From IMG/VR virus record IMGVR_UViG_3300029240_000001: DNA of 64,000 nucleotides; one strand, written 5' to 3'. This document shows, in pieces, positions 1-64,000 of this stretch. Each line of letters starts with the position of its first letter. Positions within the stretch are counted from its first letter, which is position 1. The position numbers and the translations under genes were made by a program. Under the pieces are notes generated by a model, which searched no databases, was not told where the DNA came from, and saw only the letters and a program-made list of their open reading frames with translations. The DNA comes from a virus.

Positions 1-305
1 ATATAACTATGATTACATGGGTTAAAGATAGGCAAGGGCTTGGGCAGTATTACAGAGGGTTGTCTGAGTCTTGTTTATTCGCCACAACAAAAAAGCGTTT
101 GCCATATAAGTTAGATGAAAACGGAAAGCGTTGTCAGGGAGTTACGGCATTTTTTGAACCGAAACGAGAGCATAGTCGTAAGCCTATAAAAATGAGAGAA
201 ATGATTGAAAATGTAAGCCATTCCCCCAGAATCGAACTTTTTGCCAGAGAATCTTTTGATGGTTGGGATAATTGGGGGAATGAAATTAAGGAGGAAAATG
301 AATGA
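1..305 (+). CDS. MT-A70 family DNA adenine methyltransferase, C-terminal part (5' end lies left of window)
   Basis: Reading frame is open to the window edge. C-terminal MT-A70-like string EHSRKP...IELFARESFDGWDNWGNE. Confidence 0.7.
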   Translation, partial: ITMITWVKDRQGLGQYYRGLSESCLFATTKKRLPYKLDENGKRCQGVTAFFEPKREHSRKPIKMREMIENVSHSPRIELFARESFDGWDNWGNEIKEENE

Positions 306-529
306 ACAAATATCAATATTATGTAAATGGAAAGCCAGTATCAAGAAAGGAAATGATGGTAGAACTTAAGAACAAGTGCTATAAAATTCTACACACTGAA
401 TACATTGGCGACATTGGAATCAATACAACAGAAACAGATGAAAAGAAGTTCAATAGTTTTATGAGAAAGATTGAGCAAGGGCACATTGTGCTGATTGATA
501 ATAAAACTTTCCGAAGAAAGAAAATTTAA
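302..529 (+). CDS. hypothetical protein
   Basis: ATGA start/stop overlap with the upstream gene; GGAGG 7 nt upstream. Confidence 0.55.
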   Translation: MNKYQYYVNGKPVSRKEMMVELKNKCYKILHTEYIGDIGINTTETDEKKFNSFMRKIEQGHIVLIDNKTFRRKKI

Positions 530-545
530 GAAGGAAGAAGAAAAA

Positions 546-800
546 ATGATTTATGTAAGTGCTGATTTTCAATGTCCTGTTACTGGAGTGCCGGTTATCC
601 TTATATGGAATGAAGATACTTGTGTTGTAACAGCAAAGATTTGTGATTTCGTATGGACAACATGGAAAGAAGATAATCCGCTAGACAGCAATGAAGATTT
701 AGAAAAGGAAACAAATAAATGGTGCCAGCGATTTTATGGATACGCAACCTCTTTTGAGGAAGCAAATGATATCGCAGAAAAGTATGATTGCTGGTTTTAG
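546..800 (+). CDS. hypothetical protein
   Basis: ATG at 546 preferred over the TTG at 495 in the ORF track; lies in a compact same-strand array. Confidence 0.5.
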   Translation: MIYVSADFQCPVTGVPVILIWNEDTCVVTAKICDFVWTTWKEDNPLDSNEDLEKETNKWCQRFYGYATSFEEANDIAEKYDCWF

Positions 801-812
801 TAGAGGTGGAGG

Positions 813-977
813 ATGGAATATTATATTAAACAAATTGACAAAGCAAAGGACATTGATGAACTAATAGAAATTGTCGAAGAACATGCAGCATTTGACGATG
901 GAATCACTAACAAAGAATATTGCGAGATTGTTGAGTACGCCAATATGAAAATTAAAGCTTGGAGGTATGGAAAATGA
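813..977 (+). CDS. hypothetical small protein (54 aa)
   Basis: Below the ORF-track length cut-off. GGAGG upstream; its stop overlaps the next start (ATGA at 974-977). Confidence 0.45.
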   Translation: MEYYIKQIDKAKDIDELIEIVEEHAAFDDGITNKEYCEIVEYANMKIKAWRYGK

Positions 978-1366
978 AATTTAATTGGAACGGATTTACC
1001 GAAGAAGATTTCGTTGATTACTGTGCAAAAATGGAAAATAATCAAGTCTGTGACGGTGATTTTATCGGATGCGTAACTGTTGGTGATTTATGTTTCGACC
1101 TTATCGTAAGAGAAAACGGCAACGAACTTATGCTTGATTATGATTTGTACATCGGGGGAGTCGACGATGGGTATGGATACGGAAAAGACAATTATCCTTA
1201 TACCGAAGGTGGTGGCGGCAGTTTCGAGGAATCAATGATTGGCTACACATACGAGACTTTTATGAAAATAGCCGAATCTAAATTTGAAGATTTTATTATG
1301 AATAGCCATTTCTCAAGTAAATATAATCTTGTAGAAAAGGCAAATAACCCGCTTCATATTTGGTAA
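974..1366 (+). CDS. hypothetical protein
   Basis: ATG at 974 with GGAGG at 961-965. Confidence 0.55.
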   Translation: MKFNWNGFTEEDFVDYCAKMENNQVCDGDFIGCVTVGDLCFDLIVRENGNELMLDYDLYIGGVDDGYGYGKDNYPYTEGGGGSFEESMIGYTYETFMKIAESKFEDFIMNSHFSSKYNLVEKANNPLHIW

Positions 1367-1378
1367 GGAGACTTTAAA

Positions 1379-1540
1379 ATGAAAACATTTGTATTTGCAA
1401 TTTACTTGAACAACAGCGATTTGGTAGAAATTAAACTTACTGCGGAAAATTATGGATATGCAGTGTCAAAGGTTAAACAAATTCTTCATAATTATGTGGA
1501 CACAAAAGTTACTGGTTTATATCTTAATGATGAATATTAA
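1379..1540 (+). CDS. hypothetical small protein (53 aa)
   Basis: AAGGAG upstream; fills the gap between flanking genes. Confidence 0.45.
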   Translation: MKTFVFAIYLNNSDLVEIKLTAENYGYAVSKVKQILHNYVDTKVTGLYLNDEY

Positions 1541-1567
1541 GAGATTTTTGGAAAATAAGGAGGATAA

Positions 1568-1834
1568 ATGATTACTAAAATTATTAAGATGGCTCCTAAG
1601 AGATACTATATTATTGATGGGGTTGAATTCCCGGCTAACAGTCTCTTTTGTACTCTAGAAACTATTATAGAAGGAGATCCTGAAGACTTAGAATATTACT
1701 TTTATGATGTTGCTGAAAAATTGGCCAACCTTGGTTATCTTGTAGAGAAGTCTGGTTATCATGAGGATATTGTATATTACGATACAGAAGATAAAAAGGC
1801 AGAAGCACTTTTCAAGGAAATTTTAAAAATGTAA
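1568..1834 (+). CDS. hypothetical protein
   Basis: AAGGAGG upstream; followed by a terminator hairpin. Confidence 0.55.
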   Translation: MITKIIKMAPKRYYIIDGVEFPANSLFCTLETIIEGDPEDLEYYFYDVAEKLANLGYLVEKSGYHEDIVYYDTEDKKAEALFKEILKM

Positions 1835-1837
1835 GCA

Positions 1838-1868
1838 AGAGGCTCGTGAACAACGAGTCTCTTTTTAA
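1838..1868 (+). terminator. rho-independent terminator
   Basis: 10-bp stem AGAGGCTCGT/ACGAGTCTCT, loop GAACA, then a T-run. Confidence 0.7.
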
Positions 1869-1886
1869 TTAGAAAGGAAATTAATT

Positions 1887-2255
1887 ATGAAAAACTGGTG
1901 GCGCATCCCGGCAACACAAGATGCAGAGTATGATGAATACGATTACTATTATACGGAACTTCCGAAAAATGAAGCGAAATGGGAGTGGTATTACAAAAAA
2001 TGCGATAGTTGTGGAAAGTATCATCGGTTGAATTTCTACTCTAATCAGTGGTTTTATACTATGGATGGTGGAGATTCGCTTGATTATACAAGCTGCTGGA
2101 AATGTGAGCTTGGTGATATGATTTGGGGTGTTAAGAATAAAATTAAAAAGGAAATTGAGGCACATAAACTTGCATTTTCTCTGCTGAATAGAAAGCATTC
2201 TATTAAGAGAAATATTGAACATTATAAACTTGGGCTTAAGATTGCTAGGAGTTGA
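1887..2255 (+). CDS. hypothetical protein with CxxC...CxxC zinc-ribbon-like motif
   Basis: CDSCGK...CWKCE in the translation. Confidence 0.55.
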   Translation: MKNWWRIPATQDAEYDEYDYYYTELPKNEAKWEWYYKKCDSCGKYHRLNFYSNQWFYTMDGGDSLDYTSCWKCELGDMIWGVKNKIKKEIEAHKLAFSLLNRKHSIKRNIEHYKLGLKIARS

Positions 2256-2284
2256 GGCTCGTAAATAACGGGCCTCTTTTTTTA
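2254..2284 (+). terminator. rho-independent terminator
   Basis: 8-bp stem GAGGCTCG/CGGGCCTC followed by TTTTTTT. Confidence 0.7.
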
Positions 2285-2300
2285 TTGAAAGGAGATTAAT

Positions 2301-2528
2301 ATGGAAATACACTATGTAGGTAAAAAAGCTTTTCGACAACGACTTGCAGAATTTACTTATGACGACAAAGAAGAAGATAGATTCTTCGCGATTGCAAATG
2401 CAATGGAAGTGAAAGGATGGAATATTGATGTAGGAGTGCAAAATTGGGCTGCAATTGAAGTTGTTGATCGTAATGAATATGAAGAAGTAAAGTCAGATTG
2501 GATAGATTTAAAAAAAGCAATTAAATAA
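2301..2528 (+). CDS. hypothetical protein
   Basis: GGAG RBS; compact same-strand array. Confidence 0.5.
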   Translation: MEIHYVGKKAFRQRLAEFTYDDKEEDRFFAIANAMEVKGWNIDVGVQNWAAIEVVDRNEYEEVKSDWIDLKKAIK

Positions 2529-2575
2529 ATTAACAGAATATTATTTATACACAAAATATATTTTGATGAACAGTC

Positions 2576-2604
2576 TTGACAAAACAAAATTATAGCGTTA
2601 TAAT
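2576..2604 (+). promoter_or_regulatory. consensus sigma-A type promoter with the conserved element in its spacer
   Basis: TTGACA, 17-nt spacer, TATAAT. Spacer reads AAACAAAATTATAGCGT. Confidence 0.75.
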
Positions 2605-2651
2605 CATAATAACAAATGAATGATTATAGTTTTTGAATGGAGGTATTCCTT

Positions 2652-2882
2652 ATGAACAACCAACGCAGAAAAAAAATAGAAATTCTATCCACGGAAATTG
2701 AAAAACTTAGTAATCGTATCCAAGATATTTGTGATGAGGAACAAGAATGCTTGGATAATATGCCAGAAAATCTACAAGGAACTGACAGGTATAGCAAGGC
2801 AGAAGAATGCTGTGAACAGCTTGAAGAATGTATTGATTTGCTTAGTGAAGTGATTGACATCATGGAGGAGGTCGTAACGTAA
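2652..2882 (+). CDS. hypothetical acidic coiled-coil protein
   Basis: ATG at 2652 lies 8 nt after GGAGG (2639-2643). Confidence 0.55.
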   Translation: MNNQRRKKIEILSTEIEKLSNRIQDICDEEQECLDNMPENLQGTDRYSKAEECCEQLEECIDLLSEVIDIMEEVVT

Positions 2883-3365
2883 ATGAATAATGGCATCATG
2901 TGTGATTATTTTGACTATGACGGAATTAGATATTATGCTGGTTCAAAATTTAAATGTAACAATTTTGTAAAGACAAACGTTCAACTTTTTCCAGAAATTG
3001 AAGTCACATTTGTCAAGTATAATAAGAAGTCTAATATTTGCCGCATTCGCAGTAATGTTGCTATGTGTGAATTTGAGTTCGCGCTTAGTACTTTTACAGA
3101 CAATATTATTTGCGTCACTTGTCCTAAGACAAAAGAAGTTGTAAATAAAACAAATGAAAAATATGAAAATGACAAACAATATTATCACTGGGTCGAAGAC
3201 GGAGAAGACTGTTATAAGGCAAAGCCAGATGCCATTGGACTAGGTTGGGTGTGGTACATTTCTCTTATGGTAGTTGCGACGATCTTCAAGGGAGCTCTTG
3301 GTCTCTGGGCTCTTATTACGTTTGTTTTTGTAAGATGGAGAAAAAAGAAAATTAAGGAGGGATAA
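2883..3365 (+). CDS. hypothetical protein with C-terminal transmembrane helix
   Basis: Hydrophobic stretch GLGWVWYISLMVVATIFKGALGLWALITFVFV near the C-terminus. Confidence 0.55.
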   Translation: MNNGIMCDYFDYDGIRYYAGSKFKCNNFVKTNVQLFPEIEVTFVKYNKKSNICRIRSNVAMCEFEFALSTFTDNIICVTCPKTKEVVNKTNEKYENDKQYYHWVEDGEDCYKAKPDAIGLGWVWYISLMVVATIFKGALGLWALITFVFVRWRKKKIKEG

Positions 3366-3368
3366 AAA

Positions 3369-4343
3369 ATGACAGGCAGGACTGAAAAGGAAATTGCGTC
3401 AACTAAAAAAATGCAAGAAAAACTGAAAGAACTTCCTAAAATCTTTTCTGAATTTTATTATTATATGTGTTCAACAAAATCTTATACAACAGTTGAAAGA
3501 TATATTGCATATGTAAGGGAATTTGCAGAATTCTTGAATGATGGGGACATTCCAAATAACTTTTACAAGAGAGTTACTCCGCTAGATATTAACAAATATT
3601 TTGCGGCAATGAAGAATAAAGAAAGCGCACATGGGCATTATAATACGAGTGACAGTATTCGTGCGACAAAATGGTCTGCGCTGAATACTTTCTTTGGATT
3701 TCTTAAGAGTAATAACTATATTGCAAATAATCCAATGGAGAGAACGGAGCGTCCAAAAGTTCAGGATAGACCAGATGTCGCCTATTTGACAGAAGAAGAG
3801 ATGCAAGCAATTCTAGACAATGTAAACAAACTTGCAAGCACAAAGATGAAAAACAGAGATTTGGCAATTATTATGCTTGGACTTACAACTGGACTTCGTG
3901 TATCAGCACTTACGCAAATTGATATTAGCGATATTGATTTTGAGAATAATACTATCAAGGTTATTGAAAAGCGAGGAAAAACATGTAATATTCTTATTGG
4001 AGATAAGGTAAAGGAACAGCTCGAATTGTGGTTACAAGATAGAAAAAAATATTTTAGCATGACAGATTCCGATGCGCTGTTTATTTCTAGTTTTAAGAAA
4101 AGAATTACTAGAGATGGAATCAGGGTGATTCTAGAGAAATATAGCAAAGATGTTACAAATAAGCATGTTACTCCACATGTACTAAGGCATTCTTGCGCAA
4201 CAAATCTATATGAGAAGACAGGAGATATTTATCTTTGTGCAACAGTGCTAAATCATAAAAATATTGCTACTACCATGAGATATGCAAGTATGTCTAAAGA
4301 TAAAAAACAGAAAGCAGCAAATATTTTGAACGACATGATTTAA
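3369..4343 (+). CDS. tyrosine recombinase (XerC/XerD-phage integrase family)
   Basis: Motifs TTGLRVSAL, HVLRHSCATNL and HKNIATTMRYA give the R..HxxR..Y catalytic pattern. Confidence 0.8.
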   Translation: MTGRTEKEIASTKKMQEKLKELPKIFSEFYYYMCSTKSYTTVERYIAYVREFAEFLNDGDIPNNFYKRVTPLDINKYFAAMKNKESAHGHYNTSDSIRATKWSALNTFFGFLKSNNYIANNPMERTERPKVQDRPDVAYLTEEEMQAILDNVNKLASTKMKNRDLAIIMLGLTTGLRVSALTQIDISDIDFENNTIKVIEKRGKTCNILIGDKVKEQLELWLQDRKKYFSMTDSDALFISSFKKRITRDGIRVILEKYSKDVTNKHVTPHVLRHSCATNLYEKTGDIYLCATVLNHKNIATTMRYASMSKDKKQKAANILNDMI

Positions 4344-4349
4344 TAACAT

Positions 4350-4378
4350 TTGACAGGGATAATTTTGTACTGTACAAT
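4350..4378 (+). promoter_or_regulatory. sigma-A type promoter with the inverted conserved element in its spacer
   Basis: TTGACA, 17-nt spacer, TACAAT. Spacer 4359-4372 (ATAATTTTGTACTG) is the reverse complement of CAGTACAAAATTAT. Confidence 0.7.
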
Positions 4379-4415
4379 ATAAAAGAAATGAAAAACTCAC
4401 AAGGAGTGTGATTAT

Positions 4416-5336
4416 GTGTTCTATAATGAGGAGGTTAAAATACAATTCATAAACGATTATAAGAGAAGTAGAGTCGTTAATGAAACTTCATTAACTGGAA
4501 TGTTTAACAAGATATATAAATATGAAATACAAAATAAAAAAGATTGCAATAATTTTGCAATTGAAGAAATACTGGCCATGTATCGTTGCTTCAAAGCGAA
4601 ATCTGTGCACGTGCTTGAGAATTACAATGTGTATTTAAAAAGCTATGCAGCGTTTTGTATGCATTATGGTTTTGGCATGGAAAACAATTACGCAAATATT
4701 AGTAAGGCCATGCTGCAAGAATGTCTTGATGAAAATATAATTAAACAAAAGTTCTTGACAAGGGAACAGTTTGACGAGGTAGAAGACGAATTATACAACT
4801 ATACAGACAAGGCGTTGCTGGAGTTACTATGGGAAGGCATTAGTGGAAAAAGCATGGAAGATATTGTTTCGTTAAAGAGAAGTATGATAAGTGAAGACAA
4901 ACAATATATTTGTTTTGAAGACGGACGAAAAGTAAAGTTATCTGCAAAATTGTATAATTATTTAGACAAGGCATTTGCAGAAAAAGAATATATGTGCTAT
5001 GGGGTAACTGTTAGAGTTAAACAACTAATTGGAGATGATTGTTTATACAAGGAAATGGATAATGCGTATACAGTAGACTCTGATGACAAGTTTTTCCGTT
5101 GGGTATATAGAAGAATTCAGACATATAGGAAGCACGTAGGATTGCCATTGCTTACTATGAAGACAATTGCGGCGTCAGGGCTTTTATATAAAATTAAACA
5201 AGCAATGGAAAAGAATAATCTTGGGCTAAGAGAATTTTTATATACAGAGGAAGGCAAAGCATTGGCACAGCAATATGGATACAAGTTAAATTCATATGTT
5301 GATGTTATTGCCAACAAGTTTGCAAGTCTGGTGTAG
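4416..5336 (+). CDS. recombinase-fold DNA-binding protein lacking catalytic residues (possible MrpR/YopR-like regulator)
   Basis: GTG start 9 nt after AAGGAG. N-terminal SAM-like segment. ALLELLWEGISGKSMEDIVSLKRSMI resembles the start of a tyrosine-recombinase catalytic domain, but I see no R/HxxR/Y. Confidence 0.4.
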   Translation: MFYNEEVKIQFINDYKRSRVVNETSLTGMFNKIYKYEIQNKKDCNNFAIEEILAMYRCFKAKSVHVLENYNVYLKSYAAFCMHYGFGMENNYANISKAMLQECLDENIIKQKFLTREQFDEVEDELYNYTDKALLELLWEGISGKSMEDIVSLKRSMISEDKQYICFEDGRKVKLSAKLYNYLDKAFAEKEYMCYGVTVRVKQLIGDDCLYKEMDNAYTVDSDDKFFRWVYRRIQTYRKHVGLPLLTMKTIAASGLLYKIKQAMEKNNLGLREFLYTEEGKALAQQYGYKLNSYVDVIANKFASLV

Positions 5337-5372
5337 GCCGTATTATTGCGGTCTATAATTTTCTTTTGTTCA

Positions 5373-5389
5373 ACAATACAAAATTATAA
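5373..5389 (+). promoter_or_regulatory. conserved intergenic element copy
   Basis: ACAATACAAAATTATAA. Confidence 0.6.
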
Positions 5390-5400
5390 TTAAAAAATAG

Positions 5401-5429
5401 TTGCCGAACATATGTTTTTGTTGTATAAT
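5401..5429 (+). promoter_or_regulatory. sigma-A type promoter
   Basis: TTGCCG, 17-nt spacer, TATAAT. Confidence 0.6.
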
Positions 5430-5491
5430 TTTTGTATAATATATAAACAAAGGTAAATTATTTTACATTACAAAAGGGGAGACATAATTTT

Positions 5492-5743
5492 ATGGAAAAG
5501 AAAATTGTAAATGACTTACATAATCTAAATGGTAAGAATGGGGAAATAACAATACATCATGATTGGTATGGAAATCAAAAAATTAGGGGAATTTTCCATA
5601 TTATTGATGATGGAGAAAGGATTGGTGTTAAATTGAAAGATAATGAAATCTTTTTATGGAACAATGAAATTACAAACATTGAGGTAAGTGGAAATTACGC
5701 AATGATCAAAGGGGAGTCCATGCAAATTAAAATCGAAATATAA
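5492..5743 (+). CDS. hypothetical protein
   Basis: GGGGAG RBS; lies downstream of a promoter. Confidence 0.55.
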   Translation: MEKKIVNDLHNLNGKNGEITIHHDWYGNQKIRGIFHIIDDGERIGVKLKDNEIFLWNNEITNIEVSGNYAMIKGESMQIKIEI

Positions 5744-5769
5744 AATTTTTCGCTCTCTGATAAAAAAGC

Positions 5770-5798
5770 TTGACAAGACACAATTATTATGGTATAAT
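5770..5798 (+). promoter_or_regulatory. consensus sigma-A type promoter (extended -10)
   Basis: TTGACA, 17-nt spacer, TGgTATAAT. Confidence 0.75.
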
Positions 5799-5814
5799 GC
5801 AATCGTAATGAAAA

Positions 5815-5831
5815 GTAATACAAAATTATAG
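5815..5831 (+). promoter_or_regulatory. conserved element copy in a 5' leader
   Basis: GTAATACAAAATTATAG, about 20 nt after the -10 at 5793-5798. Confidence 0.6.
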
Positions 5832-5867
5832 TCTTTTCAATTGTCAAGAAAGGGGGATGAATAATGA

Positions 5868-6077
5868 ATGAAATCAGAGAGCGTCAATGTTCAATGCCAG
5901 AAATGTGGAACAATTTTTCAGGTTGATGAACGAAATAATTATATTGAGTATTTATATATACAAGCGAAATGTCCATGCTGTGAGCACGAAAATGATATGT
6001 TGAATATAGGGAAAGACATTTTAGATAAATACACATATTATAATGTGGTCATGGATGAAAGATATTATAGGTATTAA
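5868..6077 (+). CDS. zinc-ribbon protein
   Basis: CQKCG...CPCCEH in the translation. Confidence 0.55.
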   Translation: MKSESVNVQCQKCGTIFQVDERNNYIEYLYIQAKCPCCEHENDMLNIGKDILDKYTYYNVVMDERYYRY

Positions 6078-6092
6078 TTTTTATTTTATTAA

Positions 6093-6109
6093 ACAATACA
6101 AAATTATAG
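6093..6109 (+). promoter_or_regulatory. conserved element copy just upstream of an RBS
   Basis: ACAATACAAAATTATAG followed by GAAAAGGAG. Confidence 0.6.
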
Positions 6110-6129
6110 GAAAAGGAGACTAATAAGAC

Positions 6130-7203
6130 ATGGCAAACAAACTTTTTGAACTTCCACAAACCAAGGGAACCTTTCAGGTTAGAGGAATTGTAAGCGGAGT
6201 AGAGAAGGATAACTTCTATACAGAAAAGAAGACCAAGACAGGCAAGGATTTCCGTATGGTTAACTTTGGCGTAGAATATGAAGACAAGAAGACAATTTAT
6301 CCTTCGCTTAATGGTATGCCGCGCGATAAGGTATATTTTAGTAAGAAGGATGAAGATGGCAAGACAGAAGTAAAGGCAATTGCTTGGAAGGATAGAATTA
6401 AGAATGCACCAGAGGGATATCGTATGATTGGTGTACTGACTGGGCTTAAGAAAGTTCCGGGAGAGAATGGAAAGCTCAAGAATGACAATCATTATAGAAC
6501 AGAATATGATGCATGTGAATATATTAATGAAAATCTTAATGATGGTGATTCTGTTTTTGTTAAAGGAAATCTAGAATTTGGCAGTTATACTAACAAAGAT
6601 GGGGAAGTCTCTCGTACCACAAAGTTTGTTCCAACACAGGTTTCTCTATGTCAGAAGGATGTTGACTTTGAGGCGGAAGATTATGCTCCCGCTCATGATT
6701 TTACGCAGACGATTATTTTTGTTGGTATTGATCAGGAAAGAGAAAACGACAAGCCAACTGGTCGATTTGTAGTTGATGCAAAGATTGTGAATTATAACTC
6801 TATTGAGTCTGCTGAATTTATTATTGAAGATGCAAAGCTCGCAAAGCAGATGCGCAGTGGGCTAAAGCCTTATAATTCCATTCAGGTTCATGGGCACATC
6901 AATGTTGTTAATAATGTTGAAGACATGAATGATGAGGAAGATGATGATTGCTGGGGCGAATCTAATGATATGGACAATAAGAGAGTTTTTGCACCGACTC
7001 ATCGAGAACTTATTATTACAGGTGCAAAGCCATCAACTATTGACAAAGACACATATACTGAAAAGGCAATTGATGAGGCAATTAAGAAGGTAAATGCAGC
7101 AAAGAAAGCAGAACAGGATTTCACTGGTAAGGCAGAGTCAACATCCAATGTAGATGATGATTGGGGCGACGATGCATCTGACGATGAAGATGAGCCATGG
7201 TAA
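6130..7203 (+). CDS. single-stranded DNA-binding-like protein
   Basis: Acidic C-terminal tail DDDWGDDASDDEDEPW typical of SSB tips; sits next to the recombination and helicase genes. The OB fold is not verified. Confidence 0.5.
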   Translation: MANKLFELPQTKGTFQVRGIVSGVEKDNFYTEKKTKTGKDFRMVNFGVEYEDKKTIYPSLNGMPRDKVYFSKKDEDGKTEVKAIAWKDRIKNAPEGYRMIGVLTGLKKVPGENGKLKNDNHYRTEYDACEYINENLNDGDSVFVKGNLEFGSYTNKDGEVSRTTKFVPTQVSLCQKDVDFEAEDYAPAHDFTQTIIFVGIDQERENDKPTGRFVVDAKIVNYNSIESAEFIIEDAKLAKQMRSGLKPYNSIQVHGHINVVNNVEDMNDEEDDDCWGESNDMDNKRVFAPTHRELIITGAKPSTIDKDTYTEKAIDEAIKKVNAAKKAEQDFTGKAESTSNVDDDWGDDASDDEDEPW

Positions 7204-7213
7204 GAATTCATAA

Positions 7214-7243
7214 GTCTAGGGAAGAATTAAATCTTCCCTAGAC
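7214..7243 (+). terminator. 12-bp hairpin after the SSB-like gene (no T-run)
   Basis: GTCTAGGGAAGA-ATTAAA-TCTTCCCTAGAC. It abuts the next element copy. Confidence 0.4.
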
Positions 7244-7258
7244 AATACTAAATTATAG
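7242..7258 (+). promoter_or_regulatory. conserved element copy
   Basis: ACAATACTAAATTATAG. Confidence 0.55.
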
Positions 7259-7276
7259 ACAGCGAAGTGATGACAG

Positions 7277-8287
7277 ATGGAAGAATTAAAAGAAATGAAT
7301 TCTTCCGTTGATGGGCTACAAGATACAATATATACGGAAGTAAAAGATCCATATGGATTCATTTATATCACAACGAATTTGATTGATGGCAAAAGATATT
7401 TAGGCCAAAGAAAATTCTATGGAAATTGGCAAGAATATCTTGGTAGTGGTGCAGCATTTAAACAAGCAATTGACAAATATGGAAAAGAAAATTTTGTAAG
7501 AAATGTAATTGATATTGCTTATTCTGCAGAAGAATTAAATGAAAAGGAATACCATTATAGTGTTTTCTTTAATGCTGTTGAATCTAACAATTGGTATAAT
7601 CTTGTTTATGGTGGAGGAACAACGCAAGGATGGACTCCAAGTAAAGAAACAAGAAAAAAGATATCAAAAGCTGCAAAAGAAAGACTTTCAGATCCAAATA
7701 ATCATCCAATGTATGGAAGAGTAGGATTAGTAGGCGAGAATAATCCCCAGTTTAAAGTTTCTCCAAAAGAACGCATGGATGAAGAAACATATAAACAATG
7801 GTATGAAAAACATAAATTATATTGGGCAAATCCAACAACTAAAGGCAAACATATATGGATAGGAAAACAACATCCCAGTTTAGGTAAAAAATTGTCAGAT
7901 GAACAAAAATTGAATCTATCAGAAAAAGCAAAAGAAAGATTTATAAATTCAAGCAATCATCCAATGTACGGAAAACATCACACAGAAGAAGCAAAGCAAA
8001 AGATGAGTGATTCTCGTAAAGGGAGTAATTGGTGGAAGTGTAGAAGAATATATTGTATAGAATTAAATCAAATTTTTTGGGGAGCAAAAGAAGTACAAAA
8101 TTTATATGGATTTGATCCAAGCTCTATTACAAAGTGCTGTAGAGGTAAACAAAATTATACGTATAAACATCCACAAACAGGCGAGGCATTGCATTGGTTG
8201 TATGCGGAAGATGCAATTGAAAAAGGATATATCACACAAGAAGAGTTAGATAGATATATAAATAGTTTAAAAGGTAAAGGAGACTGA
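7277..8287 (+). CDS. GIY-YIG homing endonuclease with NUMOD3-like repeats
   Basis: GFIYITTNLIDGKRYLGQ...EKEYHY, plus repeated NHPMYG(R/K) modules. Confidence 0.8.
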   Translation: MEELKEMNSSVDGLQDTIYTEVKDPYGFIYITTNLIDGKRYLGQRKFYGNWQEYLGSGAAFKQAIDKYGKENFVRNVIDIAYSAEELNEKEYHYSVFFNAVESNNWYNLVYGGGTTQGWTPSKETRKKISKAAKERLSDPNNHPMYGRVGLVGENNPQFKVSPKERMDEETYKQWYEKHKLYWANPTTKGKHIWIGKQHPSLGKKLSDEQKLNLSEKAKERFINSSNHPMYGKHHTEEAKQKMSDSRKGSNWWKCRRIYCIELNQIFWGAKEVQNLYGFDPSSITKCCRGKQNYTYKHPQTGEALHWLYAEDAIEKGYITQEELDRYINSLKGKGD

Positions 8288-8294
8288 TATTATT

Positions 8295-9371
8295 ATGGCT
8301 TTATGGAAGAAAAATGAGGTAACAGTAGATATTACTAACTATCGCCACTATTGGAGAGCACCAAAAAAATGGGGCAAAACTACATTGTTTGCAAATTTAA
8401 TTAAAGAACTATATGGCGACATGAGTCATGGCCTATTGATTAGCTGTGGAAATGAGAGAGGTTATCTTGCTCTTGACAATCTAATGGTTGCTGATTGCCC
8501 AGATTGGTCTACACTAATGGAAGTCGTTGACGAACTAGTAGAAAATAAGGACGAAAATTCGTTTTCTATTATTGCATTTGATACCGTTGACGAATGGATT
8601 TCTATGGCTCAAAAGGAAATTGTGCGTCTTGACTATAAGAAGTCTGGCACCAAGCATGAATTTAATGCGTGTTTTGGAGGTTATGGAGCTGGGCGTAGAA
8701 AAGTGGATGAGCTAATTAATTCCGTTATTACCAGACTAGAATCTAGTGGGTACTGTCTAGTGTTTATTGGGCACACTAAGATTAAGGATATTAAAGAGAA
8801 AAATGGCGATGAATACCAGATGCTTACATCTAATCTTTCAACAGATTATGATTCGATTTTTGCTAACAAGGCAGATATTTGTATGATGGGTGTTATTGAA
8901 AGAGAAATTACTGATGGGCATGTAGATGGTGTTAGCAGATGGATGTACTTTCGTGGAAATGGATATATTGATGCAGGTGGTAGATTTGAAGATATTGCTG
9001 ACAGAGTAGAAGTTTCTGCAAAGAATTATATTGCTACTGTCAAGGATGCAATTAAGAATTCTATTAAGTCTCATGACGCAACAGACGAATATATTGAGAG
9101 CAAATCAAAGCAGGAGAAAAAAGAAAAGGAAGACTATTATAATTCACATAAAGAGGATCTAATGGAAACAGACGAGTTGGATGTGGAAATTAGAAAAGAC
9201 GAAGAATGCAAGAACCTTAAGGCAGAAATTAAGGGAGTTCTGTTATCTCTTTCTCCTGAAGACAAGAAAGCCAAACGTGCTGCCCTAAAGGAAGCAGGTC
9301 TTCCAGACCAGTTCGCCAAGGTTACAGACATTGCTATTCTAAACCAGATTCTTGAAGTAGTTTCACAGTAA
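8295..9371 (+). CDS. AAA_24 / Sak4-like RecA-fold ATPase (recombination)
   Basis: Walker A APKKWGKTT; FDTVDEW; FIGHTK. Confidence 0.65.
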   Translation: MALWKKNEVTVDITNYRHYWRAPKKWGKTTLFANLIKELYGDMSHGLLISCGNERGYLALDNLMVADCPDWSTLMEVVDELVENKDENSFSIIAFDTVDEWISMAQKEIVRLDYKKSGTKHEFNACFGGYGAGRRKVDELINSVITRLESSGYCLVFIGHTKIKDIKEKNGDEYQMLTSNLSTDYDSIFANKADICMMGVIEREITDGHVDGVSRWMYFRGNGYIDAGGRFEDIADRVEVSAKNYIATVKDAIKNSIKSHDATDEYIESKSKQEKKEKEDYYNSHKEDLMETDELDVEIRKDEECKNLKAEIKGVLLSLSPEDKKAKRAALKEAGLPDQFAKVTDIAILNQILEVVSQ

Positions 9372-9384
9372 GGAGACATAACAA

Positions 9385-10050
9385 ATGAGCGCCACTTTAA
9401 TTAGAAAATGCGCGTTCTGTGGGGAAGATATTGTTTTAACAAAGAATGATATGCATATGGTTTCTTATAAACAGAAAAGCTATCATACTGAATGTTTTAA
9501 AACAATGTGTAATGGGCGAGTACTAAAAAACAACAGGTACTCGTCCATTTATTCAGATGCCTTACAGAATTTAGATCAACTAGAATCAGAAGCAAAAAAG
9601 AAATTAATGCATCGTTTTGTGCAAGACGAATTCAATGAGTATTTGATTGTACATTATGATGTTGGGGCATTAAGTCGTCGTTTTTGGTCAATTATTGCAG
9701 ACGTTCAATCTGGAAAATATAATGGAAGACGGTGCAAGCCAATTGAATTAGAAACATTGTTTGATATGTGGAAGGACTATCAGAAAGAACTAGACAAAAC
9801 AAATGCATGGAACAAGCGTCATGGCAAGGTGATTGATGGAGAGGTAAGAGTTAACTATGATCTTGCTATTTTAATGAGTAATTATGTAAAATATTCAAAA
9901 GCCAAGGAAAAAGCAAAGAAAGAAGCAGAAGAGAAAGAGAAACAAAGTCGCGTTAAAAAGAGTGTAAACATTGATTATAGCAAAATTAAAGCAGTTGAAC
10001 AGAATGATGGATTAGGGGATATTAGCGATCTTTTGGAAGACTTAATTTGA
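9385..10050 (+). CDS. hypothetical protein with N-terminal zinc finger
   Basis: CAFCG...HTEC; lies between the recombinase and helicase genes. Confidence 0.5.
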   Translation: MSATLIRKCAFCGEDIVLTKNDMHMVSYKQKSYHTECFKTMCNGRVLKNNRYSSIYSDALQNLDQLESEAKKKLMHRFVQDEFNEYLIVHYDVGALSRRFWSIIADVQSGKYNGRRCKPIELETLFDMWKDYQKELDKTNAWNKRHGKVIDGEVRVNYDLAILMSNYVKYSKAKEKAKKEAEEKEKQSRVKKSVNIDYSKIKAVEQNDGLGDISDLLEDLI

Positions 10051-10064
10051 TAGGAAGTGAAAAT

Positions 10065-11594
10065 ATGGAACTTGAATTAACTAATAGCCAGTCCGAAATG
10101 CTGGTAGTTGGATCGTTTTATAAAGAGCCAACATTATATCTAACATATGGAACCTCAATTGTCCCAAAATATGATTTTTCGGACAAGGCATGTGAGTTTT
10201 TTTATCAGTTATTTTCTGATTATTATGTTTCATATTCTGAAGATTTTACCGAATTGAAAATTAATACGTTCTGCAGCATGTCTAAAGAGCGTTTTAAACA
10301 ATATAGACAGTATGGTGGATATAAGACAATTAAAGAATTAATGGCAATGAGCGACCCTCATGATATTAAGAATTATCTTTCAATATTTAAGAAGTTTTCA
10401 TTGCTAAGAGCTTTTAATGAGACTGGATATGATGTATCAAAAATTTTGGCAATTAAGAATTTCAATGCATTAACGCCAGATGATATTTGTAGAATTGTTC
10501 GTGGCCGAATTGATAAGGTAGCTAATAAAGTACAAGCAATTGATGAACCTGTTGTTCTTACAGAAAACGCAGTTTCATGTATTGATCAATTCCTATGCAT
10601 GCCATCTATGGGCGTTGCTGGGCCATGGCCATATCTTCAGAAGTATTATAGAGGATTGCTTCCCGGAAACGTTTTGATGACAGGAGCTTTGAGCAATAGC
10701 GGTAAGGGCAGAAATCTCGTTTATCTTATTGCGTATTTAGTTCTTGTTCAAAAGCAAAAAATTCTATTGCTTGCAAACGAAATGTCGGCAGAGAGCATTA
10801 AATTGAACTTTTTAGTTACATGTATTAATTCTCCAGAGATTCAAGAACTACATGGAATTAAAGATGTTTATAAACCAGAAAGAGAAATTGCACTCGGATC
10901 ATATAAAGATGATAACGGAAAGTACATTTATAGACAAATGGATGATAATGGAGTGTATACAGAAGATGAAGAGTCTTATAAAAAGAGAATTTATGAAACC
11001 TCTTCCGAATATCGTAAGGTGCAACGAATTATGCAATGGGTTGAATCTGAAAGTAGTGGAAAATTCTTGTTTAAGAATATCGGCTCTTGCTATGAAGATG
11101 AAGTACTTGAAATGGAAATTAAAAAAGCCAACACAATTTACAAATGTGATGGTGTAGCATACGATACACTTAAATGTTCTGGACTTGAGGACTTTGCAAA
11201 GCTGGCCGCAACTGCTACAAAAATTACAGAGTGGATTCATGAAACAAAAATGTATTGTATTTGCACCTTCCAGCTTACAGATTCTGCGCATGATATCCCT
11301 ATTGAAGACTTAAATTCTCAGGAGATTGCATGTTCAAAGAGAATGATGCATGTTACTGACCAAATGCAAATGTGGAAGCATTTATCAGCAGATGATAAGC
11401 AAAACTATGTATATTTCTGTGAAGATGATACTTGGGGAGAACCAATAGAACATGATTTAAGATATGATAAAAATTATGTTGGATTAAGAATTGTAAAGAA
11501 CAGAGTTGGTTCTAAGAATGATTTGATCTGCTTTGAAGTAGATATGGACGGAAATGTTTGGAAAGAAATTGGTGTGCTTAAGAAGAAAATGTAA
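10065..11594 (+). CDS. DnaB-like replicative helicase
   Basis: N-terminus SEMLVVGSFYKEP resembles the DnaB N-domain. P-loop GALSNSGKG. Confidence 0.55.
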   Translation: MELELTNSQSEMLVVGSFYKEPTLYLTYGTSIVPKYDFSDKACEFFYQLFSDYYVSYSEDFTELKINTFCSMSKERFKQYRQYGGYKTIKELMAMSDPHDIKNYLSIFKKFSLLRAFNETGYDVSKILAIKNFNALTPDDICRIVRGRIDKVANKVQAIDEPVVLTENAVSCIDQFLCMPSMGVAGPWPYLQKYYRGLLPGNVLMTGALSNSGKGRNLVYLIAYLVLVQKQKILLLANEMSAESIKLNFLVTCINSPEIQELHGIKDVYKPEREIALGSYKDDNGKYIYRQMDDNGVYTEDEESYKKRIYETSSEYRKVQRIMQWVESESSGKFLFKNIGSCYEDEVLEMEIKKANTIYKCDGVAYDTLKCSGLEDFAKLAATATKITEWIHETKMYCICTFQLTDSAHDIPIEDLNSQEIACSKRMMHVTDQMQMWKHLSADDKQNYVYFCEDDTWGEPIEHDLRYDKNYVGLRIVKNRVGSKNDLICFEVDMDGNVWKEIGVLKKKM

Positions 11595-11625
11595 AGATTC
11601 ATTGGATAAATTTTAATATTATGGC

Positions 11626-11654
11626 TTGACAAATTTAAAATTATATGATAATTT
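11626..11654 (+). promoter_or_regulatory. sigma-A type promoter (weaker -10)
   Basis: TTGACA, then spacer AATTTAAAATTATATGA, then TAATTT/ATAATT. Confidence 0.5.
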
Positions 11655-11714
11655 ACAGGCAGTTCAAGATAACGGTTTATAAGAGAGATGCGCCAGATGG
11701 AGGGTGTTATTAAA

Positions 11715-11882
11715 ATGAGTTTTGATAATCGGGTTGTGATTGTAAGTAATTATGCAACTGAAGCACTTAATAATGAACTGAGCTATTGGGGTGATCGTGG
11801 ATTCAGGCTAGTTTCTACTGAAATGGCAGCGAATACATGTGGCGTTACAGTTATGTATCTATTTTTTACAAAAGAGGCATAA
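11715..11882 (+). CDS. hypothetical protein
   Basis: ATG at 11715 after GGAGGG. Confidence 0.5.
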   Translation: MSFDNRVVIVSNYATEALNNELSYWGDRGFRLVSTEMAANTCGVTVMYLFFTKEA

Positions 11883-11887
11883 GATAA

Positions 11888-12088
11888 ATGGATAGATGCG
11901 GAACATGCAAGCATTATATTGGTTGTGGAGATTGGAATTTATGCTGTGATATTCCACATCCGACCCCTAAAGAAAAAGAAATGGGGATGACTTTTATATT
12001 TGGGCATTTGTGTTATGAGGACACAAGTGCTTGTGACATGTACGAGCCGAAAGGAGCAAACTATGTTAATGAAAATTGCACATCATAA
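11888..12088 (+). CDS. cysteine-rich hypothetical protein
   Basis: CGTCKHYIGCGDWNLCC. Confidence 0.5.
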   Translation: MDRCGTCKHYIGCGDWNLCCDIPHPTPKEKEMGMTFIFGHLCYEDTSACDMYEPKGANYVNENCTS

Positions 12089-12332
12089 TGATGGAAAGGA
12101 AAAGTTTCAATCACATACTTGTTATTTATTTAATGATTCTGATAGATATCATAATTTTGACTTAACAAATATTTATGGATATGGCGAAACAAAAGAAGAA
12201 GCTATAGAAAACTTAAAGAAAAAACTTGCATATTATTTTGACGAGCTTCATGCGCTAGAAGAGATGCTTTATGAAACAGATGTGCTCGACAACGATATTG
12301 TTGAAGTTGATTGTTTAGGAAGAAAGATTTAG
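12063..12332 (+). CDS. hypothetical protein
   Basis: ATG at 12063 after AGGAG; overlaps the upstream gene end. Confidence 0.5.
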   Translation: MLMKIAHHNDGKEKFQSHTCYLFNDSDRYHNFDLTNIYGYGETKEEAIENLKKKLAYYFDELHALEEMLYETDVLDNDIVEVDCLGRKI

Positions 12333-12427
12333 TGTATGTGGTGGCAAGATGGAGATTGTATTTGTAACACGGTAGTAAAATTACTTGGATTACTTGCGAA
12401 TAGTATGGCATATTTAAAAAGTGCCAC

Positions 12428-12456
12428 TTGACAAACAGCAATTCTTGTGATATAAT
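12428..12456 (+). promoter_or_regulatory. consensus sigma-A type promoter
   Basis: TTGACA, 17-nt spacer, TATAAT. Confidence 0.75.
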
Positions 12457-12509
12457 CCAAGCATAGTTAAAAGAAGTCAATATGTGATTCAAAAAAACGA
12501 AAAAAGCTA

Positions 12510-12538
12510 TTGACAAACAGAAAAACATATGGTATAAT
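12510..12538 (+). promoter_or_regulatory. consensus sigma-A type promoter (tandem copy)
   Basis: TTGACA, 17-nt spacer, TGgTATAAT. Flanks resemble the 12428 unit. Confidence 0.75.
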
Positions 12539-12556
12539 TCAAGCATAAGTCAAAAG

Positions 12557-12573
12557 ACAATACAAAATTATTT
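12557..12573 (+). promoter_or_regulatory. conserved element copy in a 5' leader
   Basis: ACAATACAAAATTATTT. Confidence 0.55.
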
Positions 12574-12597
12574 AAAAAAGAAAGGACAAAAGAAAAA

Positions 12598-12942
12598 ATG
12601 GCTATTCAGTATTATAGCAACCCAAACACGAAGGAAACGTTCGCCGTTCTAAGAGGAACTGAGCTTGATGCAATTAATAAGATTGATAAGTTTCTCAATG
12701 AGTTTGACTGTTATATGATTCGTGAGAAGTACATGATGCCTAAGCAGTTTAAGGTTAAGGTCAAGCTTGCGAAAGGTGATGTGTACGACGAGGAGAAGGG
12801 CAAGATGCTTGCAAAGGAAAAGCTTATGAAGAAGTATTATAGTGCTTTTGATAAGCGAATTGATATGTTTAGAGCAGATCTGATTGCACTAAACAGTCGT
12901 GTATTTGAAACTCCAGTAGAAATTCTTGAAAATACCCCTTGA
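12598..12942 (+). CDS. hypothetical protein
   Basis: AAAGGA RBS; AAG-rich codon usage. Confidence 0.6.
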   Translation: MAIQYYSNPNTKETFAVLRGTELDAINKIDKFLNEFDCYMIREKYMMPKQFKVKVKLAKGDVYDEEKGKMLAKEKLMKKYYSAFDKRIDMFRADLIALNSRVFETPVEILENTP

Positions 12943-12967
12943 CAATATGAAATTATTGTGGTATAAT
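12939..12967 (+). promoter_or_regulatory. consensus sigma-A type promoter with palindromic element
   Basis: TTGACA (overlaps the TGA stop), 17-nt spacer, TATAAT. ACAATATGAAATTATTGT at 12942-12959. Confidence 0.75.
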
Positions 12968-13045
12968 CCAGAATGTAGTCAAGAGAGAGCCAACTTGATT
13001 GATTGAGCCGCTTGAATACATAAAAAGAAAAACCACAAGATGTAC

Positions 13046-13074
13046 TTGACATATGACAAGTAGTGTGGTAATAT
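13046..13074 (+). promoter_or_regulatory. sigma-A type promoter
   Basis: TTGACA, 17-nt spacer, TAATAT. Confidence 0.65.
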
Positions 13075-13087
13075 GTAAGCACGCTAG

Positions 13088-13104
13088 ACAGTACAAAATT
13101 ATAG
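13088..13104 (+). promoter_or_regulatory. conserved element copy in a 5' leader
   Basis: ACAGTACAAAATTATAG. Confidence 0.6.
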
Positions 13105-13141
13105 TTAATAATTAAAAATCACTAAAAGGAGATTATGAATT

Positions 13142-13798
13142 ATGGCAACGAAGGAACAGATGACGGTACATCGTGCGCTTGCAGAACTTAAGGTTATTGA
13201 TTCACGCATCAATAATGCAATTTGTTCTGGTACGTTTGTGATTGCGAATAAGCATTCTAATGAAAAGATCCATGGAGTGACTATTAATGAGTTCAAGAAC
13301 AGCATGAAGTCAGATTTCCAGAAGGTGTCTGATCTGATTGCAAGACGTAATGCAATCAAGAATGCGGTTGTTGCATCTAATGCAGTAACGAAGGTTAAGG
13401 TTGGTGACAACGAATACACAGTTGCTACTGCAATTGAGATGAAGAACCATGGGATGGAGTTTAAGAACACATTCAAGAAGTGTCTTGAAGCTCAGTATGC
13501 TGTAGCAAAGAATGAGCTTGATAAGAACAGCGGTGATCCTCTTGAGAAGAGAGCAGAGAATTATGTTCTTAGTGTCATTCAGGCACAGCCGAAGGATTCT
13601 AAGATGGCTGTTGATTCGGAAGCGATGAAGAATCTTCGTGCTCAGTACATCAAGGATAACACTTATGACATCATTGATCCTATTGGTGTCAAGGATGCCA
13701 TTGAGCAGCTTGACAACGAGATTTCTAGTTTCATTACTGAAGTTGATGCGGCACTTTCGGTTAGTAACGCACTGACTGTGCTTGATATCGAGTATTAA
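13142..13798 (+). CDS. hypothetical protein (probably very highly expressed)
   Basis: AAAGGAG RBS; four strong promoters lie upstream; AAG/CTT-rich codon usage. Confidence 0.65.
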   Translation: MATKEQMTVHRALAELKVIDSRINNAICSGTFVIANKHSNEKIHGVTINEFKNSMKSDFQKVSDLIARRNAIKNAVVASNAVTKVKVGDNEYTVATAIEMKNHGMEFKNTFKKCLEAQYAVAKNELDKNSGDPLEKRAENYVLSVIQAQPKDSKMAVDSEAMKNLRAQYIKDNTYDIIDPIGVKDAIEQLDNEISSFITEVDAALSVSNALTVLDIEY

Positions 13799-13946
13799 GC
13801 AGCTAACTTGCTGCCATTCGAAAACCTAGAACGGACTTGCTTCGATGGTTTTGACCGATACATTGATGTGAAATAATAAAAAAATTGGTCTTCAACAATA
13901 TTTTTACTAATGCTAATAATACAGTAAAAAAGATCTAATATATGAC

Positions 13947-13974
13947 TTGACTTAAAATTGATTAAAATTAAGAT
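13947..13974 (+). promoter_or_regulatory. possible promoter of the tRNA operon
   Basis: TTGACT, 16-nt spacer, TAAGAT. Confidence 0.35.
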
Positions 13975-14013
13975 GTACATATATTTTCTAACTGTAAAGC
14001 TTAAAGTTTAAAT

Positions 14014-14041
14014 ATCAATGTTCAGAGATCAATGTTCAAAG
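14014..14041. repeat. tandem 14-bp direct repeat
   Basis: ATCAATGTTCAGAG followed by ATCAATGTTCAAAG, flanked by several TTAAAGTT-like words. Confidence 0.7.
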
Positions 14042-14289
14042 ATTATTTTTTCGTCAAAGTTTAAGTCTTAAAGTTGTAAAGAGGGCTTTTAGATAATTAT
14101 TAATTAAAATTGTGTGCCCACAAAGTTTTACAAAATCCTTGAGCAATGGTTTGGTTTCAAGTTCAATGGCCATAGGTTATCCACAAGGCTGAATGGTAGC
14201 AATACTTGTACGAAAATAGGCTAATGTGAAATAGACAGAATTTTGAGTACTAGCAGAGCTGGGCATCTCTGAAAACTGCCCATTGATAT

Positions 14290-14376
14290 GCAGGTGTGCT
14301 GGAATTGGAATACAGAACAGACTTAAAATCTGTCGCCCAGATGGGATTGAGGGATCGTGACCCTTCACCTGCACCA
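14290..14376 (+). tRNA. tRNA-Leu (UAA), type II, CCA encoded
   Basis: Acceptor GCAGGTG/CACCTGC; anticodon arm ACAGA-CTTAAAA-TCTGT; long variable arm. Confidence 0.8.
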
Positions 14377-14464
14377 CGCGAACAAATGGAATGCGTCAAG
14401 TAATGTGTGGCTGGCTGACCTAAGAACCATTGACCTTGGCAAGTCATTAAACTACCATCTATAT

Positions 14465-14549
14465 GGGGGTGTGGCGTAACTAGCAGCCGCGCAAGTCTCA
14501 AAAACTTGTGGAGAAATCCGTCCGGGCGCACATCCCGGCACCCCTACCA
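14465..14549 (+). tRNA. tRNA-Leu (CAA), type II, CCA encoded
   Basis: Acceptor GGGGGTG/CACCCCT (G1-U72); anticodon arm CAAGT-CTCAAAA-ACTTG; atypical T-loop CGCACAT. Confidence 0.65.
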
Positions 14550-14552
14550 TAT

Positions 14553-14645
14553 CCTCCTTTAGTGTAATGGTAGCACGGCGCACGCAAGGCGCTAGAGCGG
14601 TTCAACTCCGTAATGTGTTAGAGCGGTTCGATTCCGCAAGGAGGT
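14553..14645 (+). tRNA. tRNA-Cys (GCA)-like with C33 and a duplicated T-arm-like hairpin
   Basis: Acceptor CCTCCTT/AAGGAGG; anticodon loop ACGCAAG; AGAGCGGTTCAACTCCGT followed by AGAGCGGTTCGATTCCGC. Confidence 0.5.
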
Positions 14646-14829
14646 CGTCTGGCACGGACGAAGTGCGCTGTGGTCATACAGTAAAATGACAAAGCTCATG
14701 GCCGATATGGATGGCGACAAATATGAGCGAGGCAGAACAATTAAATCTTGGGTCTGCAAGTAAGCCTGTCGGCAACAGAGGAGAGCCTTATGCTTGCTAG
14801 GTGTTCTAGATGCCTTTCTCCTCATAAAT

Positions 14830-14928
14830 GGGAACTTGGTCAAGTTGCTAAGACACTGGCGGGGACAGAATAGTGCAAACATTAAGAGCACACTGCCGGA
14901 GACACGAGTTCGAATCTCGTAGTTCCCA
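14830..14928 (+). ncRNA. tRNA-like gene (99 nt) with about 30 nt replacing the anticodon loop
   Basis: Acceptor GGGAACT/AGTTCCC; T-arm ACGAG-TTCGAAT-CTCGT. A 7-bp stem CTGGCGG/CTGCCGG encloses a 30-nt insert. Confidence 0.5.
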
Positions 14929-14937
14929 ACTTAATAT

Positions 14938-15022
14938 GGGTCAGTAGCGAATCGGCAAACGCAGCAGACTGTAAATCTGCCTCCTTCGGGAATAGGTGGA
15001 TCGACACCACCCTGACCCACCA
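14938..15022 (+). tRNA. tRNA-Tyr (GUA), type II, CCA encoded
   Basis: Acceptor GGGTCAG/CTGACCC; anticodon arm GCAGA-CTGTAAA-TCTGC. Confidence 0.8.
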
Positions 15023-15073
15023 AATGATAGTGAGTAGTGCAAATAGAAAAGATAAGAACGAAATAGTACCTTG

Positions 15074-15150
15074 TATGGTGGATAAACCTATTAATCACTT
15101 ATTGATTTTATTGGAGTCATGCACGGCTCCGCTTGCTATCATTACCATAG
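15074..15150 (+). ncRNA. structured RNA closed by a 7-bp acceptor-like stem (not a cloverleaf)
   Basis: TATGGTG/TACCATA closing stem. Internal hairpins AATCA-CTTAT-TGATT and GGAG-N10-CTCC. Confidence 0.3.
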
Positions 15151-15201
15151 GTCTTTGTGGCAACTGTACGACCTTATAAACTACTAAAGTTGCAATATTA
15201 T

Positions 15202-15277
15202 GCTCCGGTAGTTTAATTGGTCAAAACGTGCGACTTATAATCGCTTGTTGGGGGATCGTGGCCCTCTCGGAGCACCA
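15202..15277 (+). tRNA. tRNA-Ile (UAU), CCA encoded
   Basis: Acceptor GCTCCGG/TCGGAGC; anticodon loop CTTATAA. Confidence 0.7.
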
Positions 15278-15309
15278 CATTAAATTTTACACTGAAGAAG
15301 TGATGACAT

Positions 15310-15990
15310 TTGAGTAATGACGTAATAGGAACTAGAATTGGCATTTACGATATTTTATATGAATGTAATTTTAAATCAAATGATGGACATAAATTGTACC
15401 ATGTCAAATGTTGCGAATGCGGATATGAAACTAATATGCAACTAAGACATATTGGTGATGCAAAAAAATGTACCCATATCAATAAAAATGGGACAATAAA
15501 AATGTTTAGCGCTTATACTTGGGAGAACAAAAGAATAGGCGGAATATTCCAAGGCATGATCCAAAGATGCTACAACGAGCATGATAAAAGTTATCGTTGG
15601 TATGGGGCTAAAGGAATTCAAGTCTATGATGAATGGATTAACAATCCAAAGTCCTTTGAATATTGGGCTTTAGAGAATGGTTATGCAGACGATTTAACGA
15701 TTGATAGAATTAAAGAAGATGATAATTATTGCCCTGAAAATTGTAGATGGGTTACTGGATCGAATAATGCAAAGTATAAATCCACCACAAAAATGACTAC
15801 GGTAGATGGTATATCCCATACTGGAAGAGAATGGGCAGATATTCTTCATGTTGGAACAAATGTTATAAATACAATGTTAAGAAGGTTTCCAGAAGAACAA
15901 GTAAAGGAATTCATTAAAAAGCGAAAATTAGATCCGTCAAAGCATCCAACTAGTCATCAAACTTGGTTCCAAGTTTATGAGATTTCATAA
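15310..15990 (+). CDS. HNH-family homing endonuclease-like protein inside the tRNA array
   Basis: TTG start. RCYNEHDKSYRWYGAKGIQVYDEW...LTIDRIKEDDNYCPENCRWVT matches a motif common in phage HNH-type endonucleases. Confidence 0.65.
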   Translation: MSNDVIGTRIGIYDILYECNFKSNDGHKLYHVKCCECGYETNMQLRHIGDAKKCTHINKNGTIKMFSAYTWENKRIGGIFQGMIQRCYNEHDKSYRWYGAKGIQVYDEWINNPKSFEYWALENGYADDLTIDRIKEDDNYCPENCRWVTGSNNAKYKSTTKMTTVDGISHTGREWADILHVGTNVINTMLRRFPEEQVKEFIKKRKLDPSKHPTSHQTWFQVYEIS

Positions 15991-16151
15991 TTCCCAGATC
16001 AAAGTCAACAACAAAGATTGCTGACCTGTCGTGTGGCAGCATATAAATGAGCGACTTAATACATTTTCCATATAGCTCCTTAAAAATTGCTTTAAGCAAA
16101 GCGTAAATGCTTATCGCTACTAATCATTAGCGGTTGTTGAAACATAAATGA

Positions 16152-16230
16152 AACACTGAGGTCGGAAAGGCTCCCGACGCTCCTCTTATGAGGAACCTGA
16201 GATGCAGGATACGCCGCCCTGCCAGTGTTT
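16152..16230 (+). ncRNA. tRNA-shaped cloverleaf with a 4-nt loop where the anticodon loop should be
   Basis: 7-bp stem AACACTG/CAGTGTT. Three arms: GTCGG-N8-CCGAC, TCCTC-TTAT-GAGGA and GCAGG-N9-CCTGC. Confidence 0.4.
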
Positions 16231-16240
16231 AAAATTATAT

Positions 16241-16311
16241 TATCGTATAGCTTAATGGGAAAGCGCCCTCACTATCAGAGGGAGATACTTGTTCGATTCA
16301 AGTTGCGTTAG
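16241..16311 (+). tRNA. tRNA with anticodon loop ACUAUCA (nominal UAU; C33 and C37)
   Basis: Canonical D arm GCTT-AATGGGA-AAGC and T arm ACTTG-TTCGATT-CAAGT. Acceptor stem has one mismatch. Confidence 0.55.
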
Positions 16312-16389
16312 AAAAATGTGGATGCTATGCACGTCGCGCGCCGCCACTAAACAAAGCGTAGCTGGCGCTGTGGAAAGACACAGAGATCT

Positions 16390-16474
16390 GCAGGAGTCCC
16401 ATAGTGGTCGATTGGAGCGGTTTTGTAAGCCGCCAGCTTTGCTCACGTCGGTTCGAATCCGACCTCCTGCTCCA
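16390..16474 (+). tRNA. type II tRNA with loop UUUGUAA (nominal UGU, or GUA shifted by one), CCA encoded
   Basis: Acceptor GCAGGAG/CTCCTGC; 13-nt variable arm; T arm GTCGG-TTCGAAT-CCGAC; discriminator U. Confidence 0.6.
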
Positions 16475-16596
16475 CATTGCCAGCTATCGCTGCTTGTAGT
16501 TAGTGAGTTGTTTTAGAAGCAGTAAACCCACAAGTATGGTGGGCGGCACACCAGTAGTCGTTAAGGGCGAGATCAAGATGAACTGGTACATTATAT

Positions 16597-16712
16597 GCAA
16601 GTAAGGAAGAATTGGTCTTCTCTCATTTAACAAAGCTGAGATACAAAAAGATCGCTACTTTGGAAACGTTCGCTTTGGGGAAATGTGTGTTCGAATCACA
16701 CTACTTGCTCCA
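16597..16712 (+). ncRNA. tRNA-like gene (113 nt + CCA) with about 40 extra nt in the anticodon/variable region
   Basis: Acceptor GCAAGTA/TACTTGC; D arm GAAG-AATTGGT-CTTC; T arm GTGTG-TTCGAAT-CACAC. Confidence 0.5.
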
Positions 16713-16832
16713 GCGAGGTAACGTCACTTCCATCACGTAGCACAGCGGATAGCAAATAATGAAAGAGATATGTGCACCTAGGCTCTTGTTTGAATTATTT
16801 GGTTATGATAAAGAAGGATTGGAAACCTCGCT
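16713..16832 (+). ncRNA. 119-nt structured element closed by a perfect 7-bp stem
   Basis: GCGAGGT/ACCTCGC. It starts right after the preceding CCA and ends 5 nt before the next tRNA-like gene. Confidence 0.3.
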
Positions 16833-16836
16833 TTAT

Positions 16837-16926
16837 GAGAGCGTAACTCAGTTGGTAGAGTTTTATAGCGTGAAGGGATATGCTATTGAATACCCTTAGT
16901 CGCCAGTTCGAGTCTGGCCGCTCTCA
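16837..16926 (+). ncRNA. tRNA-like gene (90 nt) with a pseudoknot-capable insert in place of the anticodon arm
   Basis: Acceptor GAGAGCG/CGCTCTC; D arm ACTC-AGTTGGTA-GAGT; T arm GCCAG-TTCGAGT-CTGGC. Interleaved helices ATAGC/GCTAT and AAGGG/CCCTT. Confidence 0.5.
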
Positions 16927-16953
16927 TTAAAATATATATTAGGAGAAATAGTT

Positions 16954-17208
16954 ATGGCAATTAAAATAATTAGTAAAGGAAAAGATTTTGATAATCCTAT
17001 ATTTACCCAGCGATGCCCTAAATGCGATTGCGTATTTACCTATCAGAATGAAGATGCTCACAGGGAGCCTACTGGCAGGTATTACAAAGATTTTGAAGAT
17101 TATTTTATTAAAATGGACGATTGCGACAGACAAGAAATTGCAGTATCTGTTGAATGTCCTTGGTGTCATAAAAAGATTCATATAAAGGATGAATATAAAA
17201 AGATATGA
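16954..17208 (+). CDS. zinc-ribbon protein inside the tRNA array
   Basis: AGGAGA RBS; CPKCDC...CPWCHKK. Confidence 0.6.
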   Translation: MAIKIISKGKDFDNPIFTQRCPKCDCVFTYQNEDAHREPTGRYYKDFEDYFIKMDDCDRQEIAVSVECPWCHKKIHIKDEYKKI

Positions 17209-24483: not shown

Positions 24484-25512
24484 GTGGATGTACAATCTTT
24501 AAAAGAATATATATTAGACAATGAAAAATTGCCAGAGATTCTTCAGGAGATTGGATGCCACAGTATTCACGATCATGGTGGATATATTACATGCGGAAAC
24601 AAAACTGGAGACAACAAATCAGCAATTGTTATTTATTTAAATGAAAATTTAACTGTTGTAAATTACACTCGTACAATGACGAGCAGTAAAAGAACAACAG
24701 ATATCTTTGATTTGATTTGTTATAACGAAGACTATTCTTTTCCTGAAGCTCTTAAGTTCTGTTGCAATTTATTTGGGCTAGATTATTATCAAGAGCCAGA
24801 AGAAGTTCCAGAATCTCTTCAAATACTTAAAATGTTACAGCAAATGGCGACAGAAGAAGATGACTTTGATGACACTCCGCTAAAACCTATTCCAGAAAAA
24901 ATTCTATCTTATTATCTCCCATACGGCAATAAACTATGGGAGGATGATGGGATTAGTCTAAGCACTCAAAAGCTATTTGAAGTTTCTTTTGATCCAATGA
25001 CAAACTCAATTGCGATTCCAATTAGAGATGAAATTGGGACATTGGTTGGGATTAAAGCAAGAAGAATGGAATATGACCCGGATAGTGGAATGTCTAAATA
25101 TTTTTTTCTCGAACCATGTGCAAAGTCAAGAATCTTGTATGGTCTATTTCAAAATATAAAATTAATTCAACATACAGGGACAGTATGGGTCGGTGAAAGT
25201 GAAAAATTTGTGCAGCAATTGTACGATATGGGGTATTATGGTGTAAGTACTGGTGGAACAAAGATTTCAAAAAATCAAGTTGAGATGTTAACAAGATTAA
25301 ATGCCAAGATTGTTTTTTGTTATGATGAAGATGTTGATGAAGAACAATTAAAAAACATTTCAAATATGTTCTTAAATGGGATCCCAGTATATGCAATTAT
25401 TGATAAAGATCATATTCTTGACAATAAAGAATCTCCTAGCGACAATCCCGAAAAATTTAAATATCTAATTAAAAATAATATATATAGTTTGCGTGAGGAT
25501 AATGACGAATAA
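24484..25512 (+). CDS. DNA primase (Toprim domain)
   Basis: GTG start; VGESEKFV...GG...FCYDEDVD. Confidence 0.65.
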   Translation: MDVQSLKEYILDNEKLPEILQEIGCHSIHDHGGYITCGNKTGDNKSAIVIYLNENLTVVNYTRTMTSSKRTTDIFDLICYNEDYSFPEALKFCCNLFGLDYYQEPEEVPESLQILKMLQQMATEEDDFDDTPLKPIPEKILSYYLPYGNKLWEDDGISLSTQKLFEVSFDPMTNSIAIPIRDEIGTLVGIKARRMEYDPDSGMSKYFFLEPCAKSRILYGLFQNIKLIQHTGTVWVGESEKFVQQLYDMGYYGVSTGGTKISKNQVEMLTRLNAKIVFCYDEDVDEEQLKNISNMFLNGIPVYAIIDKDHILDNKESPSDNPEKFKYLIKNNIYSLREDNDE

Positions 25513-25936
25513 ACAGAGAAAATTTTTTAAACATGCAAAAGCCGCTTCTGAAATGAGCAGTTTTCCAAGAGTACATATTGGTGCAATTGTCACATGTGGC
25601 AATAAAGTTGTAGGTGTAGGTTTCAATAGCAGAAAGAGTTCACCGATTCAAAAGAAATATAATAAATATAGAAATTTTGATTGTTCTGCAACCAATACAG
25701 AGCCTCTTCATTTGACACATGCAGAAGTTGCTGCACTTGGGCAGTTGAAATATATGGATATTGATGTTAGCAAATGTGAAGTATGGACATATAGAGAGAA
25801 TCTAAATCATGAGCTTTCCCCATCTCGTCCATGCGCTGCATGCATGAATTATCTCAAAGACCTTGGTATTAAAAAGATACATTATACAACTGATGGCGGA
25901 TACGCCGATGAAGAAATTGTGATTAAGGAGAGTTAA
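25502..25936 (+). CDS. dCMP deaminase
   Basis: HAEVAAL and PCAACMNYL zinc-binding motifs. The start could instead be the GTG at 25493. Confidence 0.8.
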   Translation: MTNKQRKFFKHAKAASEMSSFPRVHIGAIVTCGNKVVGVGFNSRKSSPIQKKYNKYRNFDCSATNTEPLHLTHAEVAALGQLKYMDIDVSKCEVWTYRENLNHELSPSRPCAACMNYLKDLGIKKIHYTTDGGYADEEIVIKES

Positions 25937-25938
25937 AA

Positions 25939-26118
25939 GTGTATAAGAGAAATTGTGTTGAAGTTAGTGAGGATCTCTGTAAAAAATGTTTTATTAAGAT
26001 CGCCAAGCCAAGCAAAAAAGAGATTAAGCATATTGTACTAACAGACTATAATGCGACATGTGACAATTGTGGGCGAAAAGGGCCAATTGTTGATTATATT
26101 AATGATGAAGATTATTAA
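25939..26118 (+). CDS. small zinc-ribbon protein (59 aa)
   Basis: GTG start after AAGGAG; CKKC...CDNCG. Confidence 0.45.
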   Translation: MYKRNCVEVSEDLCKKCFIKIAKPSKKEIKHIVLTDYNATCDNCGRKGPIVDYINDEDY

Positions 26119-26136
26119 TTTGGAGGAAATGAAATA

Positions 26137-26907
26137 ATGACAAACGATCAGAAAGAATTGGTTCAGCCGATTTTAAATACGATTACGAACTCAGATATTA
26201 AAGAATTTGCCATGGTGCTACTTGGAGATATGCCAGATTACATATGGCACATTGGTGCTTCAAGTACCGGAAAATATCATCCCACTTATAGTCTTGGAGA
26301 AGGCGGGCTTATGCGTCATCAAATTGCGGTTGTAAGATTCTTAAATTTCTTTTTTGAACTTGAGCAGTATAACAGTAAGCTTACTACGAGACAGATGGAT
26401 TTAATGCGTGTAGCTGGATTGTTGCACGATGGTCGCAAAAGTGGTTCTCAGCAAGATTATGAAGCGTCTAAATATACAAGATTTAATCATCCACTACTGA
26501 TGGCAAATGAAATTAGAAAATATGATGGGAAATACTTAGATCATGAGGAAATTGAATTTATCGCTGATGTAGTCTCTAAGCACATGGGGCAGTGGTCAGA
26601 GGATAGGAAAAGCAATGTTGTTCTTCCAAAACCTAACGATAGATTCTCTAGGATGCTACATGTTGCCGATTACCTTGCAAGTCGCAAATGTCTTACAATG
26701 GATTTTACAGGATATATTGAACCAACAAGTACAACTATTAACCCAGAAGAATATGTGTTACCATTCGGCAAATATAGTGGGCAGAAGCTCATAGACATCT
26801 ATAAAGCACATCCTGATTATTGTGATTGGATGGAAAATAATATTCATAAGCGTGATGTTCTAGCTGTTCTAAAAATGGTAAAGGAGAAATGTAAAAATGA
26901 AGATTGA
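26137..26907 (+). CDS. HD-domain phosphohydrolase with C-terminal DUF3820-like module
   Basis: GKYHP...MRHQ...LLHDGRK. C-terminal LPFGKYSGQKLIDIYKAHPDYCDWM. Confidence 0.6.
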   Translation: MTNDQKELVQPILNTITNSDIKEFAMVLLGDMPDYIWHIGASSTGKYHPTYSLGEGGLMRHQIAVVRFLNFFFELEQYNSKLTTRQMDLMRVAGLLHDGRKSGSQQDYEASKYTRFNHPLLMANEIRKYDGKYLDHEEIEFIADVVSKHMGQWSEDRKSNVVLPKPNDRFSRMLHVADYLASRKCLTMDFTGYIEPTSTTINPEEYVLPFGKYSGQKLIDIYKAHPDYCDWMENNIHKRDVLAVLKMVKEKCKNED

Positions 26908-27307
26908 GATCCTTGCTGGTGGTAATATTGAAAAAGCATTTAAAGAACTGAATGTAGATTTTACTACAACATATTCTGGTGATCAATATAAAGTATGTGA
27001 AATTGATAAGAAGGACATGAAGCGCATGGAAGATTATGAAGGAGAATGGCCTGACGATTGGGGCTGGTGGAGCTTTACTAAAGGATCAAACATGGGAACT
27101 CCTTATAATTTTGTTAAGATTAATGGCCGTGATATTATTTGTTGGGAGGGCGATGGTCATTGTAACGATGAATACAATACTCTTCTAGACTATATGAGTA
27201 AAGCAATTGGGGCGTCACAGTCAAGAAATGTATGTGCTCTGGCGGTTGATCTTGCTCGTGCGAATGGCATGTCTATGTCAGAACTGTTTAAAATCTATCA
27301 AAGATAA
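26897..27307 (+). CDS. hypothetical protein
   Basis: Overlaps the upstream stop; followed by a terminator. Confidence 0.55.
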   Translation: MKIEILAGGNIEKAFKELNVDFTTTYSGDQYKVCEIDKKDMKRMEDYEGEWPDDWGWWSFTKGSNMGTPYNFVKINGRDIICWEGDGHCNDEYNTLLDYMSKAIGASQSRNVCALAVDLARANGMSMSELFKIYQR

Positions 27308-27348
27308 TGTATTGCATAGAAAAACACAATAGTATATCAAAAAAATAT

Positions 27349-27377
27349 GGCTCCTAGGCAACTGGGAGCCTTTTTGT
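27349..27377 (+). terminator. rho-independent terminator
   Basis: GGCTCC-N10-GGAGCC followed by TTTTTGTT. Confidence 0.7.
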
Positions 27378-27380
27378 TAC

Positions 27381-27409
27381 TTGACAATACAAAATTATTG
27401 TGATATAGT
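27381..27409 (+). promoter_or_regulatory. sigma-A type promoter with perfect palindromic element
   Basis: TTGACA, 17-nt spacer, TATAGT. ACAATACAAAATTATTGT at 27384-27401. Confidence 0.75.
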
Positions 27410-27430
27410 GGTATCACAAAGAAAGGGTGC

Positions 27431-29146
27431 ATGCATTTGAAATATAAATTAACAGGCAATAATGATACTACAAATATTTTAAAAACAGTATTAAATAATA
27501 GAGGAATTGAAAATTATAATGAATACCTAGCGTTGTGTGACAATTGTTCCGACAATTGGGATAATTTAAATTCTATAGATGAAGCAGTAAATTGCTTTGA
27601 TTATCATTTTTGGAATAAGCATAAAATGGCAATTTTGTCTGACACTGATGTTGATGGAATCACAAGTGCAACAATGATGTATCAATATATTAAAATCATG
27701 GACGTAGACTATCCAGTATCAATTATTGTGCATAAGAAGAACAAGTCACATGGTCTAGCATCTTGGGACTTTGATATTCCAGACAATACAAAGTTGTTGA
27801 TTATTCCAGATGCAGGGAGTAATGATGTGGATGAATGTAAAAAGTTAATAAACGATGGTATTGAAGTAATTGTTCTTGATCACCATCAAGTGTCCACAGA
27901 TAAATTAAATCCTGCTATTGTAGTAAACAACCAAGCGTCTGATGAGTATCCAAATAAGGAAGCGTGTGGCGCTCATGTTACATATAATTTCCTACAAGCA
28001 TTAGATGAGTGCTATTGGAATGATATTTGTGAAGATCATTTTACTGACTTAGTGGCATTAGCAGATATTTCAGATGTAATGTCAATGAGATCATTTAATA
28101 CTCGTGCGATGGTCAACTATGGAATAGATCACATTAACAATAAAATGTTTCAAGAGATTCTCAAGGCGCAGGATTTTTCTACAAAAGGGATTGTGTCTCC
28201 ATTTACAATTGCATTCTACGTTACTCCTTTGATTAATGCGTTTCTACGTAGTGCTTCATTTGAGGAGCGAGAGTTGCTGGTTAATGCTTTTTGTGAATGT
28301 GAAGAAAAAACTTTTGAATATGTAAAACGTGGAGAAAATTTTCCTGTTGAAGAAAATATTTATCAACACTGCGTTAGGATTGCAAAATCATATAAATCGA
28401 AGCAAGATCGCGCTAAAGACAAAGCATGCAAGGCATTCATGGCTTCTAATGATTATTCTAATGATAAAGTTGCTATTGTAGATGCGACAGGTGAATTAAA
28501 TTCAGCATATACAGGGCTTGTTGCAATGAAGATGTCTGAGATACTGAATAGACCTGTACTTCTTGTTATAGAAACAGATAATGGATTTGCTGGAAGCGGT
28601 AGAGCTTTTGATTATTGCCCAATTGAAGATTTCAGAGAACTTGTTGATAAGTGTCCAGAGTCTACTATGTCACAGGGTCATGCACAAGCATTTGGTCTTT
28701 GTTTGACTGACATTAACAAGGCACGAGAATGGTTTAATGAAAATCTTAAAGACGTATCTTTTGAAAAAATATATGTAGTAGATTTCATTGTTGATGCAGA
28801 AGATGTATCAATTTCGTGGTGCCAAGAACTTGATAAATATAAATCAACTTTTGCACATGGAGTAGATGAACCATTGTGGTTGATTAAAGATTTATATATA
28901 TCTAATGATAATGCCAAAATTGTCGGAAAGAACGATGATACAATTCAAATTTATGACGAGGATACGAATATCAAATATGTTATGTTCAAATGCGATGAAT
29001 CAAATGAAGTGTTTGATTGGATGAATAATAATTTTGCAGGAGAAGAGACATATATTAATGTAATTGGCACATTGGGTATTAACGTATATAATGGACAAGT
29101 TTCTCCACAAGTATTAATTAAAGAATGTGAGATTAGAAAGGATTAA
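27431..29146 (+). CDS. RecJ-like DHH-family single-strand exonuclease
   Basis: SDTDVDGITS, PDAGSND, LDHHQ, GHAQAFG (DHHA1). Confidence 0.7.
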   Translation: MHLKYKLTGNNDTTNILKTVLNNRGIENYNEYLALCDNCSDNWDNLNSIDEAVNCFDYHFWNKHKMAILSDTDVDGITSATMMYQYIKIMDVDYPVSIIVHKKNKSHGLASWDFDIPDNTKLLIIPDAGSNDVDECKKLINDGIEVIVLDHHQVSTDKLNPAIVVNNQASDEYPNKEACGAHVTYNFLQALDECYWNDICEDHFTDLVALADISDVMSMRSFNTRAMVNYGIDHINNKMFQEILKAQDFSTKGIVSPFTIAFYVTPLINAFLRSASFEERELLVNAFCECEEKTFEYVKRGENFPVEENIYQHCVRIAKSYKSKQDRAKDKACKAFMASNDYSNDKVAIVDATGELNSAYTGLVAMKMSEILNRPVLLVIETDNGFAGSGRAFDYCPIEDFRELVDKCPESTMSQGHAQAFGLCLTDINKAREWFNENLKDVSFEKIYVVDFIVDAEDVSISWCQELDKYKSTFAHGVDEPLWLIKDLYISNDNAKIVGKNDDTIQIYDEDTNIKYVMFKCDESNEVFDWMNNNFAGEETYINVIGTLGINVYNGQVSPQVLIKECEIRKD

Positions 29147-29151
29147 TCGCA

Positions 29152-29370
29152 ATGGGATGGAATAGTACAAAAGATAAACTCCCTCCAGACATGGTAGATG
29201 TTCTTGGCTATACAGATGCAGATAAATTCAAAGTCGTATCCATTAAGAATGGAGTTTGGAACACTTATATGAATGTACTTTATTGGATGTGGCTTCCTGA
29301 TAAACCAGATATTAAGTCAGAAGAGCCAACAAAAAGACGTGGTAGAAAGAAGGCGACAGATAAAACATGA
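29152..29370 (+). CDS. DUF551-like protein
   Basis: KDKLPPDMVDVLGY...WMWLP. Confidence 0.5.
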   Translation: MGWNSTKDKLPPDMVDVLGYTDADKFKVVSIKNGVWNTYMNVLYWMWLPDKPDIKSEEPTKRRGRKKATDKT

Positions 29371-29654
29371 CAAAAGTTGATCAATATAAATGTGATTATT
29401 GTGGAGAAGTTTTCAATGATTATGACAAGTGCCTTGCACATGAATATGAGCATCAGAATGATGATGTGTCTAGAGCAAAATATTTAATCAAATATAATCT
29501 AAGAAAAGATCTTTGTGACTATTGTGAGCATAGCTATTTTGTATATGGATGCGAGATTGATTGTCAGTTTAAGAAAAACTGTAATTACAAAAACAATTAT
29601 GAATTATTTGCGCCAGTTAAACCATTCCATGACAAAAGTATTAAAGGTTATTAA
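29367..29654 (+). CDS. zinc-finger protein
   Basis: CDYCGEVFNDYDKCLAHEYEH (C2H2-like). Confidence 0.5.
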   Translation: MTKVDQYKCDYCGEVFNDYDKCLAHEYEHQNDDVSRAKYLIKYNLRKDLCDYCEHSYFVYGCEIDCQFKKNCNYKNNYELFAPVKPFHDKSIKGY

Positions 29655-29668
29655 GAAAGGATAATTAA

Positions 29669-30406
29669 ATGAGTTATTGGGATTATGAAGAGCCTATGTG
29701 GGAACCGTCTGAAGCAGATGAATTATTTGATGAAATAAAATCAAAGCTTATTGATGCAGCTAAAGACTCTTTGAAGAGTGATATGGAATCGCTTAAAAGA
29801 CGCAACGAGTATCTTGATAAGCGCAATAAAGAGCTTGAGGACAAATCACTAGAAGTATCAAGAAAAGAGAGTGATCTGGAATATAAATCACGAAATCTTC
29901 GTAGAGAAGTAGAAAAAGAATTTTATAAGACTGCTATTGACGATATCTTTAAGGATGCGCTTGAAAAATCTCAGCTTTGGATTGCATATAATAAACCACA
30001 TGAAAAGCCTAAGTGCGACAAATGCGACGAAAATAGGAAGTGGGTTTTGACTTGGCCTGATGGGACAACCACGAGCAAGAATTGCACATGTTCACAGCCA
30101 GATTATTGGTATGAGCCAGAAGAGACATGGATTGAGGCATTGAGATATAGAGTTAATGACGCGAATTATCCATCGGAAAGATATTATCGTCTCGATAAAA
30201 GTTATCAATGCACTGGTGACAGCAGATGGAATGATTATTCTTATAAAGATTTTGGGATCCAGTTTGTATATGATAAGTTTTGTGATGATGTTATTGAAAA
30301 GCGAGATCAACTCACATATGGTAAAAATATTGGGTTTACATCAAAAGAAGAATGTCAAAAGTATTGTGATTGGTTGAATAAACGGAGTTTGAGAAATAAG
30401 CAATAG
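29669..30406 (+). CDS. hypothetical coiled-coil protein
   Basis: Charged heptad-like N-terminal half and Cys-containing C-terminal half. Confidence 0.55.
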   Translation: MSYWDYEEPMWEPSEADELFDEIKSKLIDAAKDSLKSDMESLKRRNEYLDKRNKELEDKSLEVSRKESDLEYKSRNLRREVEKEFYKTAIDDIFKDALEKSQLWIAYNKPHEKPKCDKCDENRKWVLTWPDGTTTSKNCTCSQPDYWYEPEETWIEALRYRVNDANYPSERYYRLDKSYQCTGDSRWNDYSYKDFGIQFVYDKFCDDVIEKRDQLTYGKNIGFTSKEECQKYCDWLNKRSLRNKQ

Positions 30407-30429
30407 AAATAAAGATTTGAGGTGTGTAT

Positions 30430-30630
30430 ATGAATTGGAGAGAGCAGATTATTCAAAATATTAAAGATTGCGGACAGTCTCTTATGGATAACGCCGAGAA
30501 CATTGTGGATGGTTACAAGTACGCAAGGGGATTTATTATCACTTGCTATGTAGATGGAAATGGAGAACCACCGTATGTCAGTGTCAACACTGATTTTTAT
30601 CCTGAGAAGTTTATTGAAAGGCGTATGTAA
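30430..30630 (+). CDS. hypothetical protein
   Basis: ATG at 30430 after GAGGTG. Confidence 0.5.
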   Translation: MNWREQIIQNIKDCGQSLMDNAENIVDGYKYARGFIITCYVDGNGEPPYVSVNTDFYPEKFIERRM

Positions 30631-30645
30631 AAGGAGGACAAAACA

Positions 30646-30987
30646 ATGAATAGTAATGTAATTATTGATAGCCATATTACCCCAACTGACGTAAAGATTT
30701 ATGTTGAAAATGGCACCCCTTATCTTGATTATACAGGGATATGCTATGCGAGTAACGGTGACAAAATTAAAGTTCATTTTCCAAAAATTGATCTTACACT
30801 TACTAATATAACACAAGAAAAAGAATATGAAGAGTGGAAGTATCAGTGGGGCTCAAGAGAAATACTTACAAAATTTAATGTTTGCGCATCAAACGACAAA
30901 TGGGCTACATTTGAAGTTGTTGAACGAGAAGTGTCAAAGAAACAGCTTGAGAAGGAGCTTGGTTATAAGTTGAATATTAAGGAGTAA
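30646..30987 (+). CDS. hypothetical protein
   Basis: AAGGAGG RBS. Confidence 0.55.
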   Translation: MNSNVIIDSHITPTDVKIYVENGTPYLDYTGICYASNGDKIKVHFPKIDLTLTNITQEKEYEEWKYQWGSREILTKFNVCASNDKWATFEVVEREVSKKQLEKELGYKLNIKE

Positions 30988-30990
30988 TTT

Positions 30991-31275
30991 ATGGCAATTT
31001 ATCCTCTTACAATACGTCCGAGATGCGACACAGAAAATGAATGGATTAAATATAATCCTATATTAAAATACAGAGAGTTTGTAGTTTCTGTTGATAAAAA
31101 TGGGGCAAGATATAAAATTGGAGATGGAATATCTAAGTATGATAAACTGCAATTTGTATCACTGGAAATGGCCATAACAAATGGAATTATATACTGCACT
31201 GGTGGCCAATATAGCCATGTAAAGATTGAACTAATAGATCCAAGAAAAATTGAGGAGGCAAACAATGATCTCTAA
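30991..31275 (+). CDS. hypothetical protein
   Basis: AAGGAG RBS. Confidence 0.55.
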   Translation: MAIYPLTIRPRCDTENEWIKYNPILKYREFVVSVDKNGARYKIGDGISKYDKLQFVSLEMAITNGIIYCTGGQYSHVKIELIDPRKIEEANNDL

Positions 31276-31591
31276 GGAAGCTTTTATTAATACTATGAAG
31301 CATCTTGAAAATCTGGATACGAAAATGGCAAGAGTTGATAGTGCTCTAAAAGATCTTTGCGAAGACTTTTGTGGATTTTATATTACAGATATTTTTGATA
31401 TTGTTATTAATTTGCTCGAAGAAGTGTTCCATGACCAAGAAGAATGGATTGGTTACTTTGTATTTGAAGAGGATTGGTTGCATGGATTTAAAATTGGAGA
31501 TGTCATTGTTAACGATGTACCGGTTATTATTGATGATTGGGGAGACGTTTATGATTTCTTGATTGTTAATATGGAGAAAGAAAATGAGTAG
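31265..31591 (+). CDS. hypothetical acidic protein
   Basis: ATG at 31265 after GAGGAGG. Confidence 0.5.
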   Translation: MISKEAFINTMKHLENLDTKMARVDSALKDLCEDFCGFYITDIFDIVINLLEEVFHDQEEWIGYFVFEEDWLHGFKIGDVIVNDVPVIIDDWGDVYDFLIVNMEKENE

Positions 31592-32162
31592 AATTTTTTA
31601 TATTTCAGATTTACATCTAATGCATCAAAACGTTATTAGGTTTGATAATCGCCCATTTAAAACAGGTGATGAGATGGACAAAACATTAATTGACAACTGG
31701 AATTCCGTTGTAAGCAATGCAGATCATGTGTATCATCTTGGAGATTTTTGCTGGGGCAAGAAGGATGATTGGATTAAGTATCTAAAGCTGCTAAATGGCA
31801 ATATTCATATCATAAAGGGCAATCATGATTTAAAAGAGTTTAGTTCAGATATTAGAAAGTATATTGTAGAAGCTGTAGACTACAAAGAAATCACTGACAA
31901 CGGACGACATGTAATCCTATGTCATTATCCGATCATGTGCTATAAAGCATCTTATAATCCAAATTGCTACATGCTTCATGGACATACCCACATAACAAGA
32001 GAGCAAGCTTTCGTTGAGAAGTGGACTAAGGAGCTAAGAGATAGTAAAAGCTCTAATAGCGATAGTTGTGGCAATATTTTTAATGTTGGATGCATGATGC
32101 CGCACATGGAATATAGACCCAAAACACTTGATGAAATTATTGAAAGGAACAATTATGGATAA
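31584..32162 (+). CDS. metallophosphoesterase (calcineurin-like)
   Basis: ISDLHLMH, GDFCWG, GNHD, HGHTH. Confidence 0.75.
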   Translation: MSRIFYISDLHLMHQNVIRFDNRPFKTGDEMDKTLIDNWNSVVSNADHVYHLGDFCWGKKDDWIKYLKLLNGNIHIIKGNHDLKEFSSDIRKYIVEAVDYKEITDNGRHVILCHYPIMCYKASYNPNCYMLHGHTHITREQAFVEKWTKELRDSKSSNSDSCGNIFNVGCMMPHMEYRPKTLDEIIERNNYG

Positions 32163-32940
32163 AACTCCTGAAGATATAGAATTAAAAATTATACAATTGT
32201 ATAATGATGGATTTGGAACCAATGAAATATCAACAATGTGGAATGTTCACAGAGCTACAGTTCAAAGAATTTTATTAAGGAATAATATAAAATTAAGGAA
32301 AAGAAGTCCAGTAAAATATAATGTACATTTTTTTGATAATTATACTATAGAGAGTTGCTATTGGGCTGGTTTTATTGCTGCGGACGGTACGATAAGAAGT
32401 GATAGAGATTCTGTAGAAATGCATTTGTCGAAAGAAGACTCTAGCCATCTTGATAAAATTGCAAAAGCAACAAATTTTACTGGCAATATACGTGTTGGAG
32501 AAAAAGATTGTTGTATTTCTTTTGCTGGAGAATGGTTTAAAAAATCATTAGAAAATAATTTTGATTTAACATCAAGAAAAAGCATGACTGTATTTGTGAG
32601 TGATAAAATACCAAAAAATATGATACCTCATTATCTTAGGGGGTATTTTGACGGTGACGGTTGTGTTTCACAAACTAATAATTATTTACATATAAGCTTT
32701 ACTTCTGGTTCAAAACGTTTCTTAAATCAAGTTATTGAAATTATATATGATCTCGGAATTAAAGTTAGAAACAAAAGTGAAAAACCTAAAATTCAAAGAT
32801 ATTCAATTCATTATTTTTGCAAAAATGCTTACTATGTTTTGAAATTTTTATATGAAAGTTCTACAGACTTAACAAGACTTAATAGAAAATATTTACTTTA
32901 TACTGATAGAATTAGTGAATTTGAACTAAAGACTTATTAA
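32155..32940 (+). CDS. LAGLIDADG homing endonuclease with N-terminal HTH
   Basis: Two LAGLIDADG motifs: YWAGFIAADGTI and YLRGYFDGDGCV. Confidence 0.8.
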   Translation: MDKTPEDIELKIIQLYNDGFGTNEISTMWNVHRATVQRILLRNNIKLRKRSPVKYNVHFFDNYTIESCYWAGFIAADGTIRSDRDSVEMHLSKEDSSHLDKIAKATNFTGNIRVGEKDCCISFAGEWFKKSLENNFDLTSRKSMTVFVSDKIPKNMIPHYLRGYFDGDGCVSQTNNYLHISFTSGSKRFLNQVIEIIYDLGIKVRNKSEKPKIQRYSIHYFCKNAYYVLKFLYESSTDLTRLNRKYLLYTDRISEFELKTY

Positions 32941-32957
32941 TATAGGAGGCTAAAAAA

Positions 32958-33098
32958 ATGATTAATGAACTTATTGCTAGACTACAGAAGTGCCCTGAGT
33001 ATTCGTGCTCTAGATGCACTTATTATGGAACTCCTGCTTGTGCAATCAAGGAAGCAATTGTTGAACTACGCCATTATGAGCAGGTTATTGCTAAGTAA
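32958..33098 (+). CDS. hypothetical small protein (46 aa)
   Basis: AGGAGG RBS; Cys-containing. Confidence 0.4.
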   Translation: MINELIARLQKCPEYSCSRCTYYGTPACAIKEAIVELRHYEQVIAK

Positions 33099-33111
33099 CG
33101 AGGTATAAATT

Positions 33112-33318
33112 ATGAAAATTCTAGTAGATGAGATGCCATCGCGCCCAATGGATTGCCCCCATTCAGAACTGAGTGGGAATATAGAATATCAATGGTGGCA
33201 TTGTAATTATGGAGGTTGTGGGTGTAAAAACACCAATAGCTGTCCATTCTTTATGAGCTTTGAAGACTATAAAAATCGAACATATGAACGTACTCGTTTT
33301 ACATCAATCATGGACTAG
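33112..33318 (+). CDS. cysteine-rich hypothetical protein
   Basis: CPH...CNYGGCGCKNTNSCPF. Confidence 0.5.
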   Translation: MKILVDEMPSRPMDCPHSELSGNIEYQWWHCNYGGCGCKNTNSCPFFMSFEDYKNRTYERTRFTSIMD

Positions 33319-33402
33319 AAGTATGAAAGCATATTATTGCTTCTGTATTGACCATTGTTGTATTCTGCTGTAGAAATAAAACAAAATTTTAGGAGGAATA
33401 TT

Positions 33403-33633
33403 ATGATCCAATGTTGCGAATATGCTTGTCCATATAGAAATTCGTCTTCTGGATATTGTAGTCTAACTGCTTGTTATGAGCAGCCAATTGTGCCAAAGTA
33501 TGAAAACATGTTAATTTTCCCTCATACTATAGGTAATATTACATATTACAACAAAGAAGAATTGATTAAATGGGTTGAAGACCAGCAGAAATTTAATAAA
33601 GATACCAATTATGGAGTAGGAAATTGGTGTTAA
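33403..33633 (+). CDS. cysteine-rich hypothetical protein
   Basis: ATG at 33403 after AGGAGG; MIQCCEYACPY. Confidence 0.5.
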   Translation: MIQCCEYACPYRNSSSGYCSLTACYEQPIVPKYENMLIFPHTIGNITYYNKEELIKWVEDQQKFNKDTNYGVGNWC

Positions 33634-33667
33634 GTAACAAATAAAAATATATTTTTAAGGTGAATGT

Positions 33668-33991
33668 ATGGGATTGTTTAAAAAAGCATTTAGAAAGAAT
33701 ATGGTGACTCTTCAAAAATTTAAACCTGTTTTTACTACTGTAGACGGTCATAGGCATACTGGTTTTGAATATAATTATGGAATTGTAGAAAGATTGCTGT
33801 GTGGTGTTCCAGAATATATGATGATTGATATTAAAAGTGATGGTTACTTGAAAGATAATTATGGGGTAATGTACCCGCTGGCAAATATTGTGTCGATTGA
33901 TTGGCAACTGGTAGACGAAAAAAAAGTAGAGGATAAATTTGGAAAATATCAAATTTTCGTAACAACAAAAGATGTAGAACAAATATGCTAA
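33668..33991 (+). CDS. hypothetical protein
   Basis: AAGGTG RBS. Confidence 0.5.
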   Translation: MGLFKKAFRKNMVTLQKFKPVFTTVDGHRHTGFEYNYGIVERLLCGVPEYMMIDIKSDGYLKDNYGVMYPLANIVSIDWQLVDEKKVEDKFGKYQIFVTTKDVEQIC

Positions 33992-34009
33992 ATATATGTG
34001 GGTGGGTAT

Positions 34010-34231
34010 ATGAAAAATATAACTTTCGAAGAAATGTTAAATATGGAAGTGCAAGACTTGTTACATGGTTATCCGTCAGGCGGTTATACATATTATTATA
34101 AAGATGGTGATGGCGGGTATCATGAAATTGTTGAATTGGATCTGTTGCGTGGTAGATTTGTGACGGATGACGGTGACTTCTCAGAGTTTGAATGGGAACT
34201 TAAAGAGAGTCATATTTACATAGATGAATGA
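34010..34231 (+). CDS. hypothetical protein
   Basis: ATG at 34010 after GGTGGG. Confidence 0.5.
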   Translation: MKNITFEEMLNMEVQDLLHGYPSGGYTYYYKDGDGGYHEIVELDLLRGRFVTDDGDFSEFEWELKESHIYIDE

Positions 34232-34266
34232 TAAAAATTACATTTTAATATAAGGAGTTAAGGTAT

Positions 34267-34569
34267 ATGAATAAGAGTGCATGGTGGGCATGGGCAATCA
34301 GAAATAGCGTATGTGTAATTTGCTGGACTACTCTTGCGATTGTTTTTAACAAGTGGTGGATATGTCTTTTCTCCATGCTATTTCTTTGTTCTCTCCAGAC
34401 TAACACTGTAAAGGAATATTGTAGAATTTGCGACAAATGCGGCAAGCATAGTGAATATGCAGATAACTACGATGCAGCATTAGACAAGGCGAAGAAAGCA
34501 GGATGGGTTCATTATGTAGATGGCAATAAAGATTATTGCCCAGAATGTAAGGACGAATTAGACGAATAA
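34267..34569 (+). CDS. membrane protein with C-terminal zinc ribbon
   Basis: Two hydrophobic segments, then CRICDKCG...CPEC. Confidence 0.55.
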   Translation: MNKSAWWAWAIRNSVCVICWTTLAIVFNKWWICLFSMLFLCSLQTNTVKEYCRICDKCGKHSEYADNYDAALDKAKKAGWVHYVDGNKDYCPECKDELDE

Positions 34570-34579
34570 GGAGTAACTT

Positions 34580-34768
34580 ATGGATCTTGAAAATTATTTT
34601 GTAAAAGCGGTTGAAGAATGTAATATGACCAAGCCTTTAGAAATTCTCAATTGGTATCGTAATCTTTATTATAAAGAAGAAGCGCATACCGAGCATAGAA
34701 TCATGGCAGATGCAATCTATGATTTGTTTATGGAATATAAGGACGTATTGTGCGGCGATGAGGAGTAA
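34580..34768 (+). CDS. hypothetical protein
   Basis: AAGGAG RBS. Confidence 0.5.
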   Translation: MDLENYFVKAVEECNMTKPLEILNWYRNLYYKEEAHTEHRIMADAIYDLFMEYKDVLCGDEE

Positions 34769-34772
34769 AGCT

Positions 34773-34940
34773 ATGACAGACAATAAAGAATTTGCAACAT
34801 GTAGTTGCTGTGGGAAAACCGTTAAAAAAGGGGATATGTATTTCGAGGCAGGGTTTTTTGACAGATATGAAATTGTAAATGGCGAATATGTATATAAAGG
34901 ATACGCGGTTTGTGAAGATTGCCATAATAACGGCAAGTAA
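34773..34940 (+). CDS. small zinc-ribbon protein
   Basis: ATG at 34773 after GAGGAG; CSCCGK...CEDCH. Confidence 0.5.
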   Translation: MTDNKEFATCSCCGKTVKKGDMYFEAGFFDRYEIVNGEYVYKGYAVCEDCHNNGK

Positions 34941-34967
34941 AAATAGAATTTATGGAGAAAAAATTGT

Positions 34968-35312
34968 ATGGATTATGAATTTCATGTAGGAGATTATGTT
35001 GAAACAAAGGATGGCACCATTGGTTATATCAGCTCTGTACGTGCCACTGGTGATGTATTGTGGATGTGTACTAGCGATGGCCATGGTTATCATGCAGGTC
35101 AAGAATATGGGATTATGCATAATGGTGGTTTTCCTTATCGCTATAACCGTATTGGCCAGTATACTTTTACATACCAAGATAAAAAGCTTAAAAAGTTGAC
35201 AAGTTATGGTTGGAATATGGGCGTATCTGGCGACGATCTTATTTCAAAAATCAACGAGCTTGTAGATACTGTAAATGAATTGAGGGAGAAAAATGGCAAG
35301 CAAGAAAAATAA
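34968..35312 (+). CDS. hypothetical protein
   Basis: GGAGAA RBS. Confidence 0.55.
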   Translation: MDYEFHVGDYVETKDGTIGYISSVRATGDVLWMCTSDGHGYHAGQEYGIMHNGGFPYRYNRIGQYTFTYQDKKLKKLTSYGWNMGVSGDDLISKINELVDTVNELREKNGKQEK

Positions 35313-35428
35313 GTTTAATAGATATGCACTTATATACTGTCGAATACGCTCCAAGCATCCAAATTGGAGCCATGGACAGATTAAATATTGTACTATATAT
35401 GCTTGGAGGAGAATTGGGAGACGGCAAA

Positions 35429-37351
35429 ATGATAAATAAAATTGAAAGAATCAAAGAGCTAACATCTTTGCTTAATAAAGCAGCAGATGCTTATTATAAC
35501 ACCGGCACTACAATTATGGAAGATCGTAAATATGATTCTCTCCTAGAAGAACTTCGCTCACTGGAGCAAGAGACTGGATTTGTTATGATGGCATCACCTA
35601 CTCATAAAGTTGGGTATGAAGTAAAATCGGAGCTACGGAAGGTTACTCATAATCACCCCATGCTATCTTTGGCGAAGACTAAAAACTGGAATGAGTTTAT
35701 CGAATATTTTGGAAGCAAAGATGTTATTGGTATGGAAAAGATGGATGGTCTTACTTGCTCACTTCGCTACATCAATGGCGAACTAGTATCGGCAGAAACT
35801 CGTGGCAATGGTGAGGTTGGAGAGGACATTCTTCATAATATTAAAACTGTAAAGACAGTTCCGCAGAAGATTCCATATAAGGATGAACTCATTATTGATG
35901 GCGAAATTATTTGCACATATCAGGATTTTGAGCCATTTTCTACAGAATACAAGAATCCCAGAAACTTTGCATCTGGCAGCATCAGATTACTCGATTCAAA
36001 TGAGTGTGCAAAAAGACCACTAACTTTTGTGGTTTGGAATATAGTTAAAGGCTTTGATGATGAGAATAGTTTCTTACGTAAGCTAGTACTTGCTGACGGA
36101 TTAGGTTTTACTGTTGTTCCGTGGACTAGTTCTTTTGATTGGGATGCGAAGGAATTTTTGGTCAATAAGGCTAAGAAGCTTGGATACCCAATTGATGGTT
36201 TGGTTGGACGCTTTGGTGATATTAAGTATGGGGAGAGCCTTGGAGCAACATCACATCATAGTAATGCAGCTTACGCATTTAAATTCGGTGATGAAACTTA
36301 TGAAACGGTACTAAGAGATGTTGAGTGGAATACGACAAGAACCGGAATTATTGCTCCAGTAGCCGTTTTCGATGAGGTTGACCTAGACGGAGCCTTGACT
36401 ACAAGAGCTACACTTCACAACCTTTCCATTATTGAGCAACTTGAGCTTGGTATTGGAGATACTATTACGGTGTACCGTAGCAATATGGTGATTCCTAAAG
36501 TTTATGACAATCTAATTCGTAGCAATACACTAACAATTCCAAATACGTGTCCTTGTTGTGGAGAGCCTACTGAAATTAAATATACTGATAATAGTAAAGT
36601 TCTCATGTGTACTAATCTAAATTGTGCAGCAAAGAAGTTGGCACAGTTTACGCATTTTGTAAGTCGTAAAGCAATGAGCATTGATGGTCTATCAGAGAAG
36701 ACACTTGAGCTGCTAATTTCCCATGGATTTTTGCATAATTATAAGGACATTTATCGTTTGAAAGAACATAAGAATGAAATTACACAACTGCCGGGGATGG
36801 GGGTAAAATCTGTAGATAAACTGCTAGATTCTATTGAAAAATCAAGGACAGTAACGCTTGATAGATTTATTACTGCGCTTGGTATTCCTAATATTGGCTC
36901 TTCTGCGGCAAAAGCTATTAGTAAGCAATTTAATGGAGACCATTATGATTTTGTACAAGCATTAGCTAATGGATATGATTTTTCGCAAATTGATGATTTC
37001 GGAGAAATTACAAATAAGTCAATTCATGATTGGTGGAATAGCAAAGATCCAATGGTTGAATTGCTTCCTGTTGAGATGAACTTTGTCGTTGAAAATGATG
37101 TTAGTTCTAGTTCCAGTCTTAATGGTAAAAGTTTCTGCATTACAGGAAGTCTTACACATTATGCCAATAGGGATGTACTTGTTAAAGCCATTGAAGACAA
37201 TGGCGGCAAATATGTATCTGGAGTGAGCAAGAAGACTGACTATCTTATTAATAATGATACCACAAGCACAAGCGGCAAGAATAAGAAGGCTATTGAATTA
37301 AATATTCCAATTATTAGCGAGGACGATTTTCTTAAAATGCTATCAGAATAA
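35429..37351 (+). CDS. ligA: NAD-dependent DNA ligase
   Basis: N-terminal Ia-like LNKAADAYYN, adenylation motif EKMDGL, four-Cys zinc finger CPCCG...C..LNC, HhH region and C-terminal BRCT-like domain. The ATG at 35429 fits the family length better than 35324. Confidence 0.85.
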   Translation: MINKIERIKELTSLLNKAADAYYNTGTTIMEDRKYDSLLEELRSLEQETGFVMMASPTHKVGYEVKSELRKVTHNHPMLSLAKTKNWNEFIEYFGSKDVIGMEKMDGLTCSLRYINGELVSAETRGNGEVGEDILHNIKTVKTVPQKIPYKDELIIDGEIICTYQDFEPFSTEYKNPRNFASGSIRLLDSNECAKRPLTFVVWNIVKGFDDENSFLRKLVLADGLGFTVVPWTSSFDWDAKEFLVNKAKKLGYPIDGLVGRFGDIKYGESLGATSHHSNAAYAFKFGDETYETVLRDVEWNTTRTGIIAPVAVFDEVDLDGALTTRATLHNLSIIEQLELGIGDTITVYRSNMVIPKVYDNLIRSNTLTIPNTCPCCGEPTEIKYTDNSKVLMCTNLNCAAKKLAQFTHFVSRKAMSIDGLSEKTLELLISHGFLHNYKDIYRLKEHKNEITQLPGMGVKSVDKLLDSIEKSRTVTLDRFITALGIPNIGSSAAKAISKQFNGDHYDFVQALANGYDFSQIDDFGEITNKSIHDWWNSKDPMVELLPVEMNFVVENDVSSSSSLNGKSFCITGSLTHYANRDVLVKAIEDNGGKYVSGVSKKTDYLINNDTTSTSGKNKKAIELNIPIISEDDFLKMLSE

Positions 37352-37357
37352 AATTTA

Positions 37358-37385
37358 GGGGAGAACTTATCTCCCCATTTTTTAT
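37358..37385 (+). terminator. rho-independent terminator
   Basis: GGGGAGA-ACTTA-TCTCCCC followed by ATTTTTTAT. Confidence 0.8.
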
Positions 37386-37397
37386 GCATTTAACTAC

Positions 37398-37426
37398 TTG
37401 ACAAATCAAAATTTTGTGATATTATA
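37398..37426 (+). promoter_or_regulatory. sigma-A type promoter
   Basis: TTGACA, spacer AATCAAAATTTTGTGAT, ATTATA. Confidence 0.6.
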
Positions 37427-37437
37427 TGTATAGTTGA

Positions 37438-37454
37438 ACAATACAAAATTATAG
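37438..37454 (+). promoter_or_regulatory. conserved element copy in a 5' leader
   Basis: ACAATACAAAATTATAG followed by TTAAGGAG. Confidence 0.6.
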
Positions 37455-37465
37455 TTAAGGAGTTG

Positions 37466-37642
37466 ATGCATGATATGATTGAATATAATAATTGCTGTGT
37501 CGCATGTGGTGAAATTATTCCTGAAGGAAGACAGGTTTGCCCATTGTGCGAGAGGAAATATGAACTTAAAGATAATACGACTGATAATATTCAGAAAAAA
37601 CAAAACACATTTGTAAATTACATTAAAAAATATTTTATTTAA
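37466..37642 (+). CDS. small zinc-ribbon protein (58 aa)
   Basis: AAGGAG RBS; CCVACG...CPLCE. Confidence 0.5.
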   Translation: MHDMIEYNNCCVACGEIIPEGRQVCPLCERKYELKDNTTDNIQKKQNTFVNYIKKYFI

Positions 37643-37658
37643 GAAAGGATTTTACATT

Positions 37659-37901
37659 ATGGAGAAGAACAACATGAACAATCAGAACGCGACGCTAATG
37701 GTTACTAGTCTAGAGGATAATGGCGACTATATCCTCTCGTATATTCCGCTGTCTATTGACATGGATCTGCTTCAGCATATTCTAGCTGAGGGCAAGAGCA
37801 CTAATAGCGAAGTCGTGCAGTACGTGCTAGATTGTGACGAAAAGACTTATTGGAAGGATATGTGGGAGAGTTTCAAGGAGGAGCCAGAGAATGACGCATA
37901 A
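37659..37901 (+). CDS. hypothetical acidic protein
   Basis: AAAGGA RBS. Confidence 0.5.
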   Translation: MEKNNMNNQNATLMVTSLEDNGDYILSYIPLSIDMDLLQHILAEGKSTNSEVVQYVLDCDEKTYWKDMWESFKEEPENDA

Positions 37902-38136
37902 GCTTTATTTTTATAATAGTTATCACGAGGCACGAGAGCTTGCTACATTTGAGGATGGCCTAACTGACGAAGAAGTGCGTAAGGCTGCGTATAAAGAAAT
38001 TACAAAGTTTTGCAATGAACGTTACTTCGCAATTTATTATACGAGAATGTGGAATGCCGCAGGAGATACTATTATTGACGTAGGAAGCCATACCGAATTC
38101 TTTCACATTTCTCCTGCAGTGAGTATTGCCGAGTAA
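37891..38136 (+). CDS. hypothetical protein
   Basis: ATG at 37891 after AAGGAGGAG. Confidence 0.5.
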   Translation: MTHKLYFYNSYHEARELATFEDGLTDEEVRKAAYKEITKFCNERYFAIYYTRMWNAAGDTIIDVGSHTEFFHISPAVSIAE

Positions 38137-38139
38137 TAT

Positions 38140-38156
38140 ACAATACAAAATTATAT
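38140..38156 (+). promoter_or_regulatory. conserved element copy just upstream of an RBS
   Basis: ACAATACAAAATTATAT followed by AGGAGG. Confidence 0.6.
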
Positions 38157-38170
38157 AGGAGGTTGGTTGA

Positions 38171-38356
38171 ATGAGTAAAAAGTGTACGTGCGCTTATTGT
38201 AAGTGAAAGCTGAATAAAGAAGATGCGTTCGTAAAGCATGCTGGTAAACATAATACATATTATTGCTCGGAAGAGCACTATAAATATGCAGTAGATCGCA
38301 AGAAGAAAAGAGAGGAATTTAAGAAAAGACAGGCTATGAAAAGTGGTGAGGTTTAA
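38171..38356 (+). pseudogene. zinc-finger ORF interrupted by an in-frame TGA at codon 12 (pseudogene or recoded)
   Basis: AGGAGG RBS. Translation MSKKCTCAYCK-TGA-KLNKEDAFVKHAGKHNTYYCSEEHYKYAVDRKKKREEFKKRQAMKSGEV. The TAA stop abuts the next gene. Confidence 0.5.
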
Positions 38357-39499
38357 TTGGAGCTAACAGATGGACAGAAGAAAGGACTAGAGGTAGCTTG
38401 CCAGCGGTATAAAGAACATAAGCCATATACTGTTATTGCTGGATATGCTGGAACAGGAAAAACTACTTTAGTTCATTTTATTATTCAAGAACTAGGATTG
38501 CATGAAAACCAAGTTGTTTTTGTGGCATACACTGGTAAAGCCGCTCTTGTGCTTAAACAAAAGGGGAACAAGAATGCAATGACTGCACATAAGTTGCTTT
38601 ATCATTCTGAAGAGTTACCAGATGGCACATATAGACACACTCCTAGAGTAAAATTAGAGAAGAAATATAGTCTTGTTGTTGTTGATGAAGCAAGTATGTT
38701 GCCACAAGAAATGATTGATTTGCTATTGTCTCATCATGTACACACTATATTCCTTGGGGATCCAATGCAATTGCCACCAATTGATAGTGAACAAACTATT
38801 TTAGATCATCCACACGTATTCCTTGATGAGATTGTGCGGCAAGCACTTGAAAATCCTATCATTAAACTGTCAATGGATATTCGAAATGGCAAGAGACTTG
38901 CATATAGCACTGATGATAAAAGATGTAGGATTATTCATAGAGAAAAAGCATCAGACAAATTGTTGCTTGGTGCAGACCAGATTCTATGTGGCAAGAATAA
39001 AACTCGTCATGAATTAAATGAATATATGCGCAGATTAATTCTTGGAAATAATTATGGCAACGAGCCAGTTAATGGTGACAAGGTTATTTGTCTCAAGAAT
39101 CATTGGAATACTGTAAATAGCATTGGTAATGAGCTTGTTAATGGGACAATTGGAGAATTGTATAATATTTCTATAAAAGAGGTTCCTCCTTATGGTCAAG
39201 TCATTTATGCTAATTTTATTTCAGATGATGGTGGAATCTATAGAAATTTAATGATTGATTATAATTTAATAGTCAATGGGCAACCAACAATTAATTCAGA
39301 AAATTGGAAAAAGTTTTCTGGATATCCAAAACCATTTGAATTTGCTTTTGGGTATGTAATTACTTGTCACAAAGCAGAAGGATCACAATATGATAAAGTT
39401 GTGGTGTTTGATGAGGCGTTTGGGGACAACGATATGAAAAGACGATGGAGATATACGGCATACACAAGATCAGCAAAACAACTCGTTGTTATTATGTGA
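38357..39499 (+). CDS. RecD/Dda-like SF1 DNA helicase
   Basis: TTG start; GYAGTGKTT, VVVDEASML, ITCHKAEGSQYD, YTAYTRS. Confidence 0.75.
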   Translation: MELTDGQKKGLEVACQRYKEHKPYTVIAGYAGTGKTTLVHFIIQELGLHENQVVFVAYTGKAALVLKQKGNKNAMTAHKLLYHSEELPDGTYRHTPRVKLEKKYSLVVVDEASMLPQEMIDLLLSHHVHTIFLGDPMQLPPIDSEQTILDHPHVFLDEIVRQALENPIIKLSMDIRNGKRLAYSTDDKRCRIIHREKASDKLLLGADQILCGKNKTRHELNEYMRRLILGNNYGNEPVNGDKVICLKNHWNTVNSIGNELVNGTIGELYNISIKEVPPYGQVIYANFISDDGGIYRNLMIDYNLIVNGQPTINSENWKKFSGYPKPFEFAFGYVITCHKAEGSQYDKVVVFDEAFGDNDMKRRWRYTAYTRSAKQLVVIM

Positions 39500-39524
39500 T
39501 ATTTGACGATTGAGGAGTAAATGA

Positions 39525-40295
39525 ATGGCAAATTTTATAGATATGACTGGATGGAAAATGTGGGAACATGGAGTGCCAGATAGTAGATTGACAGTAATTG
39601 AAAGGACAAATGATTATATAAGTCCTCAAGGAAGGCATCGCATAATGTGGAAGTGTGAATGCAACTGTCAAGAACATGGAGTAGTAATTACTTCTACAGA
39701 TCAAATAAAGTCTGGACGCACGAAATCATGTGGATGCCTGCAAAGAGAATCTTTAAAATATGTACACGAAAATAATAAAAAGCGATGTAAGTATGATGTT
39801 ACTTCTTTTAACTATGGTGTTGGATGGACTATAAATACTAATCGTGAATTTTATTTTGATTTAGAAGATTATGACAAAATAAAAGATTATTGCTGGAGAG
39901 AAGAAATAGATCATACTAACTATCATTTTTTAGGGACAAATATTAATCATAAACATACCATCATGTCGTGGTTAATTGTAGGAAAGTTTTATGATCATAT
40001 AGACAGAAATCCTTTTAACAATAAAAAAGATAATTTACGGAAATCTAACTCATCTGAAAATGCAAGAAATAGAACCGTCCCTAGTAATAATACATCTGGA
40101 ATTATAGGTGTACATTGGAGCAAATATTACAATGCTTGGGTTGCACAAATTGGCTTTGAAGGAAGAAGAATATGGCTTGGAAAATTTACAGAGAAAGAAG
40201 AAGCTATTCGGACACGTCTAAAAGCAGAATTAAAATATTTTGGAAACGAATTTGCACCGCAACGTCATTTGTTTAAAAAATATGGTATTGAATAA
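39525..40295 (+). CDS. HNH homing endonuclease with AP2 DNA-binding domain
   Basis: HIDRNPFNNKKDNLR; SGIIGVHWSKYYNAWVAQIGFEGRRIWLGKF. Confidence 0.75.
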   Translation: MANFIDMTGWKMWEHGVPDSRLTVIERTNDYISPQGRHRIMWKCECNCQEHGVVITSTDQIKSGRTKSCGCLQRESLKYVHENNKKRCKYDVTSFNYGVGWTINTNREFYFDLEDYDKIKDYCWREEIDHTNYHFLGTNINHKHTIMSWLIVGKFYDHIDRNPFNNKKDNLRKSNSSENARNRTVPSNNTSGIIGVHWSKYYNAWVAQIGFEGRRIWLGKFTEKEEAIRTRLKAELKYFGNEFAPQRHLFKKYGIE

Positions 40296-40312
40296 ACAAT
40301 ACAAAATTGTTA
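40296..40312 (+). promoter_or_regulatory. conserved element copy (ACAAT-N5-ATTGT form)
   Basis: ACAATACAAAATTGTTA followed by TGAAAGGAGG. Confidence 0.55.
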
Positions 40313-40330
40313 TGAAAGGAGGAGGATGTA

Positions 40331-43300
40331 ATGTTTATTAATTTACATGTCCACAGTGCGATTGGTTCTCTTCTGGATTCAATTCTTACAGTAGAACAAG
40401 CTGTAAAATATGCAGCAGATAATGGTCAAAGTCATATTGCTCTAACAGACCATGGGACAATGCATGGATTTGTTGAACAGGTTAAACTATGCAAGAAATA
40501 TGGAGTAAAACCGATTGTTGGTTGTGAAATTTATGAAGTTGACAATTATCTTGAAAAGAATGATTCAAAAGAATATACTCAGCCAAGATATCATTTAGTT
40601 CTTCTCGCATCAAAGCAAGTAGGGCTTCAGAACCTATTTAAAATTGTTAGTGAAGCTGCAACAACAGGCATGTATAAAAAGCCACGTATATCTATTAATT
40701 GGATTAAAGAGCACAATCTTGGCGAAGGGATTATTTGTTTAACTGCATGTCAAGTTGGCCGTCTTAGTAGATATCTTGAAAATGAAATGTATGATGAAGC
40801 AGAAGAATTTGTAAATCTTTTAAAAGACACATTTGATTATGTTGCATGTGAAATTCAATCACATAAAACTGAACAGCAATTAAAGTGCAATACATTAATT
40901 TATCAGTTTGCAAGACATATGAATATGCCATATGTTATTACTACTGATGCGCATATGTTAAGTGCAAATCAAATTGATACACATTCCATTTTTGTCTCTA
41001 TTGGTGAAGGTCGAGAAACAGGAGAAACGTATGTTGGATGTCATTTGCAAAATGAGCAAGATGTTTTTCAGTATCTCGGAGATTGGATGCTTGAACGAGT
41101 AGTCCAACAAGGTATTGATGAGACAGTACATATTGCAAATATGATTGATGATGATATTGACTATGGTCTTGACCATGGGAATATTATGCCAACAATTAAT
41201 GTTCCAGAAGAGTTTTCTTCTCATGAAGACTATCTTCATTATCTTGTCTTTGAAAAGTTTGATAATAAATTCGGATGGATGAACGAAGAAGATCAAAAGA
41301 TAAGACGAGAAAGACTTGAAAAAGAATTACCTGTCATTAATGCGCTCGATTACACAGATTATTTTATTATGCTTCATATGATTGCAGAGGCGGCAGACGC
41401 AAGACAACTACCAAGAGGATATAGTCGCGGCTCTGGTGCAAATTGTTTATGTTTATTTATGCTTGGTGTTACTCAGATAGATTCAATACGTTGGGATTTG
41501 GATTTTTCACGTTTTGCAAATCTTGGAAGAAAAGGTAGCCTTGCAGACTTCGATTGGGATATTAGTAAACGTAGACGAAAAGAAATCATAGAGATCTCAG
41601 AGGAGCTTTTTGGAAAAGAAAATGTTGCGCCAATTGCTACTTTTAATACACTAGCTACAAAAGTGGCAATTCGTGATATTGGAAAAGTGCTTAATGAAAG
41701 ACAAGATTCTCCATACTTTGGACAAATTCCTTATAGCCTTCGTGATGAAGTCACTAAAATGATTCCTACTGTTAAGACACTAAGTGACCTAGGTGAAGAA
41801 GTAGAAAAGGACGTATTACTTAAAGAACTTGTTGGCAAAGACGAGAAACTAAATGAAGTTTATAAAAAGTTCCCATTATGGTTTAAGTATGTAATGGAGC
41901 TAGAGGGACTTCCTAAGAGCAGAGGTCGTCACGCCGCAGGAACATTGATTACTCCACATCCTGTTATCAATTATTGTCCATTGTGCCTAGACAATGAGAA
42001 AAATCCTATGATTCAATTAGAGATGCATGCAGCAATGGATGATCTCGGATTGGTTAAAATGGACTATCTAGGACTAGAAACACTAGATGTCATAGATGAC
42101 GCATTAAAAATGGCGCATTTAACATGGGAAGATGTAGATATTAATCACCTCAACTTGGAAGAACAAAGAGTTTATGATGAAATCTATAAGAGTGGAAATA
42201 CTGTAGGAGTATTCCAATTTGAATCTGCTGAAGCAAAAAAGATGTGCATTGATGCACAAGCAGACAACATAGAAGACATTATTGCAATTAATGCAAGCAA
42301 TCGTCCCGGAACAAAAAACAGTTTTCCTGATTATTGCAAAAACAAATTATATCCAGATGAAACAGTAGTTATACATCCAGACTTAAAAACTCTATTTTCA
42401 AAGACACATTCTATTCTTTTATATCAGGAAGACGCTCTGCATTTGCTTGCATATGCTGGATTCTCTGAGGAAGCACAAGACACTGGACGAAGAGCAATTG
42501 GAAAGAAGAAAAAAGATGTGATGGCGTCTTTGTATACTCAATTCCATGAAGGATTAATTAAAAAACAATGGACAGAACAACAGATTAAAGATATGTGGGC
42601 GTTACTTGCTAAACAAGCAGAGTATAGCTTTAACCGTGGGCATGCGGTTGCTTATTCATTATTAGCATATCTTACATCTTGGCTAAAAACATTTTATCCA
42701 GTTGAATTTCTCACAGCGGTTCTAACAGCGAAATCAGGCAATACGGCAAAATTAAGTGTAATCATTAATGAGTGTCATAGACTTAATATTAAAGTTCTTC
42801 CACCAAAAATTAATGAATCAACACTTACATTTAAGGCTAAGCCTGAATCAAAAGAAATACTTTTTGGATTTGGAGCAGTAAAAGGCATTGGCGAATCAGT
42901 CATCACTAAAATTATTGAGAATCAACCATATAGCAGCTTTAATGATTATATATCAAAAATTTCCGATAAGTCTGCTACAATTGCTTTGATAAAAGCGGGA
43001 GCCTTCCCAACTTCTAATAAAATGAAGTTAATGAAAAGATATGCGTCTTTATCATATGAGAGAAAAGAATATAAACCAGTTCAATCATATGGGACGAAAG
43101 CAAAACTTTTGATTGAATGGGACATTAACGTAGATGATTATAAGGTTGGCAAAAAAGTAGATAAAGAGACTGTATTGCAATTGTATAATGAGAAGCGCAA
43201 AGAAAAGTTTGATAAAGAGCAAGAGCAAAAATATAAAGCTTATATGGAAGACTTCAAACAAAAATATGCAAAAGATCCATTCCTATGGGAATATGAAAGT

Positions 43301-43654
43301 CTATCAATGTTTTTGACAGACAACCCACTACAAGAAGGAGTAGATTTAATTAATGCCAACTGGGATGATGCTCCAAATGGAGAAAAAACAGTTGTATTGT
43401 GTGTAATATCAGATATTAAACGTAAGAAAGATAAAAACAATAATCAATTTGCATATTTAGACTTAATTACTTCTGACAGGATTATTGAAGCAACTATTTG
43501 GAGCAAACAGTTAAAAGAATATTTCGGCCTCATTGCAAAGGGCAAGTGCCTTGCGATCCTTGGAAGAAAAGAAGACGATCATTTGTTTGTTGAACGAGTA
43601 AAACCATATACAGTATGGCTAGAAAAAATTAAACGAACAAAATCAGTCTATTGA
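40331..43654 (+). CDS. dnaE: DNA polymerase III alpha subunit (DnaE-type, PHP domain)
   Basis: INLHVHSAIGSLLDS PHP motif; GRHAAG; 1107 aa. Confidence 0.85.
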   Translation: MFINLHVHSAIGSLLDSILTVEQAVKYAADNGQSHIALTDHGTMHGFVEQVKLCKKYGVKPIVGCEIYEVDNYLEKNDSKEYTQPRYHLVLLASKQVGLQNLFKIVSEAATTGMYKKPRISINWIKEHNLGEGIICLTACQVGRLSRYLENEMYDEAEEFVNLLKDTFDYVACEIQSHKTEQQLKCNTLIYQFARHMNMPYVITTDAHMLSANQIDTHSIFVSIGEGRETGETYVGCHLQNEQDVFQYLGDWMLERVVQQGIDETVHIANMIDDDIDYGLDHGNIMPTINVPEEFSSHEDYLHYLVFEKFDNKFGWMNEEDQKIRRERLEKELPVINALDYTDYFIMLHMIAEAADARQLPRGYSRGSGANCLCLFMLGVTQIDSIRWDLDFSRFANLGRKGSLADFDWDISKRRRKEIIEISEELFGKENVAPIATFNTLATKVAIRDIGKVLNERQDSPYFGQIPYSLRDEVTKMIPTVKTLSDLGEEVEKDVLLKELVGKDEKLNEVYKKFPLWFKYVMELEGLPKSRGRHAAGTLITPHPVINYCPLCLDNEKNPMIQLEMHAAMDDLGLVKMDYLGLETLDVIDDALKMAHLTWEDVDINHLNLEEQRVYDEIYKSGNTVGVFQFESAEAKKMCIDAQADNIEDIIAINASNRPGTKNSFPDYCKNKLYPDETVVIHPDLKTLFSKTHSILLYQEDALHLLAYAGFSEEAQDTGRRAIGKKKKDVMASLYTQFHEGLIKKQWTEQQIKDMWALLAKQAEYSFNRGHAVAYSLLAYLTSWLKTFYPVEFLTAVLTAKSGNTAKLSVIINECHRLNIKVLPPKINESTLTFKAKPESKEILFGFGAVKGIGESVITKIIENQPYSSFNDYISKISDKSATIALIKAGAFPTSNKMKLMKRYASLSYERKEYKPVQSYGTKAKLLIEWDINVDDYKVGKKVDKETVLQLYNEKRKEKFDKEQEQKYKAYMEDFKQKYAKDPFLWEYESLSMFLTDNPLQEGVDLINANWDDAPNGEKTVVLCVISDIKRKKDKNNNQFAYLDLITSDRIIEATIWSKQLKEYFGLIAKGKCLAILGRKEDDHLFVERVKPYTVWLEKIKRTKSVY

Positions 43655-43679
43655 CAATACTAAATTATTGTGGTATAAT
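43651..43679 (+). promoter_or_regulatory. consensus sigma-A type promoter with palindromic element
   Basis: TTGACA (overlaps the dnaE TGA), 17-nt spacer, TATAAT. ACAATACTAAATTATTGT at 43654-43671. Confidence 0.75.
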
Positions 43680-43711
43680 TGGCACGTAATTAAAAGAAAG
43701 GAAGTGCGCAT

Positions 43712-44059
43712 ATGGACGAGAACAACAATTACGAACAGACTAATAGCATGGAGGAGCAGAGCCCTCCAGCGGCAGAAATGACAGACGATGCTCTTAAAGA
43801 AGTAATTAAAACGCAGCTAGAGAAAGTGCAGATGGCGGCTTTGCTCAGTGGCTCGAAAGCAATCTGTGGCGTTGTGCTTCAGTACATCGCGGAGTTCAAG
43901 CGTCAACCGGGCAAGAAGTCAGCGAATGATTACAAGCGACTAATTAAGAAGATTGAACATTTTTGCTCAATTAGTCTGGGCAAGGACATTAACGAGAATG
44001 GTGATATTGTTGATGTCAAGAAGGAAGAAGAGAATACTTCCGAACCAGAGCAGGATTAA
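43712..44059 (+). CDS. hypothetical acidic protein
   Basis: AAAGGAAG RBS. Confidence 0.55.
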   Translation: MDENNNYEQTNSMEEQSPPAAEMTDDALKEVIKTQLEKVQMAALLSGSKAICGVVLQYIAEFKRQPGKKSANDYKRLIKKIEHFCSISLGKDINENGDIVDVKKEEENTSEPEQD

Positions 44060-44075
44060 TAATACAAAATTATTG
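44059..44075 (+). promoter_or_regulatory. conserved element copy just upstream of an RBS
   Basis: ATAATACAAAATTATTG fused to GAGG. Confidence 0.5.
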
Positions 44076-44084
44076 GAGGCAACT

Positions 44085-44660
44085 ATGCAGAAGTTTACTG
44101 TTGCTCTAGATTGTGATGAGGTACTTAATAATCTCATTGAGAAAACGCTAGAGCTATATAACACGAGACATGGCACAGGACTAACGGCAGACATTTTCAC
44201 GCAATATGATTTTTATAAATGCCTTCCATTTGAAATTGCAGAAGAGCTAACTTCTATCTTCATGGAGAAAGAGCTGTGGGACTCACTATCCCCAGCTCCT
44301 GACTCTCAGTGGGGAGTTAAGAAGCTAATTGATAATGGGTATGACGTCTATGTTGCAACAGCAACGCATTATTCAAATTTTGCGTGGAAAGTTGATTGGT
44401 TCGCCAAGAACTTCCCATTTATTGACCAGAAACATATTATCTGTATTCAAAACAAGTCGCTATTGCATGTAGATGTACTTGTTGATGATTGTGCAGAGAA
44501 TCTAATGGCTACAAATTATGCGGTTGATAGAGTGCTTCTTGACAAGCCATGGAATCGAAACGTGCATGACGATGTGTATGGAATTTACAGAACTAATAAC
44601 TGGGAAGAAATTGTAGAGTATGTGAATGAACTATATAAAGAAAACCAATACGATATTTAA
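44085..44660 (+). CDS. 5'(3')-deoxyribonucleotidase (HAD, NT5C-like)
   Basis: ALDCDEVL gives the DxDxV motif. ATG at 44085 after GGAGG. Confidence 0.65.
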   Translation: MQKFTVALDCDEVLNNLIEKTLELYNTRHGTGLTADIFTQYDFYKCLPFEIAEELTSIFMEKELWDSLSPAPDSQWGVKKLIDNGYDVYVATATHYSNFAWKVDWFAKNFPFIDQKHIICIQNKSLLHVDVLVDDCAENLMATNYAVDRVLLDKPWNRNVHDDVYGIYRTNNWEEIVEYVNELYKENQYDI

Positions 44661-44689
44661 GCTTTAATATTTTGAAAGGAGTTATGCCT

Positions 44690-44893
44690 ATGGTAGTGCT
44701 TTATAGTACTCATTGTCCAAGATGCTGTATGATTGAAAAGAAGCTTCGCAACAAAGGCATTGAGTTTGAACTATTTGATGATGCTAACGCTATGCTAGAG
44801 AAGGGGTTTAAGGAAGTTCCAAAACTAGAAGTGGATGGCAAACTAATGGATTTTAAGGAAGCGAATGAGTGGGTTAATGGGGTGGTGAATTAA
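44690..44893 (+). CDS. nrdH: glutaredoxin-like protein (NrdH-like)
   Basis: VVLYSTHCPRCCMIEKKL (CxxC motif); immediately upstream of nrdD. Confidence 0.6.
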   Translation: MVVLYSTHCPRCCMIEKKLRNKGIEFELFDDANAMLEKGFKEVPKLEVDGKLMDFKEANEWVNGVVN

Positions 44894-46815
44894 TGGATAT
44901 TACGCTTAAACTAACAAAAGACTTTGAGCGCTGTCTTGAAGATCTAAAAAAGAAGTATGGGGAAGACTTTGAATATATTAATGGAGTGCATCCATCTCAA
45001 CTTGATTTTAGCGAGTTTCTTGAAAAATTTGTTGCAAATGATACGATGGCAGATACAACGATTGACCCAAATGCCAACGCAAGTCACAAAGATATTCGTT
45101 CGTTCATGACAGAAAAGGGCAAGTCTGAGGACAAGCTATTTGCTCTTAATAAGATTTTCCTTGAGATTAAAAAGAAGTGGGGACTAAGAACTGCAAAGCA
45201 GTGGCTAGAGCAGGAATTTAGTAAGGGCCTTTATCTTAATGATAGTTCTACAGCTAGCTATTTCCCTTATTGTTGGGCAAATGATTTTACGAGACTGGCA
45301 ACAGAAGGACTATTCTTTCTTAATGGGTACAATGCGCAGCCACCAAAGCATCTTACTACGTATTTTGATGACGTAATTGAATTTGTTTCATTCCTCTCAA
45401 ACCGCCAAAGCGGAGCTGTCGGCATGCCAAATGTCCTTATTTGGGCGTATTATTTTTGGAAGCATGATGTGGAAAATGGATATTATCTCAAAGACCCTGA
45501 CACATATCTAAGACAGAACTTCCAGAAGTTTATTTACCGTTTGAATCAGCCATTCTTAAGAATCGATCAGTGTGCTTTTACAAATGTAAGCATCTTTGAT
45601 AGGCCCTATCTGGAGTCGCTATTCGGCGGCGTAGAATTTCCAGACGGTTCATTCGCAATGGATGAAATTGAGGAACTTATTAAATGCCAGCAGGTTTTTA
45701 TGGAGGTTGTATCTGAGACAAGAGAACATAATATGTTCACATTTCCGGTACTAACATACTCGCTACTTTACAAAGATAATAAATTTCAGGACGAACCATT
45801 TGCACGTTGGTGTTCTGCTCATAACATGAAGTGGAGCGACAGTAACTTTTTTGTGTCTGATAATGTAGGAGTGCTAAGTAACTGTTGCCGTCTATTAAGC
45901 AATACGAAGAAACTTGACGCTTTCATCAATAGCATTGGTGGAACTGCACTTAGCGTTGGTAGTTGCAGAGTATCTACCATTAATCTTGTAAGAATTGCAT
46001 ATGAATCTAAACTAAATAAAAAGAAGTATTTAGACATCTTAAAAGATAGAGTGTTACTTGATTGCAAGGCACTATATTCTATGAGACATATTCTACAACG
46101 TAATATCGAAAAAGGACTTCTGCCAAACTATCAAGACGGGGCCGTCGAATTTGACAAGCAATTCTGCACCATTGGCGGTATTGGAATGTATGAAGTGATG
46201 GATATGTTTGGTCTGATTAACACTGACGAGTTTGGGTATAAGTCTTACAGTGATGACGCTGTTGAGTTTGCAACACAGATACTGGACACAATCAACGAAG
46301 TAAAAGATAATTTTGATTGTGATTTTAGTTTTAATGTTGAAATGATTCCAGCAGAAAATTGTGCAGGTGTGATTTGCCAAGCAGATAATCTTCTATATGA
46401 AAAAGATAAATACTTTATTTATTCTAACCAGTGGATTCCGCTGACTGAAAAATGCACAATTCAAGAAAAATGTCGACTTGGTAGTCTGTTTGATGCAAAG
46501 TGTGGTGGCGGATGTATTGCCCACATCGACATCGAGAATCGTTTTGCTAATGAGGAAGAAGCATGGGACATGCTAAATTATGTAGCGGAGCATGGGGTAA
46601 TCTACTTTGCATTCACAACGAAGATTTCTGTTTGTGAAGACCATCATGCTTTTATTGGAACAAAAAACTGTCCAACATGTGGGAAGCCAGTCGCAGACCA
46701 ATTTGCCAGAGTTGTTGGATTTTATACCCCAGTGTCATCATATCAAAAGATTAGAAAGAAAGAATTCAATCACAGACTTTGGTATGATGTTCTAAACAAG
46801 GATGGCATTATGTGA
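44893..46815 (+). CDS. nrdD: anaerobic ribonucleoside-triphosphate reductase
   Basis: C-terminal zinc site CPTCG and glycyl-radical motif RVVGFY. Confidence 0.85.
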   Translation: MDITLKLTKDFERCLEDLKKKYGEDFEYINGVHPSQLDFSEFLEKFVANDTMADTTIDPNANASHKDIRSFMTEKGKSEDKLFALNKIFLEIKKKWGLRTAKQWLEQEFSKGLYLNDSSTASYFPYCWANDFTRLATEGLFFLNGYNAQPPKHLTTYFDDVIEFVSFLSNRQSGAVGMPNVLIWAYYFWKHDVENGYYLKDPDTYLRQNFQKFIYRLNQPFLRIDQCAFTNVSIFDRPYLESLFGGVEFPDGSFAMDEIEELIKCQQVFMEVVSETREHNMFTFPVLTYSLLYKDNKFQDEPFARWCSAHNMKWSDSNFFVSDNVGVLSNCCRLLSNTKKLDAFINSIGGTALSVGSCRVSTINLVRIAYESKLNKKKYLDILKDRVLLDCKALYSMRHILQRNIEKGLLPNYQDGAVEFDKQFCTIGGIGMYEVMDMFGLINTDEFGYKSYSDDAVEFATQILDTINEVKDNFDCDFSFNVEMIPAENCAGVICQADNLLYEKDKYFIYSNQWIPLTEKCTIQEKCRLGSLFDAKCGGGCIAHIDIENRFANEEEAWDMLNYVAEHGVIYFAFTTKISVCEDHHAFIGTKNCPTCGKPVADQFARVVGFYTPVSSYQKIRKKEFNHRLWYDVLNKDGIM

Positions 46816-46835
46816 TGAAACTTAAAGGAGTAGTG

Positions 46836-47297
46836 ATGGAGGACTTTGTTAATTATAAAAAGCCCTCCCTATTCCTAATAACATCAAAATGTGACTGGAA
46901 ATGTTGCAATGAATTAGGAATAGATATATCTATATGCCAGAACGAACCAATGGCAAAACAAGCGGCGAAAGATATTAGTAAAGAGTCAATATATAAGGCA
47001 TATATTAACAACAATATTACTAAAGCCATCGTGTTTGGAGGACTTGAACCAATGCTTCAATTTGATGAAGTACTTGACATAATTCAATATTTTAGAGCGC
47101 AAGAATGTCATGACACTTTCGTTATTTATACAGGTTATTATCCGCAAGAGATCACGTGGAAATTAAATAATCTAAAGCGCTTTGACAATATAATTGTAAA
47201 GTTTGGCAGATATACGCCAAATCGTCCAAGCAGATATGACGATGTTCTTGGTATTACGTTAGTTAGTGATAACCAATATGCAGAGAGGATATCTTGA
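46836..47297 (+). CDS. nrdG: NrdG-like activating enzyme
   Basis: VFGGLEPM and VIYTGYYPQE. The cysteine cluster is CDWKCC rather than the textbook CxxxCxxC. The start could also be 46815. Confidence 0.55.
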   Translation: MEDFVNYKKPSLFLITSKCDWKCCNELGIDISICQNEPMAKQAAKDISKESIYKAYINNNITKAIVFGGLEPMLQFDEVLDIIQYFRAQECHDTFVIYTGYYPQEITWKLNNLKRFDNIIVKFGRYTPNRPSRYDDVLGITLVSDNQYAERIS

Positions 47298-47500
47298 TGA
47301 AAATTACACTTAATCCAGATAAAGAGATAGTGGCGATTGCTCGTCAGCAACTAAAAGAGACTGGCGGTTATTGCCCTTGTGTTTTGGAACCATTCCGAAA
47401 TGAAAGCGCAAAATGTCAATGTGCAGAATTCCGTCGTCAGGTTGCTCAAGGGATTGAAGGAGAGTGCCATTGTGGACTCTTTATCGCAACAAAAGACTAA
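47297..47500 (+). CDS. ferredoxin-thioredoxin reductase catalytic-subunit-like protein
   Basis: GYCPC...CQC...CHCGLF cysteine pattern. Confidence 0.6.
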   Translation: MKITLNPDKEIVAIARQQLKETGGYCPCVLEPFRNESAKCQCAEFRRQVAQGIEGECHCGLFIATKD

Positions 47501-47517
47501 CAACACAAAATTATAAA
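47501..47517 (+). promoter_or_regulatory. conserved element copy
   Basis: ACAACACAAAATTATAA. Confidence 0.5.
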
Positions 47518-47540
47518 TTTCAACAAAGGAGTAATGAATT

Positions 47541-47849
47541 ATGGAAGACTACGGTACGAGAGAGAAGACAATTGAAGAACTAGAGGAAGAGCTAAAGGCG
47601 GCTTCCGAAAATTATAAGCGACTTAATGATCTGGTTAAACAGAAGAAGGACGCAGAAGAGAAGAAGCGCAATCAGAAGATTGAGGCCGAAAAGAAGGAGC
47701 GCATGAAACACATTGATGAAAGCCTTAGTGCTGTTAATGACGAGATCAAGCAGTACCTAAACGATTATGGTGTTCTTCGACTAAACAAGCGCTATTATTA
47801 CCTAAACTATGTATTCAATGGCACCAGCCCGTTCTGGATTAATTTTTAA
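47541..47849 (+). CDS. hypothetical coiled-coil protein
   Basis: Lys/Glu-rich; AAGGAG RBS. Confidence 0.55.
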   Translation: MEDYGTREKTIEELEEELKAASENYKRLNDLVKQKKDAEEKKRNQKIEAEKKERMKHIDESLSAVNDEIKQYLNDYGVLRLNKRYYYLNYVFNGTSPFWINF

Positions 47850-47866
47850 TCTTGGAGGTGTTTGAC

Positions 47867-48301
47867 ATGAACATTAAGTTTGCTAAGACACGACCAGACG
47901 CCAAGATTCCAACAAAAGGAAGCGAATTGTCTGCAGGGTACGATTTGTATGCATGTATTAAAAATGATATTCCTGTCCCGCCTTACTCAACCGTTAAGGT
48001 GGGAACTGGATTATCAATACAGCCACCCAAAGGATATTTTGGAGCAATTTTTGCTCGAAGCGGGTTGGCAACCAATCACGGCTTAAGACCAGCGAATTGC
48101 GTTGGTGTATGTGACGAGGATTACACTGGAGAATATATTGTCGCTATTCACAATGATTCGGACAATATGTTTATTGTCCGTAATGGAGATAGGATAGCAC
48201 AGCTTATATTCCTGCCATATCTGCAGATAGTTTTTGAAGAGATTGACCATTTAGATTTTACAAAAAGAGGAAGTAATGGGTTTGGAAGTAGTGGAAAATA
48301 A
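47867..48301 (+). CDS. dut: dUTPase (trimeric)
   Basis: AGYDL, GVCDEDYTGE, RIAQL, RGSNGFGSSG. ATG at 47867 after GGAGG. Confidence 0.85.
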   Translation: MNIKFAKTRPDAKIPTKGSELSAGYDLYACIKNDIPVPPYSTVKVGTGLSIQPPKGYFGAIFARSGLATNHGLRPANCVGVCDEDYTGEYIVAIHNDSDNMFIVRNGDRIAQLIFLPYLQIVFEEIDHLDFTKRGSNGFGSSGK

Positions 48302-49181
48302 AATACCAATCTATTGTGATTTTTGTGGCAAAGAAATTAAAATTGACAACTACAAGCGAAAAGCGAACAAACATAATTTTTGCAATAGGGAATGTCATAA
48401 CAACTATCAAAAAAGCATGAAAACAAAATTAACCTGCCCAGTTTGTGGGGGATCTTTTTATCGAAAGCAAAGCGTGCTAGATAAGATGAAAGATGTTCAC
48501 AATGCAACATGCTCAAAAAAATGTTGTTATGAATTAAGAAAAACATTATATTTCAAAGATGGCAATCCTCAATATGGGTTAACTGGGAAATTGAATAGCA
48601 GTTGGAAGTCGGACGAAAGTAATAGTGGACAATATAAACTAATTAGAGTAGAAGATCACCCATTTAGAAGCAGCTCTAATTTTGTGCCAGAACACAGATT
48701 AATCGCAGAACAATACCTACTCAATGATTCAAATTCCATTGAAATAAATGGCGAACGATACTTAAAACCAGAATGTGTGGTACACCACATAGATTTTAAC
48801 AAAAAGAACAATAATGTTGACAATTTATTTGTTTTTGAAAATGAAGCAATACATACATTGTTCCATAATTTGTATAGAAGTGGCCGAGTAAAAGATTTGC
48901 CTGATTTTCTTGAATACTATCGTGACACATATATTAACAAGTTATACAATCACCAATGGCTTTATAGAGCCTATATTGATTTTGATCTGTCTATTAATCA
49001 AATTAGCAAATGGTTCAATATACCATATAAATCTGTTCAATTAGAAGTATATCAAACTCATTTGGACGATATAAAACAACAGAATAGAGATAACGAGACA
49101 TTTAAAAATTTTGTTATAAAGGAACTATCTATATTCAGCCAAGAATTAACTAAGAATACACAAGGAGAACAATATATATGA
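48276..49181 (+). CDS. HNH homing endonuclease
   Basis: VHHIDFNKKNNNVDNLFVFENEAIHTLFH plus N-terminal Cys clusters. Its start overlaps the dut 3' end. Confidence 0.7.
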   Translation: MGLEVVENKIPIYCDFCGKEIKIDNYKRKANKHNFCNRECHNNYQKSMKTKLTCPVCGGSFYRKQSVLDKMKDVHNATCSKKCCYELRKTLYFKDGNPQYGLTGKLNSSWKSDESNSGQYKLIRVEDHPFRSSSNFVPEHRLIAEQYLLNDSNSIEINGERYLKPECVVHHIDFNKKNNNVDNLFVFENEAIHTLFHNLYRSGRVKDLPDFLEYYRDTYINKLYNHQWLYRAYIDFDLSINQISKWFNIPYKSVQLEVYQTHLDDIKQQNRDNETFKNFVIKELSIFSQELTKNTQGEQYI

Positions 49182-49687
49182 AAGCATATTTAGCTGGCCC
49201 AATATTCACATATGGAGATTTGCTTCGAAATACTGAATGGGCAAAAAAGATCAGAGAAGCAATCCCCGGCATTGACTTATACTCCCCGGTTGAAAATTCT
49301 GACATAAATGGAGTTGATGGGAAGAAGAAATTTGCAGGGTCTCAAGAAATTGCCAATGCAGACAATGCAAGACTTAATAATAGCGATGTACTTATTGCTT
49401 GCATAGACGGTGATATTTTGCCGTCTGGAACTTGCGCTGAGATCGGAAAATTCCATGAAAAGATTGAGCGCGGAGACCACAAATATATGATTGGCATTTG
49501 CACAGACAATAGACAGTGCTATTTAACACATAGTGAAGCTAAAGACGCTGGTGGAGCAAGTAGGCTTGGTGAGCAGCAATACTCTTACCAGAATCTCTAT
49601 GTTACTGGACTGCTCAATCAATGCGGCGGACTTGTATATACTATTGAAGAAGTAATTAATTATTTGCTTAAAATTCAGGAGGACTAA
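49178..49687 (+). CDS. nucleoside 2-deoxyribosyltransferase family protein
   Basis: MKAYLAGPIF N-terminal motif; GTCAEIG. Confidence 0.65.
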   Translation: MKAYLAGPIFTYGDLLRNTEWAKKIREAIPGIDLYSPVENSDINGVDGKKKFAGSQEIANADNARLNNSDVLIACIDGDILPSGTCAEIGKFHEKIERGDHKYMIGICTDNRQCYLTHSEAKDAGGASRLGEQQYSYQNLYVTGLLNQCGGLVYTIEEVINYLLKIQED

Positions 49688-49689
49688 AC

Positions 49690-50349
49690 ATGAAAACTTG
49701 GTACAACTCGCTTACTACCGCACAAAAGCTATGGATTATTTGCTCAACGTTAGCTATCGCGCTCCTAGGTGTAATTAGTGGAGACAATTGGATTAACATT
49801 CTAATTGGAACAATTGGTATGGCGTATGTTGCTGTCTATAGTTCTGGTGCTAGAGGCGCATTTCTTATGGGCGTTGTGTACGTAGGTCTTTACACAATTA
49901 TCTGTCTAGAGAACCGTATTATGCTTGACGCGCTTCAAAATGTGATTCTGATTCCAATTTATATTGCCTCATACATCCACTGGGGCAATCGCAATGTAAA
50001 GCCACATAACGGGACACCAAAACAAAATATTGTTTTTATCCTTATTACAATTGCAGTTGGAGTTGGTCTATACTTCCTATCTAAAGCATTACATGGGAAT
50101 TACAGTGCGCTTGACGCATTTAATACAGCATGCACACTAGGAGCAATGGTTCTTGGTTATTTTGGGTTTTCTATTAACTGGGCGCTATGGAGTGCTAACA
50201 ATATTGCCTCTGCAGTTACATTCGGACTTGCTCTTGCAACACCAACAGGCAGTATCACCGTGTTCGCAATGAAAGTTATCTTTATGATTAATGGCATTAT
50301 TGGTTGGTACACATTCTCTAAGATTGGCAAAGAAGCACTTAAGGAGTGA
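49690..50349 (+). CDS. pnuC: PnuC-like nicotinamide riboside transporter
   Basis: About 7 hydrophobic segments; the size and W-rich pattern are typical of PnuC. Confidence 0.6.
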   Translation: MKTWYNSLTTAQKLWIICSTLAIALLGVISGDNWINILIGTIGMAYVAVYSSGARGAFLMGVVYVGLYTIICLENRIMLDALQNVILIPIYIASYIHWGNRNVKPHNGTPKQNIVFILITIAVGVGLYFLSKALHGNYSALDAFNTACTLGAMVLGYFGFSINWALWSANNIASAVTFGLALATPTGSITVFAMKVIFMINGIIGWYTFSKIGKEALKE

Positions 50350-50354
50350 TAACT

Positions 50355-50903
50355 ATGCACACAGTATTCCTTATTGTTGGGAAAAGTTCTTCTGGGAAGG
50401 ATTCGCTTGTAAACAAGCTATGCAACGAGCACGGGTATCGACAGTTAAAATCATATGCCACTCGTCCTCGCAGAAAAGACGAAGGAGATACTCACACTTT
50501 CATTACGAAGAACGAAGTTGCTCAGTATCAGAATCAAATGATTGCTTATACACAAATTGGAGACGCAATTTATTTTGCGACAAAAGACCAACTTATGAAA
50601 TCAGATCTGTATTGCATTGACTATCGTGGTATTGAGTATATGCATTCACTTTCGCTTGATCTTTCTGACGTTCGTTTCGTAACAATTTACATTCATGTGC
50701 CAGATGATATTCGTGAAGAGCGAGCTATCAATGGCAGAAAAGACGATGCACTTACGTTTTACAAACGCTGTTTCAATGAGAACGAGCAGTTTTCGGAGAT
50801 GATTATGCGAGACGATTTTGACTATGCAATTTCAAATATTGATTTTAACAAAGCGTATAAAATTTTTGAAACAATTATTGAGGAGGAACTAAAAGATGAT
50901 TAA
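50355..50903 (+). CDS. guanylate-kinase-like P-loop kinase
   Basis: VGKSSSGKDS; SYATRPRRKDEGDTHTF. Confidence 0.55.
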   Translation: MHTVFLIVGKSSSGKDSLVNKLCNEHGYRQLKSYATRPRRKDEGDTHTFITKNEVAQYQNQMIAYTQIGDAIYFATKDQLMKSDLYCIDYRGIEYMHSLSLDLSDVRFVTIYIHVPDDIREERAINGRKDDALTFYKRCFNENEQFSEMIMRDDFDYAISNIDFNKAYKIFETIIEEELKDD

Positions 50904-51081
50904 GCGTGACATTACAGAAACTATTTACGAATATGACAAGAACGGCAATCTTGTTCAGAAGACTGTCACAGAGACTCATGAAGTAGACGATGAGACAAGA
51001 TATCCTCCAGTTAACGGAGCTTTTACTACATACGTAGGTGATACAACCGCGCACAATTGCACGTGTAGTAGCCATTCTTGA
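50896..51081 (+). CDS. hypothetical protein
   Basis: GGAGGA RBS; last gene of the plus-strand block. Confidence 0.45.
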   Translation: MIKRDITETIYEYDKNGNLVQKTVTETHEVDDETRYPPVNGAFTTYVGDTTAHNCTCSSHS

Positions 51082-51123
51082 CTCAAAAAATGCGTATAAA
51101 TGCGCAAAATTGAATAGCAATAT

Positions 51124-51161
51124 GTCGGTAGTGTAATTTCACATTACCGGCATATTTATTT
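51124..51161 (+). terminator. rho-independent terminator
   Basis: 11-bp stem GTCGGTAGTGT/ACATTACCGGC followed by a T-rich tail. Confidence 0.6.
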
Positions 51162-51174
51162 ATCAAAAATGCAA

Positions 51175-51183
51175 TGATATAAT
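51175..51183 (+). promoter_or_regulatory. extended -10 element upstream of xis
   Basis: TGaTATAAT. Confidence 0.4.
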
Positions 51184-51218
51184 GTAAAATAGAGCAAATA
51201 TGATAGGAGAGTGATAAT

Positions 51219-51413
51219 ATGAAATACATAACAGTAAAACAACTATATGAAAAATTAAATGCAGAGCATCCGGGGCTAATTGGAATTAATAGTGTCTATG
51301 AGCTTGTCAAACGTAAAGACTTCCCGTCAATTAGAAATGGGCGTAAATTCCTTATCATTGAGGACAAAGTTGATGAATGGTTTGAAAAGAAAAGTTTGGC
51401 TTATAAAAGATAG
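51219..51413 (+). CDS. xis: excisionase-family helix-turn-helix protein
   Basis: ITVKQLYEKL...SVYELVKRKDFPSIRNGRKFLI. Lies upstream of int. Confidence 0.6.
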   Translation: MKYITVKQLYEKLNAEHPGLIGINSVYELVKRKDFPSIRNGRKFLIIEDKVDEWFEKKSLAYKR

Positions 51414-51426
51414 ATAAACTATATTG

Positions 51427-51478
51427 AATTGTGGTCAAAAGATGTGGTACAATAAAATTGTGGTAAATGATGTGGTCA
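51427..51478 (+). repeat. four direct TGTGGT(A/C) repeats
   Basis: TGTGGT at 51430, 51443, 51459 and 51471. Confidence 0.75.
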
Positions 51479-51720
51479 TTCAGCAAAAACATATCACTTA
51501 AATCTAGGAGAATCAATGACTTGAGTTGTTTTTATTTATGGACACTTATGGTTCATATAGCCTGAGAAACAGCCATAAAAACATAATAGAACAGCTATTC
51601 ACAAACACAAGTCTAAAGCATTGGAGCTAGAATATATGCTGGTTTAAGCTTGCTTTGGAAGAAAATTGTATTCACTCGATATCACCAATAATCTTGTACT
51701 GTTATGATAAATAATCAAAA

Positions 51721-51751
51721 AATTGTGGTATTATTGTGGTACGATTGTGAC
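51721..51751 (+). repeat. three 11-bp direct repeats ATTGTGGTA / ATTGTGAC
   Basis: TGTGGT at 51724 and 51735; TGTGAC at 51746. Confidence 0.75.
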
Positions 51752-51803
51752 TAAAAATTGCCATTGACCATATTGTTTTCATCAAATATAATAATGATAT
51801 GAA

Positions 51804-51820
51804 CTATAATTTTGTATTGT
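51804..51820 (-). promoter_or_regulatory. conserved element copy, inverted, just upstream of the int RBS
   Basis: The plus strand reads CTATAATTTTGTATTGT, the reverse complement of ACAATACAAAATTATAG. Confidence 0.6.
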
Positions 51821-51842
51821 TAGAAAATGGAGGAATATATTT

Positions 51843-52985
51843 ATGGCAAAGAAAAGAAGTAATGGGGAAGGATCGTGGACGCAAAGAGACAATGGCACTT
51901 GGAAATTGTCTGTAGCTTATAAAGGAATAGGAAGAAAATATTTTTACGGGGACAAGCAAACTTGTTTAAAGAAAAAACGTGAATTTGAAGTATTACTTAA
52001 TAAAAATATCGTTGGGGATAAGGATATATTATTTGAAGATTTTATTCATTCTTGGCTTTTCACAGTCAAACAGCCAACATTGAAACCTTCATCATTTGAT
52101 AGAATGGAACGTGTATTAAAAGAAAAACATGTGACAAGATTATATAATTTAGAAATGAAACAAATAGATGGACATTTAATTCAAACTTTTATTATTAATA
52201 AAATGAAAGACGATGGGCTCGCATATGAAACAATTAAGAAAACATGTTCTGCATTAGGAGAGATATTCAATTATGCATTACTACGAGAAAAGATTGATAG
52301 AAACCCGATGGGGGAAGTTAGACTACCAAAAAAGTCGCTATTTGTACAAAAAGAAAGAAGATATTTGTCTCAACAAGAAAGAGAAAAATTAATACAAACA
52401 TGCTATTCTAGGCATAAAAATGGAGTGCGTATTTATAAGAATGGCGCTTTGTATGTATTTTTACTATATACTGGATGCAGAGTTGGAGAAGCTTTAGCTT
52501 TAAGGTGGAGCGACATTGATTTTGAAACGCGCACTGCGAAAATTTATAAAACTGTCGCTCGTATCAATGACAGAAGCAAGAGTAAAAATAAGACCATTGA
52601 AATTGTATCCAATTCTACAAAAACAGGAGTCGCAAGAACTATTTATTTGTCAGACATGGCAATTGCTGCGTTAAGAGACCTGCAAGAGCAGATTGGATGG
52701 GAGCCAAACGGATACATTGTCCATGCGAATCATACAAAACCAATTTGTAAAGTCGCTGCACAAAACACATTCAATCGCATTGTTAAAAGAGCAGGGATAG
52801 AGCATTGTGGAGTCCATGCGCTCAGGCATTCTTTTGTAAGCCTAATGTTACACAATAATGTCCCACTTGCAATGGTGTCTCAAATGGTGGGGCATCTAAA
52901 TATAAACATGACGCTGCAAGTATATTCTCATCTATTAGACGAAACAAAAATTGAGTCTATGTCAATTATAAAAGACATTAAATAG
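51843..52985 (+). CDS. int: tyrosine integrase with N-terminal arm-binding domain
   Basis: GEGSWTQRDNGTWKL, TGCRVGEAL, HALRHSFVSL, GHLNINMTLQVYSH. Confidence 0.85.
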   Translation: MAKKRSNGEGSWTQRDNGTWKLSVAYKGIGRKYFYGDKQTCLKKKREFEVLLNKNIVGDKDILFEDFIHSWLFTVKQPTLKPSSFDRMERVLKEKHVTRLYNLEMKQIDGHLIQTFIINKMKDDGLAYETIKKTCSALGEIFNYALLREKIDRNPMGEVRLPKKSLFVQKERRYLSQQEREKLIQTCYSRHKNGVRIYKNGALYVFLLYTGCRVGEALALRWSDIDFETRTAKIYKTVARINDRSKSKNKTIEIVSNSTKTGVARTIYLSDMAIAALRDLQEQIGWEPNGYIVHANHTKPICKVAAQNTFNRIVKRAGIEHCGVHALRHSFVSLMLHNNVPLAMVSQMVGHLNINMTLQVYSHLLDETKIESMSIIKDIK

Positions 52986-53090
52986 CAGAATGTTCTTTAT
53001 AATTGACATTAACTACACTCCCCCACTACTGATTTCAAAAAGGTGCTATCACCTTGTTAATTTTAACCATAGTTTTTGCTATAAAGGTGA

Positions 53091-53119
53091 TTGCACTTTT
53101 TGGCGAAAAATGTTATGAT
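53091..53119 (+). promoter_or_regulatory. sigma-A type promoter
   Basis: TTGCAC, 17-nt spacer, TATGAT with an upstream TG. Confidence 0.5.
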
Positions 53120-53142
53120 ATTCATATAAAGGTGGTGTGAAT

Positions 53143-53304
53143 ATGACATGCAAACCGGGAACAAAATCCATTACATTTAGGCTTCCAGAAGAAGAAAAAT
53201 TCCAAATAGAGCTTGCAGCTCACGCAGAGAATAGGTCAGTGAATAATTGGATACTAAATGTGATTAGAATCCATTTAAAAGCGCAGCAGGGCGCAAAAAA
53301 ATAG
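53143..53304 (+). CDS. ribbon-helix-helix (Arc/CopG-like) protein, 53 aa
   Basis: KSITFRLPEEEKFQIELAAHAENRSVNNWILNVI. Confidence 0.6.
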   Translation: MTCKPGTKSITFRLPEEEKFQIELAAHAENRSVNNWILNVIRIHLKAQQGAKK

Positions 53305-53331
53305 GGACTAGAGATTTTACTCTCTAGTCCC
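53304..53331. terminator. bidirectional terminator hairpin between convergent genes
   Basis: GGGACTAGAGA-TTTTAC-TCTCTAGTCCC. Confidence 0.7.
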
Positions 53332-53341
53332 TAAACGTTTA

Positions 53342-53860
53342 TTATGCTTTCAACCAATCTTGGCTCTCATAATATTTCGTAATTGTATGATATAGTTCTG
53401 ACCCCATAGAATTACAATGAAGCTCATTAATGTACTTTGAATAAATTTCATCAATATGATTCTTTTCTTCTGGATACAATTTTATTCCACGAGCACATCT
53501 AGACGCACATTCAGACAACTCTGCCTTGATCCGATCCCGCTCATTTTCAAAGACTCTATTGTCAAGCGTACACAACTTAGAATCAACGTTATTCAGTCTC
53601 GTATCAACATCTTTTAGATGATTGATAATTTGTTCATCCGCTTTCTTGCTTTTCGTTTCTTGCTGATCAATCTTGTATTCTAAATTATTAAGCTGCTTCG
53701 TATGAGCTTTCATCGTATTAGTTAGCTCCTCGGCATTTGTTGTGTTTCTGAGCCATGTTTCTATTTTTTTTCTTATTGGTTTAATCAGAACGCCCAAGAA
53801 CGCAACGATTACCATAATCCCGCTTATTAGGCTGGATATGTTTGTAATTAAATCTATCAT
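53342..53860 (-). CDS. membrane-anchored coiled-coil protein (function unknown)
   Basis: N-terminal TM segment ISSLISGIMVIVAFLGVLI followed by coiled coil. Last gene of the tail operon. Confidence 0.55.
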   Translation of the reverse strand: MIDLITNISSLISGIMVIVAFLGVLIKPIRKKIETWLRNTTNAEELTNTMKAHTKQLNNLEYKIDQQETKSKKADEQIINHLKDVDTRLNNVDSKLCTLDNRVFENERDRIKAELSECASRCARGIKLYPEEKNHIDEIYSKYINELHCNSMGSELYHTITKYYESQDWLKA

Positions 53861-53887
53861 TGTTTATATCACTCCAAACAATATAAT

Positions 53888-64000: not shown

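Follow-up and report, generated by a model that had tools for sequence, protein, structure and literature searches.

The gene at 4416..5336 encodes, judged by its sequence and its modelled structure, a member of the MrpR/YopR/SroF family, and by analogy with that family it is probably a master repressor of the MrpR/SroF type, presumably binding and reading the asymmetric element that is repeated through the window. Here and below, the window is the entire 64,000-nucleotide stretch of viral DNA that was analyzed (IMG/VR virus record IMGVR_UViG_3300029240_000001). The precedent, which the first-pass annotation of this DNA had cited, is confirmed in the literature, where MrpR/YopR/SroF is described as a non-catalytic master repressor with a recombinase fold whose binding site is a repeated element, SPBRE (PMC10516654; bioRxiv 10.1101/2025.11.27.690993). 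Coordinates are collected in Table 1.

Table 1. Features of the repressor locus and of the distant integration region, with positions in the window
Feature	Position	Strand	Details
Promoter-like site TTGACA-17-TATAAT (12/12)	2576..2604	+	Element copy 2576-2595 begins at -35
Xer-like two-domain tyrosine recombinase, 324 aa	3369..4343	+	Pfam, PDB and NCBIfam matches; R-K-H-R-H-Y set complete
Promoter-like site TTGACA-17-TACAAT (11/12) of MrpR-like gene	4350..4378	+	
Element copy, reversed, in 4350..4378 spacer	4357..4376	-	About -28..-9; candidate autoregulatory operator
MrpR/SroF-family recombinase-fold protein, 306 aa, catalytically degenerate	4416..5336	+	Candidate master repressor; Pfam, phmmer, AF2, Foldseek, catalytic mapping
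Terminator-like hairpin and T-run	5332..5357	+	Closes MrpR-like transcription unit
Inverted element pair	5353..5389		5353-5372 on -, 5370-5389 on +; matrix scan
Promoter-like site TTGCCG-17-TATAAT (10/12)	5401..5429	+	
LexA/Cheo-type box GAACATATGTTT	5406-5417		Overlaps -35 and spacer of promoter 5401-5429
83-aa, nearly all-beta protein	5492..5743	+	Conserved syntenic partner just downstream of repressor
12/12 promoter (5770-5798) with degenerate element on -35/spacer	5770..5831	+	Second element 5812-5831 (about +7..+26)
Element copy	6090..6109	+	20 nt upstream of YorF-like gene 6130..7203
HTH_17 Xis-like gene	51219..51413		
Two reversed element copies	51686-51705, 51804-51823	-	Flank integrase promoter 51764-51792
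Arm-type tyrosine integrase, 380 aa	51843..52985	+	

The gene starts with GTG, 9 nt past the ribosome-binding site AAGGAG (4401-4406), and its product matches both Pfam models of the family, MrpR_N_CB (PF22822) at 43.1 bits and MrpR_C_cat (PF22823) at 27.2 bits, the cut-off for each model being 27 bits and the margin for PF22823 therefore just 0.2 bits. A phmmer search of the PDB returned 9rd5, 8bj6 and 8a0a (SroF-phi3T, YopR and MrpR) with E values from 6e-13 to 2e-11. Structure prediction, proposed in the first-pass annotation as a check on this gene, gave an AF2 model (pLDDT 88.9) with a recombinase fold closest to SroF, MrpR and YopR. The top Foldseek match was 9rd5_H, phi3T SroF with DNA (E 1.2e-14, TM 0.74), with MrpR, YopR and SroF-Sar following as the next best, and Cre, IntI and lambda Int were about 10 orders of magnitude weaker, true recombinases scoring 1e-4 or weaker. 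The likeness to MrpR, YopR and SroF (8a0a, 8bj6, 9rd5, 9rgl) covers the two-domain tyrosine-recombinase fold, both Pfam families, the loss of Arg I, His II and Arg II, the kept tyrosine and a conserved G-[IV]-S-G motif, but identity to these proteins is just about 24%.

Catalytic positions were mapped by MAFFT L-INS-i sequence alignment with active recombinases and not by structural superposition; this alignment recovers the S/N/V substitutions reported for MrpR (PMC10516654). The peptide that had been quoted as resembling the start of a catalytic domain, ALLELLWEGISGKSMEDIVSLKRSMI, lies at residues 133-158 of the product. The accompanying statement that the catalytic residues could not be found was correct for Arg I, replaced by S146 (never R or K in the family of 37), His II, replaced by K249 (K in 37/37), Arg II, replaced by A252 (Q, A or S in the family), and His/Trp III, replaced by T277 (T or S in the family), but not for the tyrosine, which is retained as Y287 (Y in 37/37). 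When the repressor family was compared profile to profile with the active recombinases, only 45 N-terminal columns aligned, at a probability of 1.7%. Within the G-I-S-G motif, G144 is invariant, and we read it as aligned with MrpR G136, the c2 temperature-sensitive site. In addition, H237/R238 in the base-reading helix of SroF align with Y231/R232 of this protein, which are invariant in 37/37 sequences, an invariance that fits the constancy of the element core across the clade.

The core of the element, TACAAAATTAT, occurs 15 times in the window against 0.21 expected, a number reached in 0/100 shuffles, and the full consensus, t.RACA(A/G)TACAAAATTAT(A/T)G, is asymmetric and about 18-20 bp long. 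A matrix scan of the window yielded 28 sites compared to approximately 1.25 in shuffles, with 25 of the 28 being intergenic. These sites fall into fixed positional classes, namely the -35 and spacer, just past the predicted transcription start, and just before ribosome-binding sites; seven copies overlie the -35 hexamers of promoters close to consensus, and at least 13 sites play no part in a -35 or -10, being located at +3..+28 or ahead of a ribosome-binding site. Sites cluster at the promoters of early and replication genes. The site at 5770..5831 precedes a 69-aa zinc-ribbon-like gene (5868..6077), and the YorF-like gene, whose counterpart in relatives matches PF27337 YorF, opens an SPbeta-like replication block. 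Orientation is strongly biased: the element is forward at every lytic-side site found, and reversed copies stand at the two identified lysogeny promoters, one for the repressor and one for the integrase. Forward copies include 24427-24446 and 6090-6109. The copy in the repressor's promoter spacer is where the first-pass annotation had placed it. Among the relatives, which are metagenome contigs of roughly 150-170 kb with SPbeta-like YorF/YorG/YorH replication genes, a reversed copy at the repressor promoter is also present in L006 and L008 and a degenerate copy in L003, and a variant with TTAT changed to TTAAT is found, including in the reversed copy of L006's own promoter.

As had been supposed, the best candidate within the window for the reader of this element is 4416..5336, the only recognizable candidate global regulator among the roughly 50 ORFs scanned; the other DNA-binding matches in this set are the Xis-like HTH_17 protein and a small Arc/HicB-like protein. 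Hidden repressors were also considered among the strand-opposed ORFs at 13.8-15.1 kb and 17.95-18.2 kb; these had no Pfam matches, and ORFs 14250-15098 and 17952-18224 are spurious, as they overlap tRNA genes. The core of the element remains constant while the repressor falls to 42-45% identity, which would also suit a reader that is better conserved, for instance a host factor. We nevertheless regard it as unlikely that the element is read by another phage protein or a host factor, or is a shared promoter or leader module, with the repressor acting on other sites. Such a reader would suit the unchanged core in relatives with repressors of just 42-56% identity, as well as the strong orientation bias, and with seven copies on -35 hexamers the promoter sequence itself could account for some of the conservation. 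It is opposed by the sites that have no part in a -35 or -10, by the invariance of the repressor residues aligned with the SroF base-reading helix, by reversed copies standing precisely at the promoters of repressor and integrase, and by the lack of any further repressor-like protein among the ORFs scanned.

In the switch that we propose, the 4416..5336 protein, a recombinase fold minus its active site, would work as a sequence-specific DNA clamp, and by analogy with SroF of phi3T it would bind the asymmetric element as a monomer, shutting down early and replication genes. At sites beginning at -35, binding of RNA polymerase would be blocked, and at sites at +3..+28 or before ribosome-binding sites the block would fall at or after the start of transcription. 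The reversed copy in the repressor's own promoter would provide autoregulation, and that between the integrase promoter and ribosome-binding site would place int under the same switch. Induction would probably proceed via the SOS response, for which the LexA-boxed 83-aa gene is the best antirepressor candidate. Counting against a simple steric repressor is the single orientation of the lytic-side copies, which steric repression would not need.

The integration genes had been said to lie 47 kb away from the recombinase pair, and the Xis-like gene and the integrase, which probably make up the integration module, were located approximately 47.5 kb off. Of the two reversed copies here, the one at 51804-51823 sits at about +5..+24, between the -10 of the integrase promoter and the ribosome-binding site, and is conserved upstream of integrases as low as 60% identical. 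An Int/Xis module with the element at its promoter argues against a reading that we consider quite improbable, in which 4416..5336 binds the element to time lytic development, shutting off early genes and not maintaining lysogeny. The repressor gene's own autoregulated-looking promoter and terminator also argue against it, as does the LexA-box gene immediately downstream, which is comparable to the SroF-Sar switch. In its favor are the clustering of element sites at early and replication promoters and the presence of family members in Geobacillus E3 and Bacillus Nate, phages that may or may not be temperate; given these MrpR-like genes, the family may not always maintain lysogeny.

If 4416..5336 is a lysogeny repressor, the small gene downstream of it may encode the factor that relieves repression. 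LexA-type boxes are found at the place equivalent to the one in Table 1 in L003 (GAACACACGTTC), L006 (GAACAAATGTTC) and L008 (GCACATATGTTC), and the box is absent before the small gene in the L005/L007 subclade. The whole window holds four LexA boxes where three are expected, which is not above chance, so the SOS argument is one of box position and conservation in relatives only. In phi3T, the LexA-controlled protein Sar is the antirepressor of SroF. Like Sar and YopT, 5492..5743 is small, lies close downstream of the repressor, has a predicted SOS (LexA) box over its promoter, and diverges faster than the repressor (23-31% versus 45-56% identity in the same relatives). Homology to Sar/YopT was rejected, as BLASTP found nothing and Foldseek against the PDB, including 9rgl, found nothing at E 1e-3 or better; the model returned only weak PH-like beta-sandwich matches with E above 0.03. 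It consists of one helix and eight strands, whereas Sar is an intertwined alpha/beta dimer. With its conserved LexA box, though without a Sar-like fold, the protein is a candidate SOS-controlled antirepressor. A linked pair of ideas, that the 83-aa protein stands for a non-Sar antirepressor class for recombinase-fold repressors and that operator orientation carries meaning, is offered tentatively, and we lean against it; one possible way for orientation to matter would be a clamp with polarity, blocking strongly in one direction but leakily in the opposite one.

The companion gene, 3369..4343, encodes an intact and apparently active Xer-type tyrosine recombinase. The full R..HxxR..Y pattern claimed for it is present within the Phage_integrase domain (PF00589, 2.6e-36), as R177, K201/K204, H270-x-x-R273, H296 and Y305; R-H-R-H-Y is invariant across four orthologues (40-52% identity), and K204 becomes Y in the L005 orthologue. 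The best PDB matches are XerA (5hxy, 1.4e-20) and XerD, and the XerA, XerC and XerD models of NCBIfam are matched, each under its equivalog cut-off. Like the simple recombinases XerA, XerC/D and Cre, the protein has two domains, no arm-binding domain and a full catalytic set, but unlike them it is phage-encoded and belongs to an early operon, 2637..2882 / 2883..3365 / 3369..4343, probably driven by promoter 2576..2604. No site resembling dif or lox turned up for this enzyme, and our best guess for its role is genome cyclization or multimer resolution. With YopP/SroD, the XerC-superfamily integrase of the SPbeta sro operon, it shares a position just upstream of a recombinase-fold repressor, and both appear intact and distinct from the integration genes of their own phages, but unlike YopP/SroD it is seemingly driven by a separate, element-bearing promoter. 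Its best match in the YopP family, Geobacillus E3 GP148 (24%, E 2e-6), is weaker than its match to the window's own integrase (4e-8).

A single recombination machine, in which the dead protein is a targeting or regulatory subunit of the Xer-like enzyme and the element or 5353-5389 is the recombination site, would account for the strict adjacency in seven lineages, the YopP...YopR parallel in Bacillales phages and an inverted pair readable as two 13-bp arms around a 7-bp spacer, but it is highly improbable, with two proteins that have no detectable sequence similarity, promoters that appear separate, element copies that are mostly single, and SroF reported as a monomeric repressor with no recombination activity (PMC10516654). 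As a lox-like site, the inverted pair is unsupported, because its left arm is not conserved even in the close relative L009.

For a repressor of the MrpR/SroF type, the surroundings of 4416..5336 are partly those seen in SPbeta-like phages, which also have a multi-copy asymmetric intergenic element, a tyrosine recombinase gene upstream of the repressor, YorF/YorG/YorH genes nearby and a small LexA-box gene downstream of the repressor. The active-plus-dead recombinase pair mirrors YopP...YopR of these phages, and the sro operon reportedly occurs only in B. subtilis phages with arbitrium (PMC8612738). The operator is unlike the phi3T box in sequence, and integration uses a tyrosine Int with Xis in place of the serine recombinase SprA of SPbeta. 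In SPbeta, sro is a six-gene operon, sroA-F, with the ParB-like YopQ/SroE, downstream of aimR-aimP; here, the repressor is instead served by a promoter of its own. No gene lies between 3369..4343 and 4416..5336, and hence no YopQ/SroE is present there; no homologue of it was found elsewhere in the window, the 459-aa ORF being unrelated to YopQ. Neither the upstream 3.3 kb of the window nor the upstream 10 kb in relatives showed any AimR/AimP (arbitrium) genes.

The recombinase-repressor pair is kept in 7/7 clade lineages examined, and pair and element together persist in relatives whose repressor identity is as low as 42%, with YorF, AAA_24 and YorH homologues downstream of the pair. A DNA search of a phage collection with the 2-kb region gave no match. 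The exact sequence of the 4416..5336 protein is present in 258 blocks of an assembly collection, mostly on contigs of 50-200 kb, and a profile of its family recovers 2,220 clusters at 50% identity. Host assignment is weak: one relative, with a 47%-identity repressor, is within a Faecalimonas MAG, and the contig of another carries the label Prevotella. The window phage also encodes an anaerobic NrdD. To our knowledge, recombinase-fold master repressors have been described experimentally in SPbeta-like Bacillus phages only. The numbers of blocks and clusters suggest that this kind of repression occurs widely, also in large phages whose hosts are anaerobic and probably live in the gut, and that this type of repressor reaches beyond Bacillus phages. 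The locus would represent a compact switch without arbitrium, made up of a repressor, its predicted operators, a partner gene with an SOS box and a companion recombinase that is conserved, and it may help explain why an active recombinase accompanies a dead one.

The product of 4416..5336 is a new, distant member (~24% identity) of a known repressor family, that of MrpR/YopR/SroF, the non-catalytic, recombinase-fold master repressors of SPbeta-like Bacillus phages. Its open reading frame has exactly the annotated coordinates and encodes 306 aa from a GTG start 9 nt past AAGGAG. The protein scores 43.1 and 27.2 bits with the two Pfam MrpR models, above the cut-off of 27 in each case, and it also matches PHROG 5830 (1.4e-39) and the sequences of the solved SroF-phi3T, YopR and MrpR structures (6e-13 to 2e-11). 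For an AlphaFold2 model built from 37 homologues (pLDDT 88.9), the best structural match is DNA-bound phi3T SroF (E 1.2e-14, TM 0.74), then MrpR, YopR and the SroF-Sar complex, followed by integron integrase, Cre and lambda Int at 1e-4 or weaker. The first-pass annotation had compared the protein with MrpR/YopR as an inactive recombinase-fold protein and proposed structure prediction as a check; both the family matches and the predicted recombinase-type fold, with SroF ahead of the true recombinases, bear this out.

Catalytic columns were mapped by MAFFT L-INS-i alignment of MrpR-like proteins and active recombinases, 4416..5336 being read through its homology alignment with MrpR. In this sequence alignment Arg I is replaced by S146, His II by K249, Arg II by A252 and His/Trp III by T277, and none of 37 family members restores the replaced columns. 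The earlier remark that the catalytic residues could not be found holds for these four positions but not for the tyrosine, which is retained as Y287. The alignment also reproduces the published substitutions in MrpR, where Ser, Asn and Val stand in for the catalytic Arg, His and Arg (PMC10516654). The G-I-S-G motif of 4416..5336, with its invariant G144, corresponds to MrpR G-V-S-G, and from this correspondence we infer that G144 is the counterpart of G136, the site of the classic c2 temperature-sensitive mutation (G136E).

In SPbeta-like phages, MrpR/YopR/SroF binds the repeated SPBRE, as determined by ChAP-seq and EMSA (PMC10516654), and phi3T SroF is a monomer clamping a 26-bp box, its helix alpha13 reading bases through K233, F234, H237 and R238. 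SroF H237/R238 align with Y231/R232 of 4416..5336, two residues that do not vary across the new family. The repeated ~20-bp element of the window has a core, TACAAAATTAT, that occurs 15 times against 0.21 expected, and an extended consensus of t.RACA(A/G)TACAAAATTAT(A/T)G. A matrix scan found 28 sites of at least 12 bits, against ~1.25 in shuffles, 25 of which are intergenic on a rough gene map. Classed by position relative to sigma-A-like promoters, seven sites occupy -35..-16, the element starting at the -35 hexamer of an 11-12/12 promoter (class A); five forward sites, and one reversed at the integrase promoter, lie at ~+3..+28 (class B); and eight have no strong promoter in the nearest 60 nt and, as read from the flanks, lie 15-40 nt ahead of a start codon (class C). 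These positions would plausibly suit a repressor. All copies ahead of early and replication genes are oriented along transcription; reversed copies (see table) include the one previously noticed in the promoter spacer of 4416..5336. The window's late region has a single copy (61970-61989, minus strand, 21.5 bits), which lies ~64 nt ahead of 60814..61905, a tail gene on the minus strand, and is forward with respect to that gene.

Reversed copies of the element and other features of the window
Feature	Position	Strand	Remark
MT-A70 methyltransferase	9-305		Auxiliary-looking; C-terminal part, at window edge
Reversed element copy	4357-4376		In MrpR-like promoter spacer, ~-28..-9
Reversed element copy	5353-5372		One arm of inverted pair beyond repressor's terminator
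Cell-wall hydrolase domain protein	18332-18973		Auxiliary-looking
Class-V aminotransferase	20200-21303		Auxiliary-looking
Reversed weak element site	25127-25146		12.2 bits, inside gene 24484..25512
Anaerobic ribonucleotide reductase NrdD	44893-46815		Auxiliary-looking
Guanylate kinase	50346-50903		Auxiliary-looking
HTH_17 Xis-like gene and tyrosine integrase	51.2-53.0 kb	+	
Two reversed element copies	51686-51705, 51804-51823		Flanking integrase promoter

The neighboring open reading frame, 3369..4343 (324 aa), has the full R..HxxR..Y pattern ascribed to it, as R177, H270, R273 and Y305; its Pfam match is Phage_integrase (2.6e-36), and the N-terminal part gives weak SAM-like matches. Because its best solved relatives (XerA, XerD and a XerC-like protein) and its top NCBIfam models (XerA, XerC and XerD, every one under its cut-off) are Xer-type, it is a simple two-domain Xer/Cre-type enzyme, in contrast to the 380-aa integrase at 51843, which has extra Phage_int_SAM_3 and Phage_int_M regions. 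The four pattern residues, together with H296 and K201, are invariant in four orthologues only 40-52% identical (K204 is missing from one), and this conservation argues for a functional recombinase. A 12/12 promoter at 2576-2604, which carries an element copy, apparently drives this gene along with two small ones ahead of it.

A family search with 4416..5336 yielded 149 homologues; the 120 listed are from metagenome contigs of up to ~170 kb, and among them PF22823 is present in all and PF22822 in all but two. With E at most 0.001, the full HMM search gave 2,220 clusters at 50% identity; the exact protein is present in 258 blocks of the assembly collection, and 162 of these have 50-200 kb contigs. 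Seven lineages were compared (repressor identity 56, 47, 47, 45 and 42%, plus two near-identical). In all seven, a recombinase gene (323-326 aa where called) lies directly upstream of the repressor and an 83-88-aa gene directly downstream; next, in most of them, comes a 67-70-aa gene and, further on, come YorF-like, AAA_24 and YorH-like genes. As these downstream Pfam families carry SPbeta protein names, the clade is a distantly related SPbeta-like one. Its members retain the element, always forward: the relative at 56% identity has TACAAAATTAT, those at 42-47% have ACAATACAAAATTAAT. In the promoter of the repressor gene itself, the reversed copy is found again, with a local TTAAT variant, in relatives' loci L006 and L008; that of L003 is degenerate, and L005 and L007 have none. 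Integrase genes whose products are only 60% identical also keep the reversed copy between -10 and ribosome-binding site, one of them with a TTAA variant. The xis-int intergenic region also holds three plus-strand copies of TTGTGGTA (51458-51465, 51723-51730 and 51734-51741), possible arm-type sites for the integrase in attP; relatives with a 60%-identical integrase share the tandem pair, which lies ~30 nt ahead of the integrase promoter.

A promoter-like site at 5401-5429 precedes the 83-aa gene 5492..5743, and GAACATATGTTT, overlapping its -35 and spacer, fits the Gram-positive LexA (Cheo) box, GAAC-N4-GTT(C/T). Over the whole window this pattern is not above chance in number; the box recurs at the equivalent place in L003, L006 and L008 (one mismatch in L008), amid otherwise unalignable intergenic DNA. 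The 83-aa protein, a conserved syntenic partner diverging faster than the repressor, has 159 profile-level homologues, is confidently predicted as one helix and eight strands (pLDDT 91.8) and shows no resemblance to the antirepressors Sar and YopT. The phi3T Sar is LexA-controlled, and its gene lies two genes downstream of sroF. Because a LexA-like box and a small conserved partner likewise lie downstream of the repressor here, the 83-aa protein might, by analogy, be an antirepressor. In L005 (~9935-9965) and L007 (~9945-9975), the 47%-identity subclade, the repressor promoter carries LexA-box-like GTACAAATGTTG or GAATATGTGTTT instead of the reversed element, and the small downstream gene follows ~60 nt after the repressor without its own box; SOS input may be wired differently there. 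The next gene in the window, 5868-6077 (plus strand), has a 12/12 promoter with two element copies and encodes a 69-aa zinc-ribbon-like protein with two CxxC pairs and a weak HypA-type match; a counterpart occupies the same slot, two genes beyond the repressor, in four of the five more distant relatives examined (L003, L005, L006 and L009).

The window (35.7% G+C) belongs to a large phage genome, with a plus-strand block that extends to ~53 kb and encodes DNA polymerase III alpha, NAD ligase, RecJ, SF1 helicase, an AAA_24 protein and NrdD, after which come minus-strand tail genes. A 55-aa Arc/HicB-like ribbon-helix-helix protein (53137-53304, plus strand) directly follows the integrase, and a hairpin with a 13-bp stem (53302-53333), reading as a minus-strand terminator (T-run on that strand only), marks the junction of the blocks. 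A SegE-like GIY-YIG/NUMOD3 homing-endonuclease gene (7277-8287, plus strand), which separates the YorF-like gene from the AAA_24 gene and is preceded by an element copy at 7239-7258, looks like a mobile insertion, since it is missing there in L003, L005 and L006. A plus-strand tRNA array (14290-18035) comprises nine ARAGORN genes (Leu x2, Tyr, Ile-tat x2, Thr, Phe, Met and Gly), and two further Rfam genes (17347-17418 and 17599-17669), and it encloses a skipping-rope RNA (RF02924, 16151-16230, 78.8 bits, cut-off 36.7).

The order yopP (XerC-like integrase), yopQ, yopR, found in phi3T, Mammaliicoccus phi6255 and Geobacillus E3 (PMC8612738), indicates that the pairing of a dead recombinase with an active neighbor is old and has been conserved. 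Unlike that system, the module in the window lacks YopQ/SroE; upstream of it, no arbitrium genes were seen over the 3.3 kb that the window offers or over 10 kb in relatives. The repressor gene has its own promoter and a terminator (5332-5357), and as no terminator was seen between it and 3369..4343, read-through from the promoter at 2576-2604 could reach it and give an "establishment" route to repressor synthesis. The pairing of an active with a degenerate recombinase is confirmed, and within the reach of computation its interpretation is supported. Compared with the SPbeta-like system, this module is a modified version; the phages that carry it are large, infect anaerobes and form an abundant group.

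Follow-up and report, generated by a model that had tools for sequence, protein, structure and literature searches.

Phage tRNA-array loci with an intact tRNA scaffold and other RNA in place of the anticodon arm

Known tRNA-shaped RNAs and three phage loci

Several tRNA-shaped RNAs that do not decode are already known, including tmRNA, the Y RNAs and viral tRNA-like ends. In the engineered tRNA scaffold of Ponchon and Dardel, an RNA of interest reportedly replaces the anticodon stem-loop, with the acceptor, D and T arms left in place, so that the chimera is said to be trimmed by the tRNA-processing enzymes of the cell and to be stable. Three loci in a 64,000-nt stretch of phage DNA (the whole of which is called the window here) follow the same plan, with the anticodon arm swapped and the tRNA body retained; however, the engineered scaffold is man-made, whereas the loci described here, termed c1, c2 and c3, are natural phage genes that appear to be under selection. 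A literature search returned no description of phage genes with a complete tRNA body in which the anticodon arm alone is swapped for structured RNA.

The tRNA-like domain of tmRNA and the bacterial Y RNA YrlA also retain the acceptor/T-arm elbow, have the anticodon arm replaced and do not decode, as would be the case for c1–c3. In contrast, tmRNA is a molecule of ∼350 nt with a pseudoknot-rich body, a G3.U70 pair and a tag reading frame but without a D stem, none of which applies to c1–c3 (90–113 nt). Indeed, position 3:70 is G-C, A-U and G-C in c1, c2 and c3, respectively. YrlA is circularly permuted relative to c1–c3, and both of its ends lie in the Ro-binding stem. Rfam gave no match to tmRNA or YrlA, and a combined tRNA/tmRNA scan of the window with ARAGORN reported tRNAs only. 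A viral tRNA-like module is also found in the TMERs of the herpesvirus MHV68, from which small RNAs are made and processed by tRNA enzymes; in the TMERs, however, the payload hairpins come after the tRNA and do not take the place of its anticodon arm, and the virus infects a eukaryotic host. tRNA introns, whether bacterial group I or archaeal/eukaryal bulge-helix-bulge, resemble c1–c3 in that a tRNA gene, normal in other respects, has additional nucleotides in the region of the anticodon. They differ in that the c1–c3 inserts are 17–41 nt long, do not lie at position 37/38, show no convincing bulge-helix-bulge and restore no anticodon loop on excision.

Anatomy and conservation of the three loci

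The loci lie on the + strand, as does the rest of the tRNA array that holds them (14290–18035; ARAGORN and Rfam). The array contains canonical tRNAs, additional atypical tRNA-like genes, an ORF for an HNH endonuclease (15310–15990; PHROGs HNH endonuclease, 4.7e-41) and a skipping-rope RNA (16151–16230; ARAGORN and Rfam scans). A scan of the array region, by consensus only, recognised a single terminator-like hairpin on the + strand, at 18212–18237, and this lone downstream element suggests that the array and the three loci form a single transcription unit. An RNA-repair-type cassette follows downstream of the array on the same strand (20200–24406). It comprises a class V aminotransferase (20200–21303; Pfam Aminotran_5), an RNA ligase (21335–22714; PHROGs phrog_968 RNA ligase, 3.7e-66), an RlaP-like nucleotidyltransferase (22717–23532; Pfam RlaP) and a polynucleotide-kinase-like protein (23495–24406; Pfam AAA_33), which among solved kinases is nearest to Pnkp1 of an RNA-repair complex (4xrp, 1.3e-9). 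A sequence search of solved structures found no detectable relative of the RNA ligase. Clostridium phage Amboise is only a distant relative of this human-gut phage (their polymerases share 46% amino-acid identity), and GenBank phages yielded no megablast match to the array; the related contigs (∼30, n = 31 in presence counts) are likewise human-gut phages.

In all alleles of c1, c2 and c3 the acceptor stem is paired 7/7, the D arm has 3–4 bp and the T arm is paired 5/5 around a TTCRA loop. Five such scaffolds were located in the window by a strict scanner that requires a 7/7 acceptor, a 5/5 T stem, the loop TTCRANN and a D arm; all lie on the + strand within the array, and three of the five are c1, c2 and c3. 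The mean expectation is 0.115 per window, as judged from 200 dinucleotide shuffles, and 0.002 from 500 shuffles of the array region; a relaxed scanner was too noisy for a clean census. The Rfam tRNA model (RF00005, gathering threshold 29 bits) reached threshold only at c3 (43.2 bits), where it skipped 35 nt at the place of the 17-nt anticodon arm, and gave a partial match of 17.6 bits to c1 and no match to c2. Likewise, ARAGORN, with or without introns of up to 60 nt, called only c3 among the three loci, as Phe(GAA). This drawing requires a G.A mismatch, and the one proposed for a second c3 allele, with an 8-nt loop and two mismatches, disagrees with it. Neither Rfam, ARAGORN nor manual enumeration yielded, at any of the three loci, an anticodon arm with a 5-bp stem, a 7-nt loop, U33 and a purine at 37. 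An earlier note on this DNA had claimed intact tRNA scaffolds without a canonical anticodon arm at these three loci, and the reading of the sequence, the shuffles, both programs and the enumeration agree with that claim. The inserts were also said to share no sequence, and comparison with each other indeed detected none. None of the inserts matched a ribozyme, intron, tmRNA or riboswitch in Rfam (E-value ≤ 10 for the array and ≤ 1 for three relatives). There were no antisense targets above chance within the window, and no ORF of note covers the loci.

Locus c1 (14830–14928) has a tRNA-Glu-like scaffold, as found by sequence reading, the strict scan and shuffles, and the closest canonical scaffold is a tRNA-Glu of the relative L044. 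It is built from an acceptor stem (GGGAACT/AGTTCCC), a D arm (GTC-AAGTTGCTAA-GAC) and a T arm (ACGAG-TTCGAAT-CTCGT), and encodes no CCA. In place of the anticodon loop there is a 7-bp stem, CTGGCGG (14856–14862) with CTGCCGG (14893–14899), which encloses exactly 30 nt, just as first noted. A repeat search identified a 15-nt direct repeat spanning 14853–14904 (14853–14867, ACACTGGCGGGGACA; 14890–14904, ACACTGCCGGAGACA), which borders 22 unique nt and overlaps both strands of the 7-bp stem. In contig L103 the repeat copies are identical at 14/15 positions (CACTGCCGGAGACA), which leads to a C.C mismatch in this stem. The locus is accessory, being carried by 7–8 related contigs, and its 5' part is deleted in one lineage. 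The c1 insert resembles the inner tRNA-like element of sister genomes (see below) only weakly (p = 0.01–0.05, uncorrected), too weakly for it to be regarded as a decayed copy of that element; the c2 and c3 inserts show no similarity to the inner tRNAs of relatives.

In c2 (16597–16709, or to 16712 with the encoded CCA at 16710–16712), identified by sequence reading and the strict scan, an A-rich segment replaces both the anticodon arm and the variable loop. The acceptor stem (GCAAGTA/TACTTGC), the D arm (GAAG-AATTGGT-CTTC, 16606–16620), the T arm (GTGTG-TTCGAAT-CACAC, 16685–16701) and a discriminator T (16709) are all present. Extra nucleotides between the D and T arms had been proposed, and the distance is 64 nt (16621–16684) as against ∼22 in a class I tRNA. 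The segment is weakly structured and alone folds no better than its shuffles (z = −0.42). A tandem-like repeat is visible by eye (ATCGCTACTTTGGAAACG / TTCGCTTTGGGGAAATG). An ORF runs through the locus (16612–16740, 42 aa, TTG start), in which 5/10 substitutions are synonymous by hand count, which is not significant. c2 was found in ∼26/31 related contigs, and its D-arm 18-mer has 28 scattered matches in GTDB genomes, about the number calculated for chance (∼17).

The c3 locus (16837–16926) also lacks an encoded CCA and is present in all related contigs, i.e. cluster-wide; a search of GTDB genomes with the c3 pattern gave no match. Its acceptor stem is GAGAGCG/CGCTCTC, its D arm ACTC-AGTTGGTA-GAGT (16846–16861) and its T arm GCCAG-TTCGAGT-CTGGC (16902–16918). 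The 40 nt between the D and T arms hold two interleaved helices in place of the anticodon arm, a candidate H-type pseudoknot. Helix S1 pairs ATAGC (16865–16869) with GCTAT (16882–16886) and extends to 7 bp (ATAGCGT/ATGCTAT, 16865–16871 and 16880–16886), and S2 pairs AAGGG (16873–16877) with CCCTT (16893–16897). In the second allele (L037, L075 and L077) both helices are kept by three compensatory double changes, with a further one in the D stem: S1 becomes TTATC/GATAA, S2 becomes AAGGA/TCCTT and the D stem changes from ACTC/GAGT to GCTC/GAGC. No change between the alleles disrupts a pair, the loops differ by indels, and the scaffold stem substitutions all preserve pairing, including A4-to-G and C6-to-T wobbles. 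Because 11–20% of shuffles of the c3 payload also give two anchored, interleaved 5-bp helices, it is the comparison of the two alleles that carries the case for the pseudoknot; this covariation gives real support to the predicted fold, which had been put forward as a possibility.

Variation was also used to judge whether the loci are decaying. In c1, 4/99 sites are variable as against 52/192 (27%) in its flanks (p = 5e-7), and in c2 7/113 as against 37/249 (15%; p = 0.023). The two loci, at 4–6%, are therefore 2–7 times less variable than their flanks (15–27%) and equal to three true tRNAs of the same array (11/228 sites, 4.8%). Judged by this variation, c1 and c2 are under purifying selection. 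In c2, 1 of 4 variants disrupts a predicted pair. Since a single species-level cluster supplied all copies of the three loci, there is almost no covariation to be had from c1 and c2; the check for covariation in related phages that the earlier note had suggested thus gave a positive answer for the c3 helices, from two alleles, and almost none for c1 and c2. Homologues were sought by exact-pattern scans (T-arm/acceptor patterns in IMG/VR, a D-arm/T-loop pattern in metagenomes), which returned only near-identical copies, neither insert-free nor diverged. The note's suggestion of decaying pseudogenes does not hold for these loci, given scaffolds that are intact in every allele, the tRNA-like conservation of c1 and c2, and the compensated c3 helices, although one c1 allele has the stem mismatch described above. 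Relatives contain other tRNA scaffolds with unrelated payloads of 40–70 nt (L042–44, and four paralogues in L064), which shows that a tRNA scaffold joined to an unrelated payload is an apparently recurring design.

Nested tRNA genes and the intron question

In some tRNA genes of sister phage genomes, a complete tRNA with a terminal CCA interrupts the anticodon loop. Removal of the inner tRNA restores a perfect 7-nt loop in each case: Lys CTTTT-AA in L011, Glu CTTTC-AA in L003/5/6/9/32 and Ile CTT-ATAA in the L001 type (the hyphen marks the split). Moreover, the outer exons of the nested Ile gene are identical across two alleles while its inner acceptor stem carries two compensatory changes, and the other tRNA-Ile(UAU) is absent where the nested gene is present. 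Together, the restored loops, the Ile alleles and the missing tRNA-Ile(UAU) indicate that some splicing-like route probably exists in this phage clade. The nested genes have in common with c1–c3 the clade, the array, the anticodon-loop region of insertion and the kept outer scaffold, and they imply that the clade repeatedly puts RNA at that position.

The c1–c3 inserts could by analogy be introns of an undescribed protein-dependent kind, excised by host or phage nucleases, with the exons rejoined to working tRNAs by the phage RNA ligase and kinase that are encoded close by. The nested genes speak for such a route in the clade; however, their insert is a tRNA with CCA, the removal of which gives a canonical loop, whereas the c1–c3 inserts are not tRNA-like and lack CCA. 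By manual enumeration, no excision in any of the three loci leaves a 5-bp stem whose 7-nt loop has U33 and a purine at 37: U33 is never obtained in c1, T is always at 37 and 38 in c2, and the anchored stem is missing in c3. A scan for bulge-helix-bulge motifs (3-4-3) found none in c1 or the second c3 allele, and the matches in c2 and c3, which were relaxed, G.U-rich or overlapping the D arm, do not go beyond chance. Nor is there an insert-free allele among ∼30 genomes, and the 24, 26 and 5–8 copies of the loci in IMG/VR and metagenomes all have the insert. The core of a group I intron (P3–P9) is usually 200 nt or more. The extra sequence of 17–41 nt is too short for one, as the earlier note had recognised, and no Rfam intron family or ribozyme matched over 13500–19000 (E-value up to 10). 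No splicing endonuclease was seen among the ∼35 window ORFs scanned with Pfam and PHROGs. An unrecognised small intron, also raised in that note, is therefore improbable at these three loci.

A broader and somewhat less doubtful, though still unlikely, proposal is that, in this clade, the anticodon loops of tRNA genes are a general docking site for other RNAs, whether pseudoknots, hairpins or whole tRNAs. At least the nested genes would be spliced by an undescribed bacterial-type route, in which tRNA-end-processing enzymes free the inner RNA, leaving the outer tRNA to be resealed by the phage RNA ligase and kinase; c1–c3 would be either substrates of this route or non-spliced, payload-carrying offshoots.

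Candidate function and alternative explanations

The reading that we favour, and to which we give an even chance, is that c1, c2 and c3 are genes for non-decoding, tRNA-scaffolded structured RNAs that are co-transcribed with the array. The acceptor stem, the D/T elbow and the discriminator, i.e. the parts of a tRNA read by processing and binding proteins, would all be retained in such RNAs. Given these parts and transcription with the array, RNase P and RNase Z or exonucleases should excise each RNA, CCA would be added to the c1 and c3 products, and the processed RNAs would presumably be stable. The tRNA body may thus supply maturation and stability, as in the engineered scaffold, and the inserted RNA may be either the working part or a means of rendering the molecule uncleavable and undecodable. 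Among the four options of the earlier note, tRNA-shaped carriers with presumed RNase P/Z processing appear to be the best fit to the anatomy, and putative decoys for tRNA-targeting nucleases are compatible with the neighbouring RNA-repair genes. In view of the repair cassette with RNA ligase and kinase 3 kb downstream, our guess at a role, the least certain part of the proposal, is tRNA mimicry in a conflict over tRNA cleavage. The RNAs would bind tRNA-recognising proteins, such as host defence enzymes that cleave or modify tRNAs, without entering translation, and the mimics and the repair genes would belong to the same conflict.

An unlikely alternative is that the loci are by-products of intense recombination in the array (duplications, chimeras or homing-endonuclease repair), dead tRNA genes in which decay has not yet had time to set in. 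The array is mosaic in its 5' half, the population is polymorphic for a 26-nt tandem duplication in the neighbouring tRNA-like gene (14553–14646), and a c4–c1 fusion arose through a 258-nt deletion in one lineage. The direct repeat flanking the c1 insert and the tandem-like repeat in c2 point the same way, as do the HNH, GIY-YIG and LAGLIDADG endonucleases that the genome encodes. Such by-products would not be expected to vary as little as c1 and c2 do relative to their flanks, to show compensatory changes in both c3 payload helices, to keep perfect scaffold stems across all alleles or, in the case of c3, to be universal in the cluster. It is very improbable that the selected property is the DNA itself, with inserts that break, or serve as, sites for homing endonucleases aimed at tRNA genes of competing phages, and with an irrelevant RNA. 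T4 SegB cleaves within tRNA gene clusters, free-standing endonuclease genes occur in and around the array, and one array slot is occupied by alternative cassettes, either an uninterrupted tRNA-Ile with the HNH gene and the skipping-rope RNA or the nested Ile gene. SegB and tRNA-targeting Septu are also the subject of a paper from 2026 (PMC13096335). However, selection on a DNA site leaves unexplained both the perfect pairing of the acceptor, D and T stems and the covarying helices of the c3 payload.

Should the RNAs of c1–c3 be made, the engineered tRNA scaffold would have a natural counterpart in them, and they would add a new type of player to the phage–host conflict over tRNAs, in which anticodon nucleases, repair ligases and resistant phage tRNAs are known. 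Genes of this kind are missed by tRNA finders, as with c1 and c2, or are assigned a false anticodon, as with c3 (‘Phe GAA’). Finally, the nested tRNA genes of the sister genomes raise the question of whether a protein-based route of tRNA splicing exists in bacteria or phages.

tRNA bodies without an anticodon arm

The three loci c1 (14830-14928), c2 (16597-16709) and c3 (16837-16926) are real, conserved genes with a tRNA body and no anticodon arm. The acceptor stem, D arm and T arm that form the scaffold are perfect in all three when read from the sequence, in agreement with the earlier note, and a strict scaffold scan of the window gave five matches, three of which are c1, c2 and c3 (shuffles give 0.115 per window). 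The features claimed for the payloads, the RNA standing where the anticodon arm belongs, were also found: a 7-bp stem in c1 (14856-14862/14893-14899) enclosing 30 nt, excess nucleotides in c2 (64 nt from D arm to T arm) and, in c3, two interleaved helices, S1 and S2, the first extendable to 7 bp.

The loci lie in a tRNA array (14290-18035, + strand) with nine ARAGORN tRNAs, 11 Rfam tRNA matches and a skipping-rope RNA, followed by a single terminator-like hairpin (18212-18237). The window is a low-GC (~ 35%) phage genome segment encoding a DnaB-like helicase, a Pol III alpha-type polymerase, an NAD-dependent ligase, a RecJ-like exonuclease and an anaerobic ribonucleotide reductase, as well as tail genes and integrases. 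There was no near match among GenBank phages, and the polymerase is 46% identical to the one of Clostridium phage Amboise; contigs of 150-160 kb from IMG/VR and human-gut metagenomes bear identical or near-identical arrays. Several homing endonucleases are encoded, and the at least five ORFs of this type (GIY-YIG/NUMOD3, 7277-8287; HNH, 15310-15990; LAGLIDADG, 32128-32940; HNH-AP2, 39525-40295; HNH, 48276-49181) fit a mosaic array.

An 8-bp pairing is possible between the c2 trailer AGCGAGGT (16712-16719) and the c3 leader ACCTCGCT (16825-16832), bracketing a 127-nt spacer, and could be a candidate processing signal. Upstream of c2, a 109-nt segment (16479-16587) bordered by the short repeat ACATT is missing from several relatives; within it, ACAAGTA nearly copies the c2 5' acceptor strand. 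A 42-codon ORF (16612-16740; TTG start, AAGGAAG just upstream) traverses c2; by hand count, five of its 10 substitutions among relatives are synonymous, and it is probably due to chance.

Other tRNA-like genes of the array are also unusual. In the gene at 16240-16312, Ile(tat) by ARAGORN, C occupies positions 33 and 37 (loop ACTATCA) and the acceptor stem pairs 6/7; almost all relatives have the gene, and contig L074 carries a compensatory anticodon-stem change (CCCTC/GAGGG to CCATC/GATGG). The very conserved 85-nt tRNA at 16390-16474 (two variable sites) has a class II shape (3-bp D stem, 13-nt variable arm) but carries the anticodon UGU (Thr), with U73 as its discriminator; a role in missense decoding or recoding is possible. 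Two Rfam tRNAs missed by ARAGORN in the window, at 17347-17418 (anticodon loop CTTTTAA, Lys) and 17599-17669 (anticodon loop CTTTGGA, Gln), have the non-canonical T loops AGCGTAA and GGCAGAA.

Introns, decay and conservation

The Rfam tRNA model matched c3 only with 35 nt skipped, matched part of c1 (17.6 bits) and did not match c2. ARAGORN left c1 and c2 uncalled even when introns of as much as 60 nt were permitted, and called c3 alone, as Phe(GAA) with one G.A stem mismatch and a 20-nt variable arm. In the second c3 allele it drew a loop of 8 nt and two mismatches, and left 26 nt as an unstructured variable region. Because the two drawings differ, the drawn arm is not a conserved one. Excisions were enumerated for each insert by keeping i nt 5' and 7-i nt 3', for all i: U33 was never obtained in c1, T stood at 37 and 38 every time in c2, and c3 gave no stem anchored beside the D arm and variable loop. 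Searched by script for bulge-helix-bulge motifs, c1 and the second c3 allele gave none; elsewhere there were only weak matches, G.U-rich or overlapping the D arm. No insert-free version of any of the three turned up among the relatives retrieved by the RNA ligase search (70 loci) and by DNA patterns (~ 35 more). An intron of any known kind is rejected. No excision restores a tRNA, and neither Rfam, ARAGORN nor excision enumeration gave a canonical anticodon arm.

Copies of c1-c3 are confined to one species-level cluster of ~ 30 contigs, in which c3 is present in every contig, c2 in ~ 26/31 (the empty slot being filled by a class II tRNA-Ser(GCU)-like gene) and c1 in 7-8. The suggestion that the loci are decaying pseudogenes is not borne out: across cluster contigs 4/99 sites vary in c1, against 52/192 in its flanks (Fisher p = 5e-7), and 7/113 in c2, against 37/249 (p = 0.023), while three canonical tRNAs of the array vary at 11/228. 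Payloads are as conserved as scaffolds (2/44 variable sites in c1, 4/64 in c2). The two c3 alleles are ~ 82% identical, and their scaffold differences all keep pairing (a D-stem A-T to G-C change; two acceptor positions to wobble). The earlier note had proposed a covariation check; in the c3 payload, two base pairs of S1 and one of S2 are replaced, each by a compensatory change, with loops varying in length and sequence. Interleaved 5-bp helices forming an anchored pair also arise in 11-20% of shuffled payloads; what supports the putative c3 pseudoknot is therefore the compensation seen between two alleles, and this support is moderate rather than overwhelming.

Several findings count against a simple functional-RNA reading. 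The c1 stem strands double as a 15-nt direct repeat, whose copies in L103 are identical at 14/15 positions, giving a C.C mismatch in the stem; a single lineage has lost the 5' part of c1 and, with it, the neighbour's 3' part. Folding of the c2 payload gave no thermodynamic signal (z = -0.42), and one payload variant disrupts a predicted pair. In the neighbour of c1, a fourth odd tRNA-like gene (14553-14646; anticodon loop ACGCAAG, without U33), the variable/T-arm region is duplicated in tandem over 26 nt; the duplication is polymorphic, missing in L082 and L085, and rearrangement in the array is therefore frequent. A second, very different allele of this gene occurs in L007 and L103.

Payload-bearing and nested tRNA genes in relatives

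Unrelated payloads of 40-70 nt are also found in additional tRNA scaffolds of contigs L042, L043 (e.g. 14575-14690), L044 and L064, where 60-68 nt stand instead of an anticodon arm. Rfam recognised some as tRNA and assigned no family to the inserts. Four L064 paralogues (187-809 and 2557-2668) share a hairpin and a AAACTGCAATTT motif; the shared sequence following the hairpin reads A(A/C)AC(T/A)GCAA(A)TTT. L043 also has a ROOL RNA (309.8 bits) and an abiF RNA motif.

In several sister genomes one tRNA gene is interrupted in its anticodon loop by a complete tRNA ending in CCA: Lys(UUU) by Asn (L011 4933-5081; L003 has an uninterrupted orthologue), Glu(UUC) by Phe(GAA) (L003 1018-1170; also L005, L006, L009 and L032) and, in the window's own cluster, Ile(UAU) by a tRNA-like cloverleaf (L001 5229-5377; at least 15 other contigs). 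The inner element of the nested Ile gene shares the T-loop type of the 17347-17418 and 17599-17669 tRNAs. The inner tRNA of L006 has an additional 17-nt insertion in its own anticodon loop. Removal of the inner tRNA leaves perfect canonical 7-nt loops. The two nested Ile alleles have identical outer exons, with two compensatory changes in the inner acceptor stem. The same slot holds either the nested Ile gene or the window's cassette (15202-16230), comprising tRNA-Ile(UAU), the HNH ORF and the skipping-rope RNA (16151-16230, 78.8 bits), and nested genomes lack the uninterrupted cassette. The restored loops, the identical Ile outer exons and the lack of an uninterrupted tRNA-Ile(UAU) in nested genomes argue that the outer tRNAs are used, which would require cutting and then resealing. 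An RNA-repair-type cluster just downstream of the array (20200-24406) encodes a class V aminotransferase, an RNA ligase, an RlaP-like nucleotidyltransferase and a Pnkp1-like kinase; a metallophosphoesterase lies separately at 31563-32162.

A literature search found no prior description of such phage tRNA-bodied genes. Overall, the best-supported reading of these sequences is that c1-c3 would yield non-decoding, tRNA-scaffolded RNAs. The best supported of the three is c3, with a pseudoknot that appears to be under selection and a presence throughout the cluster; c2 has good support and c1 the least. As a guess drawn from context, these RNAs may serve as mimics or decoys in a tRNA-cleavage arms race.
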